The notes below the pieces were generated by a model. The model was given only the letters and a program-made list of their open reading frames with translations, did not search any database and had not been told where the DNA came from. A DNA stretch of 64,000 bases from Nitrospirota bacterium (GTDB lineage: Bacteria; Nitrospirota; Thermodesulfovibrionia; UBA6902; DSMQ01): the NCBI GenBank assembly GCA_016212185.1, contig JACRGX010000002.1, positions 3,760 to 67,759 on the forward strand, written 5' to 3'. Position numbers and translations under genes: made by a program. Below are positions 1 to 64,000 of this stretch, piece by piece (within the stretch, counting starts at the first letter, position 1; each line of letters begins with the position of its first letter).

Positions 1-2098
1 AAACGCAGTCATTGCCACAGAAGATGCAAGATACTGGTCCCATAAAGGAATTGATTACATCGCCATCGCACGGGCGTTTTTAAAAGATACCATCTCCCTC
101 CGAATGAAGGAAGGCGGAAGCACTATAACACAGCAGCTTGCAAAGGTGATCTTTCTTGCGCCTGAGAAAACCCTTCAGAGGAAGGTCCGGGAGGTAATCC
201 TTGCATTCAGGCTTGAAAAAAACCTGTCAAAAGATGAGATACTTGAACTTTACCTAAACAGAATATACTTCGGGCACGGGGCTTATGGAATTGAAATGGC
301 GGCAAGGACATATTTCGGCAAATCCATCCCGGACATAAATCTTTCCGAGGCCGCGCTTTTAGCCGGCATAATCAAGGCGCCTAACACTTATTCGCCATAC
401 AATAATCTTGATAAGGCAAAGGAAAGACAGTACGTTGTGCTTAAAAGAATGGAGGATGCGGACTATATCTCAGAGAAAGAAATAAAAGGCGCTTATGAAA
501 AACCGCTTTATCTTTCAAGCCTGAGATATGGATATGAAGCTCCGAGTTATTTTTTTGAATACATAAGAAAATATCTTGAGGACAAATACGGCATTGAGGC
601 GGTCTATAAGGGAGGGCTCAGGGTTTATACTCCCCTTAATATGAAAATGCAGGTTGCAGCAATAAGGGCGCTGCAGGCAGGACTGCGGGATGTGGACAAA
701 AGACAGGGCTTCAGGGGACCTGCCGGGCACAAGGATATTGACCCTGAAGACATGCTGAAGGAGAACGAACCGCTCCCAAAGGTCCTGATGAACCCGGGAG
801 ATATTCTGACAGGCATAGTGCTTAAGGCATCGGCAGATGAGGCGCAGGTAAAGGCCAGGGGGATTACAGGAAAAATATTCCTCTCGGATTCTTTATGGGC
901 CAGCAGGCTCATAGACGCTAAAAGAAAAATAATCAAGGAATTTAAAAATTTCACGCTCACAGACATTTTAAAGACAGGCGATATTATAAAGGTCCGCATC
1001 AAGACACTTCAGGGCAAAGCGCCTGTTTTCCTGCTTGAACAGGAACCTGTTGTAGAGGGCGCGCTTGTCGCAATGGAGCCGTTAACAGGACATATAAAGG
1101 CAATGGCAGGCGGCTATGATTTCATGCGAAGTGAATTTAACAGGGCCGTGCAGGCAAAGAGACAGGCCGGTTCGGCTTTTAAGCCGATAATATATTCCGC
1201 ATCAATGGATAAAGGTTTCACCCCTGCAAGCATTATTATTGACGAGCCTGTAAGCTACCCGAGCGGACAGCTTGGCGACTGGCAGCCTGAGAATTATGAC
1301 CATGAATACTGGGGGGCAACTCGTTTAAGAGAAGCGCTTGCGTATTCAAGAAACATAGTGACAATAAAACTGCTTGAAAAGGTAGGCGTGGGAAATGTCA
1401 TAGAGTTTGCAAAAAATCTTGGGTTTCAGGGACCATTTCCCGAGGACTTAACGCTTGCGCTCGGCTCACTCAGCGTAAGCCCGCTTGAGATGACTTCGGC
1501 ATTTTCTGTTTTTGCAAACGAAGGCGTAAGGATGACGCCTATTGCAATAAAATACATCACAGACAGCAGCGGCGAGGTTATTGAGGAAAACAAACCGGAG
1601 GGCACTGAGGTCATTAGTCCTCAGACCGCGTTCCTCGCCACATCCATGCTTGAGGACGTTGTAAAGCACGGGACAGGCTGGAGGGCAAAGGCGCTTCAGG
1701 TGCCTGTGGCCGGAAAAACAGGCACTACCAATGAATACAGGGATGCCTGGTTTGTCGGGTACACGCCTGCGCTTTCTGCAAGCGTCTGGGTTGGGTTTGA
1801 TGATATGCGTTCACTCGGTCACGGAGAAACCGGCGCAAGGGCGGCATCACCTGCATGGGTAGCCTTTATGAAAGAGGCACTGTATGCTCAGGGTGATGAA
1901 GATACGGCAGGTGAAACATTCCGCATACCCGATGGAATCATAACAGCAGAGATTGACCCGGGCACAGGACTCCTTGCTACAAATAAAACCGACCGGATGA
2001 CTGAATTTTTTAAACAGGGCACTGCCCCTAAGGTATATTCAAAACAAGTCTCAACAGGAACTAAAAAAGAGGAAAAGAAAAATCTTGATCTGGACTAA
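1..2098 (+). CDS. mrcA: Penicillin-binding protein 1A (class A PBP, transglycosylase/transpeptidase), 5' end outside window
   Basis: Frame-2 translation from nt 2 reads AVIATEDARYWSHKGIDY before the first in-window Met. GT51 motifs (EDxxF, GGSTITQQLAK, RKxxE) and transpeptidase motifs SAFKP, SRN and KTGT are present. Confidence 0.9.
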   Translation, partial: NAVIATEDARYWSHKGIDYIAIARAFLKDTISLRMKEGGSTITQQLAKVIFLAPEKTLQRKVREVILAFRLEKNLSKDEILELYLNRIYFGHGAYGIEMAARTYFGKSIPDINLSEAALLAGIIKAPNTYSPYNNLDKAKERQYVVLKRMEDADYISEKEIKGAYEKPLYLSSLRYGYEAPSYFFEYIRKYLEDKYGIEAVYKGGLRVYTPLNMKMQVAAIRALQAGLRDVDKRQGFRGPAGHKDIDPEDMLKENEPLPKVLMNPGDILTGIVLKASADEAQVKARGITGKIFLSDSLWASRLIDAKRKIIKEFKNFTLTDILKTGDIIKVRIKTLQGKAPVFLLEQEPVVEGALVAMEPLTGHIKAMAGGYDFMRSEFNRAVQAKRQAGSAFKPIIYSASMDKGFTPASIIIDEPVSYPSGQLGDWQPENYDHEYWGATRLREALAYSRNIVTIKLLEKVGVGNVIEFAKNLGFQGPFPEDLTLALGSLSVSPLEMTSAFSVFANEGVRMTPIAIKYITDSSGEVIEENKPEGTEVISPQTAFLATSMLEDVVKHGTGWRAKALQVPVAGKTGTTNEYRDAWFVGYTPALSASVWVGFDDMRSLGHGETGARAASPAWVAFMKEALYAQGDEDTAGETFRIPDGIITAEIDPGTGLLATNKTDRMTEFFKQGTAPKVYSKQVSTGTKKEEKKNLDLD

Positions 2099-2264
2099 AC
2101 AGCAGGAAAGAACCTCCCTGCAACATGCTGATGGGTATCTAAAATCTCCCCTCCCCTTGCGGGAGGGGACTAAGGGGAGGGGGAAGAATTTTCATAACCA
2201 CCCCCACCCTAACCCTCCCCCGTCAAGGGGGAGGGAAGTAGTTTAAGGAGGAAGAACTTAAACA

Positions 2265-3308
2265 ATGCGTCTTTCACAGCTTGGCGAGTTTAATCTCATA
2301 AAAAAACTCAGGATGTCTTCAGCAAGCGCTGCGCCTGAAATTCTTAAAGGCATCGGCGATGATACGGCGGCCGTAAAAATCCGCGGAGGCATAACGCTTA
2401 TTACCACTGATATGCTCATTGAGGGCATACACTTTGACCTTTCATTTACAACATTCTACCAGCTTGGATACAAGGCATTAGCCGTAAACATTAGCGATAT
2501 ACTTGCAATGGGCGGGAAGCCAAAGTATTTTCTTGTGGGTCTTGCGGCGCCCGGGCACTTCACATCAAACCATATTGATGAATTATATGCAGGCATGAGA
2601 GCGCTCGCAAATAAATTTAAAATAAATATCATAGGCGGCGATACGTGCGCCTCAAAACACGGACTCATAATCAGCGGAACCTTAATCGGCAAATGCAATA
2701 AAATAATTCCACGCTCAGGCGCAAAGACGGGAGACGCCATTTTCGTAACAAAGACGCTCGGGGACTCAGCTATGGGGCTTTTGTTACTGAAAAAATTCAA
2801 ATTTCATCCCGACTTATTCGGGACAAATTTCAAAATTAGCGATGCAAAATGCAAAATTAGTAATAATAAATTCACGGTACGCTCTATTTTACCTTTACTT
2901 AAGCGGCACCTCCAGCCTGAAATTGCACCGGTAAAAAATACCAAAGGCATAAACTCCATGATTGATATTAGCGACGGACTTCTGATAGATTTAAGTCACA
3001 TATGCGATGAAAGCAAAACAGGCGCAAGGATATATCTGGACCAAATACCTGTCTCAGGGGAACTCGCCGGGACTGCCAAAAAACTGAAGGTAAACCCAAT
3101 GGGCTTTGCCTTAAAAGGCGGAGAAGACTATGCCCTGCTTTTTACTGCACCGGCAAGTTTTAAGACAAATGCGTTCAGAATAGGCGAGATAATTTCCGGG
3201 GAGAGATTTGTCGTTCATCCTGACGGCAGGGAAAAAGCATTCAAACCGGAAGGATATGAACATTTTAAAGAAGGGGGCAAGAAGTCAACCGGTAAAAAAT
3301 TCAAGTAA
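2265..3308 (+). CDS. thiL: Thiamine-monophosphate kinase (AIR-synthase-related fold)
   Basis: GEFNLIKKL...GIGDDTAAV...LITTDMLIEGIHFD...KALAVNISDILAMGG matches the ThiL signature. Confidence 0.75.
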   Translation: MRLSQLGEFNLIKKLRMSSASAAPEILKGIGDDTAAVKIRGGITLITTDMLIEGIHFDLSFTTFYQLGYKALAVNISDILAMGGKPKYFLVGLAAPGHFTSNHIDELYAGMRALANKFKINIIGGDTCASKHGLIISGTLIGKCNKIIPRSGAKTGDAIFVTKTLGDSAMGLLLLKKFKFHPDLFGTNFKISDAKCKISNNKFTVRSILPLLKRHLQPEIAPVKNTKGINSMIDISDGLLIDLSHICDESKTGARIYLDQIPVSGELAGTAKKLKVNPMGFALKGGEDYALLFTAPASFKTNAFRIGEIISGERFVVHPDGREKAFKPEGYEHFKEGGKKSTGKKFK

Positions 3309-3373
3309 AAATTATCAATTATCATTGAAAATTGATAAATGTTAATTTTGCATTTTGCAATGAAAGAAACACT

Positions 3374-3823
3374 ATGGCATTTAGAGATAAATTAAAACAA
3401 ATTTTTTATATTAACGATACGCCGCACCGCATTGCGCTGTCATTTTCTATCGGCATATTTATGGGAATATCGCCTTTTCTGGGGCTGCACACGGTAGGCG
3501 CTATTTTTCTGGCGTGGGTATTCCGTCTGAATAAGCTTGTCGCATTTGCAGGAGTAGCCATGCTGAACCCGTGGACACTTGTTCCTGTATATTCCTTATG
3601 CCTGTGGGTCGGGGCTAAATTAACCGGGGTAAAACAAATAATTCCTGATATTGACTGGGCTGATTTAACTATTCTCACTTTCATGGAAAAATTAGGCTAT
3701 CTAGTAGTCCCGTTTATTGTTGGCACATTAATCATAGCGGTTATTTCAGCCTTAATTAGCTACTTCATCATTCACAAGATAGCAAGTAAATACAAACCCG
3801 CCGTGATGGAGAATAAACAATAA
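3374..3823 (+). CDS. DUF2062-family small membrane protein
   Basis: RIALSFSIGIFMGISPFLGLHT pattern with predicted TM helices. The ATG at 3374 is preferred over the TTG at 3332 used by the ORF track. Confidence 0.55.
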   Translation: MAFRDKLKQIFYINDTPHRIALSFSIGIFMGISPFLGLHTVGAIFLAWVFRLNKLVAFAGVAMLNPWTLVPVYSLCLWVGAKLTGVKQIIPDIDWADLTILTFMEKLGYLVVPFIVGTLIIAVISALISYFIIHKIASKYKPAVMENKQ

Positions 3824-3825
3824 CT

Positions 3826-4662
3826 ATGCCTCACCGACTTACCAGACTGCATGTCCTGCTCTTCATTCTTACATCCATAACTACCCTTATGGCAGGCGCA
3901 CTGATGCAGGGAATTGTGCCATGGGAAAAACCTGAAAAAATTTATCTCGGTTTTCCGTTTTCAATATCAATCATGACTATCCTGATAGCGCATGAACTTT
4001 CCCATTATTTCATATCGCGCAGGCATAATGTATCCGTCACACTGCCTTATTTCATACCGGCGCCTTCAATGATAGGGACTTTCGGCGCAATTATAAAAAT
4101 GTCGCCTCCAATTTACGACAAGCGCTCCCTTATTGACATCGGGGCCGCAGGGCCTATTGGAGGATTTATAGTTGCTGTAGCCGCTGTGATAATCGGGCTT
4201 AACTATTCGGAAATCATACCTTTAGGACTGGCAAAAGGCGGTTTTTCGTTAGGCGGTTCAATACTATTTTCATTCCTGTCAAAAACAATCTTGCGAATAG
4301 ACCCGGAAAAATATGATATCCTGCTTCACCCCATTGCCTTTGCAGGCTGGATCGGACTTTTCATTACATCAATAAATTTACTGCCTGTGGGACAGCTTGA
4401 CGGAGGACACATTGCATATGCGGTTTTTGGGGAAAAGCACAGATGGATCACCACCCTCGTAATAATTGTCCTGTTTATCCTCGGGCTGACTTACTGGGAA
4501 GGCTGGATGATGTGGGCTGTTTTGCTGACTTTAATAAGCCGCAGTCATCCGCCGGTGGTTTATCCTGAAATACAGCTTGACAGAAAACGAAAACTCATAG
4601 GCCTGGCGTCATTTCTCATCTTCATAATAACCTTTATCCCCTTGCCCTTCAGAGACATGTAG
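3826..4662 (+). CDS. Site-2 protease / M50-family membrane metalloprotease
   Basis: HELSHYF (HExxH) and NLLPVGQLDGGH (LDG motif); polytopic. Confidence 0.8.
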   Translation: MPHRLTRLHVLLFILTSITTLMAGALMQGIVPWEKPEKIYLGFPFSISIMTILIAHELSHYFISRRHNVSVTLPYFIPAPSMIGTFGAIIKMSPPIYDKRSLIDIGAAGPIGGFIVAVAAVIIGLNYSEIIPLGLAKGGFSLGGSILFSFLSKTILRIDPEKYDILLHPIAFAGWIGLFITSINLLPVGQLDGGHIAYAVFGEKHRWITTLVIIVLFILGLTYWEGWMMWAVLLTLISRSHPPVVYPEIQLDRKRKLIGLASFLIFIITFIPLPFRDM

Positions 4663-4703
4663 GATGAAAATAGATTTTTATATCTGCTATAATCATGCTG
4701 TAA

Positions 4704-5336
4704 ATGAAAACAGCCGCTTTAATTATTTTTGCCAAGACCCCGATTCCGGGCAAAGTGAAGACAAGACTCCAGCCTGATATTTCTCCTGAGGAAGGACTGA
4801 AAATCTATAAGTCTTTTGTCAGAGAAATAGCCGGCAGATGTTCAAAATTAAAAGGCGTTGATAAATTTTTAGGCTGTGCTCCCACGAAAGATGATGATTT
4901 TTTGAAAGGGCTTGCCGCAACGCATTGGTTTGAAATGTTTAATCAACGGGGGAAGGACCTTGGCGCAAGGATACTTAATGCCTTTAAAGACCATTTTAAA
5001 AAAGGCTATAAAAAGGTAATTATAATCGGCACTGACAGCCCTACAATACCGGTTAAATTCATAAAAAAGGCCTTTTCCGAACTGGATAAGAATGATTTTG
5101 TCCTCGGTCCATGCTGTGACGGCGGTTATTATCTAATCGGGGCAAGGAAGGTCTTTCCAAAGGTTTTTGACAATATTCCATGGGATACCAGCGAGGTGCT
5201 GATTAAAACAATTGACAGATTAGACGCATCCCGCATTAAATTTTTCCTGCTTCCTTTCTGGTATGACGTGGACACTATTAAAGACCTCCGCTTCTTTAAA
5301 AAGCATCTGAAGTACCTGGGAAAGCAGCAAACATAA
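4704..5336 (+). CDS. DUF2064-family nucleotidyltransferase-fold 'transferase'
   Basis: AALIIFAKTPIPGKVKTRL N-terminus, typical of DUF2064 / CofC-like proteins. Confidence 0.6.
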   Translation: MKTAALIIFAKTPIPGKVKTRLQPDISPEEGLKIYKSFVREIAGRCSKLKGVDKFLGCAPTKDDDFLKGLAATHWFEMFNQRGKDLGARILNAFKDHFKKGYKKVIIIGTDSPTIPVKFIKKAFSELDKNDFVLGPCCDGGYYLIGARKVFPKVFDNIPWDTSEVLIKTIDRLDASRIKFFLLPFWYDVDTIKDLRFFKKHLKYLGKQQT

Positions 5337-5387
5337 TCGCGCCTCATTTTAATATCTAATAACTAAATTTCAAATTTAAATAATCAT

Positions 5388-5416
5388 AGTTATTTCCTTG
5401 ACAGTAAATGCAGAAA
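5388..5416 (+). promoter_or_regulatory. Putative sigma70-type promoter: TTGACA, 17-nt spacer, TATTCT
   Basis: Consensus -35 at 5388..5393, 17-nt spacer, 4/6 -10 at 5411..5416, about 75 nt upstream of the GT2 start. Confidence 0.35.
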
Positions 5417-5491
5417 GCAGTATTCTATTAAGCTGTTAAACTGCAATTTAATTGTATAAGATTTTCAATGTAAGGATTTAATTACGGCAGT

Positions 5492-7006
5492 ATGCTTCTT
5501 TATTTATTTATAGCGATTTATTTTTGTATCCTGATAAGCGTATTTATCTACGCCGCCCACCGCTATTATATGGTGTACCTTTATTATAAACACCAGAAAA
5601 ACAAACCGGTCTCAAATGGAAAATTAACGCCTCTGCCGCATGTGACAATACAGCTTCCTTTATTTAATGAAATGTATGTGGTGAAGCGGCTGATTACGGC
5701 ATCCTGCGAAATTGACTATCCGAAAGAGCTGCTGGATATTCAGGTTCTTGACGACTCCACTGATGAGACTGTAATGATTGCACAAGAATGTGTCGGCGAA
5801 TTTGAAAAACAGGGGTATGACATTAATTATATTCATCGCAGCCGGAGGGATGGCTTCAAGGCAGGCGCATTGGCAGAAGGGCTAAAGAACGCAAAGGGTG
5901 AATTCGTCGCAGTATTTGACGCCGATTTTGTTCCGCAGAAGAATGTCCTGCAAAAAACCATCCATTATTTTTCTGACAAATCCGTAGGCATGGTGCAGAC
6001 GAGGTGGAGCTTTATAAACACAAAATACTCCCTGCTTACGAGGATACAGTCCATGATGCTTGACGGACATTTTGTGATTGAACACACGGCACGGAACTGG
6101 TCAGGCAGATTTTTTAACTTTAACGGCACGGCAGGCGTTTGGAGAAAAAAGGCGATAGAGACCGCAGGCGGATGGCAGAACGATACTCTGACAGAAGACC
6201 TGGATTTAAGCTACAGGGCGCAGTTAGCAGGATGGAAGTTCATATTTTTAAAGGATGAGACCGCCCCTTCAGAGATACCGGTAGATATTAATGGATTTAA
6301 GACGCAGCAGCACAGATGGGCAAAAGGCTCCATACAGACGGCAAAAAAGCTGCTGCCTGCAATAATGAAAAGCAATCTTCCATGGAAGGTTAAAGTAGAA
6401 GCATTTTTCCATCTGACAAACAATATTTCCTATCTGTTTATGTTGCTGCTGGCAATGTTGATGTATCCGTCTATGGTGGCCAGGATTAATATCGGATGGT
6501 TTCATATGCTTGTGACTGATGTGCCCTTCCTCCTGGTCGCAACAGTCGGCATTTCTTTTTTTTACATGTGCTCACAGAAAGAGGCTTATAAAGACTGGAA
6601 GTCAAGACTGATTTATCTGCCGGCACTAATGTCGCTCGGCATCGGGCTGTCTGTCAATAATTCAAAGGCGGTGCTGGAGGCGCTTTTTAACCGTGAGACC
6701 GAATTTACCCGCACCCCTAAATTTAAAATTGAGGGTAAAAAGGACAAATGGGCTGATAAGAAATACAAAGGCAAGACAACTCTTATGCCGATAATTGAAC
6801 TGCTTTTGGGGTTTTATTTTACCTTTAATATATATTTTGCTTATGTTAACAAAATCTATATTTCCATACCATTTTTGATGATATTCCAGATGGGTTTTTT
6901 TTATGTTGCATTTTTATCTTTATTCCAAGTATTATTTGGACGGATGATTTTAAAATTTATGCAGTATTTTACCTCTAACATCAAGGACATAATTACGGCC
7001 CAGTAA
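5492..7006 (+). CDS. Processive family-2 glycosyltransferase (cellulose/mannan-synthase-like, multi-TM C-terminus)
   Basis: DDSTDET, DAD, QTRW and QQHRWAKG (QxxRW) motifs, with C-terminal TM helices. Confidence 0.75.
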   Translation: MLLYLFIAIYFCILISVFIYAAHRYYMVYLYYKHQKNKPVSNGKLTPLPHVTIQLPLFNEMYVVKRLITASCEIDYPKELLDIQVLDDSTDETVMIAQECVGEFEKQGYDINYIHRSRRDGFKAGALAEGLKNAKGEFVAVFDADFVPQKNVLQKTIHYFSDKSVGMVQTRWSFINTKYSLLTRIQSMMLDGHFVIEHTARNWSGRFFNFNGTAGVWRKKAIETAGGWQNDTLTEDLDLSYRAQLAGWKFIFLKDETAPSEIPVDINGFKTQQHRWAKGSIQTAKKLLPAIMKSNLPWKVKVEAFFHLTNNISYLFMLLLAMLMYPSMVARINIGWFHMLVTDVPFLLVATVGISFFYMCSQKEAYKDWKSRLIYLPALMSLGIGLSVNNSKAVLEALFNRETEFTRTPKFKIEGKKDKWADKKYKGKTTLMPIIELLLGFYFTFNIYFAYVNKIYISIPFLMIFQMGFFYVAFLSLFQVLFGRMILKFMQYFTSNIKDIITAQ

Positions 7007-7069
7007 AAAGTGTAGAAAATAAATAATTTACTTGTTATATTAGATAACTTATATTTTCCGGAGGGGAAC

Positions 7070-8041
7070 ATGACAAAAAAGCTTATAATTGTTTTTATCA
7101 GTTTATTAAGCAGTATTATTTTTATTGCAAATGATTCTTTTGCAGGATGGACGCAGGCAAAAGGTCATGCCTATAACCAGTTGACTTATGGCTATTACGT
7201 CTCAAGCCATAAATACACCTCTCTTGAGACAAGGAATGATGTTGCCGTAGGCGCAACCAAGGGCAAGGAACGGATTGAGGCTTCTAAATTTGTATCGCGA
7301 AGCATTACTTATTATGGAGAATACGGACTTATTGATTCACTTACAATCTTTACCACAATCCCTTTGAAAGAGACGATATCGGCAGATACTATTAAGTATT
7401 CCGGGGAACGGGGCCCGAGCGGAATAGGCGATATAGATTTGGGTCTAAGATACAATCTTATGCAGAGTCTTGGAGGCGGACCGCTGTCACTGCAAGGCAC
7501 GGTGAAGATCCCCGAGGCATATAAATACGGCAATCCCTTGGAGTCATTAAGTTTAGGCGACGGCCAGTATGATGCAACGCTGGCTCTGCTCTATGGCAGA
7601 GGGTTAGGAAAAGGTTATGCCGTATTCAACGGAGGATATAAATATCGTTTTGAGAATCGTAAATACTATGCCTTTAAACCTTCGGATCAGATTAAGGTTT
7701 CAATAAGCGGCGGCTACCAAATTGCATCCAAGGTAGGTCTAGGAGCCATTGTAGACTGGACACGGTCTGTCGGAAATGCATATGTTTCAGATGAGATGAT
7801 AAAAGCTAATTATGCTTATGGCGGGCGCCGGTCTCAACAGGATAATGTCCTGATCAGGGATTCGCTGGGCCTTGAGCAGCAGGTTTTAAATGTGGGGGCA
7901 TCCCTGATTTACAATTTACCTTTTAAAAATACGCAGTTTGTGCTGTCCTATGCTGTTGATGTCGGCGGCGCAGGCATATTTGAAACCAATGATGCAGGAG
8001 TGGGAGAGACATATAACGCAGGATTGGTTTATACGTTTTAA
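7070..8041 (+). CDS. Secreted outer-membrane beta-barrel protein (transport-family-like)
   Basis: Signal peptide, alternating beta-strand pattern, C-terminal ...GLVYTF aromatic terminus. Confidence 0.45.
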   Translation: MTKKLIIVFISLLSSIIFIANDSFAGWTQAKGHAYNQLTYGYYVSSHKYTSLETRNDVAVGATKGKERIEASKFVSRSITYYGEYGLIDSLTIFTTIPLKETISADTIKYSGERGPSGIGDIDLGLRYNLMQSLGGGPLSLQGTVKIPEAYKYGNPLESLSLGDGQYDATLALLYGRGLGKGYAVFNGGYKYRFENRKYYAFKPSDQIKVSISGGYQIASKVGLGAIVDWTRSVGNAYVSDEMIKANYAYGGRRSQQDNVLIRDSLGLEQQVLNVGASLIYNLPFKNTQFVLSYAVDVGGAGIFETNDAGVGETYNAGLVYTF

Positions 8042-8056
8042 TTTAGATAATATTGT

Positions 8057-8088
8057 CCCGGCCTTTCATGAAATATGATGAGGCCGGG
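8057..8088 (+). terminator. Hairpin cccggcct(N16)aggccggg after the OMP gene, no T-tract
   Basis: 8-bp GC stem read directly; weak as an intrinsic terminator. Confidence 0.3.
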
Positions 8089-8111
8089 CAAATGTTCATT
8101 CCGTTTAATAA

Positions 8112-8747
8112 GTGGCTTCAATAATTAAAAAAATACCTTTTTCCCTCTTATTTGTACTGCTGCTGACAATTTTCTCCCTTTATGTTTTCAAACACAGCCA
8201 TACACTCATGGCAATTTTTTATCAGACGGTTAAACAGAATGATAAGGCTATAGCTGAATTTACAAAGGCAATCAACACTAACCCCCGGGATGCATATGCC
8301 TATTATCATTTGGGTTTAATGCTGAAGGATAAAATGGACTTTGACGGGGCTGAGGATATATATCTGAGATTGTTAAAAATTTTTCCAGAACACCCGGACG
8401 CCAATTACGACTTAGGCTATATTTACAGGGAAAAGGGGCTTTACGACAAGGCAATTGAAAGATACAGAAAAACGCTGGAGATTAATCCGAAGAATGTATA
8501 TGCGCATTATGATATGGGGTATATTTACAGGATCAACGGACGGTATGAGGAGGCGCTTAACGAGTATAAAAAAGCCTTGGAGATAGATTCAAAGCATCCT
8601 CATGCGCATTATGATACGGGATTAATCTATGAAAAATGGGGACTGAAGGATAAAGCGGAAGAAGAATTCAGGATTTACCATAAGATTACCGACCCTAATT
8701 TTATAGAAAATTTTATTAATAAGATAACAGGTAAGAAAAAAAAGTGA
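8112..8747 (+). CDS. TPR-repeat protein with N-terminal membrane anchor
   Basis: Repeated AYYxLGxxY 34-mer pattern (TPR). Confidence 0.7.
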   Translation: MASIIKKIPFSLLFVLLLTIFSLYVFKHSHTLMAIFYQTVKQNDKAIAEFTKAINTNPRDAYAYYHLGLMLKDKMDFDGAEDIYLRLLKIFPEHPDANYDLGYIYREKGLYDKAIERYRKTLEINPKNVYAHYDMGYIYRINGRYEEALNEYKKALEIDSKHPHAHYDTGLIYEKWGLKDKAEEEFRIYHKITDPNFIENFINKITGKKKK

Positions 8748-8769
8748 GGACAAATGAGTCCGGAGTTTT

Positions 8770-10866
8770 ATGGATACTATGTTTTTAAACAGTGCAATTT
8801 ATATTGCCGTAAATCTTCTGCTCTTCTCCTCATGGTATCTTCTCCTTTACCCCGTCAGAAAGAAAACCTTACCTGAACTTTCTAACGGAGGATGTCAACT
8901 ACCGTTCATTGACGGAGTTTTAGGTGCTTTTGTTCTGAGCCTGACCCAGATAATAGTTACAGAAATGATTCTGGGCGTGGTATTTAAGAGGCTCTATGCA
9001 ATGCCTCTTTTTTATTTGAATGTTTTTATATCGCTTATTGTCTTAATACTGGCGGTGCACTCAGGCAATAATAGGTTATTAAATCCCCCCGCCCCCCCTT
9101 TGCAAAAGGGGGGTAAAGGGGGATTTTTAGATAAAAATATTTTTAAAAATTTTCTATTAGAGTTTAGGAATGAGGCAAATCTGTTCTCCAATATAATAAA
9201 AAAAGATAAGATATTACTCTGCCTGTTTACAATTTTTTTAATTTACCTCTGTTACATGATTTTCATAGGCTGGCTTTTTCCGTCATATACGTGGGATGCG
9301 CTGTGGTATCACCTTCCCATAGCAGGCTATATCATGCAAGGCGGAGCTATTCAGGAGAATCCGGCGCCCTCTTTTATTGATCTTTTTATAAATATTTTTC
9401 CAAAAAACATGGAGCTATTTTTTCTCTGGAATATTATTTTCTTAAAAAGTGATATTATTGCGGATTTGAGCCAGCTCCTGTTTACCATAGCAGGGGTTTT
9501 CACTGTATACAGCATTGCCGTAAAAATGAGAATAAAGGAGGAACATGCCGTATATTCCGCCCTGCTGTTTTTTTTCACTCCCATAGTAATCCTGCAGTCT
9601 ACGACAAATTATATAGATATTGCCGTGTCGGTGTTATTCCTGATTGCTGTCAATTTCCTGATGTATGACGGCGCTGAAAATTATGCAAAAAACGAATCTG
9701 TGCTGAACCGCCTCAAGGAAAATAAAATTCCAGTGCTTCTTTCAGGACTTACGACCGGGATTTTATTAGGCTCAAAAGGTTCGGGCCCGATATTTGCGCT
9801 TGTGCTTGTAGTTATATTAACACTTAAAAATGTTTTAAAAAATTTCAATTTTTTAAAAACTGACGCATTACGCATTACGCATCACACATTACGGTTTTAT
9901 TCACTATATTTTATACTGCCGGCCTTTTTACTTGGAGGCTACTGGTATGTGAAAAACTGGGTCTTGTACAACAATCCCGTATATCCAATAAATATAACCA
10001 TTTTCAACACAACTCTCTTTAAGGGATTATACGGCGGGATAATAGACCCCCCTCCGCAGGTTTTTAAAGGATTAACTTTGCCGGCGCAGTTGTTTTATGT
10101 ATGGCTTGAAAGGGTTGAATATTATCTATATGACTCAAGGCTTAGCGGATTTGGCCCTGTATGGTTTATTCTTTTTCTGCCGACTGTTGTATTTTCTCTT
10201 GTGTCTGCTGTAAAAAATAAAAATTACGACTTTCTGTTTGTCAGTGCAATCCTTATCATAATATTTCTTGTTTATCCGAGAAACTGGAACACAAGATATG
10301 TAATTTTTATTGTTGGATTAGGCGCTGTTTCTTTTGGCACTGCGCTTGATTATTTTTGTGTAAAAGGCAAATGGCTTAAAATCATAGCGCTTTTACTTGC
10401 TGTCTATACATTTCTTACAGCAAATTCCCCCTGCATCATGCCTTCAAAAATCAGAGAATTTGTCCGCCTGCCTGCAAAAGAACGCTCAATATCAAGACAT
10501 GCCCCGTTCAACATAGACCTGCATGCAAGGCAGGAATACGGTTGTTGGATATGGATAGGCAATAATATCGTAAGAGGAGATACGCTGGCATATACTTTTG
10601 AGCCTCTGTTTCTCTCACCGTTATGGAACAGCGCTTTTTCAAACAGAATAATTTATATCAAGTCAGAGAGTTATAACGAATGGTTGGAAAACTTAAAGAA
10701 AAATAATGTAACATATGTATTAATCAGACAGAATTCTGAAGAGGATAAATGGGTGGATAAGGCAAGGAAGCTTATCAGCAGATTCTGGTGGCTCAGCGCT
10801 CCCTCTGAAAAATTCAAGGTCGTTTATTCGGACGAAAATTATAAAATAATGAAATTTATCAAGTGA
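8770..10866 (+). CDS. Large polytopic membrane protein, possible lipid-linked-sugar glycosyltransferase (ArnT/PMT-like fold?)
   Basis: About 12 predicted TM helices. Contains in-frame repeat insertions at 9092..9114 and 9865..9896. Functional assignment is weak. Confidence 0.35.
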   Translation: MDTMFLNSAIYIAVNLLLFSSWYLLLYPVRKKTLPELSNGGCQLPFIDGVLGAFVLSLTQIIVTEMILGVVFKRLYAMPLFYLNVFISLIVLILAVHSGNNRLLNPPAPPLQKGGKGGFLDKNIFKNFLLEFRNEANLFSNIIKKDKILLCLFTIFLIYLCYMIFIGWLFPSYTWDALWYHLPIAGYIMQGGAIQENPAPSFIDLFINIFPKNMELFFLWNIIFLKSDIIADLSQLLFTIAGVFTVYSIAVKMRIKEEHAVYSALLFFFTPIVILQSTTNYIDIAVSVLFLIAVNFLMYDGAENYAKNESVLNRLKENKIPVLLSGLTTGILLGSKGSGPIFALVLVVILTLKNVLKNFNFLKTDALRITHHTLRFYSLYFILPAFLLGGYWYVKNWVLYNNPVYPINITIFNTTLFKGLYGGIIDPPPQVFKGLTLPAQLFYVWLERVEYYLYDSRLSGFGPVWFILFLPTVVFSLVSAVKNKNYDFLFVSAILIIIFLVYPRNWNTRYVIFIVGLGAVSFGTALDYFCVKGKWLKIIALLLAVYTFLTANSPCIMPSKIREFVRLPAKERSISRHAPFNIDLHARQEYGCWIWIGNNIVRGDTLAYTFEPLFLSPLWNSAFSNRIIYIKSESYNEWLENLKKNNVTYVLIRQNSEEDKWVDKARKLISRFWWLSAPSEKFKVVYSDENYKIMKFIK

Positions 10867-11001
10867 GAGAGGAACAGAAAAAAGACATTTTACTGGTTTT
10901 GTATATACTGACAGTATTAATACTGACTGTGATATATTTTTCAGTGCCTGAAAGGGTATTGTTTATGGAGAATACGATACAGTGGTGGAGCGAGTGGTGG
11001 A

Positions 11002-11697
11002 ATGCTGTCAGGTAAAAAAATTGTCGTAATAATCCCCGCCTTGAATGAAGAAAAGGCTTTGCCGCTTGTCATAGCAGAGATTCCTAAAGACATAGTTGAT
11101 GCAATAATCGTTGTTGATAACGGCAGTTCTGACAGGACATTTCTCGTTGCGCAGGAATGCGGTGCATCTGTTATAAAAGAGGAGAGAAGGGGTTATGGCA
11201 ATGCCTGCCTCAAAGGCATTGAATATGCAGGGCAGAAACGGCCTGACATTATAGTATTTCTTGACGGAGACCACAGTGATTATCCTGAAGAGGTTACTTC
11301 CCTGATAAGGCCCATTATTAAAGACGGTTATGACCTGGTGCTGGGTTCAAGGTCAAAGGGCGAGAGGGAAAAAGGTTCAATGACGCCGCAGTCTTTCTAC
11401 GGGAATAAATTCGGCACGCTTCTCATCAAAATCCTTTTTGGTTTTTCATATACTGACTTTGGTCCGTTCAGGGCCATCAGGTTTGATAAGCTGATTGACT
11501 TAAATATGCAGGATACGACTTATGGATGGACCGTTGAGATGCAGATTAAGGCAGTAAAAAAAAGTTATAAAATAAAAGAAATGCCTGTCAGATACAGGGT
11601 CAGGGTCGGCAAATCAAAAGTCTCAGGGACATTAAAAGGTACTGTAATGGCAAGTTATAAAATACTGCTGACTATATTTAAGTATTGGATTTCTTAA
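11002..11697 (+). CDS. Small family-2 glycosyltransferase (Dpm1 / polyprenyl-phosphate sugar synthase-like)
   Basis: VVIIPALNEE, VVDNGSSD and FLDGDHSD (DxD) motifs. Confidence 0.8.
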   Translation: MLSGKKIVVIIPALNEEKALPLVIAEIPKDIVDAIIVVDNGSSDRTFLVAQECGASVIKEERRGYGNACLKGIEYAGQKRPDIIVFLDGDHSDYPEEVTSLIRPIIKDGYDLVLGSRSKGEREKGSMTPQSFYGNKFGTLLIKILFGFSYTDFGPFRAIRFDKLIDLNMQDTTYGWTVEMQIKAVKKSYKIKEMPVRYRVRVGKSKVSGTLKGTVMASYKILLTIFKYWIS

Positions 11698-11724
11698 GAA
11701 AATTATAAATATAATGGGGAATAC

Positions 11725-11754
11725 TTGACTTTGACCGGCAATAAAGTGTAAAAT
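11725..11754 (+). promoter_or_regulatory. Sigma70-like promoter: TTGACT, 18-nt spacer, TG-TAAAAT
   Basis: -35 at 11725..11730, -10 at 11749..11754 with upstream TG, and an AAAGGAG RBS 7 nt before the ATG at 11784. Confidence 0.5.
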
Positions 11755-11783
11755 TTTTTTATATAGTTATAAAGGAGTCTTCA

Positions 11784-14192
11784 ATGGCAAAATCCTGTTG
11801 TGAATCACGAGAAACAAGGCTTGAGCAGTATCAGATTGACAAGTGGAAGGTTAAGGAATCGGAGTTTAAGACCTTTAAACCCGATGATCTACTGTATTCC
11901 CCCCAATATATTAAAAAAGAAAAAAACGGTGTTTTTCTTCTCATTGACCCCCAGTCGCCAAACTGGCTCAGCACAAACAATATAGGCGCTGAGATTATAG
12001 CCCTTTGCGACGGCAAGCATAAGGTATCTGACATTCAGGAAGCTATGTTTGCGAAATACGGGGCCTCCGGCGCTGAGCATATTAAGAAAGAGACAGCTGA
12101 ATTTATTAATGCCGCAGGCACTATGGAATTTATTTCCGGTTCGCCTTTTTTAATCCGCGAATATCCCGGCAGGGGCAAGGTAATAGCGCCTCATAAAATG
12201 GATGAGCTATGGATATATAATACAATGCAGTGCAATCTCAGGTGTAAGCACTGTCTTGTGAGCGCAGGTAAGGAATTGAAGGATGAACTGACCGGAAAAG
12301 AGATTAAAAAGCTTGTGGATGAGGCGATAGAGTTAGGCGTCAAGCGGTTTTATATTACAGGCGGAGAGCCGTTTATGAAGGATGATATTTTTGAGGTGAT
12401 AAAATATATAACCAAAGAAAAAAACAAGGAACTGATTATACAGACAAATGCAACCCTGTTTGATGATAAGAAAATATCAGCATTAAAAGATTTTAAAAGC
12501 CCGCTGCTTACAATACAGGCAAGCTTAGAGGGTCCTGACGCAAAAATACATGACAGCATCCGCGGTAAAGGCAGTTTCAACAAGGCGGTTGAAGGGGTAA
12601 AGAAACTGATTGATATCGGTATAACCCCGGTGATTGCCACCGCAATCAGCAAGTATAATGAGGATTCAGTAACAGATACCTCTAAGTTTTTGTCAACACT
12701 CGGAGTCAAGGACCATCATATCCTCTGGATGCACACGCGGGGACGCGGGGCAAGCAATGTGGATAAACTGCTGGTCCCTTCGGACAGGATATCAAATATA
12801 ATGCAGGACCTGAGGAAGATTTATAAAGAAGGCGCGATAATTGTTGATAATGAAGAATCCCTCAAGGTCAGGCTGAAGGCTAAAAGGGGCAGAAAAAACG
12901 ACCTCTGCAACAATTGCTATGAAAAGGTATGTGTGAATTCAGACGGGCATGTATATCCGTGCGCCTCTTTTAACGGCGATAAGCGGTTTGATGCAGGCTC
13001 TATCAGGGAAAAGAGCCTGAAGGACATATGGCTGAATTCAAAGGTCATGGCAGGGTTTAGAAACAGCAGTGTTAAGGATAAGGAAGAGTGCAGTGCGTGT
13101 TATTTAAAGTATTTTTGCGGCGGCGGATGCACTGCCCAGAGTTACTATGCAAGCGAGGTTGAAACCGGGAAAGGCTCTTTTATGGCGCAGGAGCCTTATT
13201 GTTTAACTTATAAGACATTGTTTGAAGAAATACTTTGGGACCTGGCCAGAGAAGGCGCGCCTTCTGATGCAAAGAAAAAAGGGTATGCCACTCCATTTGT
13301 TTATAATGCAATGGACGGAAAACTCCCGCCGTATCTCAGTCATTCTTTTAAGACCATTGATGACAACTTTGAGGTAGGCTGCTACCACTGTTCATGCGTT
13401 CTGGCGGTTGATGTTGAGGATGATGAAGCAGTCTGCAAGCCGGACATAAAAGGGCAGGTGACAAAGACCGTAAAAAAGAAGTTTTCAACTGCCGCTCATG
13501 TTGCCGAGGCAAATTATTATTGCCCCACGGGATATAACCCCAAGGATTTGGAGCATATCCCGACAGAGGTGCTTGATGTATCCTACGGCTGTGGTAATCC
13601 TGCGGCAATAGCAGAGCTTAAGGAAGGGGATGTGGTCCTGGATTTAGGCTCAGGCGCCGGCATAGACTGTTTTATCGCCGCAAAGAGGCTCGGCAAAAAC
13701 GGCAGGGTGATAGGGCTTGACATGACTGACGAGATGGTTGAGAAGGCAGCGGAAAGCGCAAAAAAGGTTGCTAAATCTTTGGGCTACGATATTGTTGAAT
13801 TCAAAAAAGGGGAATTGATGAATATGCCTGTAGAGGACAACTCCATTGACCTTGTAATATCAAACTGTGTTGTTAATCTGACAGAAGATAAGGCTAAGGT
13901 CATGGATGAGGTTTTCAGGGTGCTGAAACCCGGCGGCAGGTTTGTCATCTCCGACATAGTTGCGGATAAGCCTATTCCGGGCTTTATGAGGAGGGACAAA
14001 GAGCTGTGGGCCGCATGTCTTTCCGGAGCATTGACAGAGGAAAGGTTTTTGGAGGCGGCAGTGGAGGCCGGACTTACAAATGTAAATCTGACTAAAAACT
14101 ATCTCTACAAAAAGGTAGAGTATATAAATTTCTATTCGGTCACAATGAAGGGATTTAAACCGCAGAAAATTACATGCGGCGGCTGCCCATAA
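11784..14192 (+). CDS. Fusion protein: PqqD-like N-terminal domain + radical SAM / SPASM domain + ArsM-type SAM-dependent methyltransferase
   Basis: Radical SAM motif CNLRCKHC; SPASM-like Cys clusters CNNCYEKVC...C and CSACYLKYFCGGGC; Cys-rich linker GCYHCSC. The C-terminal domain carries the ArsM motifs YYCPTG, SYGCGNP, VLDLGSGAGIDCF, GRVIGLDMT, ISNCVVNL, VLKPGGRFVISD and WAACLSGAL. Confidence 0.8.
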   Translation: MAKSCCESRETRLEQYQIDKWKVKESEFKTFKPDDLLYSPQYIKKEKNGVFLLIDPQSPNWLSTNNIGAEIIALCDGKHKVSDIQEAMFAKYGASGAEHIKKETAEFINAAGTMEFISGSPFLIREYPGRGKVIAPHKMDELWIYNTMQCNLRCKHCLVSAGKELKDELTGKEIKKLVDEAIELGVKRFYITGGEPFMKDDIFEVIKYITKEKNKELIIQTNATLFDDKKISALKDFKSPLLTIQASLEGPDAKIHDSIRGKGSFNKAVEGVKKLIDIGITPVIATAISKYNEDSVTDTSKFLSTLGVKDHHILWMHTRGRGASNVDKLLVPSDRISNIMQDLRKIYKEGAIIVDNEESLKVRLKAKRGRKNDLCNNCYEKVCVNSDGHVYPCASFNGDKRFDAGSIREKSLKDIWLNSKVMAGFRNSSVKDKEECSACYLKYFCGGGCTAQSYYASEVETGKGSFMAQEPYCLTYKTLFEEILWDLAREGAPSDAKKKGYATPFVYNAMDGKLPPYLSHSFKTIDDNFEVGCYHCSCVLAVDVEDDEAVCKPDIKGQVTKTVKKKFSTAAHVAEANYYCPTGYNPKDLEHIPTEVLDVSYGCGNPAAIAELKEGDVVLDLGSGAGIDCFIAAKRLGKNGRVIGLDMTDEMVEKAAESAKKVAKSLGYDIVEFKKGELMNMPVEDNSIDLVISNCVVNLTEDKAKVMDEVFRVLKPGGRFVISDIVADKPIPGFMRRDKELWAACLSGALTEERFLEAAVEAGLTNVNLTKNYLYKKVEYINFYSVTMKGFKPQKITCGGCP

Positions 14193-14235
14193 ATCGCAGA
14201 GCAGATAAAAAAATACCTAATGAGGAGGTAATAAT

Positions 14236-15720
14236 ATGAGAGTTAGTTTAGTAAATGCACAGGTGCTTGACGGTAATAATGTAGTTCCACCGCTTGGACT
14301 GATGTATATCGCGGCTGTCCTTGAAAAAGCAGGGCACAAGGTGCAGATTTTTGATGCCGACCCTGAGTATCAGGCAGGCATTCTGAAAGAGATAAAAGAG
14401 TTTAAGCCGGACCTTATCGGACTGGGTTTTTTGACTGTAGGCTATCAGAGGGCACTGAAATTGTTCAGAGGATTAAAAAAAGAAATACCTGACGCTATGT
14501 ACTGCTTGGGCGGCGTTCATCCGACGGTTAAGCCTATGGAAACCATAAATGAGTTTGATGCGGATTTCATTGTGCTCGGAGAGGGCGAGGATACGATTGT
14601 AGAGGCATGTGAAAAATTGGAGAAGAAGCAGGGGCTGGCAGGCGTAAAGGGCGTCATGTACCATGAGAACGGAAAAATTATAGATAACGGCAGGCGCGAC
14701 ATGATACCTGATATTGATACAATTCCGTTTCCTGCAAGACACCTGATAGACATGGGACCGTATCTCAAACCGCCGGGTATTATCAGGGGTTATGCCACCA
14801 AGAACCAGACCACTGTTGTTACAAGCAGGGGCTGTCCGTTCAGATGCATATACTGCGGAAGCCATAACATATTCGGAAGAAAGACCAGGAGACGCTCGGT
14901 TAAGAACGTTGTTGACGAGATAGAATTTCTCCATAAGACATACGACATAAAAGGCATATATTTCTGCGATGACAGTTTTACATTAAGGCCTGAATGGGTC
15001 AGGGAATATTGCGATGACTTAAAACGCAGAAATCTGGATATAAAATGGGGATGCCAGTCAAGGGTGGACCAGACTGATGAGGAATTGATGAGGTTAATGA
15101 AAGACCGGGGACTTGTCCAGCTTGACTTCGGCGTTGAGAGCGGCTCGGAAAAGATGCTGAAGGTACTGGGCAAGGGCGGACACGGCGACAGGACTTCGCA
15201 GATTAAAAAATCCTTTGAGCTTTGCAGAAAACTGGACATCAGGACCCTGGCTACATTTATAATCGGCAACCCTGAAGAAACCATGGAAGACATACAGCAG
15301 AGCTTTTCTGTGGCTAAAGAGATTAATGCCGATTACACTGCATTTTACTTCCTGACCCCATATCCGGGTACGGAAATTTATGAAATGGCAATTAAGAATA
15401 AATGGCTGGACCCGAACCTTCCATTCTCAGACATATGGGCGCACAGGCAGCCGGAACTGCCGCTGATGAAGATAACCTTTGAGAAAGAGGAATTAAGGGA
15501 CATACGCAAAAAACTGCAGAACCACTTCTTCTGGAAGAATTATTTTACTGCCACCGGGAATATCAGCTTCTACGGAATACTGTTTTCCATCATCTTCAGG
15601 CATCCGGGGGTTATTTTTACAGCGCTTGGAAAACTGGTGAGGACGGGTAGGCTGGATTACGTGGTTGAAACGCTTAATGCAGAATACTGGAGAATGAAAA
15701 AATACGAGGCTGCCGGATAA
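14236..15720 (+). CDS. Cobalamin-binding (class B) radical SAM enzyme
   Basis: N-terminal B12-binding-like domain followed by TSRGCPFRCIYCGS (Cx3Cx2C). Confidence 0.8.
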   Translation: MRVSLVNAQVLDGNNVVPPLGLMYIAAVLEKAGHKVQIFDADPEYQAGILKEIKEFKPDLIGLGFLTVGYQRALKLFRGLKKEIPDAMYCLGGVHPTVKPMETINEFDADFIVLGEGEDTIVEACEKLEKKQGLAGVKGVMYHENGKIIDNGRRDMIPDIDTIPFPARHLIDMGPYLKPPGIIRGYATKNQTTVVTSRGCPFRCIYCGSHNIFGRKTRRRSVKNVVDEIEFLHKTYDIKGIYFCDDSFTLRPEWVREYCDDLKRRNLDIKWGCQSRVDQTDEELMRLMKDRGLVQLDFGVESGSEKMLKVLGKGGHGDRTSQIKKSFELCRKLDIRTLATFIIGNPEETMEDIQQSFSVAKEINADYTAFYFLTPYPGTEIYEMAIKNKWLDPNLPFSDIWAHRQPELPLMKITFEKEELRDIRKKLQNHFFWKNYFTATGNISFYGILFSIIFRHPGVIFTALGKLVRTGRLDYVVETLNAEYWRMKKYEAAG

Positions 15721-15756
15721 CAATTATTGAAAACCGCGTAAGTAATGTCCGCTATG

Positions 15757-15850
15757 CTGTCATTCCGTGCTTAACGGAGCCTGCCCCGTACTTGATACGG
15801 GGGAATCCAGTCCGTTCCTCTGGATTCCTGCCTTCGCAGGAATGACAGGA
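15757..15850. repeat. MITE-like palindromic element of the TCTGGATTCC...GGAATGAC family
   Basis: gtcattcc ... ccccgtacttgatacggggg ... tctggattcc ... ggaatgaca; related copies at 23478..23603, 47545..47574 and 53171..53248. Confidence 0.5.
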
Positions 15851-15909
15851 TACAATAAGCGTAAGACACTAATATTAAGGGAATCCAGAGTCAGAATTTG
15901 TTTTTTTAA

Positions 15910-15938
15910 GCCGGTTGCAGTTATGCAACCGGCTTTTT
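15910..15938 (+). terminator. Intrinsic terminator, bidirectional: gccggttgca-gtta-tgcaaccggc then TTTTT, with an upstream T-run
   Basis: 10-bp perfect stem and 4-nt loop followed by T5, downstream of the rSAM operon. Confidence 0.6.
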
Positions 15939-16069
15939 GCTTTACAAATTTTTGTAGTAATTTGCTACTATATGACTTAAAATTAATGAATAGCGAGCGT
16001 ACCTGCCTGTCGGCATACAGGTTCCCGGTGGTCTTGCCACGGGGAAGATCAATTTGCGGGTAACTATTT

Positions 16070-16399
16070 ATGGCTCTTCAGGCCGTTTTAAAAGAAAGAG
16101 AAAAAAAACTAACGATATTAAGAAATAATGCCATGAAAGAGGCGCAAAGGCTCGCTTTCCTTTTAAGCAAGCGCTATAAGTTTGAGGCGATTTATCTTTT
16201 CGGCTCGCTTTTATCAGGAAAGTTCAGATTACATTCAGACATTGATATGGTAATAAAAGGTTTGAAAGTGGAGGATTTTTTTAAGGCGCATGCATTTTTA
16301 ATAAAAGAAAGCAGGTATAGAATTGATTTGAAGCCTTTTGAGGATCTTGAGGACAGCTTTAAGGAAAAAATTTTGCGGAAAGGATTGAAAATTGGATAA
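16070..16399 (+). CDS. Nucleotidyltransferase (MNT-type antitoxin)
   Basis: IYLFGSLLSGKFRLHSDIDMVI (GS...DxD). Confidence 0.7.
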   Translation: MALQAVLKEREKKLTILRNNAMKEAQRLAFLLSKRYKFEAIYLFGSLLSGKFRLHSDIDMVIKGLKVEDFFKAHAFLIKESRYRIDLKPFEDLEDSFKEKILRKGLKIG

Positions 16400-16874
16400 A
16401 GATATTTTAAGGGAAATCATCTCTGAAATAGAAAAAGAGCTTGAAAATATTAATGAATTCAGGAAGGAACTGATGAAAATAAAATCTGAAAATTCTATAA
16501 CATTCAGGCGTTCAATTGGTTCCATTCTGCATGATTTTTATAACTGCTGTGAAAGGGTCTTTAAAAAAACAGCGAGCGGCATTAACGGCAGTTATGAAGA
16601 TTCGGACAAATGGCATAAGTCGCTGCTGGTTAGAATGACTATCCCGATTAAAGATATAAGACCGGCAGTAATTTCCGAGGAACTTGCCGCTGAACTTGAC
16701 GAATACCTGTCTTTCAGGCATGTATTCAGAAATATCTATGGTTTTGAGCTTAAAGGCGACAGGATTAAATACCTTGCGGAAAAATTTGATAATGTTGCGG
16801 AAAGATTTATCAGTGAGATTAAAAAATTCCTTATTTTTTTAAGTAAAGAGCTGCAGGAATCAAAAGCGGATTAA
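16392..16874 (+). CDS. HEPN-like putative toxin partner of the MNT
   Basis: Overlaps the MNT stop by 8 nt. FRHVFRNIYGF is a loose match to the HEPN Rx4-6H motif. Confidence 0.4.
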   Translation: MDKDILREIISEIEKELENINEFRKELMKIKSENSITFRRSIGSILHDFYNCCERVFKKTASGINGSYEDSDKWHKSLLVRMTIPIKDIRPAVISEELAAELDEYLSFRHVFRNIYGFELKGDRIKYLAEKFDNVAERFISEIKKFLIFLSKELQESKAD

Positions 16875-16955
16875 TTATAAAATTGCCAACCCGTACAGCT
16901 TCTGTAAGTTTCTTACTTATCAGTGAATGGGGTAGAAAAAACAGCATTGTTTCGT

Positions 16956-17369
16956 CTATTTCACAAATATCTTTAAGAATTCTGCTGGAGTCATTATTTT
17001 TATCCCCACAGACGGAAAGTCTTTGTTATTTCTTGTAATGACACACTCGCATCCTTCATGAATAGCTGAAAAATATTGAATTAAATCCTCAAAGTCCTTG
17101 CCGGCGATCGACCTTGCCTGCTTTAAGATATTCTTTGTGAAAGCAATTATTCTAAAATCTTCCAATATCTGGTCTATTAACGGCTCCGCAGCCTTCACTC
17201 CCTTAAGTTTGCTTAAAATATAATAAAAGTTATTGACTGAAATTGCTGAAATACAACCTTGAATAACACCTTCCCTGCCAAGCGTCCACACCCTTGCCGA
17301 ATCCATATAAAATGGCTCCCGTTTTGTCAGAACATCCAATATTATATTTGTATCAATCAGTATCTTCAT
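16956..17369 (-). CDS. vapC: PIN-domain toxin
   Basis: MKILIDTNIILD N-terminus with acidic PIN residues. Confidence 0.75.
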   Translation of the reverse strand: MKILIDTNIILDVLTKREPFYMDSARVWTLGREGVIQGCISAISVNNFYYILSKLKGVKAAEPLIDQILEDFRIIAFTKNILKQARSIAGKDFEDLIQYFSAIHEGCECVITRNNKDFPSVGIKIMTPAEFLKIFVK

Positions 17370-17622
17370 ATTTCTTAAGCCGGGATGCGATATGCTCGTC
17401 TCTGAGTGCCTTATAAGACTTCTTGGTCCTTAACATGCCAATCCACCTTGAAACAAACGGCGAGATTTCTTTAGACTGCGACTCTTTCTCCCGCTGGAGA
17501 AAAAATTCCTTAACCATAACTGAAACGGATTTCCCCGTTAACTTAGCCGTCTTATGCGCAAGCCGGGTTATGTCTTCATCCATATATAACGTTAGTTTAG
17601 ATTTCGGCATATGCACCTCCAC
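17353..17622 (-). CDS. vapB: Antitoxin (VapB/RHH-like) paired with the PIN protein
   Basis: Overlaps vapC by 17 nt; small, charged protein. Confidence 0.5.
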   Translation of the reverse strand: MEVHMPKSKLTLYMDEDITRLAHKTAKLTGKSVSVMVKEFFLQREKESQSKEISPFVSRWIGMLRTKKSYKALRDEHIASRLKKYEDTD

Positions 17623-17881
17623 GTATTTATATCTAATTTACTACGTATAGAAGAAAAAGTCAAGGCGGTGGATAAGACAGCTTATCAATCTTTAATTTCC
17701 ATGTCCATTTATAAATTCAATGTCAATAAAAATAGGCGCTATCCCTACCTTCATTTTTTGCATGTTTGCAAGATTGACCCCGTTTCTTGCACTATAAATA
17801 ACTTAACTGCTTTAAAACAGTATTGCTTCAGATGAATCTGCCGTGCTTGTTCCCTAAAGCCACATAGATGAATTAGACTTC

Positions 17882-18598
17882 CTATTTAATATTCTCCCAC
17901 CAGTTATATGATAAAATGTCTGTAAGAAATTGCTGATATTGGTCGTTTACTACACGATTCATACTTTTTTCAAGTACGTTTGTCCGGCTTGGCCCAAAGA
18001 AAACACCAGAAACGGGAAAAAATAAGGGCATCATCATAGCCCTATAAAACACGGGGTCCATAACAGAATCTCTGATATCACTTCTGAAGGTATTCATATA
18101 TAAAATTTTACCTTCAGGGCTGACAACAGTCCACTTGGAAGTAACAAGAACTTCGCCTTGGGGAAAACACCATATATCCATTATTTGGGGAATTATAAAA
18201 ACATCTATTTCTTGGTTAATCTCTGATGATTTTAATGAATTAATAATTACTACCTCTTTAAATATTTGTTTAAGACTCCCATTAGCCCATCTATCCATGC
18301 CTTCACCAATATCCGCTTTAACGGTTTGAAAAGAAAAAATATTACCATTACCTCCGGCTAATAATTTCTGAGTACAAGAACAATTTTGAAAAACCTTGTC
18401 ATAGAGCCCAGCTTTCAAGGGAATCTTAGTTGAGAAAGTTGTTTCATTATTAAAATCTGCGACTTTAAGAGTTTTACTACTGCTACATCCACTAAAAATA
18501 AGTATGCCAACCAGCAGAAAACAACTTAGAACATTACTTGTGTATTGATTATTCTCCATTTTTAATTCTGTCCTGCTCGCTCCAAATTTCCTCTGCAT
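17882..18598 (-). CDS. Lipoprotein of unknown function
   Basis: Lipobox LIFSGC. Start is ambiguous (TTG at 18604, ATG at 18598 or ATG at 18559). Confidence 0.45.
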   Translation of the reverse strand: MQRKFGASRTELKMENNQYTSNVLSCFLLVGILIFSGCSSSKTLKVADFNNETTFSTKIPLKAGLYDKVFQNCSCTQKLLAGGNGNIFSFQTVKADIGEGMDRWANGSLKQIFKEVVIINSLKSSEINQEIDVFIIPQIMDIWCFPQGEVLVTSKWTVVSPEGKILYMNTFRSDIRDSVMDPVFYRAMMMPLFFPVSGVFFGPSRTNVLEKSMNRVVNDQYQQFLTDILSYNWWENIK

Positions 18599-19130
18599 TT
18601 TCAATTCTTTCCCTTATATTTTCTTTATCAAATATATTTTTCATATCAAATGCAAAAGTTAATGTATTTTCTGCCCTAAGAGTTTTAACATCAACTTTCA
18701 ATGCTTTAAGATTACTTATATTCTTTATAAGAGTCTCCTTATTCCCCAAATAAAAATAGATAAAACCATGATGTAACCCGCCATATTGAAGGGTTTTCTC
18801 AAGTAGCAGCTTTCTGGCTATATTTACCTCGCCTGATAAAATTTGTCTTAAAGGTTCCCTACCTCCAAACGCCACAATTGCACCAGCAGCAGGAAAAAAA
18901 AGAATCATAGTATAGCCACCTATAATTGCAGTTGTCTTAGCAAGTTTTTCTCGTTCCTTTATTTCTTTATTTAATTTTAAATATGCATCAGAACCTGATA
19001 TCACTGGTAGGAGAGTTGAATCATCTGCAGTAAATAATAAAAAATTCTCTTTCTGAATTAGAATACGCTGGTTAGTCTTATTTTCAATAACAACAAGGAC
19101 TGGTAAAATACCGAATGGGAGTAAATCCAC
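18549..19130 (-). CDS. Hypothetical protein. The frame continues upstream to 19370 and there encodes a lipoprotein signal peptide (KKLNLIALSIILFNISAC) with no canonical start codon
   Basis: The ORF-track start is a GTG. Upstream in the same frame the sequence reads FCTDRQTDRQTDRQTDRINLKDKKLNLIALSIILFNISACSL... down to a stop at 19371..19373. Confidence 0.5.
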   Translation of the reverse strand: MDLLPFGILPVLVVIENKTNQRILIQKENFLLFTADDSTLLPVISGSDAYLKLNKEIKEREKLAKTTAIIGGYTMILFFPAAGAIVAFGGREPLRQILSGEVNIARKLLLEKTLQYGGLHHGFIYFYLGNKETLIKNISNLKALKVDVKTLRAENTLTFAFDMKNIFDKENIRERIENAEEIWSEQDRIKNGE

Positions 19131-19331
19131 ACCAAAATATTTTTCTAATCTGTCTTCCTCAAAGAAAGGGTCAATTGCAACTGCTAATCCTTTTTGATTC
19201 TGGGAAAACTTGTATTCAGAGACAGATTGAGTTGGAACATCAGGGCGATGATAAGCAAGTGAACACGCACTAATATTAAATAATATTATAGATAAAGCTA
19301 TTAAATTTAACTTCTTATCTTTTAAGTTTAT

Positions 19332-19364
<33 letters not shown>

Positions 19365-19509
19365 GCAAAATCAATGCCGCAAGCATCGTTCCCATGTATG
19401 TTTAACTCCTTAAATAATGTATTTGCAAAAACTATATACCAGAGAAAAATTCAAGTCAAGGTAATTTTCACATTGCCTAAAAATGTGGTTCTTCTGCCTC
19501 GCCTTGCCC

Positions 19510-19929
19510 CTACCCTCGTCCTTGATAATTTTGCTCTATATATTTTATATACGTTTCAATATCAGCAAGATTTCTGAGGGCATCCCTGCAAATTTTAAGA
19601 TAATCTATTTTTTCATAATCATGGGCAAGAAAATTGCGGAAAGAGGCAATTTTTGCAAACTCATATGCAAAGCTGGCAGGTATTATGTTGTTTTCCCCAA
19701 GAATATCAATTGTGTCCTGATAAGTCTGCGGCGTTCTTAAATTTCTGTCACGTATGATCAACTCTGCAAGAGTTATGCATGAATCAGCAATGAGGTAAAG
19801 ATAGTGCAGAAGCGCGCCTCTGTAAACTATGTCCTTTAAAAATTTTTCCTCGCAATCCTGCCCCATGTCTTTCAGTGTTTTATGATATTCCTTTATCTTT
19901 TCAATTTTTACCCTTAGCCGCTCTGTCAT
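19510..19929 (-). CDS. hepT: HepT (DUF86 / HEPN) toxin
   Basis: FRNFLAHDYEKIDY (RNxxxHxY). Confidence 0.8.
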   Translation of the reverse strand: MTERLRVKIEKIKEYHKTLKDMGQDCEEKFLKDIVYRGALLHYLYLIADSCITLAELIIRDRNLRTPQTYQDTIDILGENNIIPASFAYEFAKIASFRNFLAHDYEKIDYLKICRDALRNLADIETYIKYIEQNYQGRG

Positions 19930-20309
19930 ATCCCTGCAAAAACCTTTCTTTGGTATTTGAAATCCATTGCATTATGCAAAACATTTAGCTCAAAAGTCTC
20001 TCTTAGCTGAGGGTTTCTGTCGCAAACTATCTTGCCGCTTCTGACTATCTCTTCAAGAAGGATTATGTTTTTTGTCCTGTTAAGAAAAACAAGGTCCACA
20101 GCGTTGCTCTTAAGCGCCCTGCTTAATACTGCATGTAATTCCATCTCCTTGTCAAAAAAAGCGGTCTCTCTACACATATAAACTGCAATGTCTATGTCAC
20201 TGGTGGGGAATGCGTTCTCATAGGCACATGAACCAAATAGATATGCAAATTCCACATCTTCGGCATTCAGAAATATATTTTTTAGTTTTGATAAAATCTC
20301 ACTTGCCAT
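19926..20309 (-). CDS. mntA: MntA nucleotidyltransferase antitoxin
   Basis: FLFGSCAYENAFPTSDIDIAVY; overlaps hepT by 4 nt. Confidence 0.8.
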   Translation of the reverse strand: MASEILSKLKNIFLNAEDVEFAYLFGSCAYENAFPTSDIDIAVYMCRETAFFDKEMELHAVLSRALKSNAVDLVFLNRTKNIILLEEIVRSGKIVCDRNPQLRETFELNVLHNAMDFKYQRKVFAGI

Positions 20310-20395
20310 TTCAGCTTATCTTCCTTTAAGTTTATAGCAGAATTATATCATAATACCTTCAAAAATAATCAGCTTAATAATTTTAAAAAGGGGCT

Positions 20396-20440
20396 GTCCC
20401 GTCCCGATGCTTCGGGAGGGAACAGCTCCCTTGAATCATG
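20396..20440 (-). terminator. Intrinsic terminator on the minus strand (ggggctgtcccgtcccgatgcttcgggagggaacagctccc then T5) downstream of vapC
   Basis: GC hairpin followed by a T-run on the minus strand; near-identical copy at 21148..21190. Confidence 0.55.
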
Positions 20441-20479
20441 TTTAAGTGAATTTTCACATCCCTCCCTTGAAACTTCCAC

Positions 20480-20899
20480 CTACCAAATCTCAAGGTAAAA
20501 ATCTTTATATGCCTTGATTAGCTCATAATCTGCCCTGTCTGAAGTAATGACTGTGGCTCCGTGGTTTCTTGCAGTAAGCGCTATGAGGACATCAAAATGA
20601 ATATCTCTCAGTTTCCCTGGAGAAAACCCTTTATCTTTATAAATCTTTGACAATATTTCGCCGGACTCAAGCCAGTTCTTCTCTGTCGGGGTAAGTATCG
20701 GGTGATTTTTTATTAGCATTGCTACAAAATCCGATTCTTCTTCCCTAACAGCTCCCCTTGATAATTCGGATAGAACAACAGATGAATTTCTTATAAGACC
20801 CGTCACATTTTGAATGTGATCAACGTATTTATTGGTCCTTAAATGGTCTATAAATACCGAGGTGTCAAAGACGATAATCCTACCTGCCATGAGCTTCAA
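20480..20899 (-). CDS. vapC: PIN-domain toxin
   Basis: RIIVFDTSVFIDHL N-terminus (PIN). Confidence 0.75.
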   Translation of the reverse strand: MKLMAGRIIVFDTSVFIDHLRTNKYVDHIQNVTGLIRNSSVVLSELSRGAVREEESDFVAMLIKNHPILTPTEKNWLESGEILSKIYKDKGFSPGKLRDIHFDVLIALTARNHGATVITSDRADYELIKAYKDFYLEIW

Positions 20900-21074
20900 A
20901 CTTCAGTTTGCCGCCGTGTTTTAACATCAGTTCCTTAAATTTTTTCAACCCTGCAACCTCTCTTAATGCCACATGCACCGCCTCAGTCCTGCTTTTTACG
21001 CCAAGAGCCTTAACAACAAAATCAGCAAGCTTAGTATCAAGTCTTATGGACGTCATTTTAACAGCAGCTTTCAT
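20880..21074 (-). CDS. vapB: VapB-type antitoxin
   Basis: MKAAVKMTSIRLDTKLADFV... Overlaps vapC. The internal ATG at 21074 is preferred. Confidence 0.55.
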   Translation of the reverse strand: MKAAVKMTSIRLDTKLADFVVKALGVKSRTEAVHVALREVAGLKKFKELMLKHGGKLKFEAHGR

Positions 21075-21147
21075 AAAGACCTCCTTGTTTTGTATATACA
21101 AATCATATAATTTTTATATACAATTGTCAAGGATAAGGATATAAAAA

Positions 21148-21190
21148 GGGGGCTGTTCCCGTCCCGATGCTTCGGAAGGGAACAGCCCCC
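21148..21190 (-). terminator. Intrinsic terminator on the minus strand (gggggctgttcccgtcccgatgcttcggaagggaacagccccc then T5) downstream of hppA
   Basis: 13-bp stem with T-run on the minus strand; second copy of the 20396 element. Confidence 0.6.
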
Positions 21191-21325
21191 TTAATCATTT
21201 CATAAGTGGGGCGGGGATTCCCCTCGCCCCTATCCTTCCTCTATATTTATGAAGAAAGAATTTTCTGTTTTCATTTCGCCCCGTATCAAATTCAGGGCCG
21301 TTACGTCTCACTTCTTACGTCTTAC

Positions 21326-23404
21326 TTATAATAACGGCACAATCAGCAGAGCTACGATGTTGATGACCTTAATCATTGGGTTAATCGCAGGACCTGCCGT
21401 ATCTTTGTACGGGTCGCCGACGGTATCGCCTGTAACTGAGGCTTTGTGTCCATCGCTCCCCTTCTTATGCATGACGCCTTTGTCGTCGGTAACGCCGTCT
21501 TCAAAGGATTTCTTGGCATTGTCCCATGCGCCGCCGCCGCTTGTCATGGCAATCGCCTGGAAGAGTCCGGTTAAGATACTTCCGATAAGAACGCCTCCGA
21601 GGGCTTCCCTGCCGAGGAGAAGACCTACTGCAATTGGCACTACAACCGGGATAAGAGCAGGAACCATCATCTGCTTGATAGCGCCTTTTGTAACGATGTC
21701 AACGCACTTGCCGTATTCCGGCTTTGCCTTATATTCCATAATGCCGGGAATCTCCCTGAACTGTCTTCTGACTTCTTCAACAATGCTGCCTGCTGCCTTT
21801 CCAACGGCCTCCATAAGGAGTGAGCCGAAATAATAAGGAAGCAGTCCTCCGATGAAAAGACCTGCCAAAACCATCGGGTTAGAAAGATCAAATGATAGGG
21901 CTTCGCTGAACGACCTTGAATACTCTGCAAAAAGGACCAGTGCCGCAAGACCTGCCGAGCCGATTGCATAACCCTTTGTAACAGCCTTTGTTGTGTTTCC
22001 GACTGCATCCAACGGGTCTGTGATATTACGGATTTCTTCAGGCAGTCCTGACATTTCTGCAATACCGCCTGCATTGTCCGTTATCGGTCCGTATGAGTCA
22101 ATTGCAACAACAATGCCTGTCATTGAAAGCATTGATACTGCTGACAGGGCAATAGCAAAAAGACCGCCTGCTGCATCACCGGCAAATCCACCGCCTAAAG
22201 AATATGCGCCTAAGATTGAGGCAACAATAACTACAACAGGCGCACCGGTTGACTTCATGCTGACCGCAAGGCCTGCTATCACGTTTGTGCCGTGACCGGT
22301 CAGGCTGGCCTTGGCAATGTGCTTCACAGGGCCATACTCCTTAGCAGTGAAGTACTCGGTTATGGCCACGATTAGACCCGTTAATGCGAGGCCGATAAGC
22401 GCCATAAGAAACACGTTCATCTGTGTAAATGAAGGATGCTCAACTAATGAAGCCTGCACGGATGCGCCTTCCAGAAATTTGCCCGTAACAAAATAAAAGG
22501 TTACTGCCGCAAGGATGCCTGCAACTGCAAGACCCTTATAAAGGGCGCCCATGATATACTGGTTCTTACCGAGCTTTACTGCAAAGGTCCCTATAATGGA
22601 AGCAATTATAGATATTCCGCCAAGGAGCATCGGGAATTCCACCCATGCGCTGTCAGCGCCAAAAACTGTCCTGGCCAGAAGCATTGCTGCAACGAGCGTA
22701 ACCGTGTATGTTTCATAAAGGTCGGCTGCCATGCCTGCGCAGTCGCCTACGTTGTCTCCAACATTGTCGGCGATAACTGCCGGATTTCTCGGGTCATCCT
22801 CAGGAATTCCTGCTTCAACTTTTCCGACAAGGTCAGCGCCTACGTCAGCAGCCTTTGTATAAATACCGCCTGCGATACGGGCGAACACGCTCATGAGCGA
22901 GCATCCAAAGCCGAGCCCCACAAGCGCATGGAAGGCCTGTTCAGGGGCGGACTGCTTTGCTATTGTATAAAAACACGCAAGACCTATAATCCCAAGACCA
23001 ACGACCATGACACCAGTCACTGACCCGCCCTTAAAGGCAAGACCGAGCGCAGCTTGAAGCCCCCTGCTCGCAGCCTGTGTGGTGCGGACGTTTGCCCTGA
23101 CAGTGACCCACATACCCACATAGCCCGCAAGCGCCGAACCTACCGTTCCAATCATGAAACCGATAGCCGGCCATATGCCGAGCTGCGGTATTGCAGCAAT
23201 GGCCACCACCAGAACAACGGCAACCATAGCAACAGTTTTATACTCACGTGCAAGAAACGCATATGCGCCCTCTTTGACTGCATTAGAGATTTCCTGCATC
23301 TTGGTGCTTCCCGCATCCTGCTTTGATACCCATGCTGCGGTTACGAGGGCGTATACAACACCCAGCGCGCCGCAGAGTAAGGCAAAAAGAATAGTTGTAC
23401 TCAT
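21326..23404 (-). CDS. hppA: Membrane-bound ion-translocating pyrophosphatase
   Basis: 692 aa, about 16 TM helices, GDNVGDCAG and DNVGDNVGD motifs; AAAGGAGG RBS. Confidence 0.9.
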
Positions 23405-23477
23405 TTAGCTCCTCCTTTTTATTGGTTTCAATTTAAAAAATTACATTTATGTAAATGTTTTTTGCCGTTTGTGTCCT

Positions 23478-23603
23478 TGCGGCTTGTCCGCAATCCTTTT
23501 ATTTTTTCGTTGTCATTCTGGCTTGTCCAGAATCCTTTCCAAGAAAGATTCCGAATCCCGAAGCATCGGGAGAATGACATTTCCGGCAAGCGAAAATGAC
23601 AAC
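23478..23603. repeat. Composite repeat between hppA and qmoC: direct repeat ggcttgtccRSaatcc x2 plus a GGAATGAC-family hairpin (cccgaagcatcggg)
   Basis: Read directly; shares motifs with 15757, 47545 and 53171. Confidence 0.45.
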
Positions 23604-23625
23604 TATAATAAGAACTACTCATTTG

Positions 23626-24744
23626 CTATTTCTTCTCTCTTCCTGAATATTTTGCATAGCAAATCGCCGCCGCCCTGTAAAATATATGGGCAAGTTTTGA
23701 GTATGGAAGATAAAGAAAAAGTGAAAACACAAAAACAAGGTGTATAAAATAAACCGGATACGCAAGGCCTGCCATGCCTGCAAGTCTTGTGGCCCATGAC
23801 AGGATACCGGAGGCCATGATTACTCCAATTATTGTCAGCAGAAGCCAGTCAAAATAGCTTCCAATACCTGATTTATCAACATGCTTAAACCTGTCAATAA
23901 CCATGAGCAAAACACCGATAAAAAGCCCTATCGCGCCGATTAGCCCAAAGATTTTAACAGGCGTGCCGTAACCGAATGCGAAAGGAGACTCCTTATGCAG
24001 AATATCAATATAAAGAACCCCGAAACCTGTAGCAATTGCAAGGGCCATGAAACTATAAAACACCATAAAGTGCGCTGAAAATCTGCTCCTGTCCACAACA
24101 CAGTCTTTGAATTTTTTCTGGCTCAGAATTTCTTTAGCCGTTTCAATTATGCCTGACTTCAAATCGCCCGATGTTACGCCTCCTGCCTGCTTCATGTCTT
24201 TCCAGAACTTTTTCAAGCCGAGAACGCCGACAGCAATTCCAAATAGCAGCGCGGGAGTAAAGACAAACTGAAGAAAGCGGATTGAGGCGAATTTTGAAAA
24301 TACAATCTCGCCGTCCGGTATATTAAACGTTCCCGCTGCTGAAAGTATCACTCCAAGCAGCACGGCAGGGAGAAGGAAGATAAGCCATACAAGATTCTTG
24401 TTACCAACCATTTTTGACAGAAACGCCGGTTTTGAATACATCTGAATGCCCTGCTTCCTGATTGCGCCTAAAACCTCTCCGGGTTTTGCGCCTCTCGGGC
24501 AGTATGCGGTGCAGTCGTTGCACTGATGACAGAGCCAGACATCGGGGTTGCCGATGAATTTTTCTTTCAGCCCCCACTGCGCCCAGACCATTTCTTTTCT
24601 GGGAAATGGTTTGTCATCCGGCGTCACATTGCACACAACCGTGCAAGTTGCGCACTGGAAACATTTTTTCAGGGACTCTCCGCCGCCTTCAATAACCCCT
24701 TTTACAAAATCAAGATCAGGCTTTATAACCGTTGCTGATGACAT
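23626..24744 (-). CDS. qmoC: Quinone-interacting membrane-bound oxidoreductase subunit C (HdrC-like FeS domain + haem-b membrane domain)
   Basis: CFQCATCTVVC and CHQCNDCTAYCP ferredoxin motifs followed by 5-6 TM helices. Confidence 0.8.
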   Translation of the reverse strand: MSSATVIKPDLDFVKGVIEGGGESLKKCFQCATCTVVCNVTPDDKPFPRKEMVWAQWGLKEKFIGNPDVWLCHQCNDCTAYCPRGAKPGEVLGAIRKQGIQMYSKPAFLSKMVGNKNLVWLIFLLPAVLLGVILSAAGTFNIPDGEIVFSKFASIRFLQFVFTPALLFGIAVGVLGLKKFWKDMKQAGGVTSGDLKSGIIETAKEILSQKKFKDCVVDRSRFSAHFMVFYSFMALAIATGFGVLYIDILHKESPFAFGYGTPVKIFGLIGAIGLFIGVLLMVIDRFKHVDKSGIGSYFDWLLLTIIGVIMASGILSWATRLAGMAGLAYPVYFIHLVFVFSLFLYLPYSKLAHIFYRAAAICYAKYSGREKK

Positions 24745-24772
24745 TTAATACCTCCCAATAATAGGGTTCTAT

Positions 24773-24872
24773 GATTCAAGGATTCGTGGGTTCAAGTGAT
24801 TAAAATTCATAACACATTACGAATTACGGTTTTAAAATCCTTGACTCCTTGACTCCTTGACCGCTTGAATCC
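24773..24872. repeat. GGATTCAAGG-family long imperfect palindrome between qmoB and qmoC
   Basis: Left arm gattcaaggattcgtgggttcaagtgat, right arm aatccttgactccttgactccttgaccgcttgaatcc. The loop contains the cacattacgaattacggtttt heptamer motif. Confidence 0.6.
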
Positions 24873-24878
24873 TGTTTT

Positions 24879-27104
24879 TTATAATTCCTTAAACGGATTG
24901 GGACCAATTTCTTCAACCCTCTCAACAAAGGTGTTTATCATTTCAGGGAGCTTGTCGTATTCTGATATGGAGACCTGCACAAGCTGGCATCTGTCGGATT
25001 CAAGCTGAAGCTTGTCAAGCGTCTCCTTAACCTTGCTGAAGCGGTAGTTTGCAAGCTCGCTGCCTTTTACAAAATGGCACTGATAATTTTCGCCGTACTT
25101 ACAGCCTAAAAGCATCAGTCCGTCAATTCCTTTTGAAAATGCATCGGTAACCCACACCAGATTGGTTGAACCGAGGCATCTGACAGGGATAATCCTTACC
25201 TTCGGATTTAATTTAATGCGTTTTATTGCCGCGCTGTCTAATGCAGGATAGGCGTCATTTTCGCAAGCCAGTACAATAATCCTGAACTCATCCTCATCCA
25301 CTTCTATGGACTTTATCATTGAACCGACTATATCAACGCTGAAATCCTTGAACGATACAATCCTTTCAGGGCATGCTCCCATACAGGTTCCGCAGCGCCG
25401 ACAGCGGTTGAGTCTGAAAAATGGAGTGCCTTTTTCATCTTCATCTATTGCGCCGAAAGGACACTCCTCAGTGCATCTCTTACATGACGTGCATTTTATC
25501 ATAAGAGGGTCAGGGAATGTCACATCCCATGCCCTCGGATGAACTGCCATGCCCTTTGCAACATGCTCAACGCACTGTATTGCCTTTAATGCCGCGCCTG
25601 CCGCATCCTCTGCGGCGTCAGCCATAGTCATAGGCTGTCTTACGCACCCTGCCGCATAAATGCCTGTCCTTCTCGTTTCATACTGGAAACAAATAAAACC
25701 GGAATCCGCAAACCCGTATGCGCCTTCAAGCGACGGGATTTCAGGACCCTGCCTGTAAGTGAGATTTAAGATGAAATCGGGCTTGGGCGTTGTTTCAATA
25801 TAAGCATTCTTTGCAATATCGCCTTTCTTTTGCGCCTCGGTAAGTCCGTCAAGATATTCCTGAGGGGCGCGTGTGGCAGGCACAACGCCTGTTGCAAGAA
25901 CCACAAGGTCTGCCTCAACCTTTATCTTTTCTCCGAGGAGGGTATTGTCTGCCTCAACATAAAGGTTGCCGTTTTCGGCGTCGCTTATGCCCGTTACTTC
26001 CGCCTTTGTCAATAAGACGCCCGGGTCGTTCTGCATATTTTTATAAAATATTTCTGTCTGCCCCGGTGTCCTAATATCTTTATAAAAAATCATTGCAATT
26101 GCATCGTCATTCTTCTCCCTCACATATTTTGCCTGCTTAAGCGATGCTGCACAGCAGAATGATGAGCAGTACGGAAGGTGGTTTGCGTCCCTTGAACCTG
26201 CGCACTGAATAAATGCCACCTTCTTTGCCTCTTTGCCGTCAGACGGACGGGTTATCTTTCCCTTCTTTGCCATTTCTTCCATCTGAATATTTGTAATTAC
26301 ATTAGGATTGCCGTATCCGAGATGAGTAAGTTTTGAGGCGTCATAGGGTTTCCATCCCGCAGCCATGATGACAGCGCCGACCCTCATTGTCTCGCTTGTT
26401 CCGTTGGTTCTTATAGTTACATCCAGGAGGCCAGGCTGTCCATCTGTCTTTTCTATAATTGATGATTTATATACTTTAATATTGGCGTGCGACTCCACTT
26501 CTTTCATCCTATCAAAAATCTTAGGCTCTTCAAGTTTATCAAACGGCTGCTGTCTCGGCGTTTCTTTATAAAGTTTTGCAGCCCATCCGCCAAGCTCCGC
26601 CTCTTTTTCAACAAGCACAACCTGATAACCTGCATTGGCAGCCTCAATCGCCGCAGAGAGTCCCGCACTGCCGCCGCCGATGACAAGGATCGTCTTGCTC
26701 AAATCCTGAAGTATGCTGGGCTCAGGTAGATCGCCCTTCTGCGCCTTGATTGCGCCCATTACCATATAATCATCTGCAAGACTCTGCGCATCCGTACTCA
26801 TAGGTTCGGCAGTCCAGGCAACAAACTCCCTCAGATTGACCCTTTCTGTTATTGTACCGGGGAAATCAAACTCTTCATATTTTACGCGTGGGGAGCATGC
26901 GCCGATGATAATTGTATTGGTCCCTTCTTTTATATCATTTTTGATAAGCTCCAGCCCCTCGGTACTGCATAAGACCTGATGCTCTTTTACGGCCTCTGCC
27001 GGCACCCTGCCCTTTCCAGAGGTCCTGGCCTTCAGCTTTTCTATGTTTACGGATTCTCCGATGCCACAGCCTTTACAGATATAAACGCCGATTTTTTTCT
27101 CCAT
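24879..27104 (-). CDS. qmoB: QmoB (HdrA-like flavoprotein + MvhD-like domain)
   Basis: 741 aa, FAD-binding GGGSAGLSAA, and several Cx2Cx2Cx3C clusters. Confidence 0.85.
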   Translation of the reverse strand: MEKKIGVYICKGCGIGESVNIEKLKARTSGKGRVPAEAVKEHQVLCSTEGLELIKNDIKEGTNTIIIGACSPRVKYEEFDFPGTITERVNLREFVAWTAEPMSTDAQSLADDYMVMGAIKAQKGDLPEPSILQDLSKTILVIGGGSAGLSAAIEAANAGYQVVLVEKEAELGGWAAKLYKETPRQQPFDKLEEPKIFDRMKEVESHANIKVYKSSIIEKTDGQPGLLDVTIRTNGTSETMRVGAVIMAAGWKPYDASKLTHLGYGNPNVITNIQMEEMAKKGKITRPSDGKEAKKVAFIQCAGSRDANHLPYCSSFCCAASLKQAKYVREKNDDAIAMIFYKDIRTPGQTEIFYKNMQNDPGVLLTKAEVTGISDAENGNLYVEADNTLLGEKIKVEADLVVLATGVVPATRAPQEYLDGLTEAQKKGDIAKNAYIETTPKPDFILNLTYRQGPEIPSLEGAYGFADSGFICFQYETRRTGIYAAGCVRQPMTMADAAEDAAGAALKAIQCVEHVAKGMAVHPRAWDVTFPDPLMIKCTSCKRCTEECPFGAIDEDEKGTPFFRLNRCRRCGTCMGACPERIVSFKDFSVDIVGSMIKSIEVDEDEFRIIVLACENDAYPALDSAAIKRIKLNPKVRIIPVRCLGSTNLVWVTDAFSKGIDGLMLLGCKYGENYQCHFVKGSELANYRFSKVKETLDKLQLESDRCQLVQVSISEYDKLPEMINTFVERVEEIGPNPFKEL

Positions 27105-27106
27105 CT

Positions 27107-28366
27107 CTATTTTGACCTCCCTGCGACGTGAATGCTTTTCATTGCTACCCCTGTCGCATCCTGAACTGATTTTGCGACATCAACAGGGCTTTTTAAAGTT
27201 CCAACCGCATACATGCCTTTTTTCAGTGAAGACGGCACCACAAAACCATCATCAGTGTATGAAATATCAGCATGTATCGCTGAATCCTTTGTTGAAGGCA
27301 CCATGCCTGCGGCAAGCACGACCATGTCATATTTCTCTGTAATCTTCCTGCCTGCGAGCACATCCTCCACAACCACGCTTACGTCTCCTGTTGCGCTGTC
27401 CTCGGTAATCTTTGCAACCTTTCCCTTTGTGAGCGTTACATTCGGGTCGTCCTTGACCTTCCAGTAAAACTGCTCATACCTTCCGGGCGTTCTTATGTCT
27501 ATGTAAAAAATCCGCGCCTTTGACTCAGGATACTGCTCCCTGATATAAGTCGCCTGCTTTAATGAAGCCATACAGCAGATATATGAACAGTATGGCAGGT
27601 GGTTTTCATCCCTTGAGCCTGCACATTGGACAAATGCAATGTTTTTGACCTCCTTGCCGTCAGAGGGTCTCAGAATCTTCCCTGCTGTCGGGCCGTTGGG
27701 AGATGCAAGGCGCTCCATCTGCATATTGGTTATCACATTTTTTATCTTTCCCGCTCCGAGATTATCAAGCTTTGACACATCATAGGGGTTCCAGCCTGCC
27801 GCAAGGATAATTGAACTGACCTTCAGGCTGATTGTTTCAGGCTTCATGTTTAAATCTATCGCATCATACTTGCACACAGCAATGCATTTTGCGCATGACG
27901 CACCCTTGCAGTGCTTTCCGTCTATTGCATATTTAAAAGGAAAGGCCTGATTGTGCGTGATGTATGCCGCCTTTGTCTTATCCATGCCGAAATTGAATTC
28001 ATTTGGCATTTCAACAGGACAAGCCTCGGCGCAGGCATTGCATCCCACGCACTTGTCGTTTATGAACCGGGGACTGAGTTTTACAGTCACATCATAATTC
28101 CCTTCCTGCCCGCAAACCTTCTCAACCTCTGCAAGCGTATAAAAAGAAATGTCCGCATTGTTCTTTATCCTCTTGAAATTAATCTCAAGCCCGCAGTTCG
28201 GGGGACACAGCTTTGGAAAATATTTATTTAATTGCGTGACCCTTCCGCCCAAAAACGGGGTTTTCTCTATGATAACTACGTCAGAGCCTGCCTCTGCGGT
28301 TTCAACCGCCGCGGTAAGCCCGCTGAATCCTCCGCCTACGACCAGAACTTTTTTCTTTTCTGCCAT
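27107..28366 (-). CDS. qmoA: QmoA (HdrA-like flavoprotein)
   Basis: VVGGGFSGLTAA FAD motif plus an FeS ferredoxin segment. Confidence 0.85.
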   Translation of the reverse strand: MAEKKKVLVVGGGFSGLTAAVETAEAGSDVVIIEKTPFLGGRVTQLNKYFPKLCPPNCGLEINFKRIKNNADISFYTLAEVEKVCGQEGNYDVTVKLSPRFINDKCVGCNACAEACPVEMPNEFNFGMDKTKAAYITHNQAFPFKYAIDGKHCKGASCAKCIAVCKYDAIDLNMKPETISLKVSSIILAAGWNPYDVSKLDNLGAGKIKNVITNMQMERLASPNGPTAGKILRPSDGKEVKNIAFVQCAGSRDENHLPYCSYICCMASLKQATYIREQYPESKARIFYIDIRTPGRYEQFYWKVKDDPNVTLTKGKVAKITEDSATGDVSVVVEDVLAGRKITEKYDMVVLAAGMVPSTKDSAIHADISYTDDGFVVPSSLKKGMYAVGTLKSPVDVAKSVQDATGVAMKSIHVAGRSK

Positions 28367-28554
28367 TTCTTACCTCCTTAAGGCAGTAATAATTCAAACA
28401 AAATAAATCCAACCACAGAAAACACCGAGAACATATTCATTGTAAATTTATTCCCGAATTGTCGGGACAAACTTAGCATTTTAAATTTGCATTTTGAAAT
28501 GATAATTGATAATTTTGCAATAAAAAATAACCTGTGCCCTCTGTGGTTAAATTA

Positions 28555-28591
28555 TTTTTTAAAAAAATATGGGGAGGGCTGTGCCCTCCCC
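28555..28591 (-). terminator. Intrinsic terminator downstream of aprA (ggggagggc-aca-gccctcccc + T-run on the minus strand)
   Basis: 9-bp GC stem at 28571..28591 followed by a T-run on the minus strand. Confidence 0.6.
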
Positions 28592-28603
28592 ATATAACAT
28601 CAC

Positions 28604-30607
28604 CTACTTAACCATCTGAACGTATGGTACTTTCTTTAACTCCCATTTGTTAGTCTCTGCATCATACCTGGAGTTTGTAAAGCATTTCCAGTTCGCATCA
28701 TCAATCTTGTTGTGGTCGCCTCTGTAGTAGTAACCCGGATATCTGGATTCTTCCCTGAAGAGGATATGCCTTGCATGCGCCTCTACCGACAGAATTCTGT
28801 GGTAGTTTTCAAAGCACCTTAAGAGCTCATGGAGGTCTTTTGCTGCCATTTTGCATGCATCCTCTTTAAGCATCTCAAGCAGTCTTAAACCTTCCTCAAG
28901 CATGGTCTTTGAGGTCATGTACCATGTGGCTACACCGCCAAAGTATTCATCAGAGATCTTCATCAATCTTGCCTGGAGAGCTTTTGGTCCGATATAGTTA
29001 GGATTGACGCCTGGTTCGGTTGTATAGGTTTTGTGTTTTTCATAAATCTCAAACGGCATATACAGTTCAGCTGCGATTTCGTCAAGAGACAGTTTTGGTG
29101 ATGGCTTATAGCTTGCATTATCAAGGATGTAAGCTATTGCAGCCTTTGCCGCCTGCCTGCCTTCTGCATGAGAACCGGATGAGAATTTGTGGCCTGAGGC
29201 GCCTACAACGTCGCCTGCCATAAAGAGACCGGGTACGGTAGACATCCTGTTATATCCCCAACTGTAATGTGCCGGTGTGCCGGGAAGATCGCCGGGTCCG
29301 CTTACCCAGAATCCCGCGCAGCCTGCGTGTGAACCTAAGAGATACGGCTCTGTCGGCATGATTTCGGAAACAGACTTATCCGGCTCAATATTCTTTGCCG
29401 CCCAGAGAGACGCCTGTCCGATAGCCATGTCAAGGAAGTCTTCCCATGCCTCTGCCTCAAGGTGTTTCATTTTCTTGGCGCCTTCTTTGTCGCCAAGTTT
29501 CTCTTTAAAGGCTGTGCCTAATGCTGCCATAGCCGCAGGGGTCTGCATAAGGATCGGGCCTCTGCCGTCCTTCATAGCCCGCATCATGAGATGGTTTCTT
29601 ATAGCCGTGCCGAGACCTTTTGCATAGTCTCCATATCTGGCAACTGCGTCATCAAAATATTCCTTGTCCGCACAGTAATCGTTGCCATAGCTGTCTGTAG
29701 CCTTTGCTTTGAAGAACAAGAACCAGGCGCCGACAGGACCATATCCGTCTTTAAATCTTGCAGGTACGAATCTGTTCTCCATTAATGTCAGCTCAGCGCC
29801 GGCCTGCATTCCGAAGGCGTATCCTGAACCGCAGCTAAATACCGGGTACCAGGTCCTTCCCATACCTTCACCAACCGACCTCGGCCTGAAGCAGTTGACT
29901 GCTCCGGCAGTCGCGCAGATCATTGCCTTTGCCTTGAAGGAGTAAATCTTATTTTCTCTCGTGCTGAATCCTATAGCTGCTGCCACGTTCTTGCCGTTTG
30001 TGTCCTTTACGGCCTTCACGATGAAAACCCTTTCAAAATGGTTCTGCGCCATACCGGTTTTTTCACGGTTGGTCTGAAGCGCCTTCTTTGCAGCTTCTGC
30101 AACAACAACTTTATAGGATTCGCCATTGATCATTATCTGCCATTTACCTGACCTGACCGGCATGCCGCCGTCCTTCAGTGATGCCTTTCCTGCATCCTTT
30201 GCCTGAAATCCGTCAAGCGAAAAACCGTCATCGCCTTTTTTCCAGATAGGAAGCCCCCACTCCTCAAAGAGCTGGACGCTGTCATCAACGTGCCTTCCGA
30301 GGTCAAACACCAGGTCTTCTCTGATAATGCCCATAAGGTCGTTTCTGACATATCTTACATAGTCTTCAACTTTGTTCTCACCGATATAGGTATTGATGGC
30401 TGACAGACCCATTGCAACCGCGCCGCTTCTGTCTGTTGCGGCTTTGTCAACGAGGACCACCTTCAGTCCCTTTTCATTGGCCCAGCGGCATGCCTCATAA
30501 GCTGCGCCGCAGCCGGCCATACCGCCGCCCATGATCAGGAGATCACATTCAACTTCTGTTACTTCGGGTCTCTTACAATATGAAAATGTACAGGTTTCTT
30601 TTTCCAT
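28604..30607 (-). CDS. aprA: Adenylylsulfate (APS) reductase alpha subunit
   Basis: 667 aa, FAD motif LIMGGGMAGCGAAYEA; sits between sat/aprB and qmoA. Confidence 0.9.
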   Translation of the reverse strand: MEKETCTFSYCKRPEVTEVECDLLIMGGGMAGCGAAYEACRWANEKGLKVVLVDKAATDRSGAVAMGLSAINTYIGENKVEDYVRYVRNDLMGIIREDLVFDLGRHVDDSVQLFEEWGLPIWKKGDDGFSLDGFQAKDAGKASLKDGGMPVRSGKWQIMINGESYKVVVAEAAKKALQTNREKTGMAQNHFERVFIVKAVKDTNGKNVAAAIGFSTRENKIYSFKAKAMICATAGAVNCFRPRSVGEGMGRTWYPVFSCGSGYAFGMQAGAELTLMENRFVPARFKDGYGPVGAWFLFFKAKATDSYGNDYCADKEYFDDAVARYGDYAKGLGTAIRNHLMMRAMKDGRGPILMQTPAAMAALGTAFKEKLGDKEGAKKMKHLEAEAWEDFLDMAIGQASLWAAKNIEPDKSVSEIMPTEPYLLGSHAGCAGFWVSGPGDLPGTPAHYSWGYNRMSTVPGLFMAGDVVGASGHKFSSGSHAEGRQAAKAAIAYILDNASYKPSPKLSLDEIAAELYMPFEIYEKHKTYTTEPGVNPNYIGPKALQARLMKISDEYFGGVATWYMTSKTMLEEGLRLLEMLKEDACKMAAKDLHELLRCFENYHRILSVEAHARHILFREESRYPGYYYRGDHNKIDDANWKCFTNSRYDAETNKWELKKVPYVQMVK

Positions 30608-30627
30608 TATTTTTTCACCTCCTTAAA

Positions 30628-31047
30628 TTATTCTTTCCTTGCCGGGCTATTAAAAAACCCGGGTTGTTTAATAGTTGAGAAGTCAGGCGCCGGTTTTCCT
30701 TTATATGGATCAACGGAACCTTCTACGGTAGTTCTGATGGGGAATTTGAATCTCTTCAGAATTCCATTCCTAAATTTAATTGTCCACATAATGGAGTCAG
30801 TGCCTCTCAAAGGGATGGTACTGGAGCCGAGGGGAACGAAGTCTGAATACCCCCTTACTTCTATAGCCTGCTGAGGGCATATTTTTACACAGTTAAAGCA
30901 CTCCCAGCACTGCTCGGGTTCCTGATTGTAAGCCTTCATCTTTTCTCTGTCCAGGGCCATCAAATCATGAGGACAAATATACTGACATGCAGTCTTATCC
31001 TGCGCCTTGCAGCCGTCACATTTTTCTGTGATTACAAAACTTGGCAT
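30628..31047 (-). CDS. aprB: APS reductase beta subunit (2x[4Fe-4S])
   Basis: MPSFVITEKCDGCKAQDKTACQYICPHDLMALD. Confidence 0.85.
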   Translation of the reverse strand: MPSFVITEKCDGCKAQDKTACQYICPHDLMALDREKMKAYNQEPEQCWECFNCVKICPQQAIEVRGYSDFVPLGSSTIPLRGTDSIMWTIKFRNGILKRFKFPIRTTVEGSVDPYKGKPAPDFSTIKQPGFFNSPARKE

Positions 31048-31170
31048 AATCTAACCTCCTAACTTAAGTTAATTGAGTTTGAAAACTTTTTTATGGTTTT
31101 AAAAACCATCTAATACTGCTTCTAACTTCACCCCCTCTCGTTAATTAATAATTGAAAATTGTTAATTGCC

Positions 31171-32388
31171 TTATTTTATTCCTTCTGAATATTTGTGGGT
31201 CTTTATCTCAACCTTCTCTGTCAGACCTGAATAGTATTCCCTTAATATCTCCAGAACCTCAGGACGGCTGAAGTGGTCGGGAACGGTCTCTCCCTCTGAA
31301 AGCATCTTCCTTAACTTTGTGCCGCTAAGAAGCATCCTGTCTTCCTTGCCGTGGCAGCAGGTCCTCATTGATGACATGCCGTCGCACTTTGTACAGTAGA
31401 ACGTCCAGTCTATTTTCAACGGCTTTGTCTCAAGGGCATCCTTTGGTATCTCATCAAATATCTTCTGTGCATCAAACGGACCGTAGTATTCACCGACGCC
31501 TGCATGGTCGCGCCCGATAATCTGATGGCTGCAGCCGTAGTTCTGCCTGAACAATGCATGCAGTAATGCCTCGCGGGGTCCTGCATATCTCATGTCAAGC
31601 GGATAGCCGGCCTGAATGCTTGTATCCTTTACAAAGTAAAGCTCTGTCAATTTGTCTATCGCCTTTACCCTGACTTCTGCCGGTATATCGCCGGATTTTA
31701 ATTTTCCCAAAAGCTGATGAATCAGTACGCCGTCGCATGTCTCAATTGCAATCTTTGCAAGATATTCGTGAGACCTGTGCATGGGGTTCCTTAACTGAAG
31801 GCATGCAACCGTGCTCCAGCCTTTTGCCTCAAATATTTTTCTGGTCTCAGCAGGCCTCATATAAACTCCCGCAAACTGCTTCGGGAACATTCCCTCGCTT
31901 AACACCTTAACCGTGCCGCTTAAGTTTACTTCTTCCTGCCCCATTACCTTTGCCACTCCGGGGTGTTCCATATCAGTCGTCTTAAAGACCTGCTTGCATT
32001 CATGCGCCTTGTCTATTTTGTATTTATCCTGAACCTTCATTGTGGCCATAAGTTCGCCGGATTCTTCATCTATAAGGGCTATTTCCTGTCCATTCTTTAT
32101 GCTGTTAGCCTGTCCCTCCGATGTGGAAAGCGTCACAGGAATAGGCCAGAAAGTTCCGTCTGCCATTTTATAATTATCACAAACACCCTTCCAGTCGTCG
32201 TGTCCCATAAAGCCCGTAAGCGGAGTGAATCCTCCGATGCCCATCATTATGAGGTCGCCTGTCTCCCTTGAAGCGGTCCTTACCTCAAGAAGAGTCTTCG
32301 CCTTTTTCTTTTCCTCTGCAAGCTCCTGGCCCTCAAGCAAAAGGGGCTTTAATTTTTTTGCTTTGCCGTGCGGATTTACAAGTGACAT
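31171..32388 (-). CDS. sat: Sulfate adenylyltransferase (ATP sulfurylase)
   Basis: [12 protein letters not shown] (QxRN...HRxHE) motif. Confidence 0.9.
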
Positions 32389-32423
32389 TTCTCCTCCTTA
32401 ATATATTTTGGATTTTGTTTATA

Positions 32424-32476
32424 CGTTCAAGGTTCTGTTGTCAACCCATTTAAACAACATTGAACTGTTTGAACTT
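32424..32476. promoter_or_regulatory. GTTCAA ... aaccattt ... TTGAAC repeat module upstream of sat
   Basis: cgttcaagg...caacccatttaaacaac...attgaactgtttgaac. Same architecture as 34494..34576 and 52575..52690. Confidence 0.4.
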
Positions 32477-32485
32477 ATTTTTAAG

Positions 32486-33130
32486 TTATTTTCCCAGCAA
32501 ACTGCATACCTTATTGAAAATATCATCAATGCCGCCGGTGCCCATTACCGATTTCAGTATTCCGCCTTTTTTGTAATAATCAATCAGCGGCGCAGTCTGG
32601 GCCTCGTACACATCAAGCCTTCTTTTTATCGTTTCTTCCTTGTCATCATCCCTCTGGAAAAGCTCTCCCCCGCATTTGTCGCACACTGTGTTCTTTTTGG
32701 ACGGGGAAAAATATACGTTATACATCTGCTGACAGCCCCTGCAGGTCCTTCTGCCGGTAAGTCTTTTCATGAGGTCGTCTTTTGGGACCTCAACGCTTAA
32801 GGCTGAATCAAGAGGCATGTTCAGTTTCTTCAGCATTGCATCAAGCGTCTCGGCCTGCGCGGTATTGCGCGGGAATCCGTCAAGTATAAAACCCTTCTTG
32901 CAGTCCGGCTGTTTCAGCCGGTCCTCAATCAGTCCTATGACGACCTTATCCGGCACGAGTTCCCCCTTGTCCATATAAGACTTTGCCTCTTTGCCGAGCG
33001 GGGTTCCGTCTGCTACTGCCTTTCTGAGGATATCACCGGTAGATATCTGTGGGATGCCGTATTTCTCAATAAGTTTTTTTGCCTGAGTCCCTTTGCCGGC
33101 ACCCGGCGCACCTAACAATACAAGTCTCAT
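32486..33130 (-). CDS. adk: Adenylate kinase (zinc-finger lid type)
   Basis: LGAPGAGKGTQA P-loop; CRGC...CDKCG lid. Confidence 0.9.
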   Translation of the reverse strand: MRLVLLGAPGAGKGTQAKKLIEKYGIPQISTGDILRKAVADGTPLGKEAKSYMDKGELVPDKVVIGLIEDRLKQPDCKKGFILDGFPRNTAQAETLDAMLKKLNMPLDSALSVEVPKDDLMKRLTGRRTCRGCQQMYNVYFSPSKKNTVCDKCGGELFQRDDDKEETIKRRLDVYEAQTAPLIDYYKKGGILKSVMGTGGIDDIFNKVCSLLGK

Positions 33131-33205
33131 TCACACCTCCGGAAAAAATATTTTTATATAATCAAAAAAATAGAACGCTGTCTTTTTCACAACAAAACTA
33201 TTGAA

Positions 33206-33234
33206 TTGCAAGGCAGATTGTTGTGTGGTATTAT
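33206..33234 (+). promoter_or_regulatory. Putative sigma70 promoter: TTGCAA, 17-nt spacer, TG-n-TATTAT
   Basis: -35 at 33206..33211 and -10 at 33229..33234, upstream of the DRTGG gene. Confidence 0.4.
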
Positions 33235-33342
33235 CTTTCCAATACCAAAAAAAGTAAGTATAATATGATGAAGTGACGGTATTCAGTCAACATAAAAATT
33301 TAAATTAAAATATAATCTTTGCTTATAAAAACAGGAAACTAC

Positions 33343-33693
33343 TTGAAATTAAAAGAAATTGCAAGACTGCTTGATGCAGAGGTAATATCAGATTCCGCAG
33401 ATCTGGATGCTGATATCATGCTGGTATACAGCAGCGACTTAATGAGCGACGTGCTTTTTTTTGCGCCCCCTGACTGCATACTAATTACCGGACTTACACA
33501 TCCGCATGTGATACGCACTGCCGAGATTACCCGCATAAACGCCATTGTCTTTGTTCAAAACAAAAAACCTGACAGCGAGACTGTTGAACTTGCTAAAAAA
33601 AAGAATATCCATTTGCTTGTCACACCGCTGTCCAAATTCGCCGCATGCGGAAGGCTGTACATGAACGGCATACGCGATTGTTCTGAAAAATAA
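33343..33693 (+). CDS. DRTGG-domain protein
   Basis: LKEIARLLDAEVISDS...CILITGLTHPHVIRTAE...LLVTPLSKFAACGRL. TTG start at 33343 with an AGGAAA RBS is preferred over the TTG at 33319. Confidence 0.55.
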   Translation: MKLKEIARLLDAEVISDSADLDADIMLVYSSDLMSDVLFFAPPDCILITGLTHPHVIRTAEITRINAIVFVQNKKPDSETVELAKKKNIHLLVTPLSKFAACGRLYMNGIRDCSEK

Positions 33694-33696
33694 CAT

Positions 33697-34128
33697 ATGG
33701 CTATTTCTCAATCAATAGAAGGAAGTTTTCAGCTTATCGGAGGCAATTTTGACAATGCCGGCGAGGCGTCAATTAAATTGAAGCAGGAGCTTGCGCGTCT
33801 TGGATTGAATGAGGAAATCATACGAAGGGTTGCAATCGTGACCTTTGAGGCTGAGATAAATGTAATAATTTACGCCGCGGCCGGCTGGCTTCATTATGCC
33901 ATCACACTGGAGCAGATAAAAATTAAAGTGGAAGATATGGGGCCCGGCATTGAAAATATTGAACTGGCGATGCAGGAAGGCTATTCCACCGCGCCGGACT
34001 GGGTAAGGGAGCTGGGCTGGGGCGCAGGCATGGGGCTTCCGAATATGAAAAAAAACTCGGATGAATTTAAGATTGACTCGGTTGTCGGCGAAGGGACCAC
34101 GGTTGAGATGGTGATAAATATTAAATAA
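33697..34128 (+). CDS. Histidine-kinase-like ATPase (RsbW / anti-sigma-factor Ser kinase-like)
   Basis: HATPase_c Bergerat-fold motifs (EDMGPGIEN, G-rich lid). Confidence 0.6.
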   Translation: MAISQSIEGSFQLIGGNFDNAGEASIKLKQELARLGLNEEIIRRVAIVTFEAEINVIIYAAAGWLHYAITLEQIKIKVEDMGPGIENIELAMQEGYSTAPDWVRELGWGAGMGLPNMKKNSDEFKIDSVVGEGTTVEMVINIK

Positions 34129-34147
34129 AGGAATCAGGAGGTGCGCT

Positions 34148-34492
34148 GTGAAACTTAACGATATTGTCAATAAACTGCCTCTGAAAGTTAACTCATACAG
34201 CGACGGGCTTCAGAAAGATGTAAGCGGCGGATATTCAAGCGACCTGCTTTCAGATGTACTGGCAAACAGCAGGGAAGGTAATGTCTGGATTACACTTCAG
34301 ACTAACTTAAATATAGTTGCCGTCGCAAGCGTAAAAAACCTTGCAGGCATAATCATTGTCAGCAGTAAAAAGCCTCCGGAGGAGACACTGAAAAAAGCAG
34401 AGGAGGAAAAAATTACAATTATGACAACCTCCATGCCGGCATTTGAAACAGCAGGGAGAATTTATCAGCTTCTACAAGGAAAAAACGTTTAA
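34148..34492 (+). CDS. DRTGG-domain protein (second copy)
   Basis: GTG start with an AGGAGGTG RBS; SDLLSDVLANS...IVSSKKPPEETLKKAEE pattern. Confidence 0.55.
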   Translation: MKLNDIVNKLPLKVNSYSDGLQKDVSGGYSSDLLSDVLANSREGNVWITLQTNLNIVAVASVKNLAGIIIVSSKKPPEETLKKAEEEKITIMTTSMPAFETAGRIYQLLQGKNV

Positions 34493-34493
34493 A

Positions 34494-34576
34494 TTGTTCA
34501 AACGTTAAAATCGTTCAATTTATCTGCAATGTTCAACCATATTAAACCATTTAAACCATTTGAACATTTTGAACAG
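34494..34576. promoter_or_regulatory. GTTCAA x3 ... aaccattt x2 ... TTGAAC x2 repeat module upstream of the PHP gene
   Basis: tgttcaaacg..cgttcaattt..tgttcaacc..taaaccatttaaaccatttgaacattttgaaca. Confidence 0.4.
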
Positions 34577-34632
34577 ATTAAACTAAACGAATATTTTTAA
34601 AACTTGCAAACAGTTCACTGGAATAAAAAATC

Positions 34633-35382
34633 ATGGAAACGCTCCGGACATTCAAGGCTGACCTGCACATCCATACATGCCTGTCTCCGTGCGCTGACAT
34701 CGGCATAACGCCTTCAACAATTGTGAAACGGGCAATTGAAAAAGGCATAGACATCATTGCCGTCACGGACCACAATTCCGCTGAAAATACTGCGGCGGCA
34801 AAAAAAGCCGCAGAAGGCACAGGGCTTACGGTCCTTGCCGGAATGGAAATCGCCTCTTCGGAAGAGGCTCACATTTTGGCGCTCTTTGATGACATTGAAG
34901 GCATCATGAGACTTCAGGATATAGTTTATATGAATCTGATGCCCGGAAAAAATGACGAAAAGAGATTCGGCTATCAAATAGTCGCGGATGAAAATGACGT
35001 AGTGCTGGGTTTCAACAAACGCCTGCTTATAGGAGCCGCATTACTGACCGCCCATTCAATAGTAAAAATAATTCATCTGTTCGGAGGGCTTGCAATAGCA
35101 TCGCATATTGACAGGAGTTTTTTCAGCGTCATATCCCAGTTCGGCTTCATCCCCGAGGATATAAAATTTGATGCGCTGGAGATATCTTTCAGGCTGTCAC
35201 GGGAAGAGGCCGAGAGAAAATTCAGGGAATATAACCATATCCCGTGGATATCAGCGTCTGATTCGCATAGGATAGACGACATCGGCGCAAGGACCTCAAC
35301 ATTTTTCATAAAAGAACCTACAATAGCCGAGCTATCTTCCGCCTTTAAAAATATTGACGGAAGAAAAGTGGAGTGGGGGTAG
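34633..35382 (+). CDS. PHP-domain metal-dependent phosphoesterase
   Basis: DLHIHTCLSPCADI...IIAVTDHNS. Confidence 0.75.
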   Translation: METLRTFKADLHIHTCLSPCADIGITPSTIVKRAIEKGIDIIAVTDHNSAENTAAAKKAAEGTGLTVLAGMEIASSEEAHILALFDDIEGIMRLQDIVYMNLMPGKNDEKRFGYQIVADENDVVLGFNKRLLIGAALLTAHSIVKIIHLFGGLAIASHIDRSFFSVISQFGFIPEDIKFDALEISFRLSREEAERKFREYNHIPWISASDSHRIDDIGARTSTFFIKEPTIAELSSAFKNIDGRKVEWG

Positions 35383-35386
35383 AGAC

Positions 35387-35518
35387 TTGGGGTCAGGTCT
35401 TCATTCTTCACTTAATCCCCCTTCCAAAACAAATAAATATGACGGTTCTATTTTTTTATTTCTTTCCATCTTTTAAAACCCCTTTTCCATCCTCTCCCTA
35501 CCTCTCTGACAGAAAAAT
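35387..35518. repeat. About 135-nt conserved intergenic element, copy A (second copy at 46827..46962)
   Basis: ttggggtcaggtcttcattcttcacttaatccccc...ccaaaacaaataaatat...ctgacagaaaaattatttatata; about 85% identical to copy B. Confidence 0.6.
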
Positions 35519-35622
35519 TATTTATATAGTTAGGCGCTATAAAATCTTTATAATACTGCCCGTTAATTTCTTTTGTAGCCATGAAAATCATATTCTGCTA
35601 TAATCCGTTTTAAAAACCGAGT

Positions 35623-36156
35623 ATGGAAGACCTTTCATTACACATTCTTGACGTCATAGAAAATTCAATAAACGCTGACGCGACAAAAATCCGGCTGACG
35701 ATAACTGAAGACACCGGCAAAAATCTCTTCAGCGTGGAAATAGCCGATAACGGCAGGGGAATGGATGAGAAAACAATAAAAATGGCTTATGACCCCTTTT
35801 TCACGACAAAAGCAAAGCGCACAGGGCTTGGCATCCCGTTTTTAGCAGATGCGGCAAGAGAAGCCGGCGGGGATATTTCCATCAAATCGGAAAGGGGCCA
35901 GGGCACAACCATCACCGCAAATTTCCGGCATGACCACATTGACAGAAAACCACTTGGAGAAATTGAAAAAACCATAATGGTTTTAATCGCCGCCAGTCCT
36001 CACATTGACTTCACATTTGAATTCAAAAGAAATGACAAAACCTATATAATTGATACGGCAGAAATTAAGGAAAAAATGGGGGATGTTCCTGTGAATGACC
36101 CTGAGATAATAAATTTTATTAAAGACGGTATAAGGCAGTGGCTAAAAGATACATAG
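35623..36156 (+). CDS. Stand-alone HATPase_c-domain protein
   Basis: IENSINADATKIRLTI...VEIADNGRGMD...GLGIPFLADAAREAGGDISIKSERGQGTTI. Confidence 0.55.
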   Translation: MEDLSLHILDVIENSINADATKIRLTITEDTGKNLFSVEIADNGRGMDEKTIKMAYDPFFTTKAKRTGLGIPFLADAAREAGGDISIKSERGQGTTITANFRHDHIDRKPLGEIEKTIMVLIAASPHIDFTFEFKRNDKTYIIDTAEIKEKMGDVPVNDPEIINFIKDGIRQWLKDT

Positions 36157-36221
36157 GATATGATAATATATAACCTCAATAAGTCCCGTCATTCCGGTTT
36201 ATAAAAAGTTAGAAAGGGCTG

Positions 36222-36992
36222 ATGATGGAAAAAGGTAAAATCCTTGTACTTGATGATGACCCTATTGTAAGCCTGAGCTGTAAAAGGATATTAGGCGCAG
36301 AAGGCTACAATATAACTACAGTTGAAAGAGGAGAAGCCGCACTCAATAAAATATCCAAAGAGGATTTTGATCTGGTAATCGCTGACGTCAGGCTCCCTGA
36401 CATCAGCGGCCTGACCGTGCTTAAAGAGTCCCGCATAATCAAGCCTGAGACCGATGTCGTAATAATCACAGGTTACCCTACTCTTGAAGATGCAAAAGAA
36501 TCCATAACGTTAGGTGCCTCGGAATACATTGAAAAACCTTTTACGCCTGATTTCATGATAAATATAGCCAAGAAAGTCTTTGACACCAAAGGCTGGATAC
36601 TGAGGCAGGCATTTATTAATGACTTCAGGAATTACACAGTTCCCTCAAGGGACACGGAAAATCCCGTAATATTTTATAAAGAAGGCACATGGGCAAGACC
36701 GATTGATAATAACTTATGGGAGATAGGCTGTGACCTGAGATACTGGATTCTGACGGGCAATCTCATGTATGTTGATTTTATAAAAGACTTGGAAAAATTC
36801 ACGGCAGGCGAGCCCTTTGCAAGGATTTACACAGGCACAGGCCAAAGCAGCGAGCTCATGGCGCCGATGAACGGAGAACTTAGAGAGATAAATACAAAGG
36901 TCAATGATGTCATGGCAGTCTTATTGCAGGAACACCTTTCAGAGGGCTGGCTCATATGGCTGGCAAGGGTGTTTCCGTTGAGCACAGAGTAG
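36222..36992 (+). CDS. Response-regulator receiver domain fused to a GcvH-like (non-lipoylatable) domain
   Basis: ILVLDDDPIV...DLVIADVRLPDISG...KPF (REC). The C-terminus (WARPIDNNLWEIGCD...NGELREINTKVND...EGWLIWL) resembles glycine-cleavage H protein but has no lipoyl-lysine. Confidence 0.55.
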   Translation: MMEKGKILVLDDDPIVSLSCKRILGAEGYNITTVERGEAALNKISKEDFDLVIADVRLPDISGLTVLKESRIIKPETDVVIITGYPTLEDAKESITLGASEYIEKPFTPDFMINIAKKVFDTKGWILRQAFINDFRNYTVPSRDTENPVIFYKEGTWARPIDNNLWEIGCDLRYWILTGNLMYVDFIKDLEKFTAGEPFARIYTGTGQSSELMAPMNGELREINTKVNDVMAVLLQEHLSEGWLIWLARVFPLSTE

Positions 36993-37114
36993 TGCGTTCA
37001 TAGCGCCTGCCTGCCGGTAGGCAGGTTCATAGCGTTTATTGCGTAAAGCGTAACAGGGAAATACACATTACTCATTACGGATTACGCATAACGGTTTTTT
37101 ATAAGGGAGAACTT

Positions 37115-38032
37115 ATGTCCGGCAGCGTGCTGGTAGTTGATGATGAGCTTGTTGTTATAAAAAGCTGTGAAAGAATCTTAAATGCTGAAGGCTACAATGT
37201 AGACAGCGCCTCCGGCGGCGCAGAGGCATTGCGCAAAATAGAAAAAACTAACTACGACCTCGTGCTCACCGACCTAAAAATGCCCGGAATGGACGGCATA
37301 ACACTGATCAAACTGATAAAAAGGGCCAAACCCGCACAGGGCATTGTAGTCATTACAGGCTATCCGACGCAGGAGACAATCAAAGAAGCTCTTGAGATGG
37401 GCATCATTGATTATGTGCCAAAGCCGTTTACTCCGGCAGTGCTTACAGATGTTACGCACAGGGCCTTTCAATGGATAAAGGGGACAGTTGCTGGAGAAAA
37501 ACCAAAAGAGGAATTCCCTCCTGCCATGATTGCCGAGCTTGACAGGGTCCTCAGGGAATATAAAAACAAGCCGGGCAACGCAATACCCGCGCTTCAGCGC
37601 GCACAGGAAATCGTCGGATACCTGCCGCCCTTAATACAAAAACGTATTGCAAAAGGTTTAAATATATCGCCGGCTGAGATTCACAGCATTGTTTCGTTTT
37701 ACTCATTCTTTACAATGAAGCCGCGGGGCGACCACACGGTAAGGGTATGTCTCGGGACTGCATGTTATGTTAAAGGAATTGAGACAATAATAGCCAAACT
37801 TAAAGATACGCTAATGATAGATGTCGGCGGAATAACGGCAGATAAGAAATTCTCTCTTGAGACCGTCAGATGCCTTGGCGCCTGCGGCCTCGCGCCTGTC
37901 ATGGTCATAGACCATGATACATACGGCTCATTGACTCAGAAAAAGGCGGTAGATGCCCTGAGCAACTATGCCTCACTGCAGACGGCGGCGCTGTCCGAAG
38001 AGAAAGAATTTGCAGACAGCAAAGGAGATTAA
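37115..38032 (+). CDS. Receiver domain fused to a NuoE / HndA-type [2Fe-2S] thioredoxin-like subunit
   Basis: VLVVDDELVV...DLVLTDLKMPGMDG...KPF (REC), then RVCLGTACYVKG...RCLGACGLAPVM (NuoE-type four-Cys motif). Confidence 0.75.
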   Translation: MSGSVLVVDDELVVIKSCERILNAEGYNVDSASGGAEALRKIEKTNYDLVLTDLKMPGMDGITLIKLIKRAKPAQGIVVITGYPTQETIKEALEMGIIDYVPKPFTPAVLTDVTHRAFQWIKGTVAGEKPKEEFPPAMIAELDRVLREYKNKPGNAIPALQRAQEIVGYLPPLIQKRIAKGLNISPAEIHSIVSFYSFFTMKPRGDHTVRVCLGTACYVKGIETIIAKLKDTLMIDVGGITADKKFSLETVRCLGACGLAPVMVIDHDTYGSLTQKKAVDALSNYASLQTAALSEEKEFADSKGD

Positions 38033-38034
38033 AA

Positions 38035-38418
38035 ATGACGAGACTGACGATAGATGACCTTCTAAAGATCAAAGAAAAACATCAGGCGGAATTTACCCTG
38101 AGAGAAGGCGGTTACAGGGCAAAAGTTACAGTCCACATGGGCACCTGCGGAATTGCGGCAGGCGCAAGGGCTGTCATGACTGCATTAATGGATGAAATTT
38201 CAAATGCCAGTGTAAAGGATGTCATAGTCACAACCTCGGGCTGCGCAGGGCTTTGCGCCCGTGAGCCCATGGCGACTGTTGAAATAATCAATCAGCCGCC
38301 AGTAAAATACTGCGACTTAAATGAAGATAAAATTAAACAGATATTCAAAGAACACATTATAGCAGGAACACCTGTTGAAAAATATGTGCTGGTAGCCGGT
38401 TGTGAAACAACATACTAA
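38035..38418 (+). CDS. Small thioredoxin-like [2Fe-2S] ferredoxin (HndB-like)
   Basis: MGTCGIAAGA...TSGCAGLCAREP. Confidence 0.6.
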   Translation: MTRLTIDDLLKIKEKHQAEFTLREGGYRAKVTVHMGTCGIAAGARAVMTALMDEISNASVKDVIVTTSGCAGLCAREPMATVEIINQPPVKYCDLNEDKIKQIFKEHIIAGTPVEKYVLVAGCETTY

Positions 38419-38423
38419 AAAAA

Positions 38424-38520
38424 GGATTCAAGGGGTCAAGCGGTCAAGGATTCAAGTGATAGAAAACTACATTTTAAAAAATTGTCACTTGAACCCTGGA
38501 ATCCTGGAATCCTTGAACCC
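38424..38520. repeat. GGATTCAAGG-family palindrome between the ferredoxin and nuoF-like genes
   Basis: ggattcaaggggtcaagcggtcaaggattcaagtgat ... cacttgaaccctggaatcctggaatccttgaaccc. Confidence 0.6.
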
Positions 38521-38533
38521 TATTTAGGAGTCT

Positions 38534-40360
38534 ATGGAAAATTTTCGCGCAAATATAATGCTATGTGCAGGGACGGGCTGCGTTGCCAGCGGAACCATGA
38601 AGGTTAAGTTCGCCCTTGAGAAAGAGCTGAAGAAAACGGGGCTTGAAAACGAAATAAAAGTAGTCCTCACCGGCTGTAACGGCTACTGCGCGCAAGGTCC
38701 TGTAATGTCGGTTTATCCTGATGACATTTTTTATCAGGCAGTTAGCGTAGATGAAATACCCAAACTGGTTGAAGAACACTTCCTTAAAGGCAGGCCGTAT
38801 GAGAAGCTGATGTTCAAGGAGCCTGAAAAAAAGTCTGCTGTCCCTTTAATGAAGGACATCCCTTTCTTTAAACATCAGGTTCTAAGGGTATTAAGGAACA
38901 AAGGGCTTATTGACCCTGAAAAAATTGAAGAGTACATTGCAAGAGACGGTTATCAGGCCGCGGCTAAGGTGCTGACACAGATGACCCCTGAGGACGTAAT
39001 AAATGTGATAAAAGATTCAGGGATAAGAGGCCGGGGCGGAGCTGGATTTCCAACAGGCATGAAATGGGAATTTTGTTCAAAGGTCAGGTCTGATGTAAAG
39101 TTCATGCTCTGCAACGGTGATGAAGGCGACCCGGGCGCATTTATGGACAGGTCTGTAATGGAGGCTGACCCGCATGCTGTTATTGAAGGCATGATTATCG
39201 GCGCAAGGGCCATCGGCTCTCATAACGGCTACATCTACGTAAGAGCTGAATACCCTCTGGCTGTGAAAAGGCTTCAGCTGGCGATAGACCAATGTTATGA
39301 GGCAGGACTCCTCGGTAAAAACATCCTTGACAGCGGTTTTGATTTTGACCTTGAGATTTATCAGGGAGCCGGGGCCTTTGTCTGCGGAGAGGAAACCGCT
39401 TTGATGCGGTCCATTGAGGGCAAGCGCGGCATGCCGAGACCACGGCCGCCCTTCCCTGCCCACAAGGGATTATGGGACAAGCCGTCAGTTTTAAACAATG
39501 TTGAAACCCTTGCGCAGATTTCCCTGATAATTATGAACGGAGCAGACTGGTATAAAAGCCTCGGCACTGAAAAAAGCACCGGGACAAAGGTTTTCGCCCT
39601 TACAGGCGCAGTTAACAATATCGGGCTTATTGAAGTGCCTATGGGCACGCCGTTGAAGACCATTATTTTTGACATAGGCGGGGGTATAAAAAAGGGAAGA
39701 AAATTCAAAGCAGTCCAGATGGGAGGACCGTCAGGAGGCTGTATCCCTGAAAGTCTGATTGACATCCCGGTCACATATGAAGATGTCGTAAAGACAGGAG
39801 CCATCATGGGCTCAGGCGGCATGGTGGTAATGGACGACAACAACTGCATGGTCAGCATTGCAAAGTTCTTCCTGGAATTCACTGCGGACGAATCCTGTGG
39901 AAAGTGCGTGCCCTGCAGGGTGGGTACCAGGATACTGCTTGATATGCTCATTGACATTACAGAAGGCAGGGGAAAAGAAAGCGATATAGAAACACTTGAG
40001 GATCTCTCGCTGGATATTATCGCTGCATCGCTTTGCGGCCTCGGACAAACAGCGCCGAATCCCATCCTCACAACAATACGGTATTTTAAAGATGAATATG
40101 AATCGCATATAAAAGATAAATGGTGCAAGGCAGGTGTGTGCCGCAGTCTCTGCACATTTATGATTGATGAAAAAACCTGCACCGGATGCGGCGCATGCAT
40201 GAGGGCCTGTCCGGCTAAGGCAATTACAGGGGAAAAGAAAAAACCTCACAATATTATGCAGGAGGTCTGCGTCCACTGCAGGAACTGTTATGAAACCTGT
40301 AAGTTTAATTCTATCCGAATACTGCCGGCAGCAGCGAGAGAAACAGTGAAGAAAGAGTAA
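38534..40360 (+). CDS. NuoF / HndC-like NAD(P)H-binding flavoprotein with an N-terminal [2Fe-2S] domain and C-terminal 2x[4Fe-4S]
   Basis: GRGGAGFPTGMKWEF, ESCGKCVPCR, CTGCGACMRACP...CVHCRNCYETC. Confidence 0.85.
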   Translation: MENFRANIMLCAGTGCVASGTMKVKFALEKELKKTGLENEIKVVLTGCNGYCAQGPVMSVYPDDIFYQAVSVDEIPKLVEEHFLKGRPYEKLMFKEPEKKSAVPLMKDIPFFKHQVLRVLRNKGLIDPEKIEEYIARDGYQAAAKVLTQMTPEDVINVIKDSGIRGRGGAGFPTGMKWEFCSKVRSDVKFMLCNGDEGDPGAFMDRSVMEADPHAVIEGMIIGARAIGSHNGYIYVRAEYPLAVKRLQLAIDQCYEAGLLGKNILDSGFDFDLEIYQGAGAFVCGEETALMRSIEGKRGMPRPRPPFPAHKGLWDKPSVLNNVETLAQISLIIMNGADWYKSLGTEKSTGTKVFALTGAVNNIGLIEVPMGTPLKTIIFDIGGGIKKGRKFKAVQMGGPSGGCIPESLIDIPVTYEDVVKTGAIMGSGGMVVMDDNNCMVSIAKFFLEFTADESCGKCVPCRVGTRILLDMLIDITEGRGKESDIETLEDLSLDIIAASLCGLGQTAPNPILTTIRYFKDEYESHIKDKWCKAGVCRSLCTFMIDEKTCTGCGACMRACPAKAITGEKKKPHNIMQEVCVHCRNCYETCKFNSIRILPAAARETVKKE

Positions 40361-40362
40361 AA

Positions 40363-40510
40363 TCGGGTTAGAGGATTCAAGGATTCGAGGGTTCAAGTAA
40401 ACTATGGAATTCGTTATAAGTTATAAGTTATAAGTTATAAGTTATAGGATAACGAATAACGTAGCGCTAAAATTCACTTGAATCCTTGACCGCTTGACCC
40501 CTTGAATCCT
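40363..40510. repeat. GGATTCAAGG-family palindrome with an internal (GTTATAA)5 heptamer tract; about 92% identical, in reverse orientation, to 56043..56185
   Basis: gggttagaggattcaaggattcgagggttcaagt ... (gttataa)x4gttatagg ... acttgaatccttgaccgcttgaccccttgaatcc. Confidence 0.7.
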
Positions 40511-40525
40511 TTGAAAGGTTTTATT

Positions 40526-43075
40526 ATGGTAACTTTAACAATTAACGGCAAACAAATTGAAGCTGTAGAAGGCACGACCATTCTTGAGGCTGCGCTGAAA
40601 AACGGCATCAGGATTCCAAACCTCTGCTATGACAGAAGGCTCAAGCCTTATGGCGCATGCAGGTTGTGCGTTGTTGAAGTGGAAGGTCAGCCGAGGCTTT
40701 TTGCTTCATGCTCAAGCCCGGTCACTGCAGGCATGGCGGTAAAAACTGATACGCCGAAACTGAGGAAGGCGCGCCAGACAGTGCTTGAGCTCATGCTGGT
40801 GCACCATCCTCTGGACTGCCCGCTATGCGACAAGGCCGGCGAGTGCGACCTTCAGGACTTTGCATACGACTACGGTAAACCTGAAGCGCGCTTTATCAGA
40901 CACCGGAAAGAAGCGCCTCCTGATGTAAGGGGTCCACTGGTAGAGCTGACTGCAAACAGATGCATTTTATGCGGCAAATGCGTGCGGCTGTGCGATGAGC
41001 ATCAGGGCCGGGGAGCATTAGGGTTTATCGGCAGGGGATTTTCTACAGTGGTCCAGCCTGCTTTCGGCGAAATACTTGAATGCGATTACTGCGGGCAGTG
41101 CATAGATGCATGTCCTACCGGCGCGCTTCTCAGCAAACCGTATAAATTCAAGGCAAGGCCCTGGTTCCTTGATGAAAAAGATACCATATGCCCGTTCTGC
41201 GGCTGCGGCTGCACCCTGACTCTCGGAATTCGGGATGGAGAAATATTAAGGTCACGGGGAGTAGAAGGCAGGGGACAAAGCAAAGGCAATCTCTGCGGCA
41301 GGGGCAGATTCGGCTTTGATTACATTTACAGCAAAAACCGCCTGAAGACCCCGCTGATTAGAATAAAGGATAAAAAAGAGGGTTCAAGGATTCAAGGATT
41401 CAAGGATTCAAGTGAAAAACTCGACCCCTCGACCCCTCGACCCCTCGACCCCTTTCCAAGTTTTAGAGAGGCTTCCTGGACTGAGGCGTTGAATTACATC
41501 AGCGAAAACCTCCGGTCTATTTCAGAACAACACGGGCCGTCTTCCATAGGCGCCATAGGCTCGCACAGATGCGCTAATGAAGATAATCATATGCTGCAAA
41601 AATTCATGAAGCACATTATCGGCTCAAACAATATTGACTCATCGGCAGCCTTTGGCTATGCAGTTGTTGAAAAGGCATGGGAAACGGCCTTCGGTCAAAA
41701 ATGCCACAGCATTAACCTTAAATCCCCGCTTGATAAAGAAGCCATTCTGATAGTTGAATCCGACCTGACTGTTACGCATCCGGTATTCGGGCTGAATATC
41801 TTACAGGCCAAAAGGGAAGGTTCAAAGCTTATTGTTGCCGACAGTAGGGAAACAAAACTTACAAGACACAGCTCGCAGAAGCTCAGGATAAAACCCGGGA
41901 CAGGCATAGCCCTGCTTAACGGAATAATGAAAATTATAATGGACAAAGAGCTCTTTGATAAAGAAAAGGTATCGGGTATTGCAGGTTTCTCAGCGCTTCA
42001 GACATTATTAGATGATTACACCACTGAGAAGGTCTGCAGGATTACCGGATTAACAGAAGCAGAGCTGACAGCAGCCTCTGAAACATATGCCCGCGCCAAA
42101 AGCAGAATGATTTCCCTCACAATAAGCGCTTCGGAGAACACCAAAGGCATGGATACCGTTCTTGCCGCTGCCAATCTTATCTTACTGCTTGGCGACAGCC
42201 ACAGCTCGCTTCAAATACCTGCGGAATATTCAAACAGCTTCGGCGCATATCACCTTTTGAACGGTTTAAACAATTCAAGCACAGGAAAAGATATTTTTGA
42301 AATGCTTTATAACCCGGACTCTATCAGGGCATTATATATCATGGGAGAAGACCCTGCGCTCAACTTCCCGGACACCTCAAGTATAATAAATAAGTTGAAG
42401 TCTTTGGATTTTCTGATTGTTCAGGACATAGCGCTTACTGAAACCGCAAAATTAGCGCATGTAGTCCTGCCTGCGTCAAGCTGGGCTGAAAAAGACGGAA
42501 CATTCACCAATGCCGAAGGGCTTAACCAGCGGCTGCAAAAAGTAATTGACACGGCAGAACAGCCTCTTCCTGACTGGAGGATATTGAAGGACCTTGCTTT
42601 ATGCATGGGGAAAGACACAGGCATAAGAAACATTGAAGATATTACCAAAGAAATAACTTCATCCTTCAACCCTCAACCTTCAACCCTCAACCCTCAACCT
42701 TGTTTTAGTCCGGTTAGTTACGCCCCTGCCGAAAAATCAGACAGTTATCCCATATCCCTGATACTCAGGGATATTCTTCAGCACTCAGGGAGCATGTCTG
42801 CACGGTCAAAATCACTGGACCTGGTGGCATCCGAGGCAATTCTTGAGATAAATGAAGAAGATGCCAAAAAACTCGGCATCACAGACAACAGTCATGTAAA
42901 AGTAAGTTCAAGCCGTACCAGTGTTTATCTTAAGGCAATGGTTTCCGACGAAATCCCGGAAGGCGCAGTGTTTGTCTCTGCACATTTTCCCCATGCAAAA
43001 ATAAACACCCTGACCTCTCCCTTCTTAAACGGCATGCCCTCTATCACCATGGTAAATATAGAAGCCGTGAAGTAA
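40526..43075 (+). CDS. NuoG / FdhA-like subunit (2Fe-2S, 4Fe-4S, MopB and molybdopterin-dinucleotide-binding domains) lacking the Cys/Sec Mo ligand
   Basis: The N-terminal FeS domains and MopB CPFCGCGCTL cluster are intact. Where FdhA has [18 protein letters not shown]...GSGAMTNS this protein reads NNIDSSAAFGYAVVEKAWETAFG. Start reassigned to the ATG at 40526 (GAAAGG RBS), outside the upstream hairpin. Confidence 0.75.
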   Translation: MVTLTINGKQIEAVEGTTILEAALKNGIRIPNLCYDRRLKPYGACRLCVVEVEGQPRLFASCSSPVTAGMAVKTDTPKLRKARQTVLELMLVHHPLDCPLCDKAGECDLQDFAYDYGKPEARFIRHRKEAPPDVRGPLVELTANRCILCGKCVRLCDEHQGRGALGFIGRGFSTVVQPAFGEILECDYCGQCIDACPTGALLSKPYKFKARPWFLDEKDTICPFCGCGCTLTLGIRDGEILRSRGVEGRGQSKGNLCGRGRFGFDYIYSKNRLKTPLIRIKDKKEGSRIQGFKDSSEKLDPSTPRPLDPFPSFREASWTEALNYISENLRSISEQHGPSSIGAIGSHRCANEDNHMLQKFMKHIIGSNNIDSSAAFGYAVVEKAWETAFGQKCHSINLKSPLDKEAILIVESDLTVTHPVFGLNILQAKREGSKLIVADSRETKLTRHSSQKLRIKPGTGIALLNGIMKIIMDKELFDKEKVSGIAGFSALQTLLDDYTTEKVCRITGLTEAELTAASETYARAKSRMISLTISASENTKGMDTVLAAANLILLLGDSHSSLQIPAEYSNSFGAYHLLNGLNNSSTGKDIFEMLYNPDSIRALYIMGEDPALNFPDTSSIINKLKSLDFLIVQDIALTETAKLAHVVLPASSWAEKDGTFTNAEGLNQRLQKVIDTAEQPLPDWRILKDLALCMGKDTGIRNIEDITKEITSSFNPQPSTLNPQPCFSPVSYAPAEKSDSYPISLILRDILQHSGSMSARSKSLDLVASEAILEINEEDAKKLGITDNSHVKVSSSRTSVYLKAMVSDEIPEGAVFVSAHFPHAKINTLTSPFLNGMPSITMVNIEAVK
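41380..41453 (+). repeat. In-frame tandem nonamer insert (GGATTCAAG)3-(CTCGACCCC)4 within the NuoG/FdhA-like CDS
   Basis: Encodes GSRIQGFKDSSEKLDPSTPRPLDP. A near-identical copy lies in the paralog at 55112..55184. Confidence 0.8.
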
Positions 43076-43159
43076 AAGTTAAAAACACTTGACACTACCG
43101 GTAAAATTTTATATAGTTTCAAAACGGCAAATAACCATATCTTATCGGGGGGGGATAAA

Positions 43160-43903
43160 ATGAAAAAAATAATCCTGTCTTGTTTTTGTTGTTCAGTACT
43201 CTTTATTCTGTCAGCAATCACTTCATCATCATCTGCCAGCGAGATAGATAAGCTGACCGGATGGAAATTTGCACAGCTTGCCAAGGGAGGCGTTTTATAC
43301 GACAACTGGCCCGCAGAACTCAGGGTAAAGATTGATAAGACACACCCCGCCTACCCTGCCGAAGGAAAAATTAAAGGCTTGGATACATGGCGCTGTAAGG
43401 AATGTCACGGCTGGGACTATAAAGGCAAGGCAGGCATTTATTCAAGCGGCGAGCATTATACAGGCATCGGAGGCATCAGGGCTTATGCCAATCAGGATCC
43501 GGTGGAAATAGTAAAAATACTTAAGAATAAAACCCATGCTCTTGGAAATATGATAGGAGAAAGTGATCTGGAAGCCCTGTCACTGTTTGTCTCCTTCGGG
43601 CAGATAGACATGGACCTCTACCTTGACCGTACAACAAAAAAGGTTATCGGCGAGCCTGCAAACGGCGCAAGGATATATCTGACCACATGCATAAAATGCC
43701 ACGGCGATGACGGCAAGGCAATAAATCACGGTACTATGCAAAACCCCATATATGTTGGAACGTCTGCAAATAAAAACCCGTGGGAAACCATTCACAAAAT
43801 CCGGTGGGGACATCCCGGAACCCAGATGATCTCCCTGCTCTTCTTAGGGCTGAAGGACCAGCTTGACGTCCTCTCCTTCTGCAAAACACTGCCGGAAGAA
43901 TAA
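43160..43903 (+). CDS. Secreted dihaem cytochrome c
   Basis: Signal peptide; CKECHG and CIKCHG (two CxxCH motifs). Confidence 0.8.
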   Translation: MKKIILSCFCCSVLFILSAITSSSSASEIDKLTGWKFAQLAKGGVLYDNWPAELRVKIDKTHPAYPAEGKIKGLDTWRCKECHGWDYKGKAGIYSSGEHYTGIGGIRAYANQDPVEIVKILKNKTHALGNMIGESDLEALSLFVSFGQIDMDLYLDRTTKKVIGEPANGARIYLTTCIKCHGDDGKAINHGTMQNPIYVGTSANKNPWETIHKIRWGHPGTQMISLLFLGLKDQLDVLSFCKTLPEE

Positions 43904-44110
43904 GAGAGGGAGATAAAAAACTGTTCAACAGCCTTAAGCAGGATTTCAGTTTTGTAAAATGGATTGGGAACTATCCCGGCATATAGGAATAAAAGCCAAG
44001 CAGACAGGCTCTTAACTTTCAGCTTTTAATTCTTAACTGTCTTTTCCCCTTTACTACTTGCTACTCTCTACTTTTTTTCACCCATCACGCGTTACGTATC
44101 TTTTTTTTCT

Positions 44111-44146
44111 TAATTCTTTAACTCTTAACTCCCAACTTTTAACTTT
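44111..44146. repeat. Heptamer tandem tract (TCTTAAC / GTTAAGA)n at the 3' end of the BNR gene
   Basis: taattctttaactcttaactcccaacttttaac; related tract at 53262..53292. Confidence 0.5.
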
Positions 44147-44150
44147 CTTT

Positions 44151-46799
44151 TTACTCTCCTGTCACCGTAAAATTCCCGCTGGTTACAGCCTTAGACAGCG
44201 CATTGTAATAAAGCGTTCCGTCAGATTTTTTAATCTGCACGCCTATTGCATCAGGACTGCCATCTGTTATTGTAGCTGTAAATGTATATCCGGCAGTTCC
44301 ATTCACAGTCCCTGTGCCTGTAACTGCTGCAATGCCGTTTGAAACCGTAATGCCGCTTATTGCCGTGCTCGCAAAATTCATCCTTGTCCGGGTGTAGTAG
44401 TACCTCACATAGCTCGTTCCAAGGGATGAGGCATTTACATTGACAGCTAACGTCGCTCTGAAGAATGGGATAGGGTAGTTATAAGCATTGCCTGAAACGG
44501 ATAGGACAGGCGTTGCAGGGTTGCAGTCATCGTCTATGTTGTTGTTTGGTATTTCGGCTGCTCCGGGATTTATTGATGGGTTGCTGTCATTACAATCCAC
44601 GGGACCAAAGCCGTCTTCTATGGCATACCCATCCCCATCATTGTCTGTGTATGTAGGCGGCAAACGCCATGTTCCGTGCGAGGAGCCGACATACACATAT
44701 CCATTGTGTGGGTTTACTGATATTGACCATGGCGTAAATTCTGGACCAAGGTTATATGTAATATTCTCCCATGTGTCCCCATAATTTATTGATCTAAAAA
44801 TTCCATTAGAATGCCCATAAAAATTTATCCATTTCCCAGCGTAAACAACATTTGGATGTTTTGGGTCTACTGTTATATATCGTGTACTGCATGTTCCAAA
44901 AGCGTCAGTTTCTAAGTTGCCTTCGCCTCCGCATGTTTTTAAATCCCATGTCGACCCATTCCAGATATGTACTCCTTCCCATAGTCCTGTCACATAAATT
45001 CTGTCTGGATTTTTAGGATCTATAAAAATTTCTCCGGGCCCTGAGGTGCCTATATCAACAGAGTCGTATGAAATCCAATTAGTTCCACCATCAGTTGATT
45101 TCGATAATGTTAAGATAAAACCATTCATGTCTGCAGCATAAATTATATTTTCATCACTTGCATCGCCCTGAAACATAGCAACAACTTTTTTAGAAAGCTC
45201 ACTCCAATTGTTACCTTTGTCAGTGCTCTTATATTTACCCGCGTAAACAATGTTTGGGTTCTGTGGATGGAAAGCAATAAAATTATAATTATCTTCAGTG
45301 TATTGTTTACCATTAGTTCCATCCATTAATGTCCAGTTTTGTCCCCCGTCCTGCGTTACGGCAATTACCTGATTAGTCCACCCGCCTACTGCGGTTACAA
45401 TTACGTTGGAATTAGGAGTAGGGTCAAGTGCACCTACCGGTGTTGTCCTAACACCGGTATAACGTGGTATTTTTAGATTTTTGAATGTTGAACCCCCATC
45501 TTCTGTGAGTACAGGACCGAAATCCATTAAAAATAATGCAAACCTATTGGGGTTGTTAGAGTCCCAACTAAAAGAAGTTGAGCTAACCCCTGCCCTTCCC
45601 CCTGTATAACCGTTTCCAGAATATGTCCAGGTATCTCCTCCATTGGTAGTTTTCTCAAGATGATTTCCGGCTCCAGAGGTTATTGCGATTTTTTCATTGT
45701 CTGGATTGATACCCGGATGGGTTGCAATTGGTGTACTATAATATTCCCCACCTTGTGAATCATTTACTTCATAAATTAAACTGCCGTTATCCATTGTAGA
45801 GGGTTTATACCAATTCTCTCCACCATTATGTGTATAATATGGGTGATTTCCCCCTAACATATAAAAACTTACATAAAGATAGTTGGGATCCTTAGAACTC
45901 ATTGCCAAATAGGTGGCTTTCTTGCCCTGATTCACAGGAGATAACCCAGTGTTCTTAGGGCTGAAACTATTACCACCATCAGTGGATTTATAAACTCCCT
46001 TTGTTCCAACTGTGACATAAATAATATTAGGATTATTGGGATTCACTACTATCGCCCTTGGAAAATCATCTATTGGGAGATCAGTTCCTATCGGTTCAAG
46101 AGTTACTGTTCCATTGTCAGTTACTTTGTAAAGTCCATTCTCGGTAGCTAAAAATATAATAGAGGAGTTCTGGGGATTTACCTTTACATCCAATATTTTT
46201 GTTCCTGATAATATATTTAATGGACTCCATGTGTCTCCTCCATCTATGGATTTTAATAGTCCTTCCTCATGAGTGCCAGCATAAATAGTATTTGCTCCTG
46301 CAAAGGCAAAATTAACCCCACCTTTTTTGGCTCCTAAACTATAAAAATGAGTTGGATAAACCCTATTCCAACTTTCTCCTCCATCTTGTGTTCTGTATAT
46401 GCCGTCTGCAATTTCATTTGATTCTGTTTGGTAACTTGAGCCGGCTACAAAGACAATATTTTCATTGTTTGGATGAACAGCTAAAGAGATTCCTCCATTT
46501 GCTAAAAATCCTTTATGCTTCATTTGCCATGTATTACCCCCATCCTTGCTTTTCCATACCTGGGATGTGTTTGACACTAAATATAAAATATAAGGATTTG
46601 ATGGTGCGTAACTAAGTCCCCAAACCATCTGCATACCCTCTCCACCAGACATCCCCTCATTTTCTTGTGCTTGAGTACGCAGAGGCACCTGTTGCCAAGT
46701 TTGAGACGCAGCTTCCACTTTTGCATACAAAGCTGTCATAAAAATGATTAATAAGAATAAGCTGTAAACAGTTTTTTTCATAATCTGTCTCCTTGTCAA
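44151..46799 (-). CDS. Large secreted BNR/Asp-box repeat protein with a C-terminal MopE-like motif
   Basis: Signal peptide; at least 10 SxDxGxTW-type motifs (SKDGGNTW, TQDGGESW, STDGGTNW ...); C-terminal DNDGDGYA...GPVDCNDSNP. Confidence 0.75.
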   Translation of the reverse strand: MTRRQIMKKTVYSLFLLIIFMTALYAKVEAASQTWQQVPLRTQAQENEGMSGGEGMQMVWGLSYAPSNPYILYLVSNTSQVWKSKDGGNTWQMKHKGFLANGGISLAVHPNNENIVFVAGSSYQTESNEIADGIYRTQDGGESWNRVYPTHFYSLGAKKGGVNFAFAGANTIYAGTHEEGLLKSIDGGDTWSPLNILSGTKILDVKVNPQNSSIIFLATENGLYKVTDNGTVTLEPIGTDLPIDDFPRAIVVNPNNPNIIYVTVGTKGVYKSTDGGNSFSPKNTGLSPVNQGKKATYLAMSSKDPNYLYVSFYMLGGNHPYYTHNGGENWYKPSTMDNGSLIYEVNDSQGGEYYSTPIATHPGINPDNEKIAITSGAGNHLEKTTNGGDTWTYSGNGYTGGRAGVSSTSFSWDSNNPNRFALFLMDFGPVLTEDGGSTFKNLKIPRYTGVRTTPVGALDPTPNSNVIVTAVGGWTNQVIAVTQDGGQNWTLMDGTNGKQYTEDNYNFIAFHPQNPNIVYAGKYKSTDKGNNWSELSKKVVAMFQGDASDENIIYAADMNGFILTLSKSTDGGTNWISYDSVDIGTSGPGEIFIDPKNPDRIYVTGLWEGVHIWNGSTWDLKTCGGEGNLETDAFGTCSTRYITVDPKHPNVVYAGKWINFYGHSNGIFRSINYGDTWENITYNLGPEFTPWSISVNPHNGYVYVGSSHGTWRLPPTYTDNDGDGYAIEDGFGPVDCNDSNPSINPGAAEIPNNNIDDDCNPATPVLSVSGNAYNYPIPFFRATLAVNVNASSLGTSYVRYYYTRTRMNFASTAISGITVSNGIAAVTGTGTVNGTAGYTFTATITDGSPDAIGVQIKKSDGTLYYNALSKAVTSGNFTVTGE

Positions 46800-46826
46800 A
46801 TTGATTTCTCTGGTTTTTAAATTTGG

Positions 46827-46962
46827 ATGGGGTCAGGTCTTCATTCTTCACTTAGCCCTCTCCAAAACAAATAAATATAACGATTCCATTTTTTCTTTTC
46901 ATCTTTATAAACCCTTTCTTCATCTTCTCTCTATATTTTTGACAGAAAAATTATTTATATGG
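46827..46962. repeat. About 135-nt conserved intergenic element, copy B, in the divergent region between the BNR gene and hicB
   Basis: atggggtcaggtcttcattcttcacttagccctctccaaaacaaataaatata...tttgacagaaaaattatttatatgg. Confidence 0.6.
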
Positions 46963-47006
46963 TAAAGTTGAGTAAATAGTTTTCTAAAATAGGAGATTTT
47001 ATAAAA

Positions 47007-47201
47007 TTGCACGCGATAATTGAACAAGATGAAGCAGGTTATTATGTAGCCGAAGTGCCGGCGCTTCCGGGGTGTCTTTCTCAGGGGAAAACTTATGAAG
47101 AAGCCATTGCCAATATCAAAGAAGCTATTGAGGGTTGGTTTGAGGTAATGGAATCTAAACAAGTCATTGATTCTTCCCGTCTTATTGAAGTTGCTGTTTG
47201 A
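47007..47201 (+). CDS. hicB: HicB-family antitoxin
   Basis: EQDEAGYYVAEVPALPGCLSQGKTYEEAIANIKEAIEGWFE; TTG start. Confidence 0.65.
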   Translation: MHAIIEQDEAGYYVAEVPALPGCLSQGKTYEEAIANIKEAIEGWFEVMESKQVIDSSRLIEVAV

Positions 47202-47428
47202 TGAGTAAAAAAAATTTAAAACTCTGCTCAGGTGCAGAAGCAGTCCGAAAATTCCAGGAAGCAAGCTGGACTGCTGTCCGGCAAAAAGGCTCCTATGTAA
47301 TGATGACAAAACCCGGCTATCAGTGGACATTATCCATTCCTCAGCATAAAGAACTCGGTCCCGGACTGCTCCGCAAACTGATAAATCAAGCTGGACTTAC
47401 CGTAGAAAAATTTAATAATTTGCAGTAA
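47198..47428 (+). CDS. hicA: HicA-family mRNA-interferase toxin
   Basis: Overlaps the hicB stop (ATGA); KGSYVMMTKPG...HKELGPGLLRKLINQAGL. Confidence 0.65.
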   Translation: MMSKKNLKLCSGAEAVRKFQEASWTAVRQKGSYVMMTKPGYQWTLSIPQHKELGPGLLRKLINQAGLTVEKFNNLQ

Positions 47429-47544
47429 AGAAAAAAAGGGGTTATTTTCTTGCTTTTCATCTTTCCAAATCCCCTTATCCCCTGCAATCTTTATATATAT
47501 TCATAACCATCCTAATGGTTGCTCTTATATTGGAATTTTTATCC

Positions 47545-47574
47545 TGAAAATCTTCTGGATTCCGTGTCAAGCAC
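47545..47574. repeat. Short GGAATGAC-family hairpin (tctggattccgtgtcaagcacggaatgaca)
   Basis: Read directly. Confidence 0.5.
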
Positions 47575-48026
47575 GGAATGACAAAGACTTTAAAAATCTC
47601 CTCAAAAAACAAAAAAGCTGAGCATGCCAAAGGTTTTTCCTTGGCAGCTCAGCCATGCCGGTTCTCCGGTATCTGGTGCTTTCCGCCTCCCGATTACTCA
47701 GGATTTGGCTTTATCTGGAAAATTATTATACAATTTAACATTTACACAAAGTTACAAACCCTGTCAAGAAAATTTAATAAATTTTATAGATGCTATAAGA
47801 ATTTTTTATAGTTGGATTGATATAAATCCAGTAGCATAACTTCTGAATTCCCGCCTGTCCGGCAGGCAGGTTTTCGCGGGAATTAACACAATCCCGAAGT
47901 GCCGGGAACACAAAGGGAGTATAAAAATACACCCTCCCCTTCATCCCCTCCTCTACTAGCCAGTGACCGTCCCGAAACGGGTCTCCGCGCAGGGTCGCTC
48001 CGACAAGGGAGGGGAGATATCTTCCC

Positions 48027-48875
48027 CTATCCGGCTTTTGCGAGTCCTGATTCCAGCGCCTTTCTCATTACTTCAACAGGCGGTTTTTTCCCTGTCCATA
48101 ATTCAAATGCAAACACGCCCTGCCACAGGAGCATGCCGAGTCCGTTAAGAGTTTTACATCCTTTTTGAGAGGCTTTTCCAAGAAATACTGTTTTTTTATA
48201 GACTAAGTCACAGACAATATGCTTTTTGTTGAGGTTGCTTAAATTGATAGGCATCGGGTCGCCCTTTTTAAAACCGAGCGGCGTTGCGTTAATTATTATG
48301 TCAAACTCATCAAGCTGATGGCTGATAGCTGATGGCTGATAGCTGAAGAAAAAAATGTTTTTGCGGATTTTTCTTAAATCCCTCACAAGCTTCTCCGCTT
48401 TTTTCTTATCTATATCAAACAAAAATAATTTTCCTGCTTTCTCACTGAGATAATAGCTGATTGCGCGCGATGCGCCGCCTGCGCCAATTATCAGAATTTT
48501 CTTTCCGCGGACATATATTCCCGCCTCAGATAATGACTTCATAAATCCCCTGCCGTCTGTGTTATATCCGATAAGTTTTCCGTCTTTATTGACGATTGTA
48601 TTTACTGCGCTGATGAACAGCGCTTCTTTATCAACCTCATCAAGCAAGGATACAACCTTTTCCTTATGCGGCACAGTGACATTTACGCCGGTAAGATTAA
48701 GCACTCTTACTGCCTTGACAGCCTGCGGAAGTTCCTCGGGAAGAACTTTAAACGGCAGATAGCACATATCAAGTTTCATTACCTTGAATGCGGCATTATG
48801 CATTGCCGGCGACAGTGTGTGCTCTACAGGAAAGCCTAACAATCCAAGTATTTTAGTTTTCCCACTTACATCCAT
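48027..48875 (-). CDS. aroE: Shikimate dehydrogenase
   Basis: ILGLLGFPVEHTLSP...NVTVPHK...GAGGASRAI. Confidence 0.85.
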   Translation of the reverse strand: MDVSGKTKILGLLGFPVEHTLSPAMHNAAFKVMKLDMCYLPFKVLPEELPQAVKAVRVLNLTGVNVTVPHKEKVVSLLDEVDKEALFISAVNTIVNKDGKLIGYNTDGRGFMKSLSEAGIYVRGKKILIIGAGGASRAISYYLSEKAGKLFLFDIDKKKAEKLVRDLRKIRKNIFFFSYQPSAISHQLDEFDIIINATPLGFKKGDPMPINLSNLNKKHIVCDLVYKKTVFLGKASQKGCKTLNGLGMLLWQGVFAFELWTGKKPPVEVMRKALESGLAKAG

Positions 48876-50145
48876 CGGTTATCCCTTTTAATAATCCTTC
48901 AGGGGTAGACTCAATCGCCTTGACCCTAATCTGCAGATTTTCCTCAAGGTCCTTCAGCGTCAGATTGTCCAGAAATATGCCGGCGCCGTCTTTAAGCAAA
49001 ACATTGGGAATTAACAGACAATCGCCTTTTACCTTCCCGATCAGCGTCTTCAGTATATCCTTGCCTGTAAGCAGTCCCGCCACAGTGATTGTCTGACCAA
49101 AAAACTTATTTTCTATCTTTAGAATCTCAAGGGAGAGTCCGTCTATGGCGCTGAATTTCTGAGCTGCCTCTTCAAGATACGGCGCAAAAGCAGCGCCCGT
49201 AATTGCAAACACTTTTCGCGGCTCCATCTTTTTAGGGATTTTTAATTTCTTCATGGAATTTAAAAATGACGGCGCCAGTCCGACGCCGTTTTCAATCTGA
49301 GGAAAGTCGCCGTATTCTCCGATAGGAGGAAATGGCATGTCTGCCTTTATGTATAACTCATCCGCCGCATATATTACGGGGTCTCCGTGGCGTTTTTTAA
49401 ACCTCTTGCTGAATTGCCTGATCATCTCTATTATTTTTTCAGCCTCGGCCTTTTCAACAGATTTTACATGTGTCTTTCTGTATTTCGTCAATCCCACAGG
49501 AACAACTGCGATTGATGCAATATAAGGGTAAAACTTATACAGGTCCTTGATGGTCTTTGAAAGTTCCTCACCGTCATTAACCCCGGGAATTATTACAATC
49601 TGTGCGTGCAGCCTTATTTTATTGTTTACAAAATCCTGAATCTCGGCCAGGATATCCGGCGCCTTGGGATTGCCTAATATTTTTCTGCGCAGGTCATTGT
49701 TTGTGGTATGAACAGAGACATAAATAGGACTGAGTCTCTGCTCAAAGATGCGTTTTTTATCGGCAGGCGGAAGATTTGTCAGCGTTATATAATTCCCATA
49801 CAGGAAAGACATCCTGTAATCGTCATCCTTCAGATAAAGCGATTTCCTCATACCCTTGGGCATCTGGTCAACAAAACAGAATAAACATTTATTCCTGCAG
49901 GACTTCGGCATGAACGGTTTCAGTTCAAAACCCGGGTCTGTCTTTTGCTTCTTTTTTATCTTAACCAGATGAGTCTTATCCCCCCTCTGGACTTTCAAAT
50001 CCAGCGTCCCGTCCTTTGAATAGTACATGTAATCAATAAGGTCCTTGACCTGCGCGCCGTTGACAGACAGAATAATGTCGTCCTTTTTAAGTCCGGCCTC
50101 ATGGGCAATGCTTCCTTCTGTGATATGACTAATTACAAGGCTCAT
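48853..50145 (-). CDS. PDZ-domain + radical-SAM-like (DUF512-type) protein
   Basis: N-terminal PDZ (GLKKDDIILSVNG) and CRNKCLFCFV (Cx3Cx2C). Confidence 0.65.
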   Translation of the reverse strand: MSLVISHITEGSIAHEAGLKKDDIILSVNGAQVKDLIDYMYYSKDGTLDLKVQRGDKTHLVKIKKKQKTDPGFELKPFMPKSCRNKCLFCFVDQMPKGMRKSLYLKDDDYRMSFLYGNYITLTNLPPADKKRIFEQRLSPIYVSVHTTNNDLRRKILGNPKAPDILAEIQDFVNNKIRLHAQIVIIPGVNDGEELSKTIKDLYKFYPYIASIAVVPVGLTKYRKTHVKSVEKAEAEKIIEMIRQFSKRFKKRHGDPVIYAADELYIKADMPFPPIGEYGDFPQIENGVGLAPSFLNSMKKLKIPKKMEPRKVFAITGAAFAPYLEEAAQKFSAIDGLSLEILKIENKFFGQTITVAGLLTGKDILKTLIGKVKGDCLLIPNVLLKDGAGIFLDNLTLKDLEENLQIRVKAIESTPEGLLKGITDGCKWEN

Positions 50146-50195
50146 TTATTGATCTTCCCTGCGGCAAGACCACAGGGAATACGCTCACTATCCAT
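50146..50195 (-). repeat. 50-nt leader hairpin element (ccctgYggcRagaccacaggg family) filling the pgsA / DUF512 intergenic exactly
   Basis: ttattgatcttccctgcggcaagaccacagggaatacgctcactatccat; related copies at 61678..61717 and 61741..61792. Confidence 0.6.
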
Positions 50196-50756
50196 TTAAC
50201 CGCTCTTAACCATCGCATTGTTGGAAATCTTCAATCCCCTGTAAATATAATGTATGCCAGAGGCTGCCGTAAGAAATGCAACTGCAACCATAAAAAATAC
50301 AGGCATTTCGGCGTTCCCCTTTATATTAATTAATAACAGCGCAAACCCTATCAGGAAAAACTGGCAGAGGTTTGCAGCCTTTCCCACAAGGCTCGGCTCA
50401 ACCCTTACGGTATGTGTGACAAAATAAAAAATCAGCCAGCCCGTCACCACAATCAGATCCCTGCTTATAACCGTAATTGTAAGCCACTTCGGTATCCAGC
50501 CGTAAACGCTCATCAAAATAAAAGACGTTATAAGCAGGAACTTATCCGCAACCGGATCCAGTATGCCTCCCAATGCCGTTATCTGTTTTTTCGCCCTTGC
50601 CAAAAGCCCGTCAAGTATGTCGGTAATTCCGGCCGACAGAAAAAGAATAAGGCTGTATTCATAGTAACCGTAAATTAAAGTCGCCGCAAAAAAAGGCAGT
50701 AACAATATCCGGATTATTGTCAAAATATTGGGAAGATTGCCTGTTATCGGTCCCAA
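50196..50756 (-). CDS. pgsA: CDP-diacylglycerol--glycerol-3-phosphate 3-phosphatidyltransferase
   Basis: DILDGLLAR...GGILDPVADK (CDP-alcohol phosphatidyltransferase motif). Confidence 0.8.
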   Translation of the reverse strand: MGPITGNLPNILTIIRILLLPFFAATLIYGYYEYSLILFLSAGITDILDGLLARAKKQITALGGILDPVADKFLLITSFILMSVYGWIPKWLTITVISRDLIVVTGWLIFYFVTHTVRVEPSLVGKAANLCQFFLIGFALLLINIKGNAEMPVFFMVAVAFLTAASGIHYIYRGLKISNNAMVKSG

Positions 50757-50779
50757 AAAAAGCCTCCACCTGAGTCTTT

Positions 50780-52543
50780 CTAAAACAGCCCTTTAACCTT
50801 GCCTGTATTTACATCCACGTCAACTCTGCGGTATGCAGGGTCTGATGCTGTTCCCGGCATCAACTTAATTGCGCCTGCAACCGGAACAACAAAGCCCGCG
50901 CCTTTGTAAGTGAGAATGTCACGGATGAGAAGCTTCCACCCTTTTGGCACGCCTTTTAAATTAGGATTGTCGGTTAAACTCAGATGGGTCTTGACCATGC
51001 ATGTTCCGAGTTTTGAAGTCTCGGGGTCTTCCTCCATCTTCTTTGCCTTTACAAACGCATCAGGAGCATATTCCACGCCGTCTGCTCCGTAAACTTCTGT
51101 TGCAATTAATTCAATGCGCTTGCGTAATGGTGTGGAAAGTTCATAAAGAAACTTGAAGTTGTTCGGTTCATTGCACGCATCAACAACCGCATCCGCAAGT
51201 TCAAGGGCCCCTTCACCGCCAAACTGCCAGTGTTTTGAGAGCGCAACTCTTGCGCCTGCCGTCTCTGCAATCCTGCGGACAGCCTTTATCTCATTGTCGG
51301 TGTCTGTATAAAAAGCGTTTATGCAGACAACAGGATTAATGCCTGCCTTCTTAACGACATTCACCAGATGAATAAGATTTACACAGCCCTTTTCCACCCA
51401 GCCGACATTTTCACCCTTGTATTCTTCAGGTATCGGCCTTCCCGGCACAGGAATCGGAGCGCCGCCGTGGCATTTTAAGGCCCTGATTGTAGCAACGAGA
51501 ACCGCTGCATTAGGCTTCAGTCCTGAGAACCTGCATTTTAGATTCCAGAATTTCTCAAAACCGATGTCTGCCGCAAACCCGGACTCCGTCACATTATAAT
51601 CAGCAAGCTTAAGTCCGATCCTGTCTGCAATAATAGACGACTGCCCGATTGCAATATTGGCAAAAGGACCTGCATGTACAAGGACCGGCTGTCCCTCAAT
51701 CGTCTGCATGAGATTGGGATTGAGCGCCTCCACCATCCAGGCAGTCATTGCGCCTGCGACATTAAGGTCTTCTGTTGTAACGGGCTTGCCGCTCTTGTCA
51801 TAGGCCACAACAATCCTCCCCATTCTCTCTCTCATGTCCTTTAAATCTTTTGCGACAGCAAGGATAGCCATAACCTCTGATGAAACCGCTATTGCAAATC
51901 CGGAATTCATCATAAAGCCGTCGTTTTTGCCGCCTAATCCTATTGTTATCTCTCTTAACGCCTGCGCACAGAAATCCATTATCCATTTCATCTCAATATT
52001 GCGCGGGTCAATGTTGAGCCTCTTTAATTTGCGCTTCGCAAGCTGTTCGTCAGTGTAGTTGAATTCGTGCTGTATGCGGGACGTAAGCGCAACCATTGCA
52101 AGATTGTGAGCATTCATGATTGCATTGATGTCGCCGGTAAGCCCTAATGAAAACGGGGTCAGAGGAATGCACTGCGACAATCCGCCGCCTGCGGCAGAAC
52201 CCTTAATGTTCATCGTCGGTCCGCCGGATGGCTGCCGGATGGCTGCTATAACATTCTTTTTACGCTTGCCAAGCCCCTGAGTCAATCCGATTGTTGTTGT
52301 TGACTTGCCTTCTCCCAGAGGGGTCGGTGTAATAGCGGTAACATCAATGTATTTTCCGTCCGGTCTGCCGGCAAGACGTTTCAGTATCTTATTAAAGTCA
52401 AGCTTTGCCACATAATGCCCGTGCGGCAAAAGTTCTTCCTTTTCAAGACCAAGTTCCTCTCCTAACTGATAAACAGTCTTCATGTGCGCTTCAGCGGCTT
52501 CTGCAATCTCCCAGTCTGCGTGCTTGGTTGGATCAATCGGCAT
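50780..52543 (-). CDS. fhs: Formate--tetrahydrofolate ligase
   Basis: [15 protein letters not shown]; 587 aa. Confidence 0.9.
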
Positions 52544-52574
52544 TGTTTAAAATCCTCCTCTTCAATTATTTAGT

Positions 52575-52690
52575 TTAAACTTGTTCAAGTTTGTTCAAGT
52601 TTGTTCAAAGAGTTTAATATGGTTCAATGTTGTTCAAAATTAAACCATCTTGAACCATTTGAACCATTTAAACTCTTTGAACAATGTTCT
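52575..52690. promoter_or_regulatory. GTTCAA / TTGAAC repeat module upstream of fhs: (cttgttcaagttt)x3, ggttcaatgttgttcaa, cttgaaccatttgaaccattt, ctttgaacaa
   Basis: Read directly; same module as upstream of sat and the PHP gene. Confidence 0.45.
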
Positions 52691-53146
52691 TTAGTAGCTT
52701 ATCAGCATACCTAAAAACTTCTCGTTCATGCGCCTTAAATTTTTGCATATGATTAAAAGCATCTTCTTCGTTATCTTTACGGCAAGGACAAGATTCTCCT
52801 TCTCCATTTTTTCAAAATCTTCTTTTGGTATCAGAAATATCTCCGTATTTTCAAGCGCGACTGCATTTGCCTCATGCCGTCTTTTTTCAAGTATTGACAG
52901 CTCTCCTAAAAAATGGCCTGTCCCCAGAATGGCAAGTGTCTGTTTCCATTCGTCAGGAGTGACCTTGGAAATTTCTACTTTCCCGGAATGTATGAGATAG
53001 AGCCCTTTTGTCTCTTCCTTTTCCTTAAAAAGATATTCGCCTTTTTTAAAAGACAGCTTTTTTACTATCTTCGCAATGCTTTCAAGCCCTGCCTCATCAA
53101 TGTCTTCAAGCAGGACCTGCTGTTTTAATATCGCCGGCTTAATCAT
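52691..53146 (-). CDS. Stand-alone cyclic-nucleotide-binding domain protein (Crp-like cNMP domain, no HTH)
   Basis: FKKGEYLFKEKEETKGLYLIHSGKVEI...GELSIL. Start moved to the ATG at 53146 (GAGGGGG RBS), outside the repeat element. Confidence 0.6.
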   Translation of the reverse strand: MIKPAILKQQVLLEDIDEAGLESIAKIVKKLSFKKGEYLFKEKEETKGLYLIHSGKVEISKVTPDEWKQTLAILGTGHFLGELSILEKRRHEANAVALENTEIFLIPKEDFEKMEKENLVLAVKITKKMLLIICKNLRRMNEKFLGMLISY

Positions 53147-53170
53147 AATACCCCCTCTGCATAATATGTT

Positions 53171-53248
53171 ATCATTCCCGCGAAAGCGGGAATCCAGGAA
53201 ACAACTTTCTGGATTCCGCATTCCCGATACATCGGGGCGGAATGACGA
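53171..53248. repeat. GGAATGAC-family element (cattcccgcgaaagcgggaatcc ... tctggattccgcattcccgatacatcggggcggaatgacg)
   Basis: Read directly. Confidence 0.5.
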
Positions 53249-53269
53249 AATTAAGGAAATTCTTAACTC

Positions 53270-56035
53270 TTAACTTTTAACTCTTAACTTTTCTATCTTC
53301 ACCGCACATACCTTCAGCTCAGGTATCTTACACACAGGGTCAAGGGCGGTATTTGTAAGGACATTGGCTGCTGCCTCCCTGTAGTGGAATGGTATAAACA
53401 CCATTCCCTTTACAGGTTTTTCTGAAATCTGCACCTTGATTTCTATCTCCCCCCTCCTTGAAGATACCTTTACCGCCTGCCCTTCGGTAATGCCGAGCCT
53501 GCCGGCATCCTCAGGGTTCAGTTCAACATATGCCTCAGGGGCAACAGCATTTAATGCATCTACCCTTCTCGTCATTGAACCGGTGTGATAATGAAAAAGC
53601 TGCCTTCCCGTAGAAAGCAGAAACGGATACTCTTCGTCAGGAAGTTCCTGTGAACGCCTGTATTCTACCACAGTAAACACCGCTTTTCCCTTTGGGAAGC
53701 CTCCTTTAAAAAGATACGGAGTCCCGGGATGGTCCAGCGTGGGGCAGGGCCATTGAATTCCGTGTTTATCAATCCTTCCGTAAGTAATGCCTTTGACAGT
53801 CTGCCAGACGTTTCCGATTTCCTGAAAGACTTCTTCCACGAAATTATACTTCATAACAAAGTCAAGCCTTCTGCTTAACTCTGAAATTATCCATAAATCC
53901 TCTCTGGCCTCTCCGGGAGGATTTAATGCCTTCCTTACCCTTTGCACCCTTCTTTCAGTATTGGTAAAAGTCCCTTCTTTTTCCGCAAAACTCGCCGCAG
54001 GCAATACCACATCTGCAAGCGCCGCCGTCTCTGTCATAAATATATCCTGAACAACAAGGAAGTCAAGATTCTTTAATGCCTTTACCGTATGATTCATATC
54101 AGGGTCGCTCATCACAGGATTTTCACCCATAACATAAAACGCCTTCAGTCTTCCGTCAAGCGCAGCACCGGTCATTTCCGTCGCAGTCATTCCGGGCTTG
54201 TCTGAAAGCTTTGCGTTCCAGGCCTCTTCAAACTTGGTCCTGACGGCCGGCATATCAACCCTCTGATAGCCTGTATAGAGATTAGGAATGCACCCCATGT
54301 CCGTAGCTCCCTGTACATTATTCTGCCCCCTGAGTGGGTTGACGCCGGTGCTTTCCATGCCGAGATTTCCTGTCATAAGGGCCAGATTTGCAATTGCATA
54401 GACATTCTCAGTGCCGTGTGAATGCTGTGTTACGCCCATAGTGTAATATATGGCAGGATACTGCGCCCTGCCGTACAGCAATGCGGCGTCAATTATTTTT
54501 TGCTTTGGAACTCCTGTAATCTTTTCGGCATATTCAGGCGTATATTTGCTGAGGCTTTCTTTAAATTCACTAAATCCCTCTGTACGAACGAGTATAAACA
54601 CCCTGTCAATCAGTCCCTCTTTAAGAAGCACATGCATCATAGAATTCAGCAGCACTACATCTGTGCCTGATTTATGCTGAATCCATACATCTGCAAACCT
54701 TACAATATCAATCCTCCTCGGGTCGGCGACAATAATCTTTGCGCCGTTTCTCACTGCCTTTTTCATCTTAAGCCCGATAATAGGATGGGTTTCAGTAGTA
54801 TTAGAGCCGATTATAAAAATAACATCATTGTTTTCAATCTCAGGAATGGAGTTTGTCATAGCTCCTGAGCCGAAGACTGTAGCCAGACCGGCCACCGTTG
54901 CGCTGTGTCAATACCTTGCGCAGTGGTCTACATTGTTCGTGCTGAGGCCTGCCCTGATAAATTTCTGGAACAGATAGTTCTCTTCATTTGTGCATCTTGC
55001 AGATGAAAGCCCTCCTATTGCATCAGGACCGTGCTTTTCTTTTACTGCCTTTAATTTTTCTGCAATATAATCAAGCGCCTCATCCCAGGAAGCCTCTCTG
55101 AAACTTGAAAAGGGGTCGAGGGGTCGAGGGGTTGAGGGGTCGAGTTTTTCACTTGAATCCTTGAATCCTTGAATCCTTGAACCCTCTTTTTTATCCTTTA
55201 TTCTGATAAGCGGTTTTGTGAGCCTGTCACCGCTTCCCACAAACTGATACCCGAACCTTCCCTTGGAGCACAGCCATCCTTCATTTATAGTGTCTTCCCT
55301 TGATGTAATCCGCACAATCTCATTCTTCCTGACGTGAAGCGTCAGACTGCATCCGCACCCGCAGTACGGACAGGTTGTATCAATCTCTTTTATGTCCTTC
55401 TGCCTTCCCTTAAGTTCCCACATCTTGCCTGTCAGCGCTCCGGTCGGGCAAACTGCAACACACTGCCCGCAGAACTCGCACATAAGGTCTTTCTCAAAAG
55501 GCGTGCATATCTTTGAACTGAATCCCCTGTATCCAAAATCTATGGCTGCAACCCCCTCAATCTCATCGCAAGCCTTCACACACCTGCCGCACATTATGCA
55601 CTTCTCAAGGTCTCTTTCAATAAAGGGGTTGCCGTCTCTCTTTTTGTAGATTCTTCTTTCCCCTTCAAACCTGTTTTCCCTGATACCGTAAAAATAAGCA
55701 AGCTCCTGAAGCATGCAGTCCCCTGCCTTTTCGCATACCATACAGTCATTGGGGTGGTCTGAGAGGATTAACTCAAGAATAGTCTTTCTCAATCCCTCAA
55801 GATTGGGGCTTGTTGTAGTCACCTCCATGCCCTCGCTTACAGGGGTAGTGCATGACGTTACAGGTCTTGCCATGCCTTTAATCTCCACAAGGCAAAGCCT
55901 GCACCCCCCGAAGGCCGTCAGCTTGGGATGATGACAGAGCGCCGGGATGGAAATATCAATTTTTTTTGCCGCAGAAAGGATATTAGTCCCTGCCGGAACC
56001 GTCACCTTTCTGCCGTCTATCGTTAAAGTTACCAT
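53270..56035 (-). CDS. fdhA: Formate dehydrogenase alpha subunit (FdhA/FdsA type) with in-frame TGA = selenocysteine at 54908..54910
   Basis: ORF-track pieces 54908..56059 and 53270..54895 join across one TGA to read ...[30 protein letters not shown]..., matching the E. coli FdhF Sec site CARVUHGPSVAGL. N-terminal 2Fe-2S/4Fe-4S domains plus the C-terminal Mo-bisPGD domain. Start at ATG 56035. Confidence 0.8.
55112..55184 (-). repeat. In-frame (GGATTCAAG)3-(CTCGACCCC)4 insert in fdhA, paralog of 41380..41453
   Basis: Encodes GSRIQGFKDSSEKLDPSTPRPLDP; nucleotide sequence is near-identical to the copy in the other operon. Confidence 0.8.
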
Positions 56036-56042
56036 AATTAAA

Positions 56043-56185
56043 CCTTTCAAAGGGTTCAAGGGGTCAAGCGGTCAAGGATTCAAGTGATTTTTAGCTCTAA
56101 GTTATTCGTTATCCTAATAACTAATAACTTATAACGAATTTTATAGTTTACTCGCACCCTCGAATCCTTGAATCCTCTAACCCTA
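56043..56185. repeat. GGATTCAAGG-family palindrome between fdhA and the nuoF-like gene (reverse-complement copy of 40363..40510)
   Basis: agggttcaaggggtcaagcggtcaaggattcaagtgat ... heptamer tract ... cgcaccctcgaatccttgaatcctctaaccct. Confidence 0.7.
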
Positions 56186-56186
56186 T

Positions 56187-57968
56187 TTATTCTTTTTGCA
56201 CTGCCTTAAACTTGCATACATCAAAGCATGCACCGCATTTTATGCATATATCAGCATTTATTGTATGCAGTTTCTTCTTCTCACCGGTCACTGCGCCTGC
56301 CGGGCAGACCCTGAGGCATGCGCCGCAGCCTTTGCAGAACTCTGCCAGGACAGAATACGTCAGCAGGTCTTTGCAGACGCCTGCCGGACATTTCTTGTCT
56401 TTTATATGAGTTATATATTCATCTTTAAAGTAATTTAGAGTGCTGAGAATGGGATTGGGCGCAGTTTGTCCGAGACCGCAGAGGGATGCTGATTTTACAT
56501 CCCGGCTCAGTTGTTCAAGAACTGCAATATCGCCCTCCCTGCCCTCGCCTTTTGTAATCCTCGTTAAAATCTCAAGAAGCCTCTTGGTCCCTATCCTGCA
56601 CGGCACGCATTTCCCGCACGACTCAGCCTGCGTAAATTCAAGAAAGAATTTCGCGACATTGACCATGCAGTCTGTCTCATCAAGGACCACCATTCCCCCG
56701 GAGCCGACAATAGAGCCGACCCTGGCAAGGGATTCATAATCCACCGGCGTATCCAGCAGTGATGCCGGTATGCAGCCGCCGGAAGGCCCCCCTGTCTGCA
56801 CTGCCTTGAATGCCTTATCGCCCTCTATGCCTCCGCCTATGTCATAAATAATTTCCCTTAGCGGAATGCCCATCGGAACTTCTATCAAACCTGAATTCTT
56901 AATCTTCCCTGTCAATGCAAAGACCTTTGTGCCCTTGGATTTCTCAGTGCCGTAAGAGGCAAACCACTTGGCGCCGTTTCTAATAATGACAGGGACATTG
57001 GCAAATGTCTCCACATTGTTGATTACCGTCGGTTTTTCCCAGAGCCCCTGATATACGGGGAACGGCGGCTTGGCCCTCGGCATGCCGCGCTGTCCCTCAA
57101 TAGACGCAATCAGCGCTGTTTCTTCTCCGCATACAAATGCGCCGGCGCCGAGCTTTACCTTTATATCAAAACTGAATTTCGTGCCCATTATATTTTTGCC
57201 TAAAAAGCCTTTTTTCTTTGCATGAGATAGCGCCAGTTTCAGCCTTTCAACTGCAAGAGGATATTCTGCCCTTATGTAAACATAGCCCTTGTCAGCGCCA
57301 ATCGCATAGGCTCCGATAACCATGCCTTCAATGACCGCATGGGGATTGCCTTCAATAACAGACCGGTCCATGAATGCGCCGGGGTCGCCCTCATCCGCAT
57401 TACAGATAATATATTTTTGAGCGGACTGGTTCTTTCTGCATATCTCCCATTTCTGCCCTGTCGGAAAACCCGCTCCGCCCCTGCCCCTCAATCCTGAATC
57501 CTTAATAATGCCTATCGCCTCTTCAGGCGTCATTGCAGTTAAAACTTTTTTTGCCGCTTCATAACCGCGGACTGCCGTGTATGCGTCAATATCCTCGGGG
57601 TCTATGCTGCCGCAGTCAGCAAGCACAACCTTAAACTGCTTTTTATGGAAATTATGATAATCCTCACCTGCAACCCAGTCCTGAACAGCGGTTTTACCAA
57701 TTATGTGCTCTGTGACAATCCTCAGAACCATGTCAGGCTTTATAAATTGATACGTTACTTTTTCATCATTGATAATCACATCTACCAGCACGTCCTTTGC
57801 GCAGAGTCCGCGGCAGCCGACTTTGTGCATGGAACAGTTTTTCTGCACCACGGCGTCTATGCCTGCCGCTTTAATCTCCTTGTTAAAGGCATCCAGCACC
57901 TCAGCGCCTCCGGCGGCAATGCCGCCAGTTCCCATACACACCTTTATAATGGTGTTACTCATCTTCAC
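56187..57968 (-). CDS. NuoF / HndC-like NAD(P)H-binding flavoprotein with fused 2Fe-2S and 2x[4Fe-4S]
   Basis: GRGGAGFPTGQKWE, ESCGKCVPCR, CKGCGACLRVCP...CIKCGACFDVC. Confidence 0.85.
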   Translation of the reverse strand: MKMSNTIIKVCMGTGGIAAGGAEVLDAFNKEIKAAGIDAVVQKNCSMHKVGCRGLCAKDVLVDVIINDEKVTYQFIKPDMVLRIVTEHIIGKTAVQDWVAGEDYHNFHKKQFKVVLADCGSIDPEDIDAYTAVRGYEAAKKVLTAMTPEEAIGIIKDSGLRGRGGAGFPTGQKWEICRKNQSAQKYIICNADEGDPGAFMDRSVIEGNPHAVIEGMVIGAYAIGADKGYVYIRAEYPLAVERLKLALSHAKKKGFLGKNIMGTKFSFDIKVKLGAGAFVCGEETALIASIEGQRGMPRAKPPFPVYQGLWEKPTVINNVETFANVPVIIRNGAKWFASYGTEKSKGTKVFALTGKIKNSGLIEVPMGIPLREIIYDIGGGIEGDKAFKAVQTGGPSGGCIPASLLDTPVDYESLARVGSIVGSGGMVVLDETDCMVNVAKFFLEFTQAESCGKCVPCRIGTKRLLEILTRITKGEGREGDIAVLEQLSRDVKSASLCGLGQTAPNPILSTLNYFKDEYITHIKDKKCPAGVCKDLLTYSVLAEFCKGCGACLRVCPAGAVTGEKKKLHTINADICIKCGACFDVCKFKAVQKE

Positions 57969-58455
57969 CTTTGACGCCTTTCAGCGTCTTTATCTCTTTA
58001 ATCAGCTTGTCCGCAGATGATTTGCCGTAAACTTTTTTATTGATTATAAATACAGGCGCAATACTGCAGGCGCCGACACAGTTAACCTTTTCCACTGTGA
58101 TTTCTTTGTCCTTTGTGGTGTCCTCGTCATCTGACAAGCTAAGCTCCCTTCTCACTCCGTTCAGAAGCCTCTCAGAGCCTTTCACGTGGCAGGCCGTGCC
58201 GCAGCAGGCTGTTATGATGTTTTTGCCCCTCGGCGTTAGATGAAACTGCGCATAAAAAGTTACAACGCCGAAGAACCTGCTTGCAGGGATTTGAAGTTTC
58301 TTTGAAACCCAGTTTACCGCATCCTCAGAAATATAGCCGAGCGACGCTTCTATATCCTGGAGTATGGAGATAATGTTTCCTTCTTCTGCAATATGCTTAT
58401 TAAGAAGTGCATTTAATTTTTTTTCTACATCCAACAATACTTCTCCACGAGCCAT
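57955..58455 (-). CDS. NuoE / HndA-like [2Fe-2S] subunit
   Basis: ACCGTACHVKG...CVGACSIAPV. The ATG at 58455 is preferred over the TTG at 58467. Confidence 0.7.
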   Translation of the reverse strand: MARGEVLLDVEKKLNALLNKHIAEEGNIISILQDIEASLGYISEDAVNWVSKKLQIPASRFFGVVTFYAQFHLTPRGKNIITACCGTACHVKGSERLLNGVRRELSLSDDEDTTKDKEITVEKVNCVGACSIAPVFIINKKVYGKSSADKLIKEIKTLKGVKGEDE

Positions 58456-58606
58456 AGGCAGCACCAAACCTCCATGATACGCAGGGTAAATACTTGTATC
58501 ATTATTGTTGCAGTGATGAGTTTAGAAGGCTTTAAACTTTACCACAGTGTAAAGTTTAGTGTCAAATTAATTTCTTTTTGCTGGGTATAAAATTAACTGA
58601 TAAGGG

Positions 58607-58641
58607 CTGACAGAAGCGCCCTGATAAAAATCTGGCTCCAT
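58607..58641. repeat. 34-bp direct repeat (left copy) flanking the AbiE cassette; a copy of the brnA 3' end
   Basis: ctgacagaagcgccctgataaaaatctggctccat matches 60264..60297 at 33/34 positions. Confidence 0.7.
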
Positions 58642-58704
58642 ACTTGACTATATATCCATTATTCTTTACAATATTAATAAGGATATTGCTTATAAGGATA
58701 ATCT

Positions 58705-59289
58705 ATGAAAAAGATAGAGTCCCTGCTGACATTGCAAAAATCCAAAAGGGATATATTCAGTTTGAATGACCTGAAAAAACTCCTGCGGATTGAGAGCGAC
58801 AACACCGCCTATGTACAGGCAAACAGACTGACATCGGACGGTATTCTGAAAAGAATAACCAAAGGGGTTTACTGCTTAAAGGACAGTAAACCCGATGACT
58901 TTGAGACGGCAAACTTTCTCTACAAGCCTTCATACATCTCTTTGGAATCGGCGTTAGCGTTCTACGGCATCTTGCTGCAGGCGCCTCAGACCATAACCTC
59001 TGTCACACCCAAAAGGGCAAAGAAGATTCATGCCGGGAACAGGGAATTCACTTATTCGCATCTGAATCAGAAGTATTATTCCGACTATATCAGAGAACAA
59101 GGCTTTATTATCTCAACGCCTGAGAAAGCGCTTATTGACACTATTTTTTTTGCCGGTTACGGAAGGATAGTAATACATCCCGAAGAATGGGTACTGAATA
59201 ATATTGATAAAAAGAGATTTAAAAAACTGTCTGAGAAAATTGAGAGCAGGATATTTAGGAATTACTTTAAATCACTAAGCATCTGTTAA
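58705..59289 (+). CDS. abiEi: AbiEi-family antitoxin / transcriptional regulator
   Basis: Lies immediately upstream of the AbiEii nucleotidyltransferase; typical size and N-terminus. Confidence 0.6.
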   Translation: MKKIESLLTLQKSKRDIFSLNDLKKLLRIESDNTAYVQANRLTSDGILKRITKGVYCLKDSKPDDFETANFLYKPSYISLESALAFYGILLQAPQTITSVTPKRAKKIHAGNREFTYSHLNQKYYSDYIREQGFIISTPEKALIDTIFFAGYGRIVIHPEEWVLNNIDKKRFKKLSEKIESRIFRNYFKSLSIC

Positions 59290-59293
59290 AAAT

Positions 59294-60049
59294 ATGCTCA
59301 GTAAAGAACAAATCAGGGAGTTGGCGCAGAAATTTGCCATTGATGAATTCTCTGTTATCAGGGAATATCTGCAAATTCTCTTTCTGTCAGAGCTTTATGA
59401 GCAGAAAGAGAGCTCTAAGATATATTTCAAAGGCGGCACAGCCCTCAGACTGCTTCTTAATTCATTCAGGTTTTCTGAAGACCTGGACTTTACCTCTCTG
59501 AGAACTCCTGATGAGTTAAAAAAAATTCTCGCCAGAGTTATCAGAGGGATAAACCTCATCGTGCCCGCCGCAGAACTCCGTCAGGTCAAAACCAACATCA
59601 ACAGCCTCACAGGTTTTTTGAAATATAAGACTGATGAAATGAAATTCCCGCTCAATATCCATCTGGAGTTTTCTTTAAGGGAAAAACCGCTAACAGAGAA
59701 AGACATCGTTCTTGAGACATTGTTTCCTGTCAGCCCGTACCCTGTTATAAAATGTCTTTCATGGGAAGAAGTCCTCGCGGAAAAAATCAGGGCATTGATG
59801 CACAGGGCAAAAGGCAGGGACCTGTTTGACATCTGGTATCTTCTCTCAAAGGGAACAGAAATTGACTGGATAATGACTGACAAGAAGATGTCCTTCTACA
59901 AGGAAAAAGTTACGCGTGAAGATGTTTTTAGCAAGATAAGCGTCTTTGACCAGAAGATACTGAAATTAGACCTCGGGAAGTTTCTGCCTTTAAGTCAAAG
60001 AAAAATCGCCGTGCATATTAAAGAGATGCTCATGGAGAAGCTGAAATAG
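59294..60049 (+). CDS. abiEii: AbiEii / DUF1814 nucleotidyltransferase toxin
   Basis: IYFKGGTALRLLLNSFRFSEDLDFT. Confidence 0.75.
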   Translation: MLSKEQIRELAQKFAIDEFSVIREYLQILFLSELYEQKESSKIYFKGGTALRLLLNSFRFSEDLDFTSLRTPDELKKILARVIRGINLIVPAAELRQVKTNINSLTGFLKYKTDEMKFPLNIHLEFSLREKPLTEKDIVLETLFPVSPYPVIKCLSWEEVLAEKIRALMHRAKGRDLFDIWYLLSKGTEIDWIMTDKKMSFYKEKVTREDVFSKISVFDQKILKLDLGKFLPLSQRKIAVHIKEMLMEKLK

Positions 60050-60057
60050 AGAATAGA

Positions 60058-60330
60058 TTGATGCTAAAAGCAATGACAAAGAAAAAACCGGCTAAAAGCA
60101 CAAGAGAATTTGACAGGCGTTTTGATGCCGGAGAGGACATTCATGACCTTTTAGATATGTCTAAGGCTGTAGTGGTCCGTCACGGCAAAAAAGTGCGCAT
60201 CACGCTGGATATTGCAGAATCTCTTGTCAAAGAGATTGACGATGTGCGCAAAAAGATAGGAGTTGACAGGAGCGCCCTGATAAAAATCTGGCTCCATGAA
60301 AAAGTAAAACAGGAAAAATCTGCCGCCTGA
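60058..60330 (+). CDS. BrnA-like (RHH) antitoxin with no cognate toxin gene
   Basis: KKVRITLDIAESLVKEIDDVRKKIGVDRSALIKIWLHEK; no brnT-like gene upstream. Confidence 0.5.
   Translation: MMLKAMTKKKPAKSTREFDRRFDAGEDIHDLLDMSKAVVVRHGKKVRITLDIAESLVKEIDDVRKKIGVDRSALIKIWLHEKVKQEKSAA
60264..60297. repeat. 34-bp direct repeat (right copy), inside the 3' end of the brnA-like CDS
   Basis: tgacaggagcgccctgataaaaatctggctccat. Confidence 0.7.
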
Positions 60331-60446
60331 ATTTTGAAGGTGTTTGAAAGAATGTTTGGGGTATTACGCTTTATCGGCAAAGCCGAAGCAAAAAAAAGGA
60401 AACCATTCCCTTGTCAAAAATGGTCTCCCTTGAATAATTTATTAAG

Positions 60447-61337
60447 TTATGGTGTAACCTGCACAGTTGTGCCAGATGCCTTACAGTTATTCCTCTCGTT
60501 GCTTTCAATCACTGCATTTGTGTCATCCGCGCAGGCAAGGAGGTAATATGTCTCTTGAGGCATATTTGCCGGAATAGTCACAGTTACACTTCTTATACCG
60601 CGCGAGGTTTCGCCCGGGTTCAGTACAGGCACCGCCCTGCTGCCGGTCAGGCGTCTATCTTTAGCGCTTATGTACTTGTTAGTGGAAAGGTAATAGCGCG
60701 TTGTAGATACGCCTGAGGCTATATTCCCCTGATTCTTAACTGTATCACTAAGTTTAAAACTGCTCCCGGCTGCAGCAGTTGTAGGCGGATTGGTTACAGA
60801 TATTTCAATAAGGTCAACTGCCTGACAATTACTGTCAGCAGAATCTATTGCCCCATCGCAGTCATTGTCAATTAAATCACTGCATGCAGGGTCGCCAAAC
60901 GGCCCTTCCACAGCGCCGGGGAAGACATTAGGATTACTGTCGTCACAATCCACAGGACCGCAAGTACCGCCTTCTGCTGCATATCCGTCTCCATCATTAT
61001 CTGTGCATTGTTCCGGATACTCATCAGCGCCAATGTCCGCTGCACTGTTGATTATCCTCGCCTCCCCGTCACAATCTGTAACCGGCAGTGATGGAGCAGT
61101 ATTCACACCCTTGTCAATGCACGGCGAGCCTGCCTGAAGATGAAGATGATTGCTTGAAGTAAGGACTATCAGACAATCTGCCTGAATGTTATTGCCCTGA
61201 CTATAATTATCAGTATCAGTTACAACAAGGTCTTCACTCATTGCCGTAACAAGGTCTGCGTTAAGACCGAGATCATTATTAAAAAGATTTACCGCAGCAT
61301 AAAATTCATTATATCTTATAGGTACTATAAGAATTTT
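60447..61337 (-). pseudogene. C-terminal fragment of a secreted beta-helix / MopE-motif / CARDB-domain protein (no start codon, no signal peptide)
   Basis: The frame is open from the stop at 61338..61340 with no ATG/GTG/TTG before ...DIGADEY (beta-helix end), DNDGDGYA...GPVDCDDSNP (MopE-like) and a CARDB-like C-terminus. Confidence 0.5.
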
Positions 61338-61461
61338 TTATAATGGGTTTGTGCAAGGAGTGGATTGGGGTATTGCTTATTTGGTTCGTTTAAACAATTT
61401 CTAAAAATTTTTGTGGCGTTAATATCTGAAGGTCAAACGGTAACCGGTATCAATAACTATT

Positions 61462-61650
61462 TTATTTCTTTTTCCCGTAGGTTTTTCTCCTTACCGTCTT
61501 AACTGCATTATCAATGTCTTTCATTGTCAGCTTAGTCTTTCTAAATGCTTCTGCAGCCACTTTAAATGCCGCATCAAGCCTGTCCTCAGGAGAAAGCACG
61601 GAAAGGATGTAATCTTCCGGATTTATTTTCCTTACTGCAGCGATACCCAT
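61462..61650 (-). CDS. Small hypothetical protein (62 aa)
   Basis: Start at ATG 61650 with a GGGAGG RBS. The ORF-track N-terminal extension is translation through the hairpin repeats. Confidence 0.4.
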   Translation of the reverse strand: MGIAAVRKINPEDYILSVLSPEDRLDAAFKVAAEAFRKTKLTMKDIDNAVKTVRRKTYGKKK

Positions 61651-61677
61651 TTTAAACACCTCCCTCTCGGTAATTAT

Positions 61678-61717
61678 TATTGATCTTCCCTGTGGCGAGA
61701 CCACAGGGAATCTAATG
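61678..61717 (-). repeat. Leader hairpin element (attgatcttccctgtggcgagaccacagggaatctaatg)
   Basis: 2 mismatches in 35 nt versus the copy at 50146..50195. Confidence 0.6.
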
Positions 61718-61740
61718 TAAGGAATTTCTTTATCATATTC

Positions 61741-61792
61741 GCTCGCTTGACCCCGTAGCAAGACCACGGGGAATACGCTCGCTATCCATTTA
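61741..61792 (-). repeat. Leader hairpin element, degenerate copy (gcttgaccccgtagcaagaccacggggaatacgctcgctatccattta)
   Basis: Its 5' half matches the 5' half of the 50146 copy. Confidence 0.55.
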
Positions 61793-61912
61793 TTTTATAT
61801 TAAAATATTTACTTTTTCTATTATAATTTTTTGACTATAGTTTTTGACTTTGTCAACTGTTTGTAAATAGTCAAAACTTTATGTTAATCTTTTAGACCTT
61901 CCGGAGAAACTT

Positions 61913-62461
61913 ATGGTAAAAAACGACCGCTGGGTTAAAGAGATGGCTGAAAAGGGGATGATAACGCCCTTTGCGGAAAATCAGGTGCGTGAAGGCGTAA
62001 TCTCCTACGGCATAAGCGCCTATGGTTATGACATGCGGATAACCGATAAGTTCAAGATTTTCACTAATGTAAATTCAGCAATAATTGACCCGAAGAAATT
62101 TGACCCAAACAGCCTTATTGATTTTAAAGGGAACGTCTGCATTATCCCTCCTAATTCCTTTGTGCTTGCTACATCCGTTGAATACTTCCACATCCCGCGG
62201 GATGTTATAGTCATCTGCCTTGGCAAATCCACTTATGCACGGTGCGGCATTGTTGTCAATGTAACGCCGCTTGAGCCTGAATGGGAAGGCCATGTCACTA
62301 TTGAAATCTCAAACACAACCCCCCTGCCTGCAAAAATATATGCAAACGAAGGCATTGCGCAGGTTATTTTTTTAGGCGCAGAGGAGATGTGCAGGGTTTC
62401 ATATAAAGACAAGGCCGGGAAATATCAGGCGCAGAAGGGGATAACGCTGCCAAAAATATAA
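61913..62461 (+). CDS. dcd: dCTP deaminase
   Basis: [20 protein letters not shown]...[10 protein letters not shown]. Confidence 0.85.
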
Positions 62462-62491
62462 CAGTGAACGGTGAACAGTGAACAGTGAACG
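62461..62491. repeat. (GTGAACA)4 heptamer tandem tract between dcd and pyrF
   Basis: acagtgaacggtgaacagtgaacagtgaacg. Confidence 0.8.
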
Positions 62492-63191
62492 AATCATCCT
62501 TGCCCTTGATGTATCGGATTTTGATGATGCCATGAGCATCGTCAACAAATTCAAAGACCACATTGATATTTTTAAGGTAGGCTCCGAGCTTTTTACAGCA
62601 GTCGGTCCCAAAATAATTGAAGAAATTAATTCAATAGGGAAAAAGGTCTTTCTTGACCTGAAATATCACGATATTCCAAACACGGTATCAAAAACTGCGT
62701 CAGTGGTATCAAGGCTCGGGGTCTTCATGTTCAATGTTCATACTCTCGGAGGGCTTGAGATGATGAAGCAGACAGCAGACACACTTACAAAAATGTCCCT
62801 TAAACACAATATTCCACAACCAAGACTACTCGGCGTAACAATTCTCACAAGCATTGACCAGAAAACGCTGACAGACGAACTCGGGATAGGGCAAAGGATG
62901 AAAACGCAGGTTAAACACCTTGCAGGGCTTGCGCTCAAGGCAGGGCTTGATGGTGTTGTTGCATCCCCTGAAGATATTGAGTCAATACGGTCGCACTGCG
63001 GAAAAGGATTTTTAATCGTCACTCCGGGAATCAGACCCTCGTGGGCGCCTATGGACGACCAGAAACGGACTATGACTCCAAAGGAGGCGCTAAACCTCGG
63101 CGCTGATTACATCGTCATAGGAAGAGCGGTCCTGGCACAAGCCGACCCGCTTACAGCATTAGAGAAGATTTTAGAGGAGTTAAGAGGTTAA
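62478..63191 (+). CDS. pyrF: Orotidine-5'-phosphate decarboxylase
   Basis: ILALDVSDFDDAMSIV...IFKVGSELF...DLKYHDIPNT. Confidence 0.85.
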   Translation: MNSERIILALDVSDFDDAMSIVNKFKDHIDIFKVGSELFTAVGPKIIEEINSIGKKVFLDLKYHDIPNTVSKTASVVSRLGVFMFNVHTLGGLEMMKQTADTLTKMSLKHNIPQPRLLGVTILTSIDQKTLTDELGIGQRMKTQVKHLAGLALKAGLDGVVASPEDIESIRSHCGKGFLIVTPGIRPSWAPMDDQKRTMTPKEALNLGADYIVIGRAVLAQADPLTALEKILEELRG

Positions 63192-63197
63192 GATTAG

Positions 63198-63425
63198 TGG
63201 TCAGAGAAAAATCCTGATGGACGCTGGCGTGCATTTGATTACGAAGAACTAATAAACCGTGACAAAGCAAGCCTCGACATCTTCTGGCTCAAAGACAAAA
63301 GCCTTGAAGATTCCGAAAATCTACCCGAACCCGACATCATCGCCTGCGAAATTGTTGAAGACCTTGAATCAGCGATAGAGCAATTCAAACTTATTACTGA
63401 AGATTTAGGTGGGGAAAAACTTTAA
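63198..63425 (+). pseudogene. Start-less 75-codon remnant resembling the C-terminus of a type I restriction-modification HsdM subunit
   Basis: RWRAFDYEELINRDKASLDIFWLKDKSLEDSENLPEPDIIACEIVEDLESAIEQF. Begins directly after a TAG with no start codon. The HsdM assignment is from memory. Confidence 0.45.
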
Positions 63426-63502
63426 GGCTTTATTGAAACAAACAATACAAAAAATGGTATATTCTTTAGAGTTTGAATTATTTTTTGCAAGGAGACAGAA
63501 AA

Positions 63503-63925
63503 ATGGCAAATGCAAAAGTTACCCTTGTTGACGGGATGCAATTTGTTGCCACTGCAGATTCAGGACATGCGGTAGTTATGGACAGCACGCAAAATGTCGG
63601 AGGGAATAATACCGGTTCAAGACCCATGGAGCTTCTTCTGATGGCATTCGGCGGCTGTTCGGGGATGGATGTCATCTCAATCTTAAGAAAGAAAAAACAG
63701 GATGTAAGGAAATTTGAGATTTATGTAAAGGGCGAAAAAGCTGAGACTGACCCGCATTATTACACTGACCTGCATATTGAATATGTTGTTACAGGCAAAG
63801 ACATTTCCGAAGACGCGGTAAAACGCGCGGTTGAACTTTCACTTGAGAAATACTGTTCTGTCGGCGCAACGCTCGGCAAGGCGGCAAAGATAACGCATTC
63901 GTATAAGATTGTTAAAGAGGATTGA
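63503..63925 (+). CDS. OsmC / Ohr-family peroxiredoxin-like protein
   Basis: ELLLMAFGGCSGMDV; AAGGAG RBS before the ATG at 63503. Confidence 0.8.
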   Translation: MANAKVTLVDGMQFVATADSGHAVVMDSTQNVGGNNTGSRPMELLLMAFGGCSGMDVISILRKKKQDVRKFEIYVKGEKAETDPHYYTDLHIEYVVTGKDISEDAVKRAVELSLEKYCSVGATLGKAAKITHSYKIVKED

Positions 63926-64000
63926 AAAAAATGCACTTAGTATTTAGCATAAGGCACAGCAGCCTTCAAAATCTTTAGAAAGCAGCAACGATTATTATAT

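What the first reader, a model, noticed from the sequence alone, without database searches (positions are those of the whole stretch)
54908..54910. In-frame TGA in fdhA encodes selenocysteine; the ORF track splits the gene
Joining 54908..56059 and 53270..54895 across the single TGA gives [30 protein letters not shown]. This aligns residue-for-residue with the Sec140 region of E. coli FdhF (CARVUHGPSVAGL) and with the Cys / Sec Mo ligand of FdhA / FdsA enzymes. The gene therefore encodes a 921-aa selenoprotein formate dehydrogenase in an operon with NuoE- and NuoF-like subunits, of the NAD(P)H-linked, possibly bifurcating, type. Use of Sec in this genome also makes Sec-containing variants of the Cys-rich rSAM domain at 11784 plausible in relatives.
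Basis: partly seen in the sequence, partly recalled or inferred. Interest (0 to 1): 0.55.

Follow-up and report, generated by a model that had tools for sequence, protein, structure and literature searches.

The report
Selenocysteine UGA in formate dehydrogenase gene
The single in-frame TGA that splits this formate dehydrogenase gene is an ordinary selenocysteine codon with its recoding hairpin just downstream, a well-known feature that gene callers routinely mis-split, so it matters only for annotation.

Summary
Confirmed and ordinary. On the minus strand, ORFs 54908..56059 and 53270..54895 are one 921-codon fdhA (ATG 56035 to TAA 53270), interrupted only by TGA 54908-54910 (codon 376). That codon aligns with Sec140 of E. 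coli FdhF and with the catalytic Cys in 113 of 116 full-length database homologues. It aligns with TGA in 63 of 82 genomic homologue sites, including all 40 sites in L002-L040, the loci with the best matches (58-74% identity). A 6-bp hairpin with a GGUCU loop follows at +16 to +32. It sits in the same register as the E. coli fdhF SECIS. The stem is perfect in 59/64 TGA genes but only 1/19 Cys genes, with compensatory changes. The Rfam SECIS_3 hit (34 bits, below the cut-off of 63) is not discriminating, because Cys-type genes score as high. No sel genes or tRNA-Sec lie in the window, and the source genome could not be retrieved. The operon nuoE-nuoF-fdhA-cNMP-fhs is conserved in Thermodesulfovibrionales relatives. 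The NuoF-like subunit is of the HydB/BfuB type, so "possibly bifurcating" is reasonable but unproven. More unusual is a side observation. A palindromic octamer-repeat element is inserted in frame in fdhA and, nearly identically, in a paralogue.

The parts
53270..56035 (-). fdhA, one 921-codon gene (NuoG-like N-terminal Fe-S domains fused to a molybdopterin formate dehydrogenase catalytic domain), ATG 56035 to TAA 53270-53272
   Evidence: Translation. Pfam Fer2_4, NADH-G_4Fe-4S_3, Fer4_Nqo3, Molybdop_Fe4S4, Molybdopterin and Molydop_binding. NCBIfam TIGR01591 Fdh-alpha at 876 bits against a cut-off of 666.
54908..54910 (-). UGA codon 376, read as selenocysteine (the Mo/W ligand)
   Evidence: Aligns with Sec140 of E. 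coli FdhF, with Cys in 113/116 full-length homologues, and with TGA in 63/82 genomic homologue sites, including all 40 sites in L002-L040.
54876..54898 (-). SECIS hairpin. Apical 6-bp stem 54890-54895 / 54879-54884, loop GGUCU 54885-54889, two further pairs below an internal mismatch. The loop G and U are nt 23-24 counted from the U of UGA.
   Evidence: Fold. Same register as E. coli fdhF. Stem perfect in 59/64 TGA genes against 1/19 Cys genes, and loop GGTCT in 58/64 against 5/19. Compensatory changes (against control). Rfam SECIS_3 spans 54855-54913 at 34 bits, below the gathering score and non-discriminating.
56187..57968 (-). NuoF-like flavoprotein subunit of HydB/BfuB type (N-terminal Cys-rich thioredoxin-like region, FMN, SLBB, NuoF 4Fe-4S, C-terminal 2x[4Fe-4S])
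   Evidence: Pfam, sequence, solved-structure matches.
57955..58467 (-). NuoE-like [2Fe-2S] subunit (BfuC/HoxE/FdsG-like)
   Evidence: Pfam PF01257 at 1e-40, NCBIfam.
52691..53221 (-). cyclic-nucleotide-binding-domain protein, conserved between fdhA and fhs in relatives
   Evidence: Pfam, synteny.
50780..52543 (-). formate--tetrahydrofolate ligase (fhs), the next step for formate in the Wood-Ljungdahl methyl branch
   Evidence: Pfam FTHFS at 760 bits, synteny.
55101..55189 (-). in-frame octamer-repeat insertion in fdhA: (GGATTCAA)x4, spacer, (CTCGACCC)x4, encoding ~29 extra residues KEGSRIQGFKDSSEKLDPSTPRPLDPFSS
   Evidence: Most homologues have 6 residues at this position.
56041..56188 (-). 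intercistronic palindromic octamer/heptamer-repeat element between nuoF and fdhA, ending just before the fdhA ribosome-binding site
   Evidence: RNA fold -48.2 kcal/mol, z -6.1. 85% identical to the element upstream of the paralogue at 40344-40550.

Best explanation
fdhA is a single intact gene for the catalytic subunit of a cytoplasmic, NuoEF-linked formate dehydrogenase. Its codon 376 (UGA) is recoded as selenocysteine, the Mo/W ligand. During translation a SelB-type elongation factor carrying Sec-tRNASec would bind the hairpin that starts 13 nt after the UGA (apical loop GGUCU) and deliver Sec when the ribosome reaches the UGA. The full 921-residue selenoprotein is therefore made, not a 375-residue fragment. 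Shown here: the position of the UGA, its conservation in orthologues, and a hairpin maintained specifically in UGA-containing genes. Inferred: the presence of selA/B/C/D in this genome, actual Sec insertion, the metal, and the electron acceptors. The enzyme sits with a HydB/BfuB-type flavoprotein and a NuoE-like subunit upstream of fhs. It most likely interconverts CO2 and formate with NAD(H), and possibly ferredoxin, for the Wood-Ljungdahl methyl branch of a sulfate-reducing member of the Thermodesulfovibrionales.
For: There is one stop only, at the catalytic position, with 375 and 545 intact conserved codons on either side. The protein passes TIGR01591. The UGA aligns to Sec140-His141 of E. 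coli FdhF, and the catalytic Arg is conserved. Cys occupies this column in 113/116 full-length homologues. TGA occupies it in 63/82 homologous sites in other genomes, including all 40 sites in L002-L040, the loci with the best matches. The same holds in a 94%-identical relative, whose only change in the stem turns G-U into G-C. The hairpin stem is perfect in 59/64 TGA genes against 1/19 Cys genes. Synonymous third positions are frozen only in TGA genes: the Gly third base is T in 60/64 against 7/19. Compensatory pairs are seen, GC to AU/UA/CG at 21:33 and CG to AU at 24:30. 82% of cells are paired against 55% in the Cys control, and 0/500 shuffles reach the observed covariation score, against 328/500 in the control. 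The loop GGUC lies at nt 22-25 from the UGA, as in E. coli fdhF. Thermodesulfovibrio genomes are reported to carry complete selA/B/C/D (PMC5389517). The operon order is conserved in relatives.
Against: No selA, selB, selD or tRNA-Sec lies in the 64-kb window. The one AIR-synthase-like ORF is ThiL, not SelD. The source genome could not be found, so the machinery is unverified. Single-sequence folding of the region is no better than shuffled sequence (z -0.94 and +0.13). The Rfam SECIS_3 score of 34 bits is below the gathering score of 63, and Cys-type genes score similarly at 22-35 bits, so that hit reflects coding similarity. The Sec and Cys gene sets are phylogenetically structured, so the counts are not independent events.
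Confidence: 0.95

Rival explanations
1. The gene is a pseudogene or a genuine split: a nonsense mutation at the former Cys codon leaves two fragments.
For: Gene callers report two ORFs here and in a 94% relative (P0039). The sel genes are not verified for this genome.
Against: The stop is exactly at the catalytic codon and is TGA in all 40 sites in L002-L040, the loci with the best matches. Both halves are intact and 58-74% identical to orthologues. A hairpin is maintained at synonymous sites only in TGA genes. A split would separate the metal ligand from its neighbouring active-site residues.
Confidence: 0.02
2. A sequencing or assembly error turned TGC/TGT into TGA.
For: None specific. It is a single-base difference from Cys codons.
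Against: An independent metagenome contig (L001, 94% protein identity) has the same TGA and hairpin. So do 62 other genomic sites. The downstream synonymous sites carry the Sec-type signature rather than the Cys-type one.
Confidence: 0.01
3. UGA376 is decoded, wholly or under selenium shortage, as cysteine by a tRNASec-like tRNACys(UCA) (selC*), so the enzyme can exist as Sec and Cys isoforms from one gene.
For: selC* tRNACys genes were reported in Thermodesulfovibrio and relatives alongside complete Sec machinery. An opal-decoding selC* tRNA inserted Cys at a Sec codon in a reporter (PMC5389517).
Against: No such tRNA is in the window. The Thermodesulfovibrio selC* anticodon was not checked here. 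Nothing in the sequence distinguishes this from plain Sec insertion.
Confidence: 0.04
4. UGA is a sense codon (Trp or Gly) throughout this genome.
For: TGA is a rare stop: 2 of 41 genes.
Against: Only one long gene in 64 kb has an internal TGA. TGA does terminate two genes. The aligned residue in homologues is Cys or Sec, never Trp or Gly, apart from one degenerate paralogue with Trp.
Confidence: 0.005

Closest known systems
E. coli formate dehydrogenase H (FdhF, Sec140) and its fdhF SECIS
   Same: 43% identity across the whole catalytic part. Sec-His and the catalytic Arg are conserved. The UGA is followed by a hairpin whose GGUC loop lies at nt 22-25 from the UGA in both genes.
   Different: The window protein has a ~215-residue NuoG-like N-terminal extension with extra Fe-S clusters and a ~29-residue repeat-derived insertion. 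The stem pairing register differs by one base and there is no bulged U17 (U17 is paired here). It partners with NuoE/NuoF-like subunits, not with the hydrogenase-3 complex (that FdhF partners hydrogenase 3 is from my own knowledge).
Fdh-Bfu (Type 1 BfuABC electron-bifurcating enzymes; Schut et al. 2022, PMC9304861), and the solved Bfu-type complexes Stn (8oh5), NfnABC (9n5u), NiFe-HydABCSL (7t2r) and FeFe-HydABC (7q4v, 8a6t, 7p5h)
   Same: Three-gene module of NuoE-like (BfuC), NuoF-like with extra Fe-S domains (BfuB), and a NuoG-like subunit fused to a pterin formate dehydrogenase domain (BfuA). The B subunit matches these structures over its full length at 650-836 bits.
   Different: No Type 1 Fdh-Bfu has been characterised biochemically according to that paper. 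Bifurcation is a prediction here. The ligands of the unusual B2 [2Fe-2S] cluster were not checked.
NAD-dependent FdsABG / FoDH1 formate dehydrogenases (Rhodobacter capsulatus 6tg9, Cupriavidus necator 6vw7, Methylorubrum extorquens 7vw6 and 7e5z)
   Same: The alpha subunit has the same NuoG-fused architecture and gives the best full-length solved matches (762 bits, residues 4-914).
   Different: Those enzymes use Cys at the active site (my own knowledge; not checked here). Their beta subunits lack the C-terminal 2x[4Fe-4S] domain: they match only residues ~46-518 at 369-433 bits. They do not bifurcate (PMC9304861).
Rfam RF01989 SECIS_3 (formate dehydrogenase SECIS)
   Same: Full-length match (model positions 1-59) with the UGA and the GGUCU/AGUCU loop aligned.
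   Different: The score is 34 bits against a gathering score of 63. The lower stem is largely unpaired here. Cys-type genes score 22-35 bits with the same model.

Membership tests
Formate dehydrogenase alpha subunit (NCBIfam TIGR01591, Fdh-alpha equivalog) | Whole-protein score above the curated cut-off | tested here: met
   876.2 bits against a cut-off of 666.25, with Cys substituted for the TGA.
Formate dehydrogenase alpha subunit (NCBIfam TIGR01591, Fdh-alpha equivalog) | Active-site Sec/Cys-His pair and catalytic Arg (Sec140, His141 and Arg333 of E. coli FdhF; the residue numbering is established knowledge) | tested here: met
   U376-H377 and R569 in NPLRGQNNVQG align with U140-H141 and R333.
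Bacterial selenoprotein gene | In-frame UGA at a position occupied by Cys in homologues, with conserved coding sequence on both sides | tested here: met
   Cys in 113/116 homologues. TGA in 63/82 genomic sites. There is only one such split in the window.
Bacterial selenoprotein gene | SECIS hairpin immediately 3' of the UGA with conserved loop G and U, maintained by selection | tested here: met
   6-bp stem and GGUCU loop at +16 to +32. Perfect in 59/64 Sec genes against 1/19 Cys genes, with compensatory changes. Single-sequence fold energy alone is not significant.
Bacterial selenoprotein gene | selA, selB, selC (tRNA-Sec) and selD present in the same genome | not testable with these tools
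   None are in the window. The source genome is not on record. The literature reports them in Thermodesulfovibrio (PMC5389517).
Rfam RF01989 SECIS_3 | Score at or above the family gathering threshold (63 bits) | tested here: not met
   34 bits. Sec-type relatives score 25-39 bits and Cys-type genes 22-35 bits.
BfuABC electron-bifurcating family (PMC9304861) | BfuB with NuoF FMN domain, SLBB, NuoF 4Fe-4S and ferredoxin-type 4Fe-4S domains; BfuC with NuoE-type domain; BfuA with at least 2Fe-2S and 4Fe-4S ferredoxin-type domains | tested here: met
   PF01512, PF10531 (25.9 bits, just under its cut-off of 27), PF10589 and PF00037 x2 in the 593-aa protein. PF01257 in the 170-aa protein. PF13510 and Fer4 domains in FdhA. 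Cys motifs are visible.
BfuABC electron-bifurcating family (PMC9304861) | Extra clusters B2-B5 in BfuB that non-bifurcating homologues lack | tested here: inconclusive
   The N-terminal Cys-rich domain and the C-terminal CxxCxxCxxxCP motifs are present, and full-length matches go to bifurcating HydB/NfnB/Stn B subunits. The B2 ligands were not aligned residue by residue.
BfuABC electron-bifurcating family (PMC9304861) | Coupled reduction of NAD+ and ferredoxin by the third substrate | not testable with these tools
   This needs enzyme assays.

The most novel reading that the evidence does not exclude
UGA376 might be decoded facultatively, as Sec when selenium is available and as Cys through a selC*-type tRNACys(UCA) when it is not. 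That system has been reported in Thermodesulfovibrio and related anaerobes. It would give two isoforms of a central carbon-metabolism enzyme from one gene, without the separate Cys paralogue that other organisms keep.
Probability: 0.04. Interest if true: 0.5.

Novelty: already known. Interest (0 to 1): 0.1.

Why it matters
The main consequence is for annotation and metabolic inference. The two ORFs must be merged with a Sec exception, otherwise the organism appears to lack an intact formate dehydrogenase next to fhs. It also predicts that this sulfate-reducing Thermodesulfovibrionales bacterium needs selenium and carries sel genes elsewhere. The comparison exposes a database bias. All 116 full-length homologues in the protein collection that could be scored at this column are non-Sec (113 of them Cys), because Sec versions are stored as fragments (for example P0039). 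At the DNA level every one of the closest homologues found uses TGA. Protein searches alone therefore give the wrong picture of how this clade uses Sec.

Tried and rejected
(1) I tested the 347-aa AIR-synthase-like ORF at 2265..3308 as a SelD candidate. It is ThiL: TIGR01379 scores 263 bits above its cut-off, while selD scores 70 bits, far below its cut-off.

(2) I searched for tRNA-Sec with ARAGORN in the window and in 30 related loci. None was found.

(3) I tried to recover the source contig through exact-protein look-ups of two window genes. Neither is on record. The best genomic relative is only 74% identical, so the sel genes of this genome could not be examined.

(4) Single-sequence RNA folding of the SECIS region gave z-scores of -0.94 and +0.13. 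This is uninformative for a 6-bp hairpin inside a GC-rich coding stretch.

(5) I considered the Rfam SECIS_3 hit as independent evidence and rejected it after the control showed similar scores on Cys-type genes.

(6) I scanned all large ORFs of the window with Pfam for SelA, SelB and SelD domains. None was found. The ORFs that were not scanned are too short (282 aa or less) to encode them.

(7) I considered a reassigned genetic code and rejected it.
Full report
Observation. On the minus strand the ORF list gives 54908..56059 (383 aa) and 53270..54895 (541 aa) in one frame. Translating 53270-56059 gives a single internal stop in ...[29 protein letters not shown].... The stop is TGA at 54910-54908. 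The real start is the ATG at 56035 (MVTLTIDG..., with AAAGG seven bases upstream). It matches the N-termini of homologues and gives a 921-residue product with the TGA at codon 376. A six-frame scan shows this is the only place in the window where two long frames (387 and 545 codons) are separated by one TGA.

What the gene is. With Cys substituted for the stop, the protein has the domain order Fer2_4, NADH-G_4Fe-4S_3, Fer4_Nqo3, Molybdop_Fe4S4, Molybdopterin, Molydop_binding. It passes the NCBIfam equivalog TIGR01591 Fdh-alpha (876 bits, cut-off 666). I fetched the real E. coli K-12 fdhF. BLASTP gives 43% identity over 715 residues and places the TGA opposite Sec140. His141 and the catalytic Arg (NPLRGQNNVQG against NPVRGQNNVQG) are conserved. 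The best solved full-length relatives are the NAD-dependent W/Mo formate dehydrogenases of Methylorubrum and Rhodobacter and the HDCR FdhF.

Is the TGA a Sec codon? Three comparisons bear on this.

(i) In the protein collection, 113 of 116 full-length homologues that could be scored have Cys at this column. None has Sec, because gene callers split such genes. The 94%-identical hit P0039 is exactly the 541-residue downstream fragment. Its contig (L001) shows the same TGA.

(ii) At the DNA level, a scan of species-representative genomes returned 80 loci. Among 82 homologous sites, 63 have TGA, 10 TGT and 9 TGC. All 40 sites found in L002-L040, the loci with the best matches (58-74% identity; Nitrospirota/Thermodesulfovibrionales and Desulfobulbales), have TGA. 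A nonsense mutation or a sequencing error cannot explain a stop that is conserved at the catalytic codon across phyla while both flanks remain under protein-coding constraint.

(iii) The SECIS. Directly after the UGA the window reads UGACACAGCGCAACGGUGGCCGGUCUGGCUACAGU. GUGGCC and GGCUAC form a 6-bp stem around a GGUCU loop. Counting from the U of UGA, the loop GGUC is at nt 22-25, the same register as in E. coli fdhF (UGACACGGCCCAUCGGUUGCAGGUCUGCACC). It is established knowledge, not tested here, that G23 and U24 of that loop are the SelB contacts.

I aligned this segment from the 64 TGA genes (A1) and the 19 Cys genes (A2). The proposed helix is paired in 82% of cells in A1 against 55% in A2. 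Pair 21:33 occurs as GC, AU, UA, CG, GU and UG, and pair 24:30 as CG and AU. None of 500 shuffles reaches the observed covariation score in A1, against 328 of 500 in A2. Slid controls fall to 17-56% paired. The 6-bp apical stem is perfect in 59/64 TGA genes against 1/19 Cys genes. The loop is GGTCT in 58/64 against 5/19. The synonymous third base of the Gly codon inside the loop is T in 60/64 against 7/19. In L001 the only change in the stem turns G-U into G-C. The sets are phylogenetically structured, so these are not independent counts. However, the TGA set spans several phyla and includes compensatory variants such as GUUGCA...UGCAAC.

Evidence that did not help. Single-sequence folding is no better than shuffled sequence (z -0.94 and +0.13). 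Rfam gives a full-length SECIS_3 match at 34 bits (E 2e-6 for the small region searched), below the gathering score of 63. A control shows the same model scores 22-35 bits on Cys-type genes and 25-39 bits on Sec-type relatives. That hit therefore mostly reflects the conserved coding sequence and should not be counted as independent support.

Sec machinery. The window has no tRNA gene. None of its large ORFs carries SelA, SelB or SelD domains. The AIR-synthase-like ORF at 2265..3308 is ThiL. A published survey reports the complete selA/B/C/D set in Thermodesulfovibrio genomes, together with tRNASec-like tRNACys (selC*) genes (PMC5389517). This makes Sec use in the order unsurprising. It also leaves a small possibility of facultative Cys insertion at UGA.

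Context and mechanism. The gene order nuoE-like (57955..58467), nuoF-like (56187..57968), fdhA, a cNMP-binding protein (52691..53221) and fhs (50780..52543) is conserved in the Nitrospirota relatives. The rest of the window carries sat, aprBA, qmoABC-like genes, a H+-pyrophosphatase and adenylate kinase. The organism is therefore a sulfate reducer of the Thermodesulfovibrionales, judging by the source names of the homologues.

The NuoF-like protein has an N-terminal Cys-rich thioredoxin-like region and a C-terminal 2x[4Fe-4S] domain. It matches the B subunits of the Stn and NfnABC transhydrogenases and of the NiFe- and FeFe-HydABC bifurcating hydrogenases over its full length at 650-836 bits. 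It matches non-bifurcating FdsB at only 369-433 bits over residues ~46-518. This fits the domain definition of the Bfu family and its predicted Type 1 Fdh-Bfu, in which the pterin domain is fused to BfuA (PMC9304861).

Comparison and novelty. Sec-containing FdhA with a SECIS directly after the UGA is the textbook bacterial selenoprotein. This is one more orthologue, and close relatives show the same arrangement. I rate it as already known and of low interest. Its practical value is to merge the two ORFs and to infer a selenium requirement.

Side observations.

The fdhA loop between RLTKPLIR and FREASWDEAL holds a ~29-residue insertion encoded by (GGATTCAA)x4, a short spacer, and (CTCGACCC)x4. 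Most homologues have 6 residues there. Several Thermodesulfovibrionales relatives have unrelated insertions of 17-36 residues at the same site.

A paralogous NuoG-like gene in the window (40502..43075) has a degenerate active site (SNNIDSSAAFGY). It carries the same insertion at the homologous position with 93% DNA identity over 149 nt. The upstream intercistronic elements of the two genes are 85% identical, while the rest of the two genes is barely alignable at the DNA level. Similar palindromic octamer elements sit between other cistrons (24761-24877, 38421-38525, 40362-40514, 56041-56188). The one before fdhA folds at -48.2 kcal/mol (z -6.1). The intragenic copy does not fold well (z -0.9).

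The arm motif has at least 120 exact hits in metagenome contigs. Of the 80 fetched, 32 are short palindromic elements. Another 12 are followed by the N-terminus of a 23S-rRNA-intervening-sequence protein: the L140 ORF matches PF05635 at E 1.7e-38. Two are FdhA orthologues (68% identity, also TGA) with the same in-frame insertion. This looks like an ORF-less derivative of an IVS-protein-associated palindromic element that is tolerated in frame in a loop of FdhA. It was either homogenised between the paralogues or inserted twice. I did not resolve which.

Noticed in passing
window 55101-55189 (-) in fdhA; window 41369-41460 (+) in the paralogue 40502..43075: The same ~90-nt octamer-repeat element, (GGATTCAA)x4, spacer, (CTCGACCC)x4, is inserted in frame at the homologous loop of two diverged paralogues. 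Identity is 93% over 149 nt, while the genes are otherwise barely alignable at DNA level. It adds ~29 residues (KEGSRIQGFKDSSEKLDPSTPRPLDPF[SP]S). Either gene conversion or repeated site-specific insertion could explain this. Metagenome FdhA orthologues L141 and L152 (68% identity) have the same kind of insertion. Other relatives (L003, L004, L005, L008, L010, L011, L025, L027) have unrelated 17-36-residue insertions at the same spot.
   Followed up: partly
window 24761-24877, 38421-38525, 40362-40514, 56041-56188: A family of palindromic elements built from octamer arms (GGRKTCAA / TTGAMYCC) around AT-rich heptamer repeats. All copies sit between cistrons of operons (qmoB-qmoC, the second nuoEFG-like cluster, nuoF-fdhA). 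The copy before fdhA folds at -48.2 kcal/mol (z -6.1). The arm motif has at least 120 exact hits in metagenome contigs of GC 36-61%. In 12 of 80 fetched loci it is followed within 200 nt by the N-terminus of a 23S-rRNA-intervening-sequence protein (PF05635 confirmed for the intact L140 ORF, whose stop overlaps the right arm). These may be ORF-less derivatives of an IVS-type element, perhaps RNase III processing sites.
   Followed up: partly
window 37115-43903 (+): A second NuoEFG/Bfu-like cluster. It comprises a response-regulator-NuoE fusion (37115..38032), a 127-aa weak NuoE-like ORF, a NuoF-like protein with a C-terminal ferredoxin domain (38534..40360), a NuoG-fused molybdopterin-type protein with no Cys/Sec-His active site (40502..43075), and a cytochrome-c-like protein (43160..43903). 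It may be the Nuo-Bfu type that PMC9304861 lists for Nitrospirae.
   Followed up: partly
window 47640-47719 (-): A c-di-GMP-I riboswitch (RF01051, 52.4 bits, above its gathering score of 35) lies upstream of the minus-strand genes 46920..47330 and 44151..46799. The latter is an 882-aa protein with Sortilin/BNR-type repeats.
   Followed up: no
window 23626-33130 (-): A dissimilatory sulfate-reduction block: adenylate kinase, ATP sulfurylase, AprB, AprA-like, QmoA-like, QmoB-like (HdrA/MvhD fusion) and QmoC-like genes, followed by a membrane H+-pyrophosphatase (21326..23404). It identifies the organism as a sulfate reducer.
   Followed up: partly
protein collection hits P0001-P0120; loci L002-L081: A database bias. 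Every scorable full-length homologue in the protein collection is non-Sec (113 Cys). At the DNA level, all 40 sites in L002-L040 (the best-matching loci) use TGA. Sec versions exist in the collection only as split fragments, such as P0039.
   Followed up: yes
L039 (4931 and 11003), L071 (3670 and 11051), L072 (3862 and 1055): Some relatives carry two fdhA paralogues within ~7 kb: Sec plus Sec in L039, and Sec plus Cys in L071 and L072. This is the classic pattern of selenium-dependent isoenzymes.
   Followed up: no
window 35418-35530 and 46856-46963; 47769-47819 and 61301-61351; 58599-58641 and 60255-60297; 50157-50198 and 61751-61792: Four pairs of 42-75-nt direct repeats at 81-91% identity, apparently in intergenic regions. 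They could be shared promoter or regulatory sequences.
   Followed up: no
It has no in-frame TGA, and nothing links it to selenium.
   Followed up: partly
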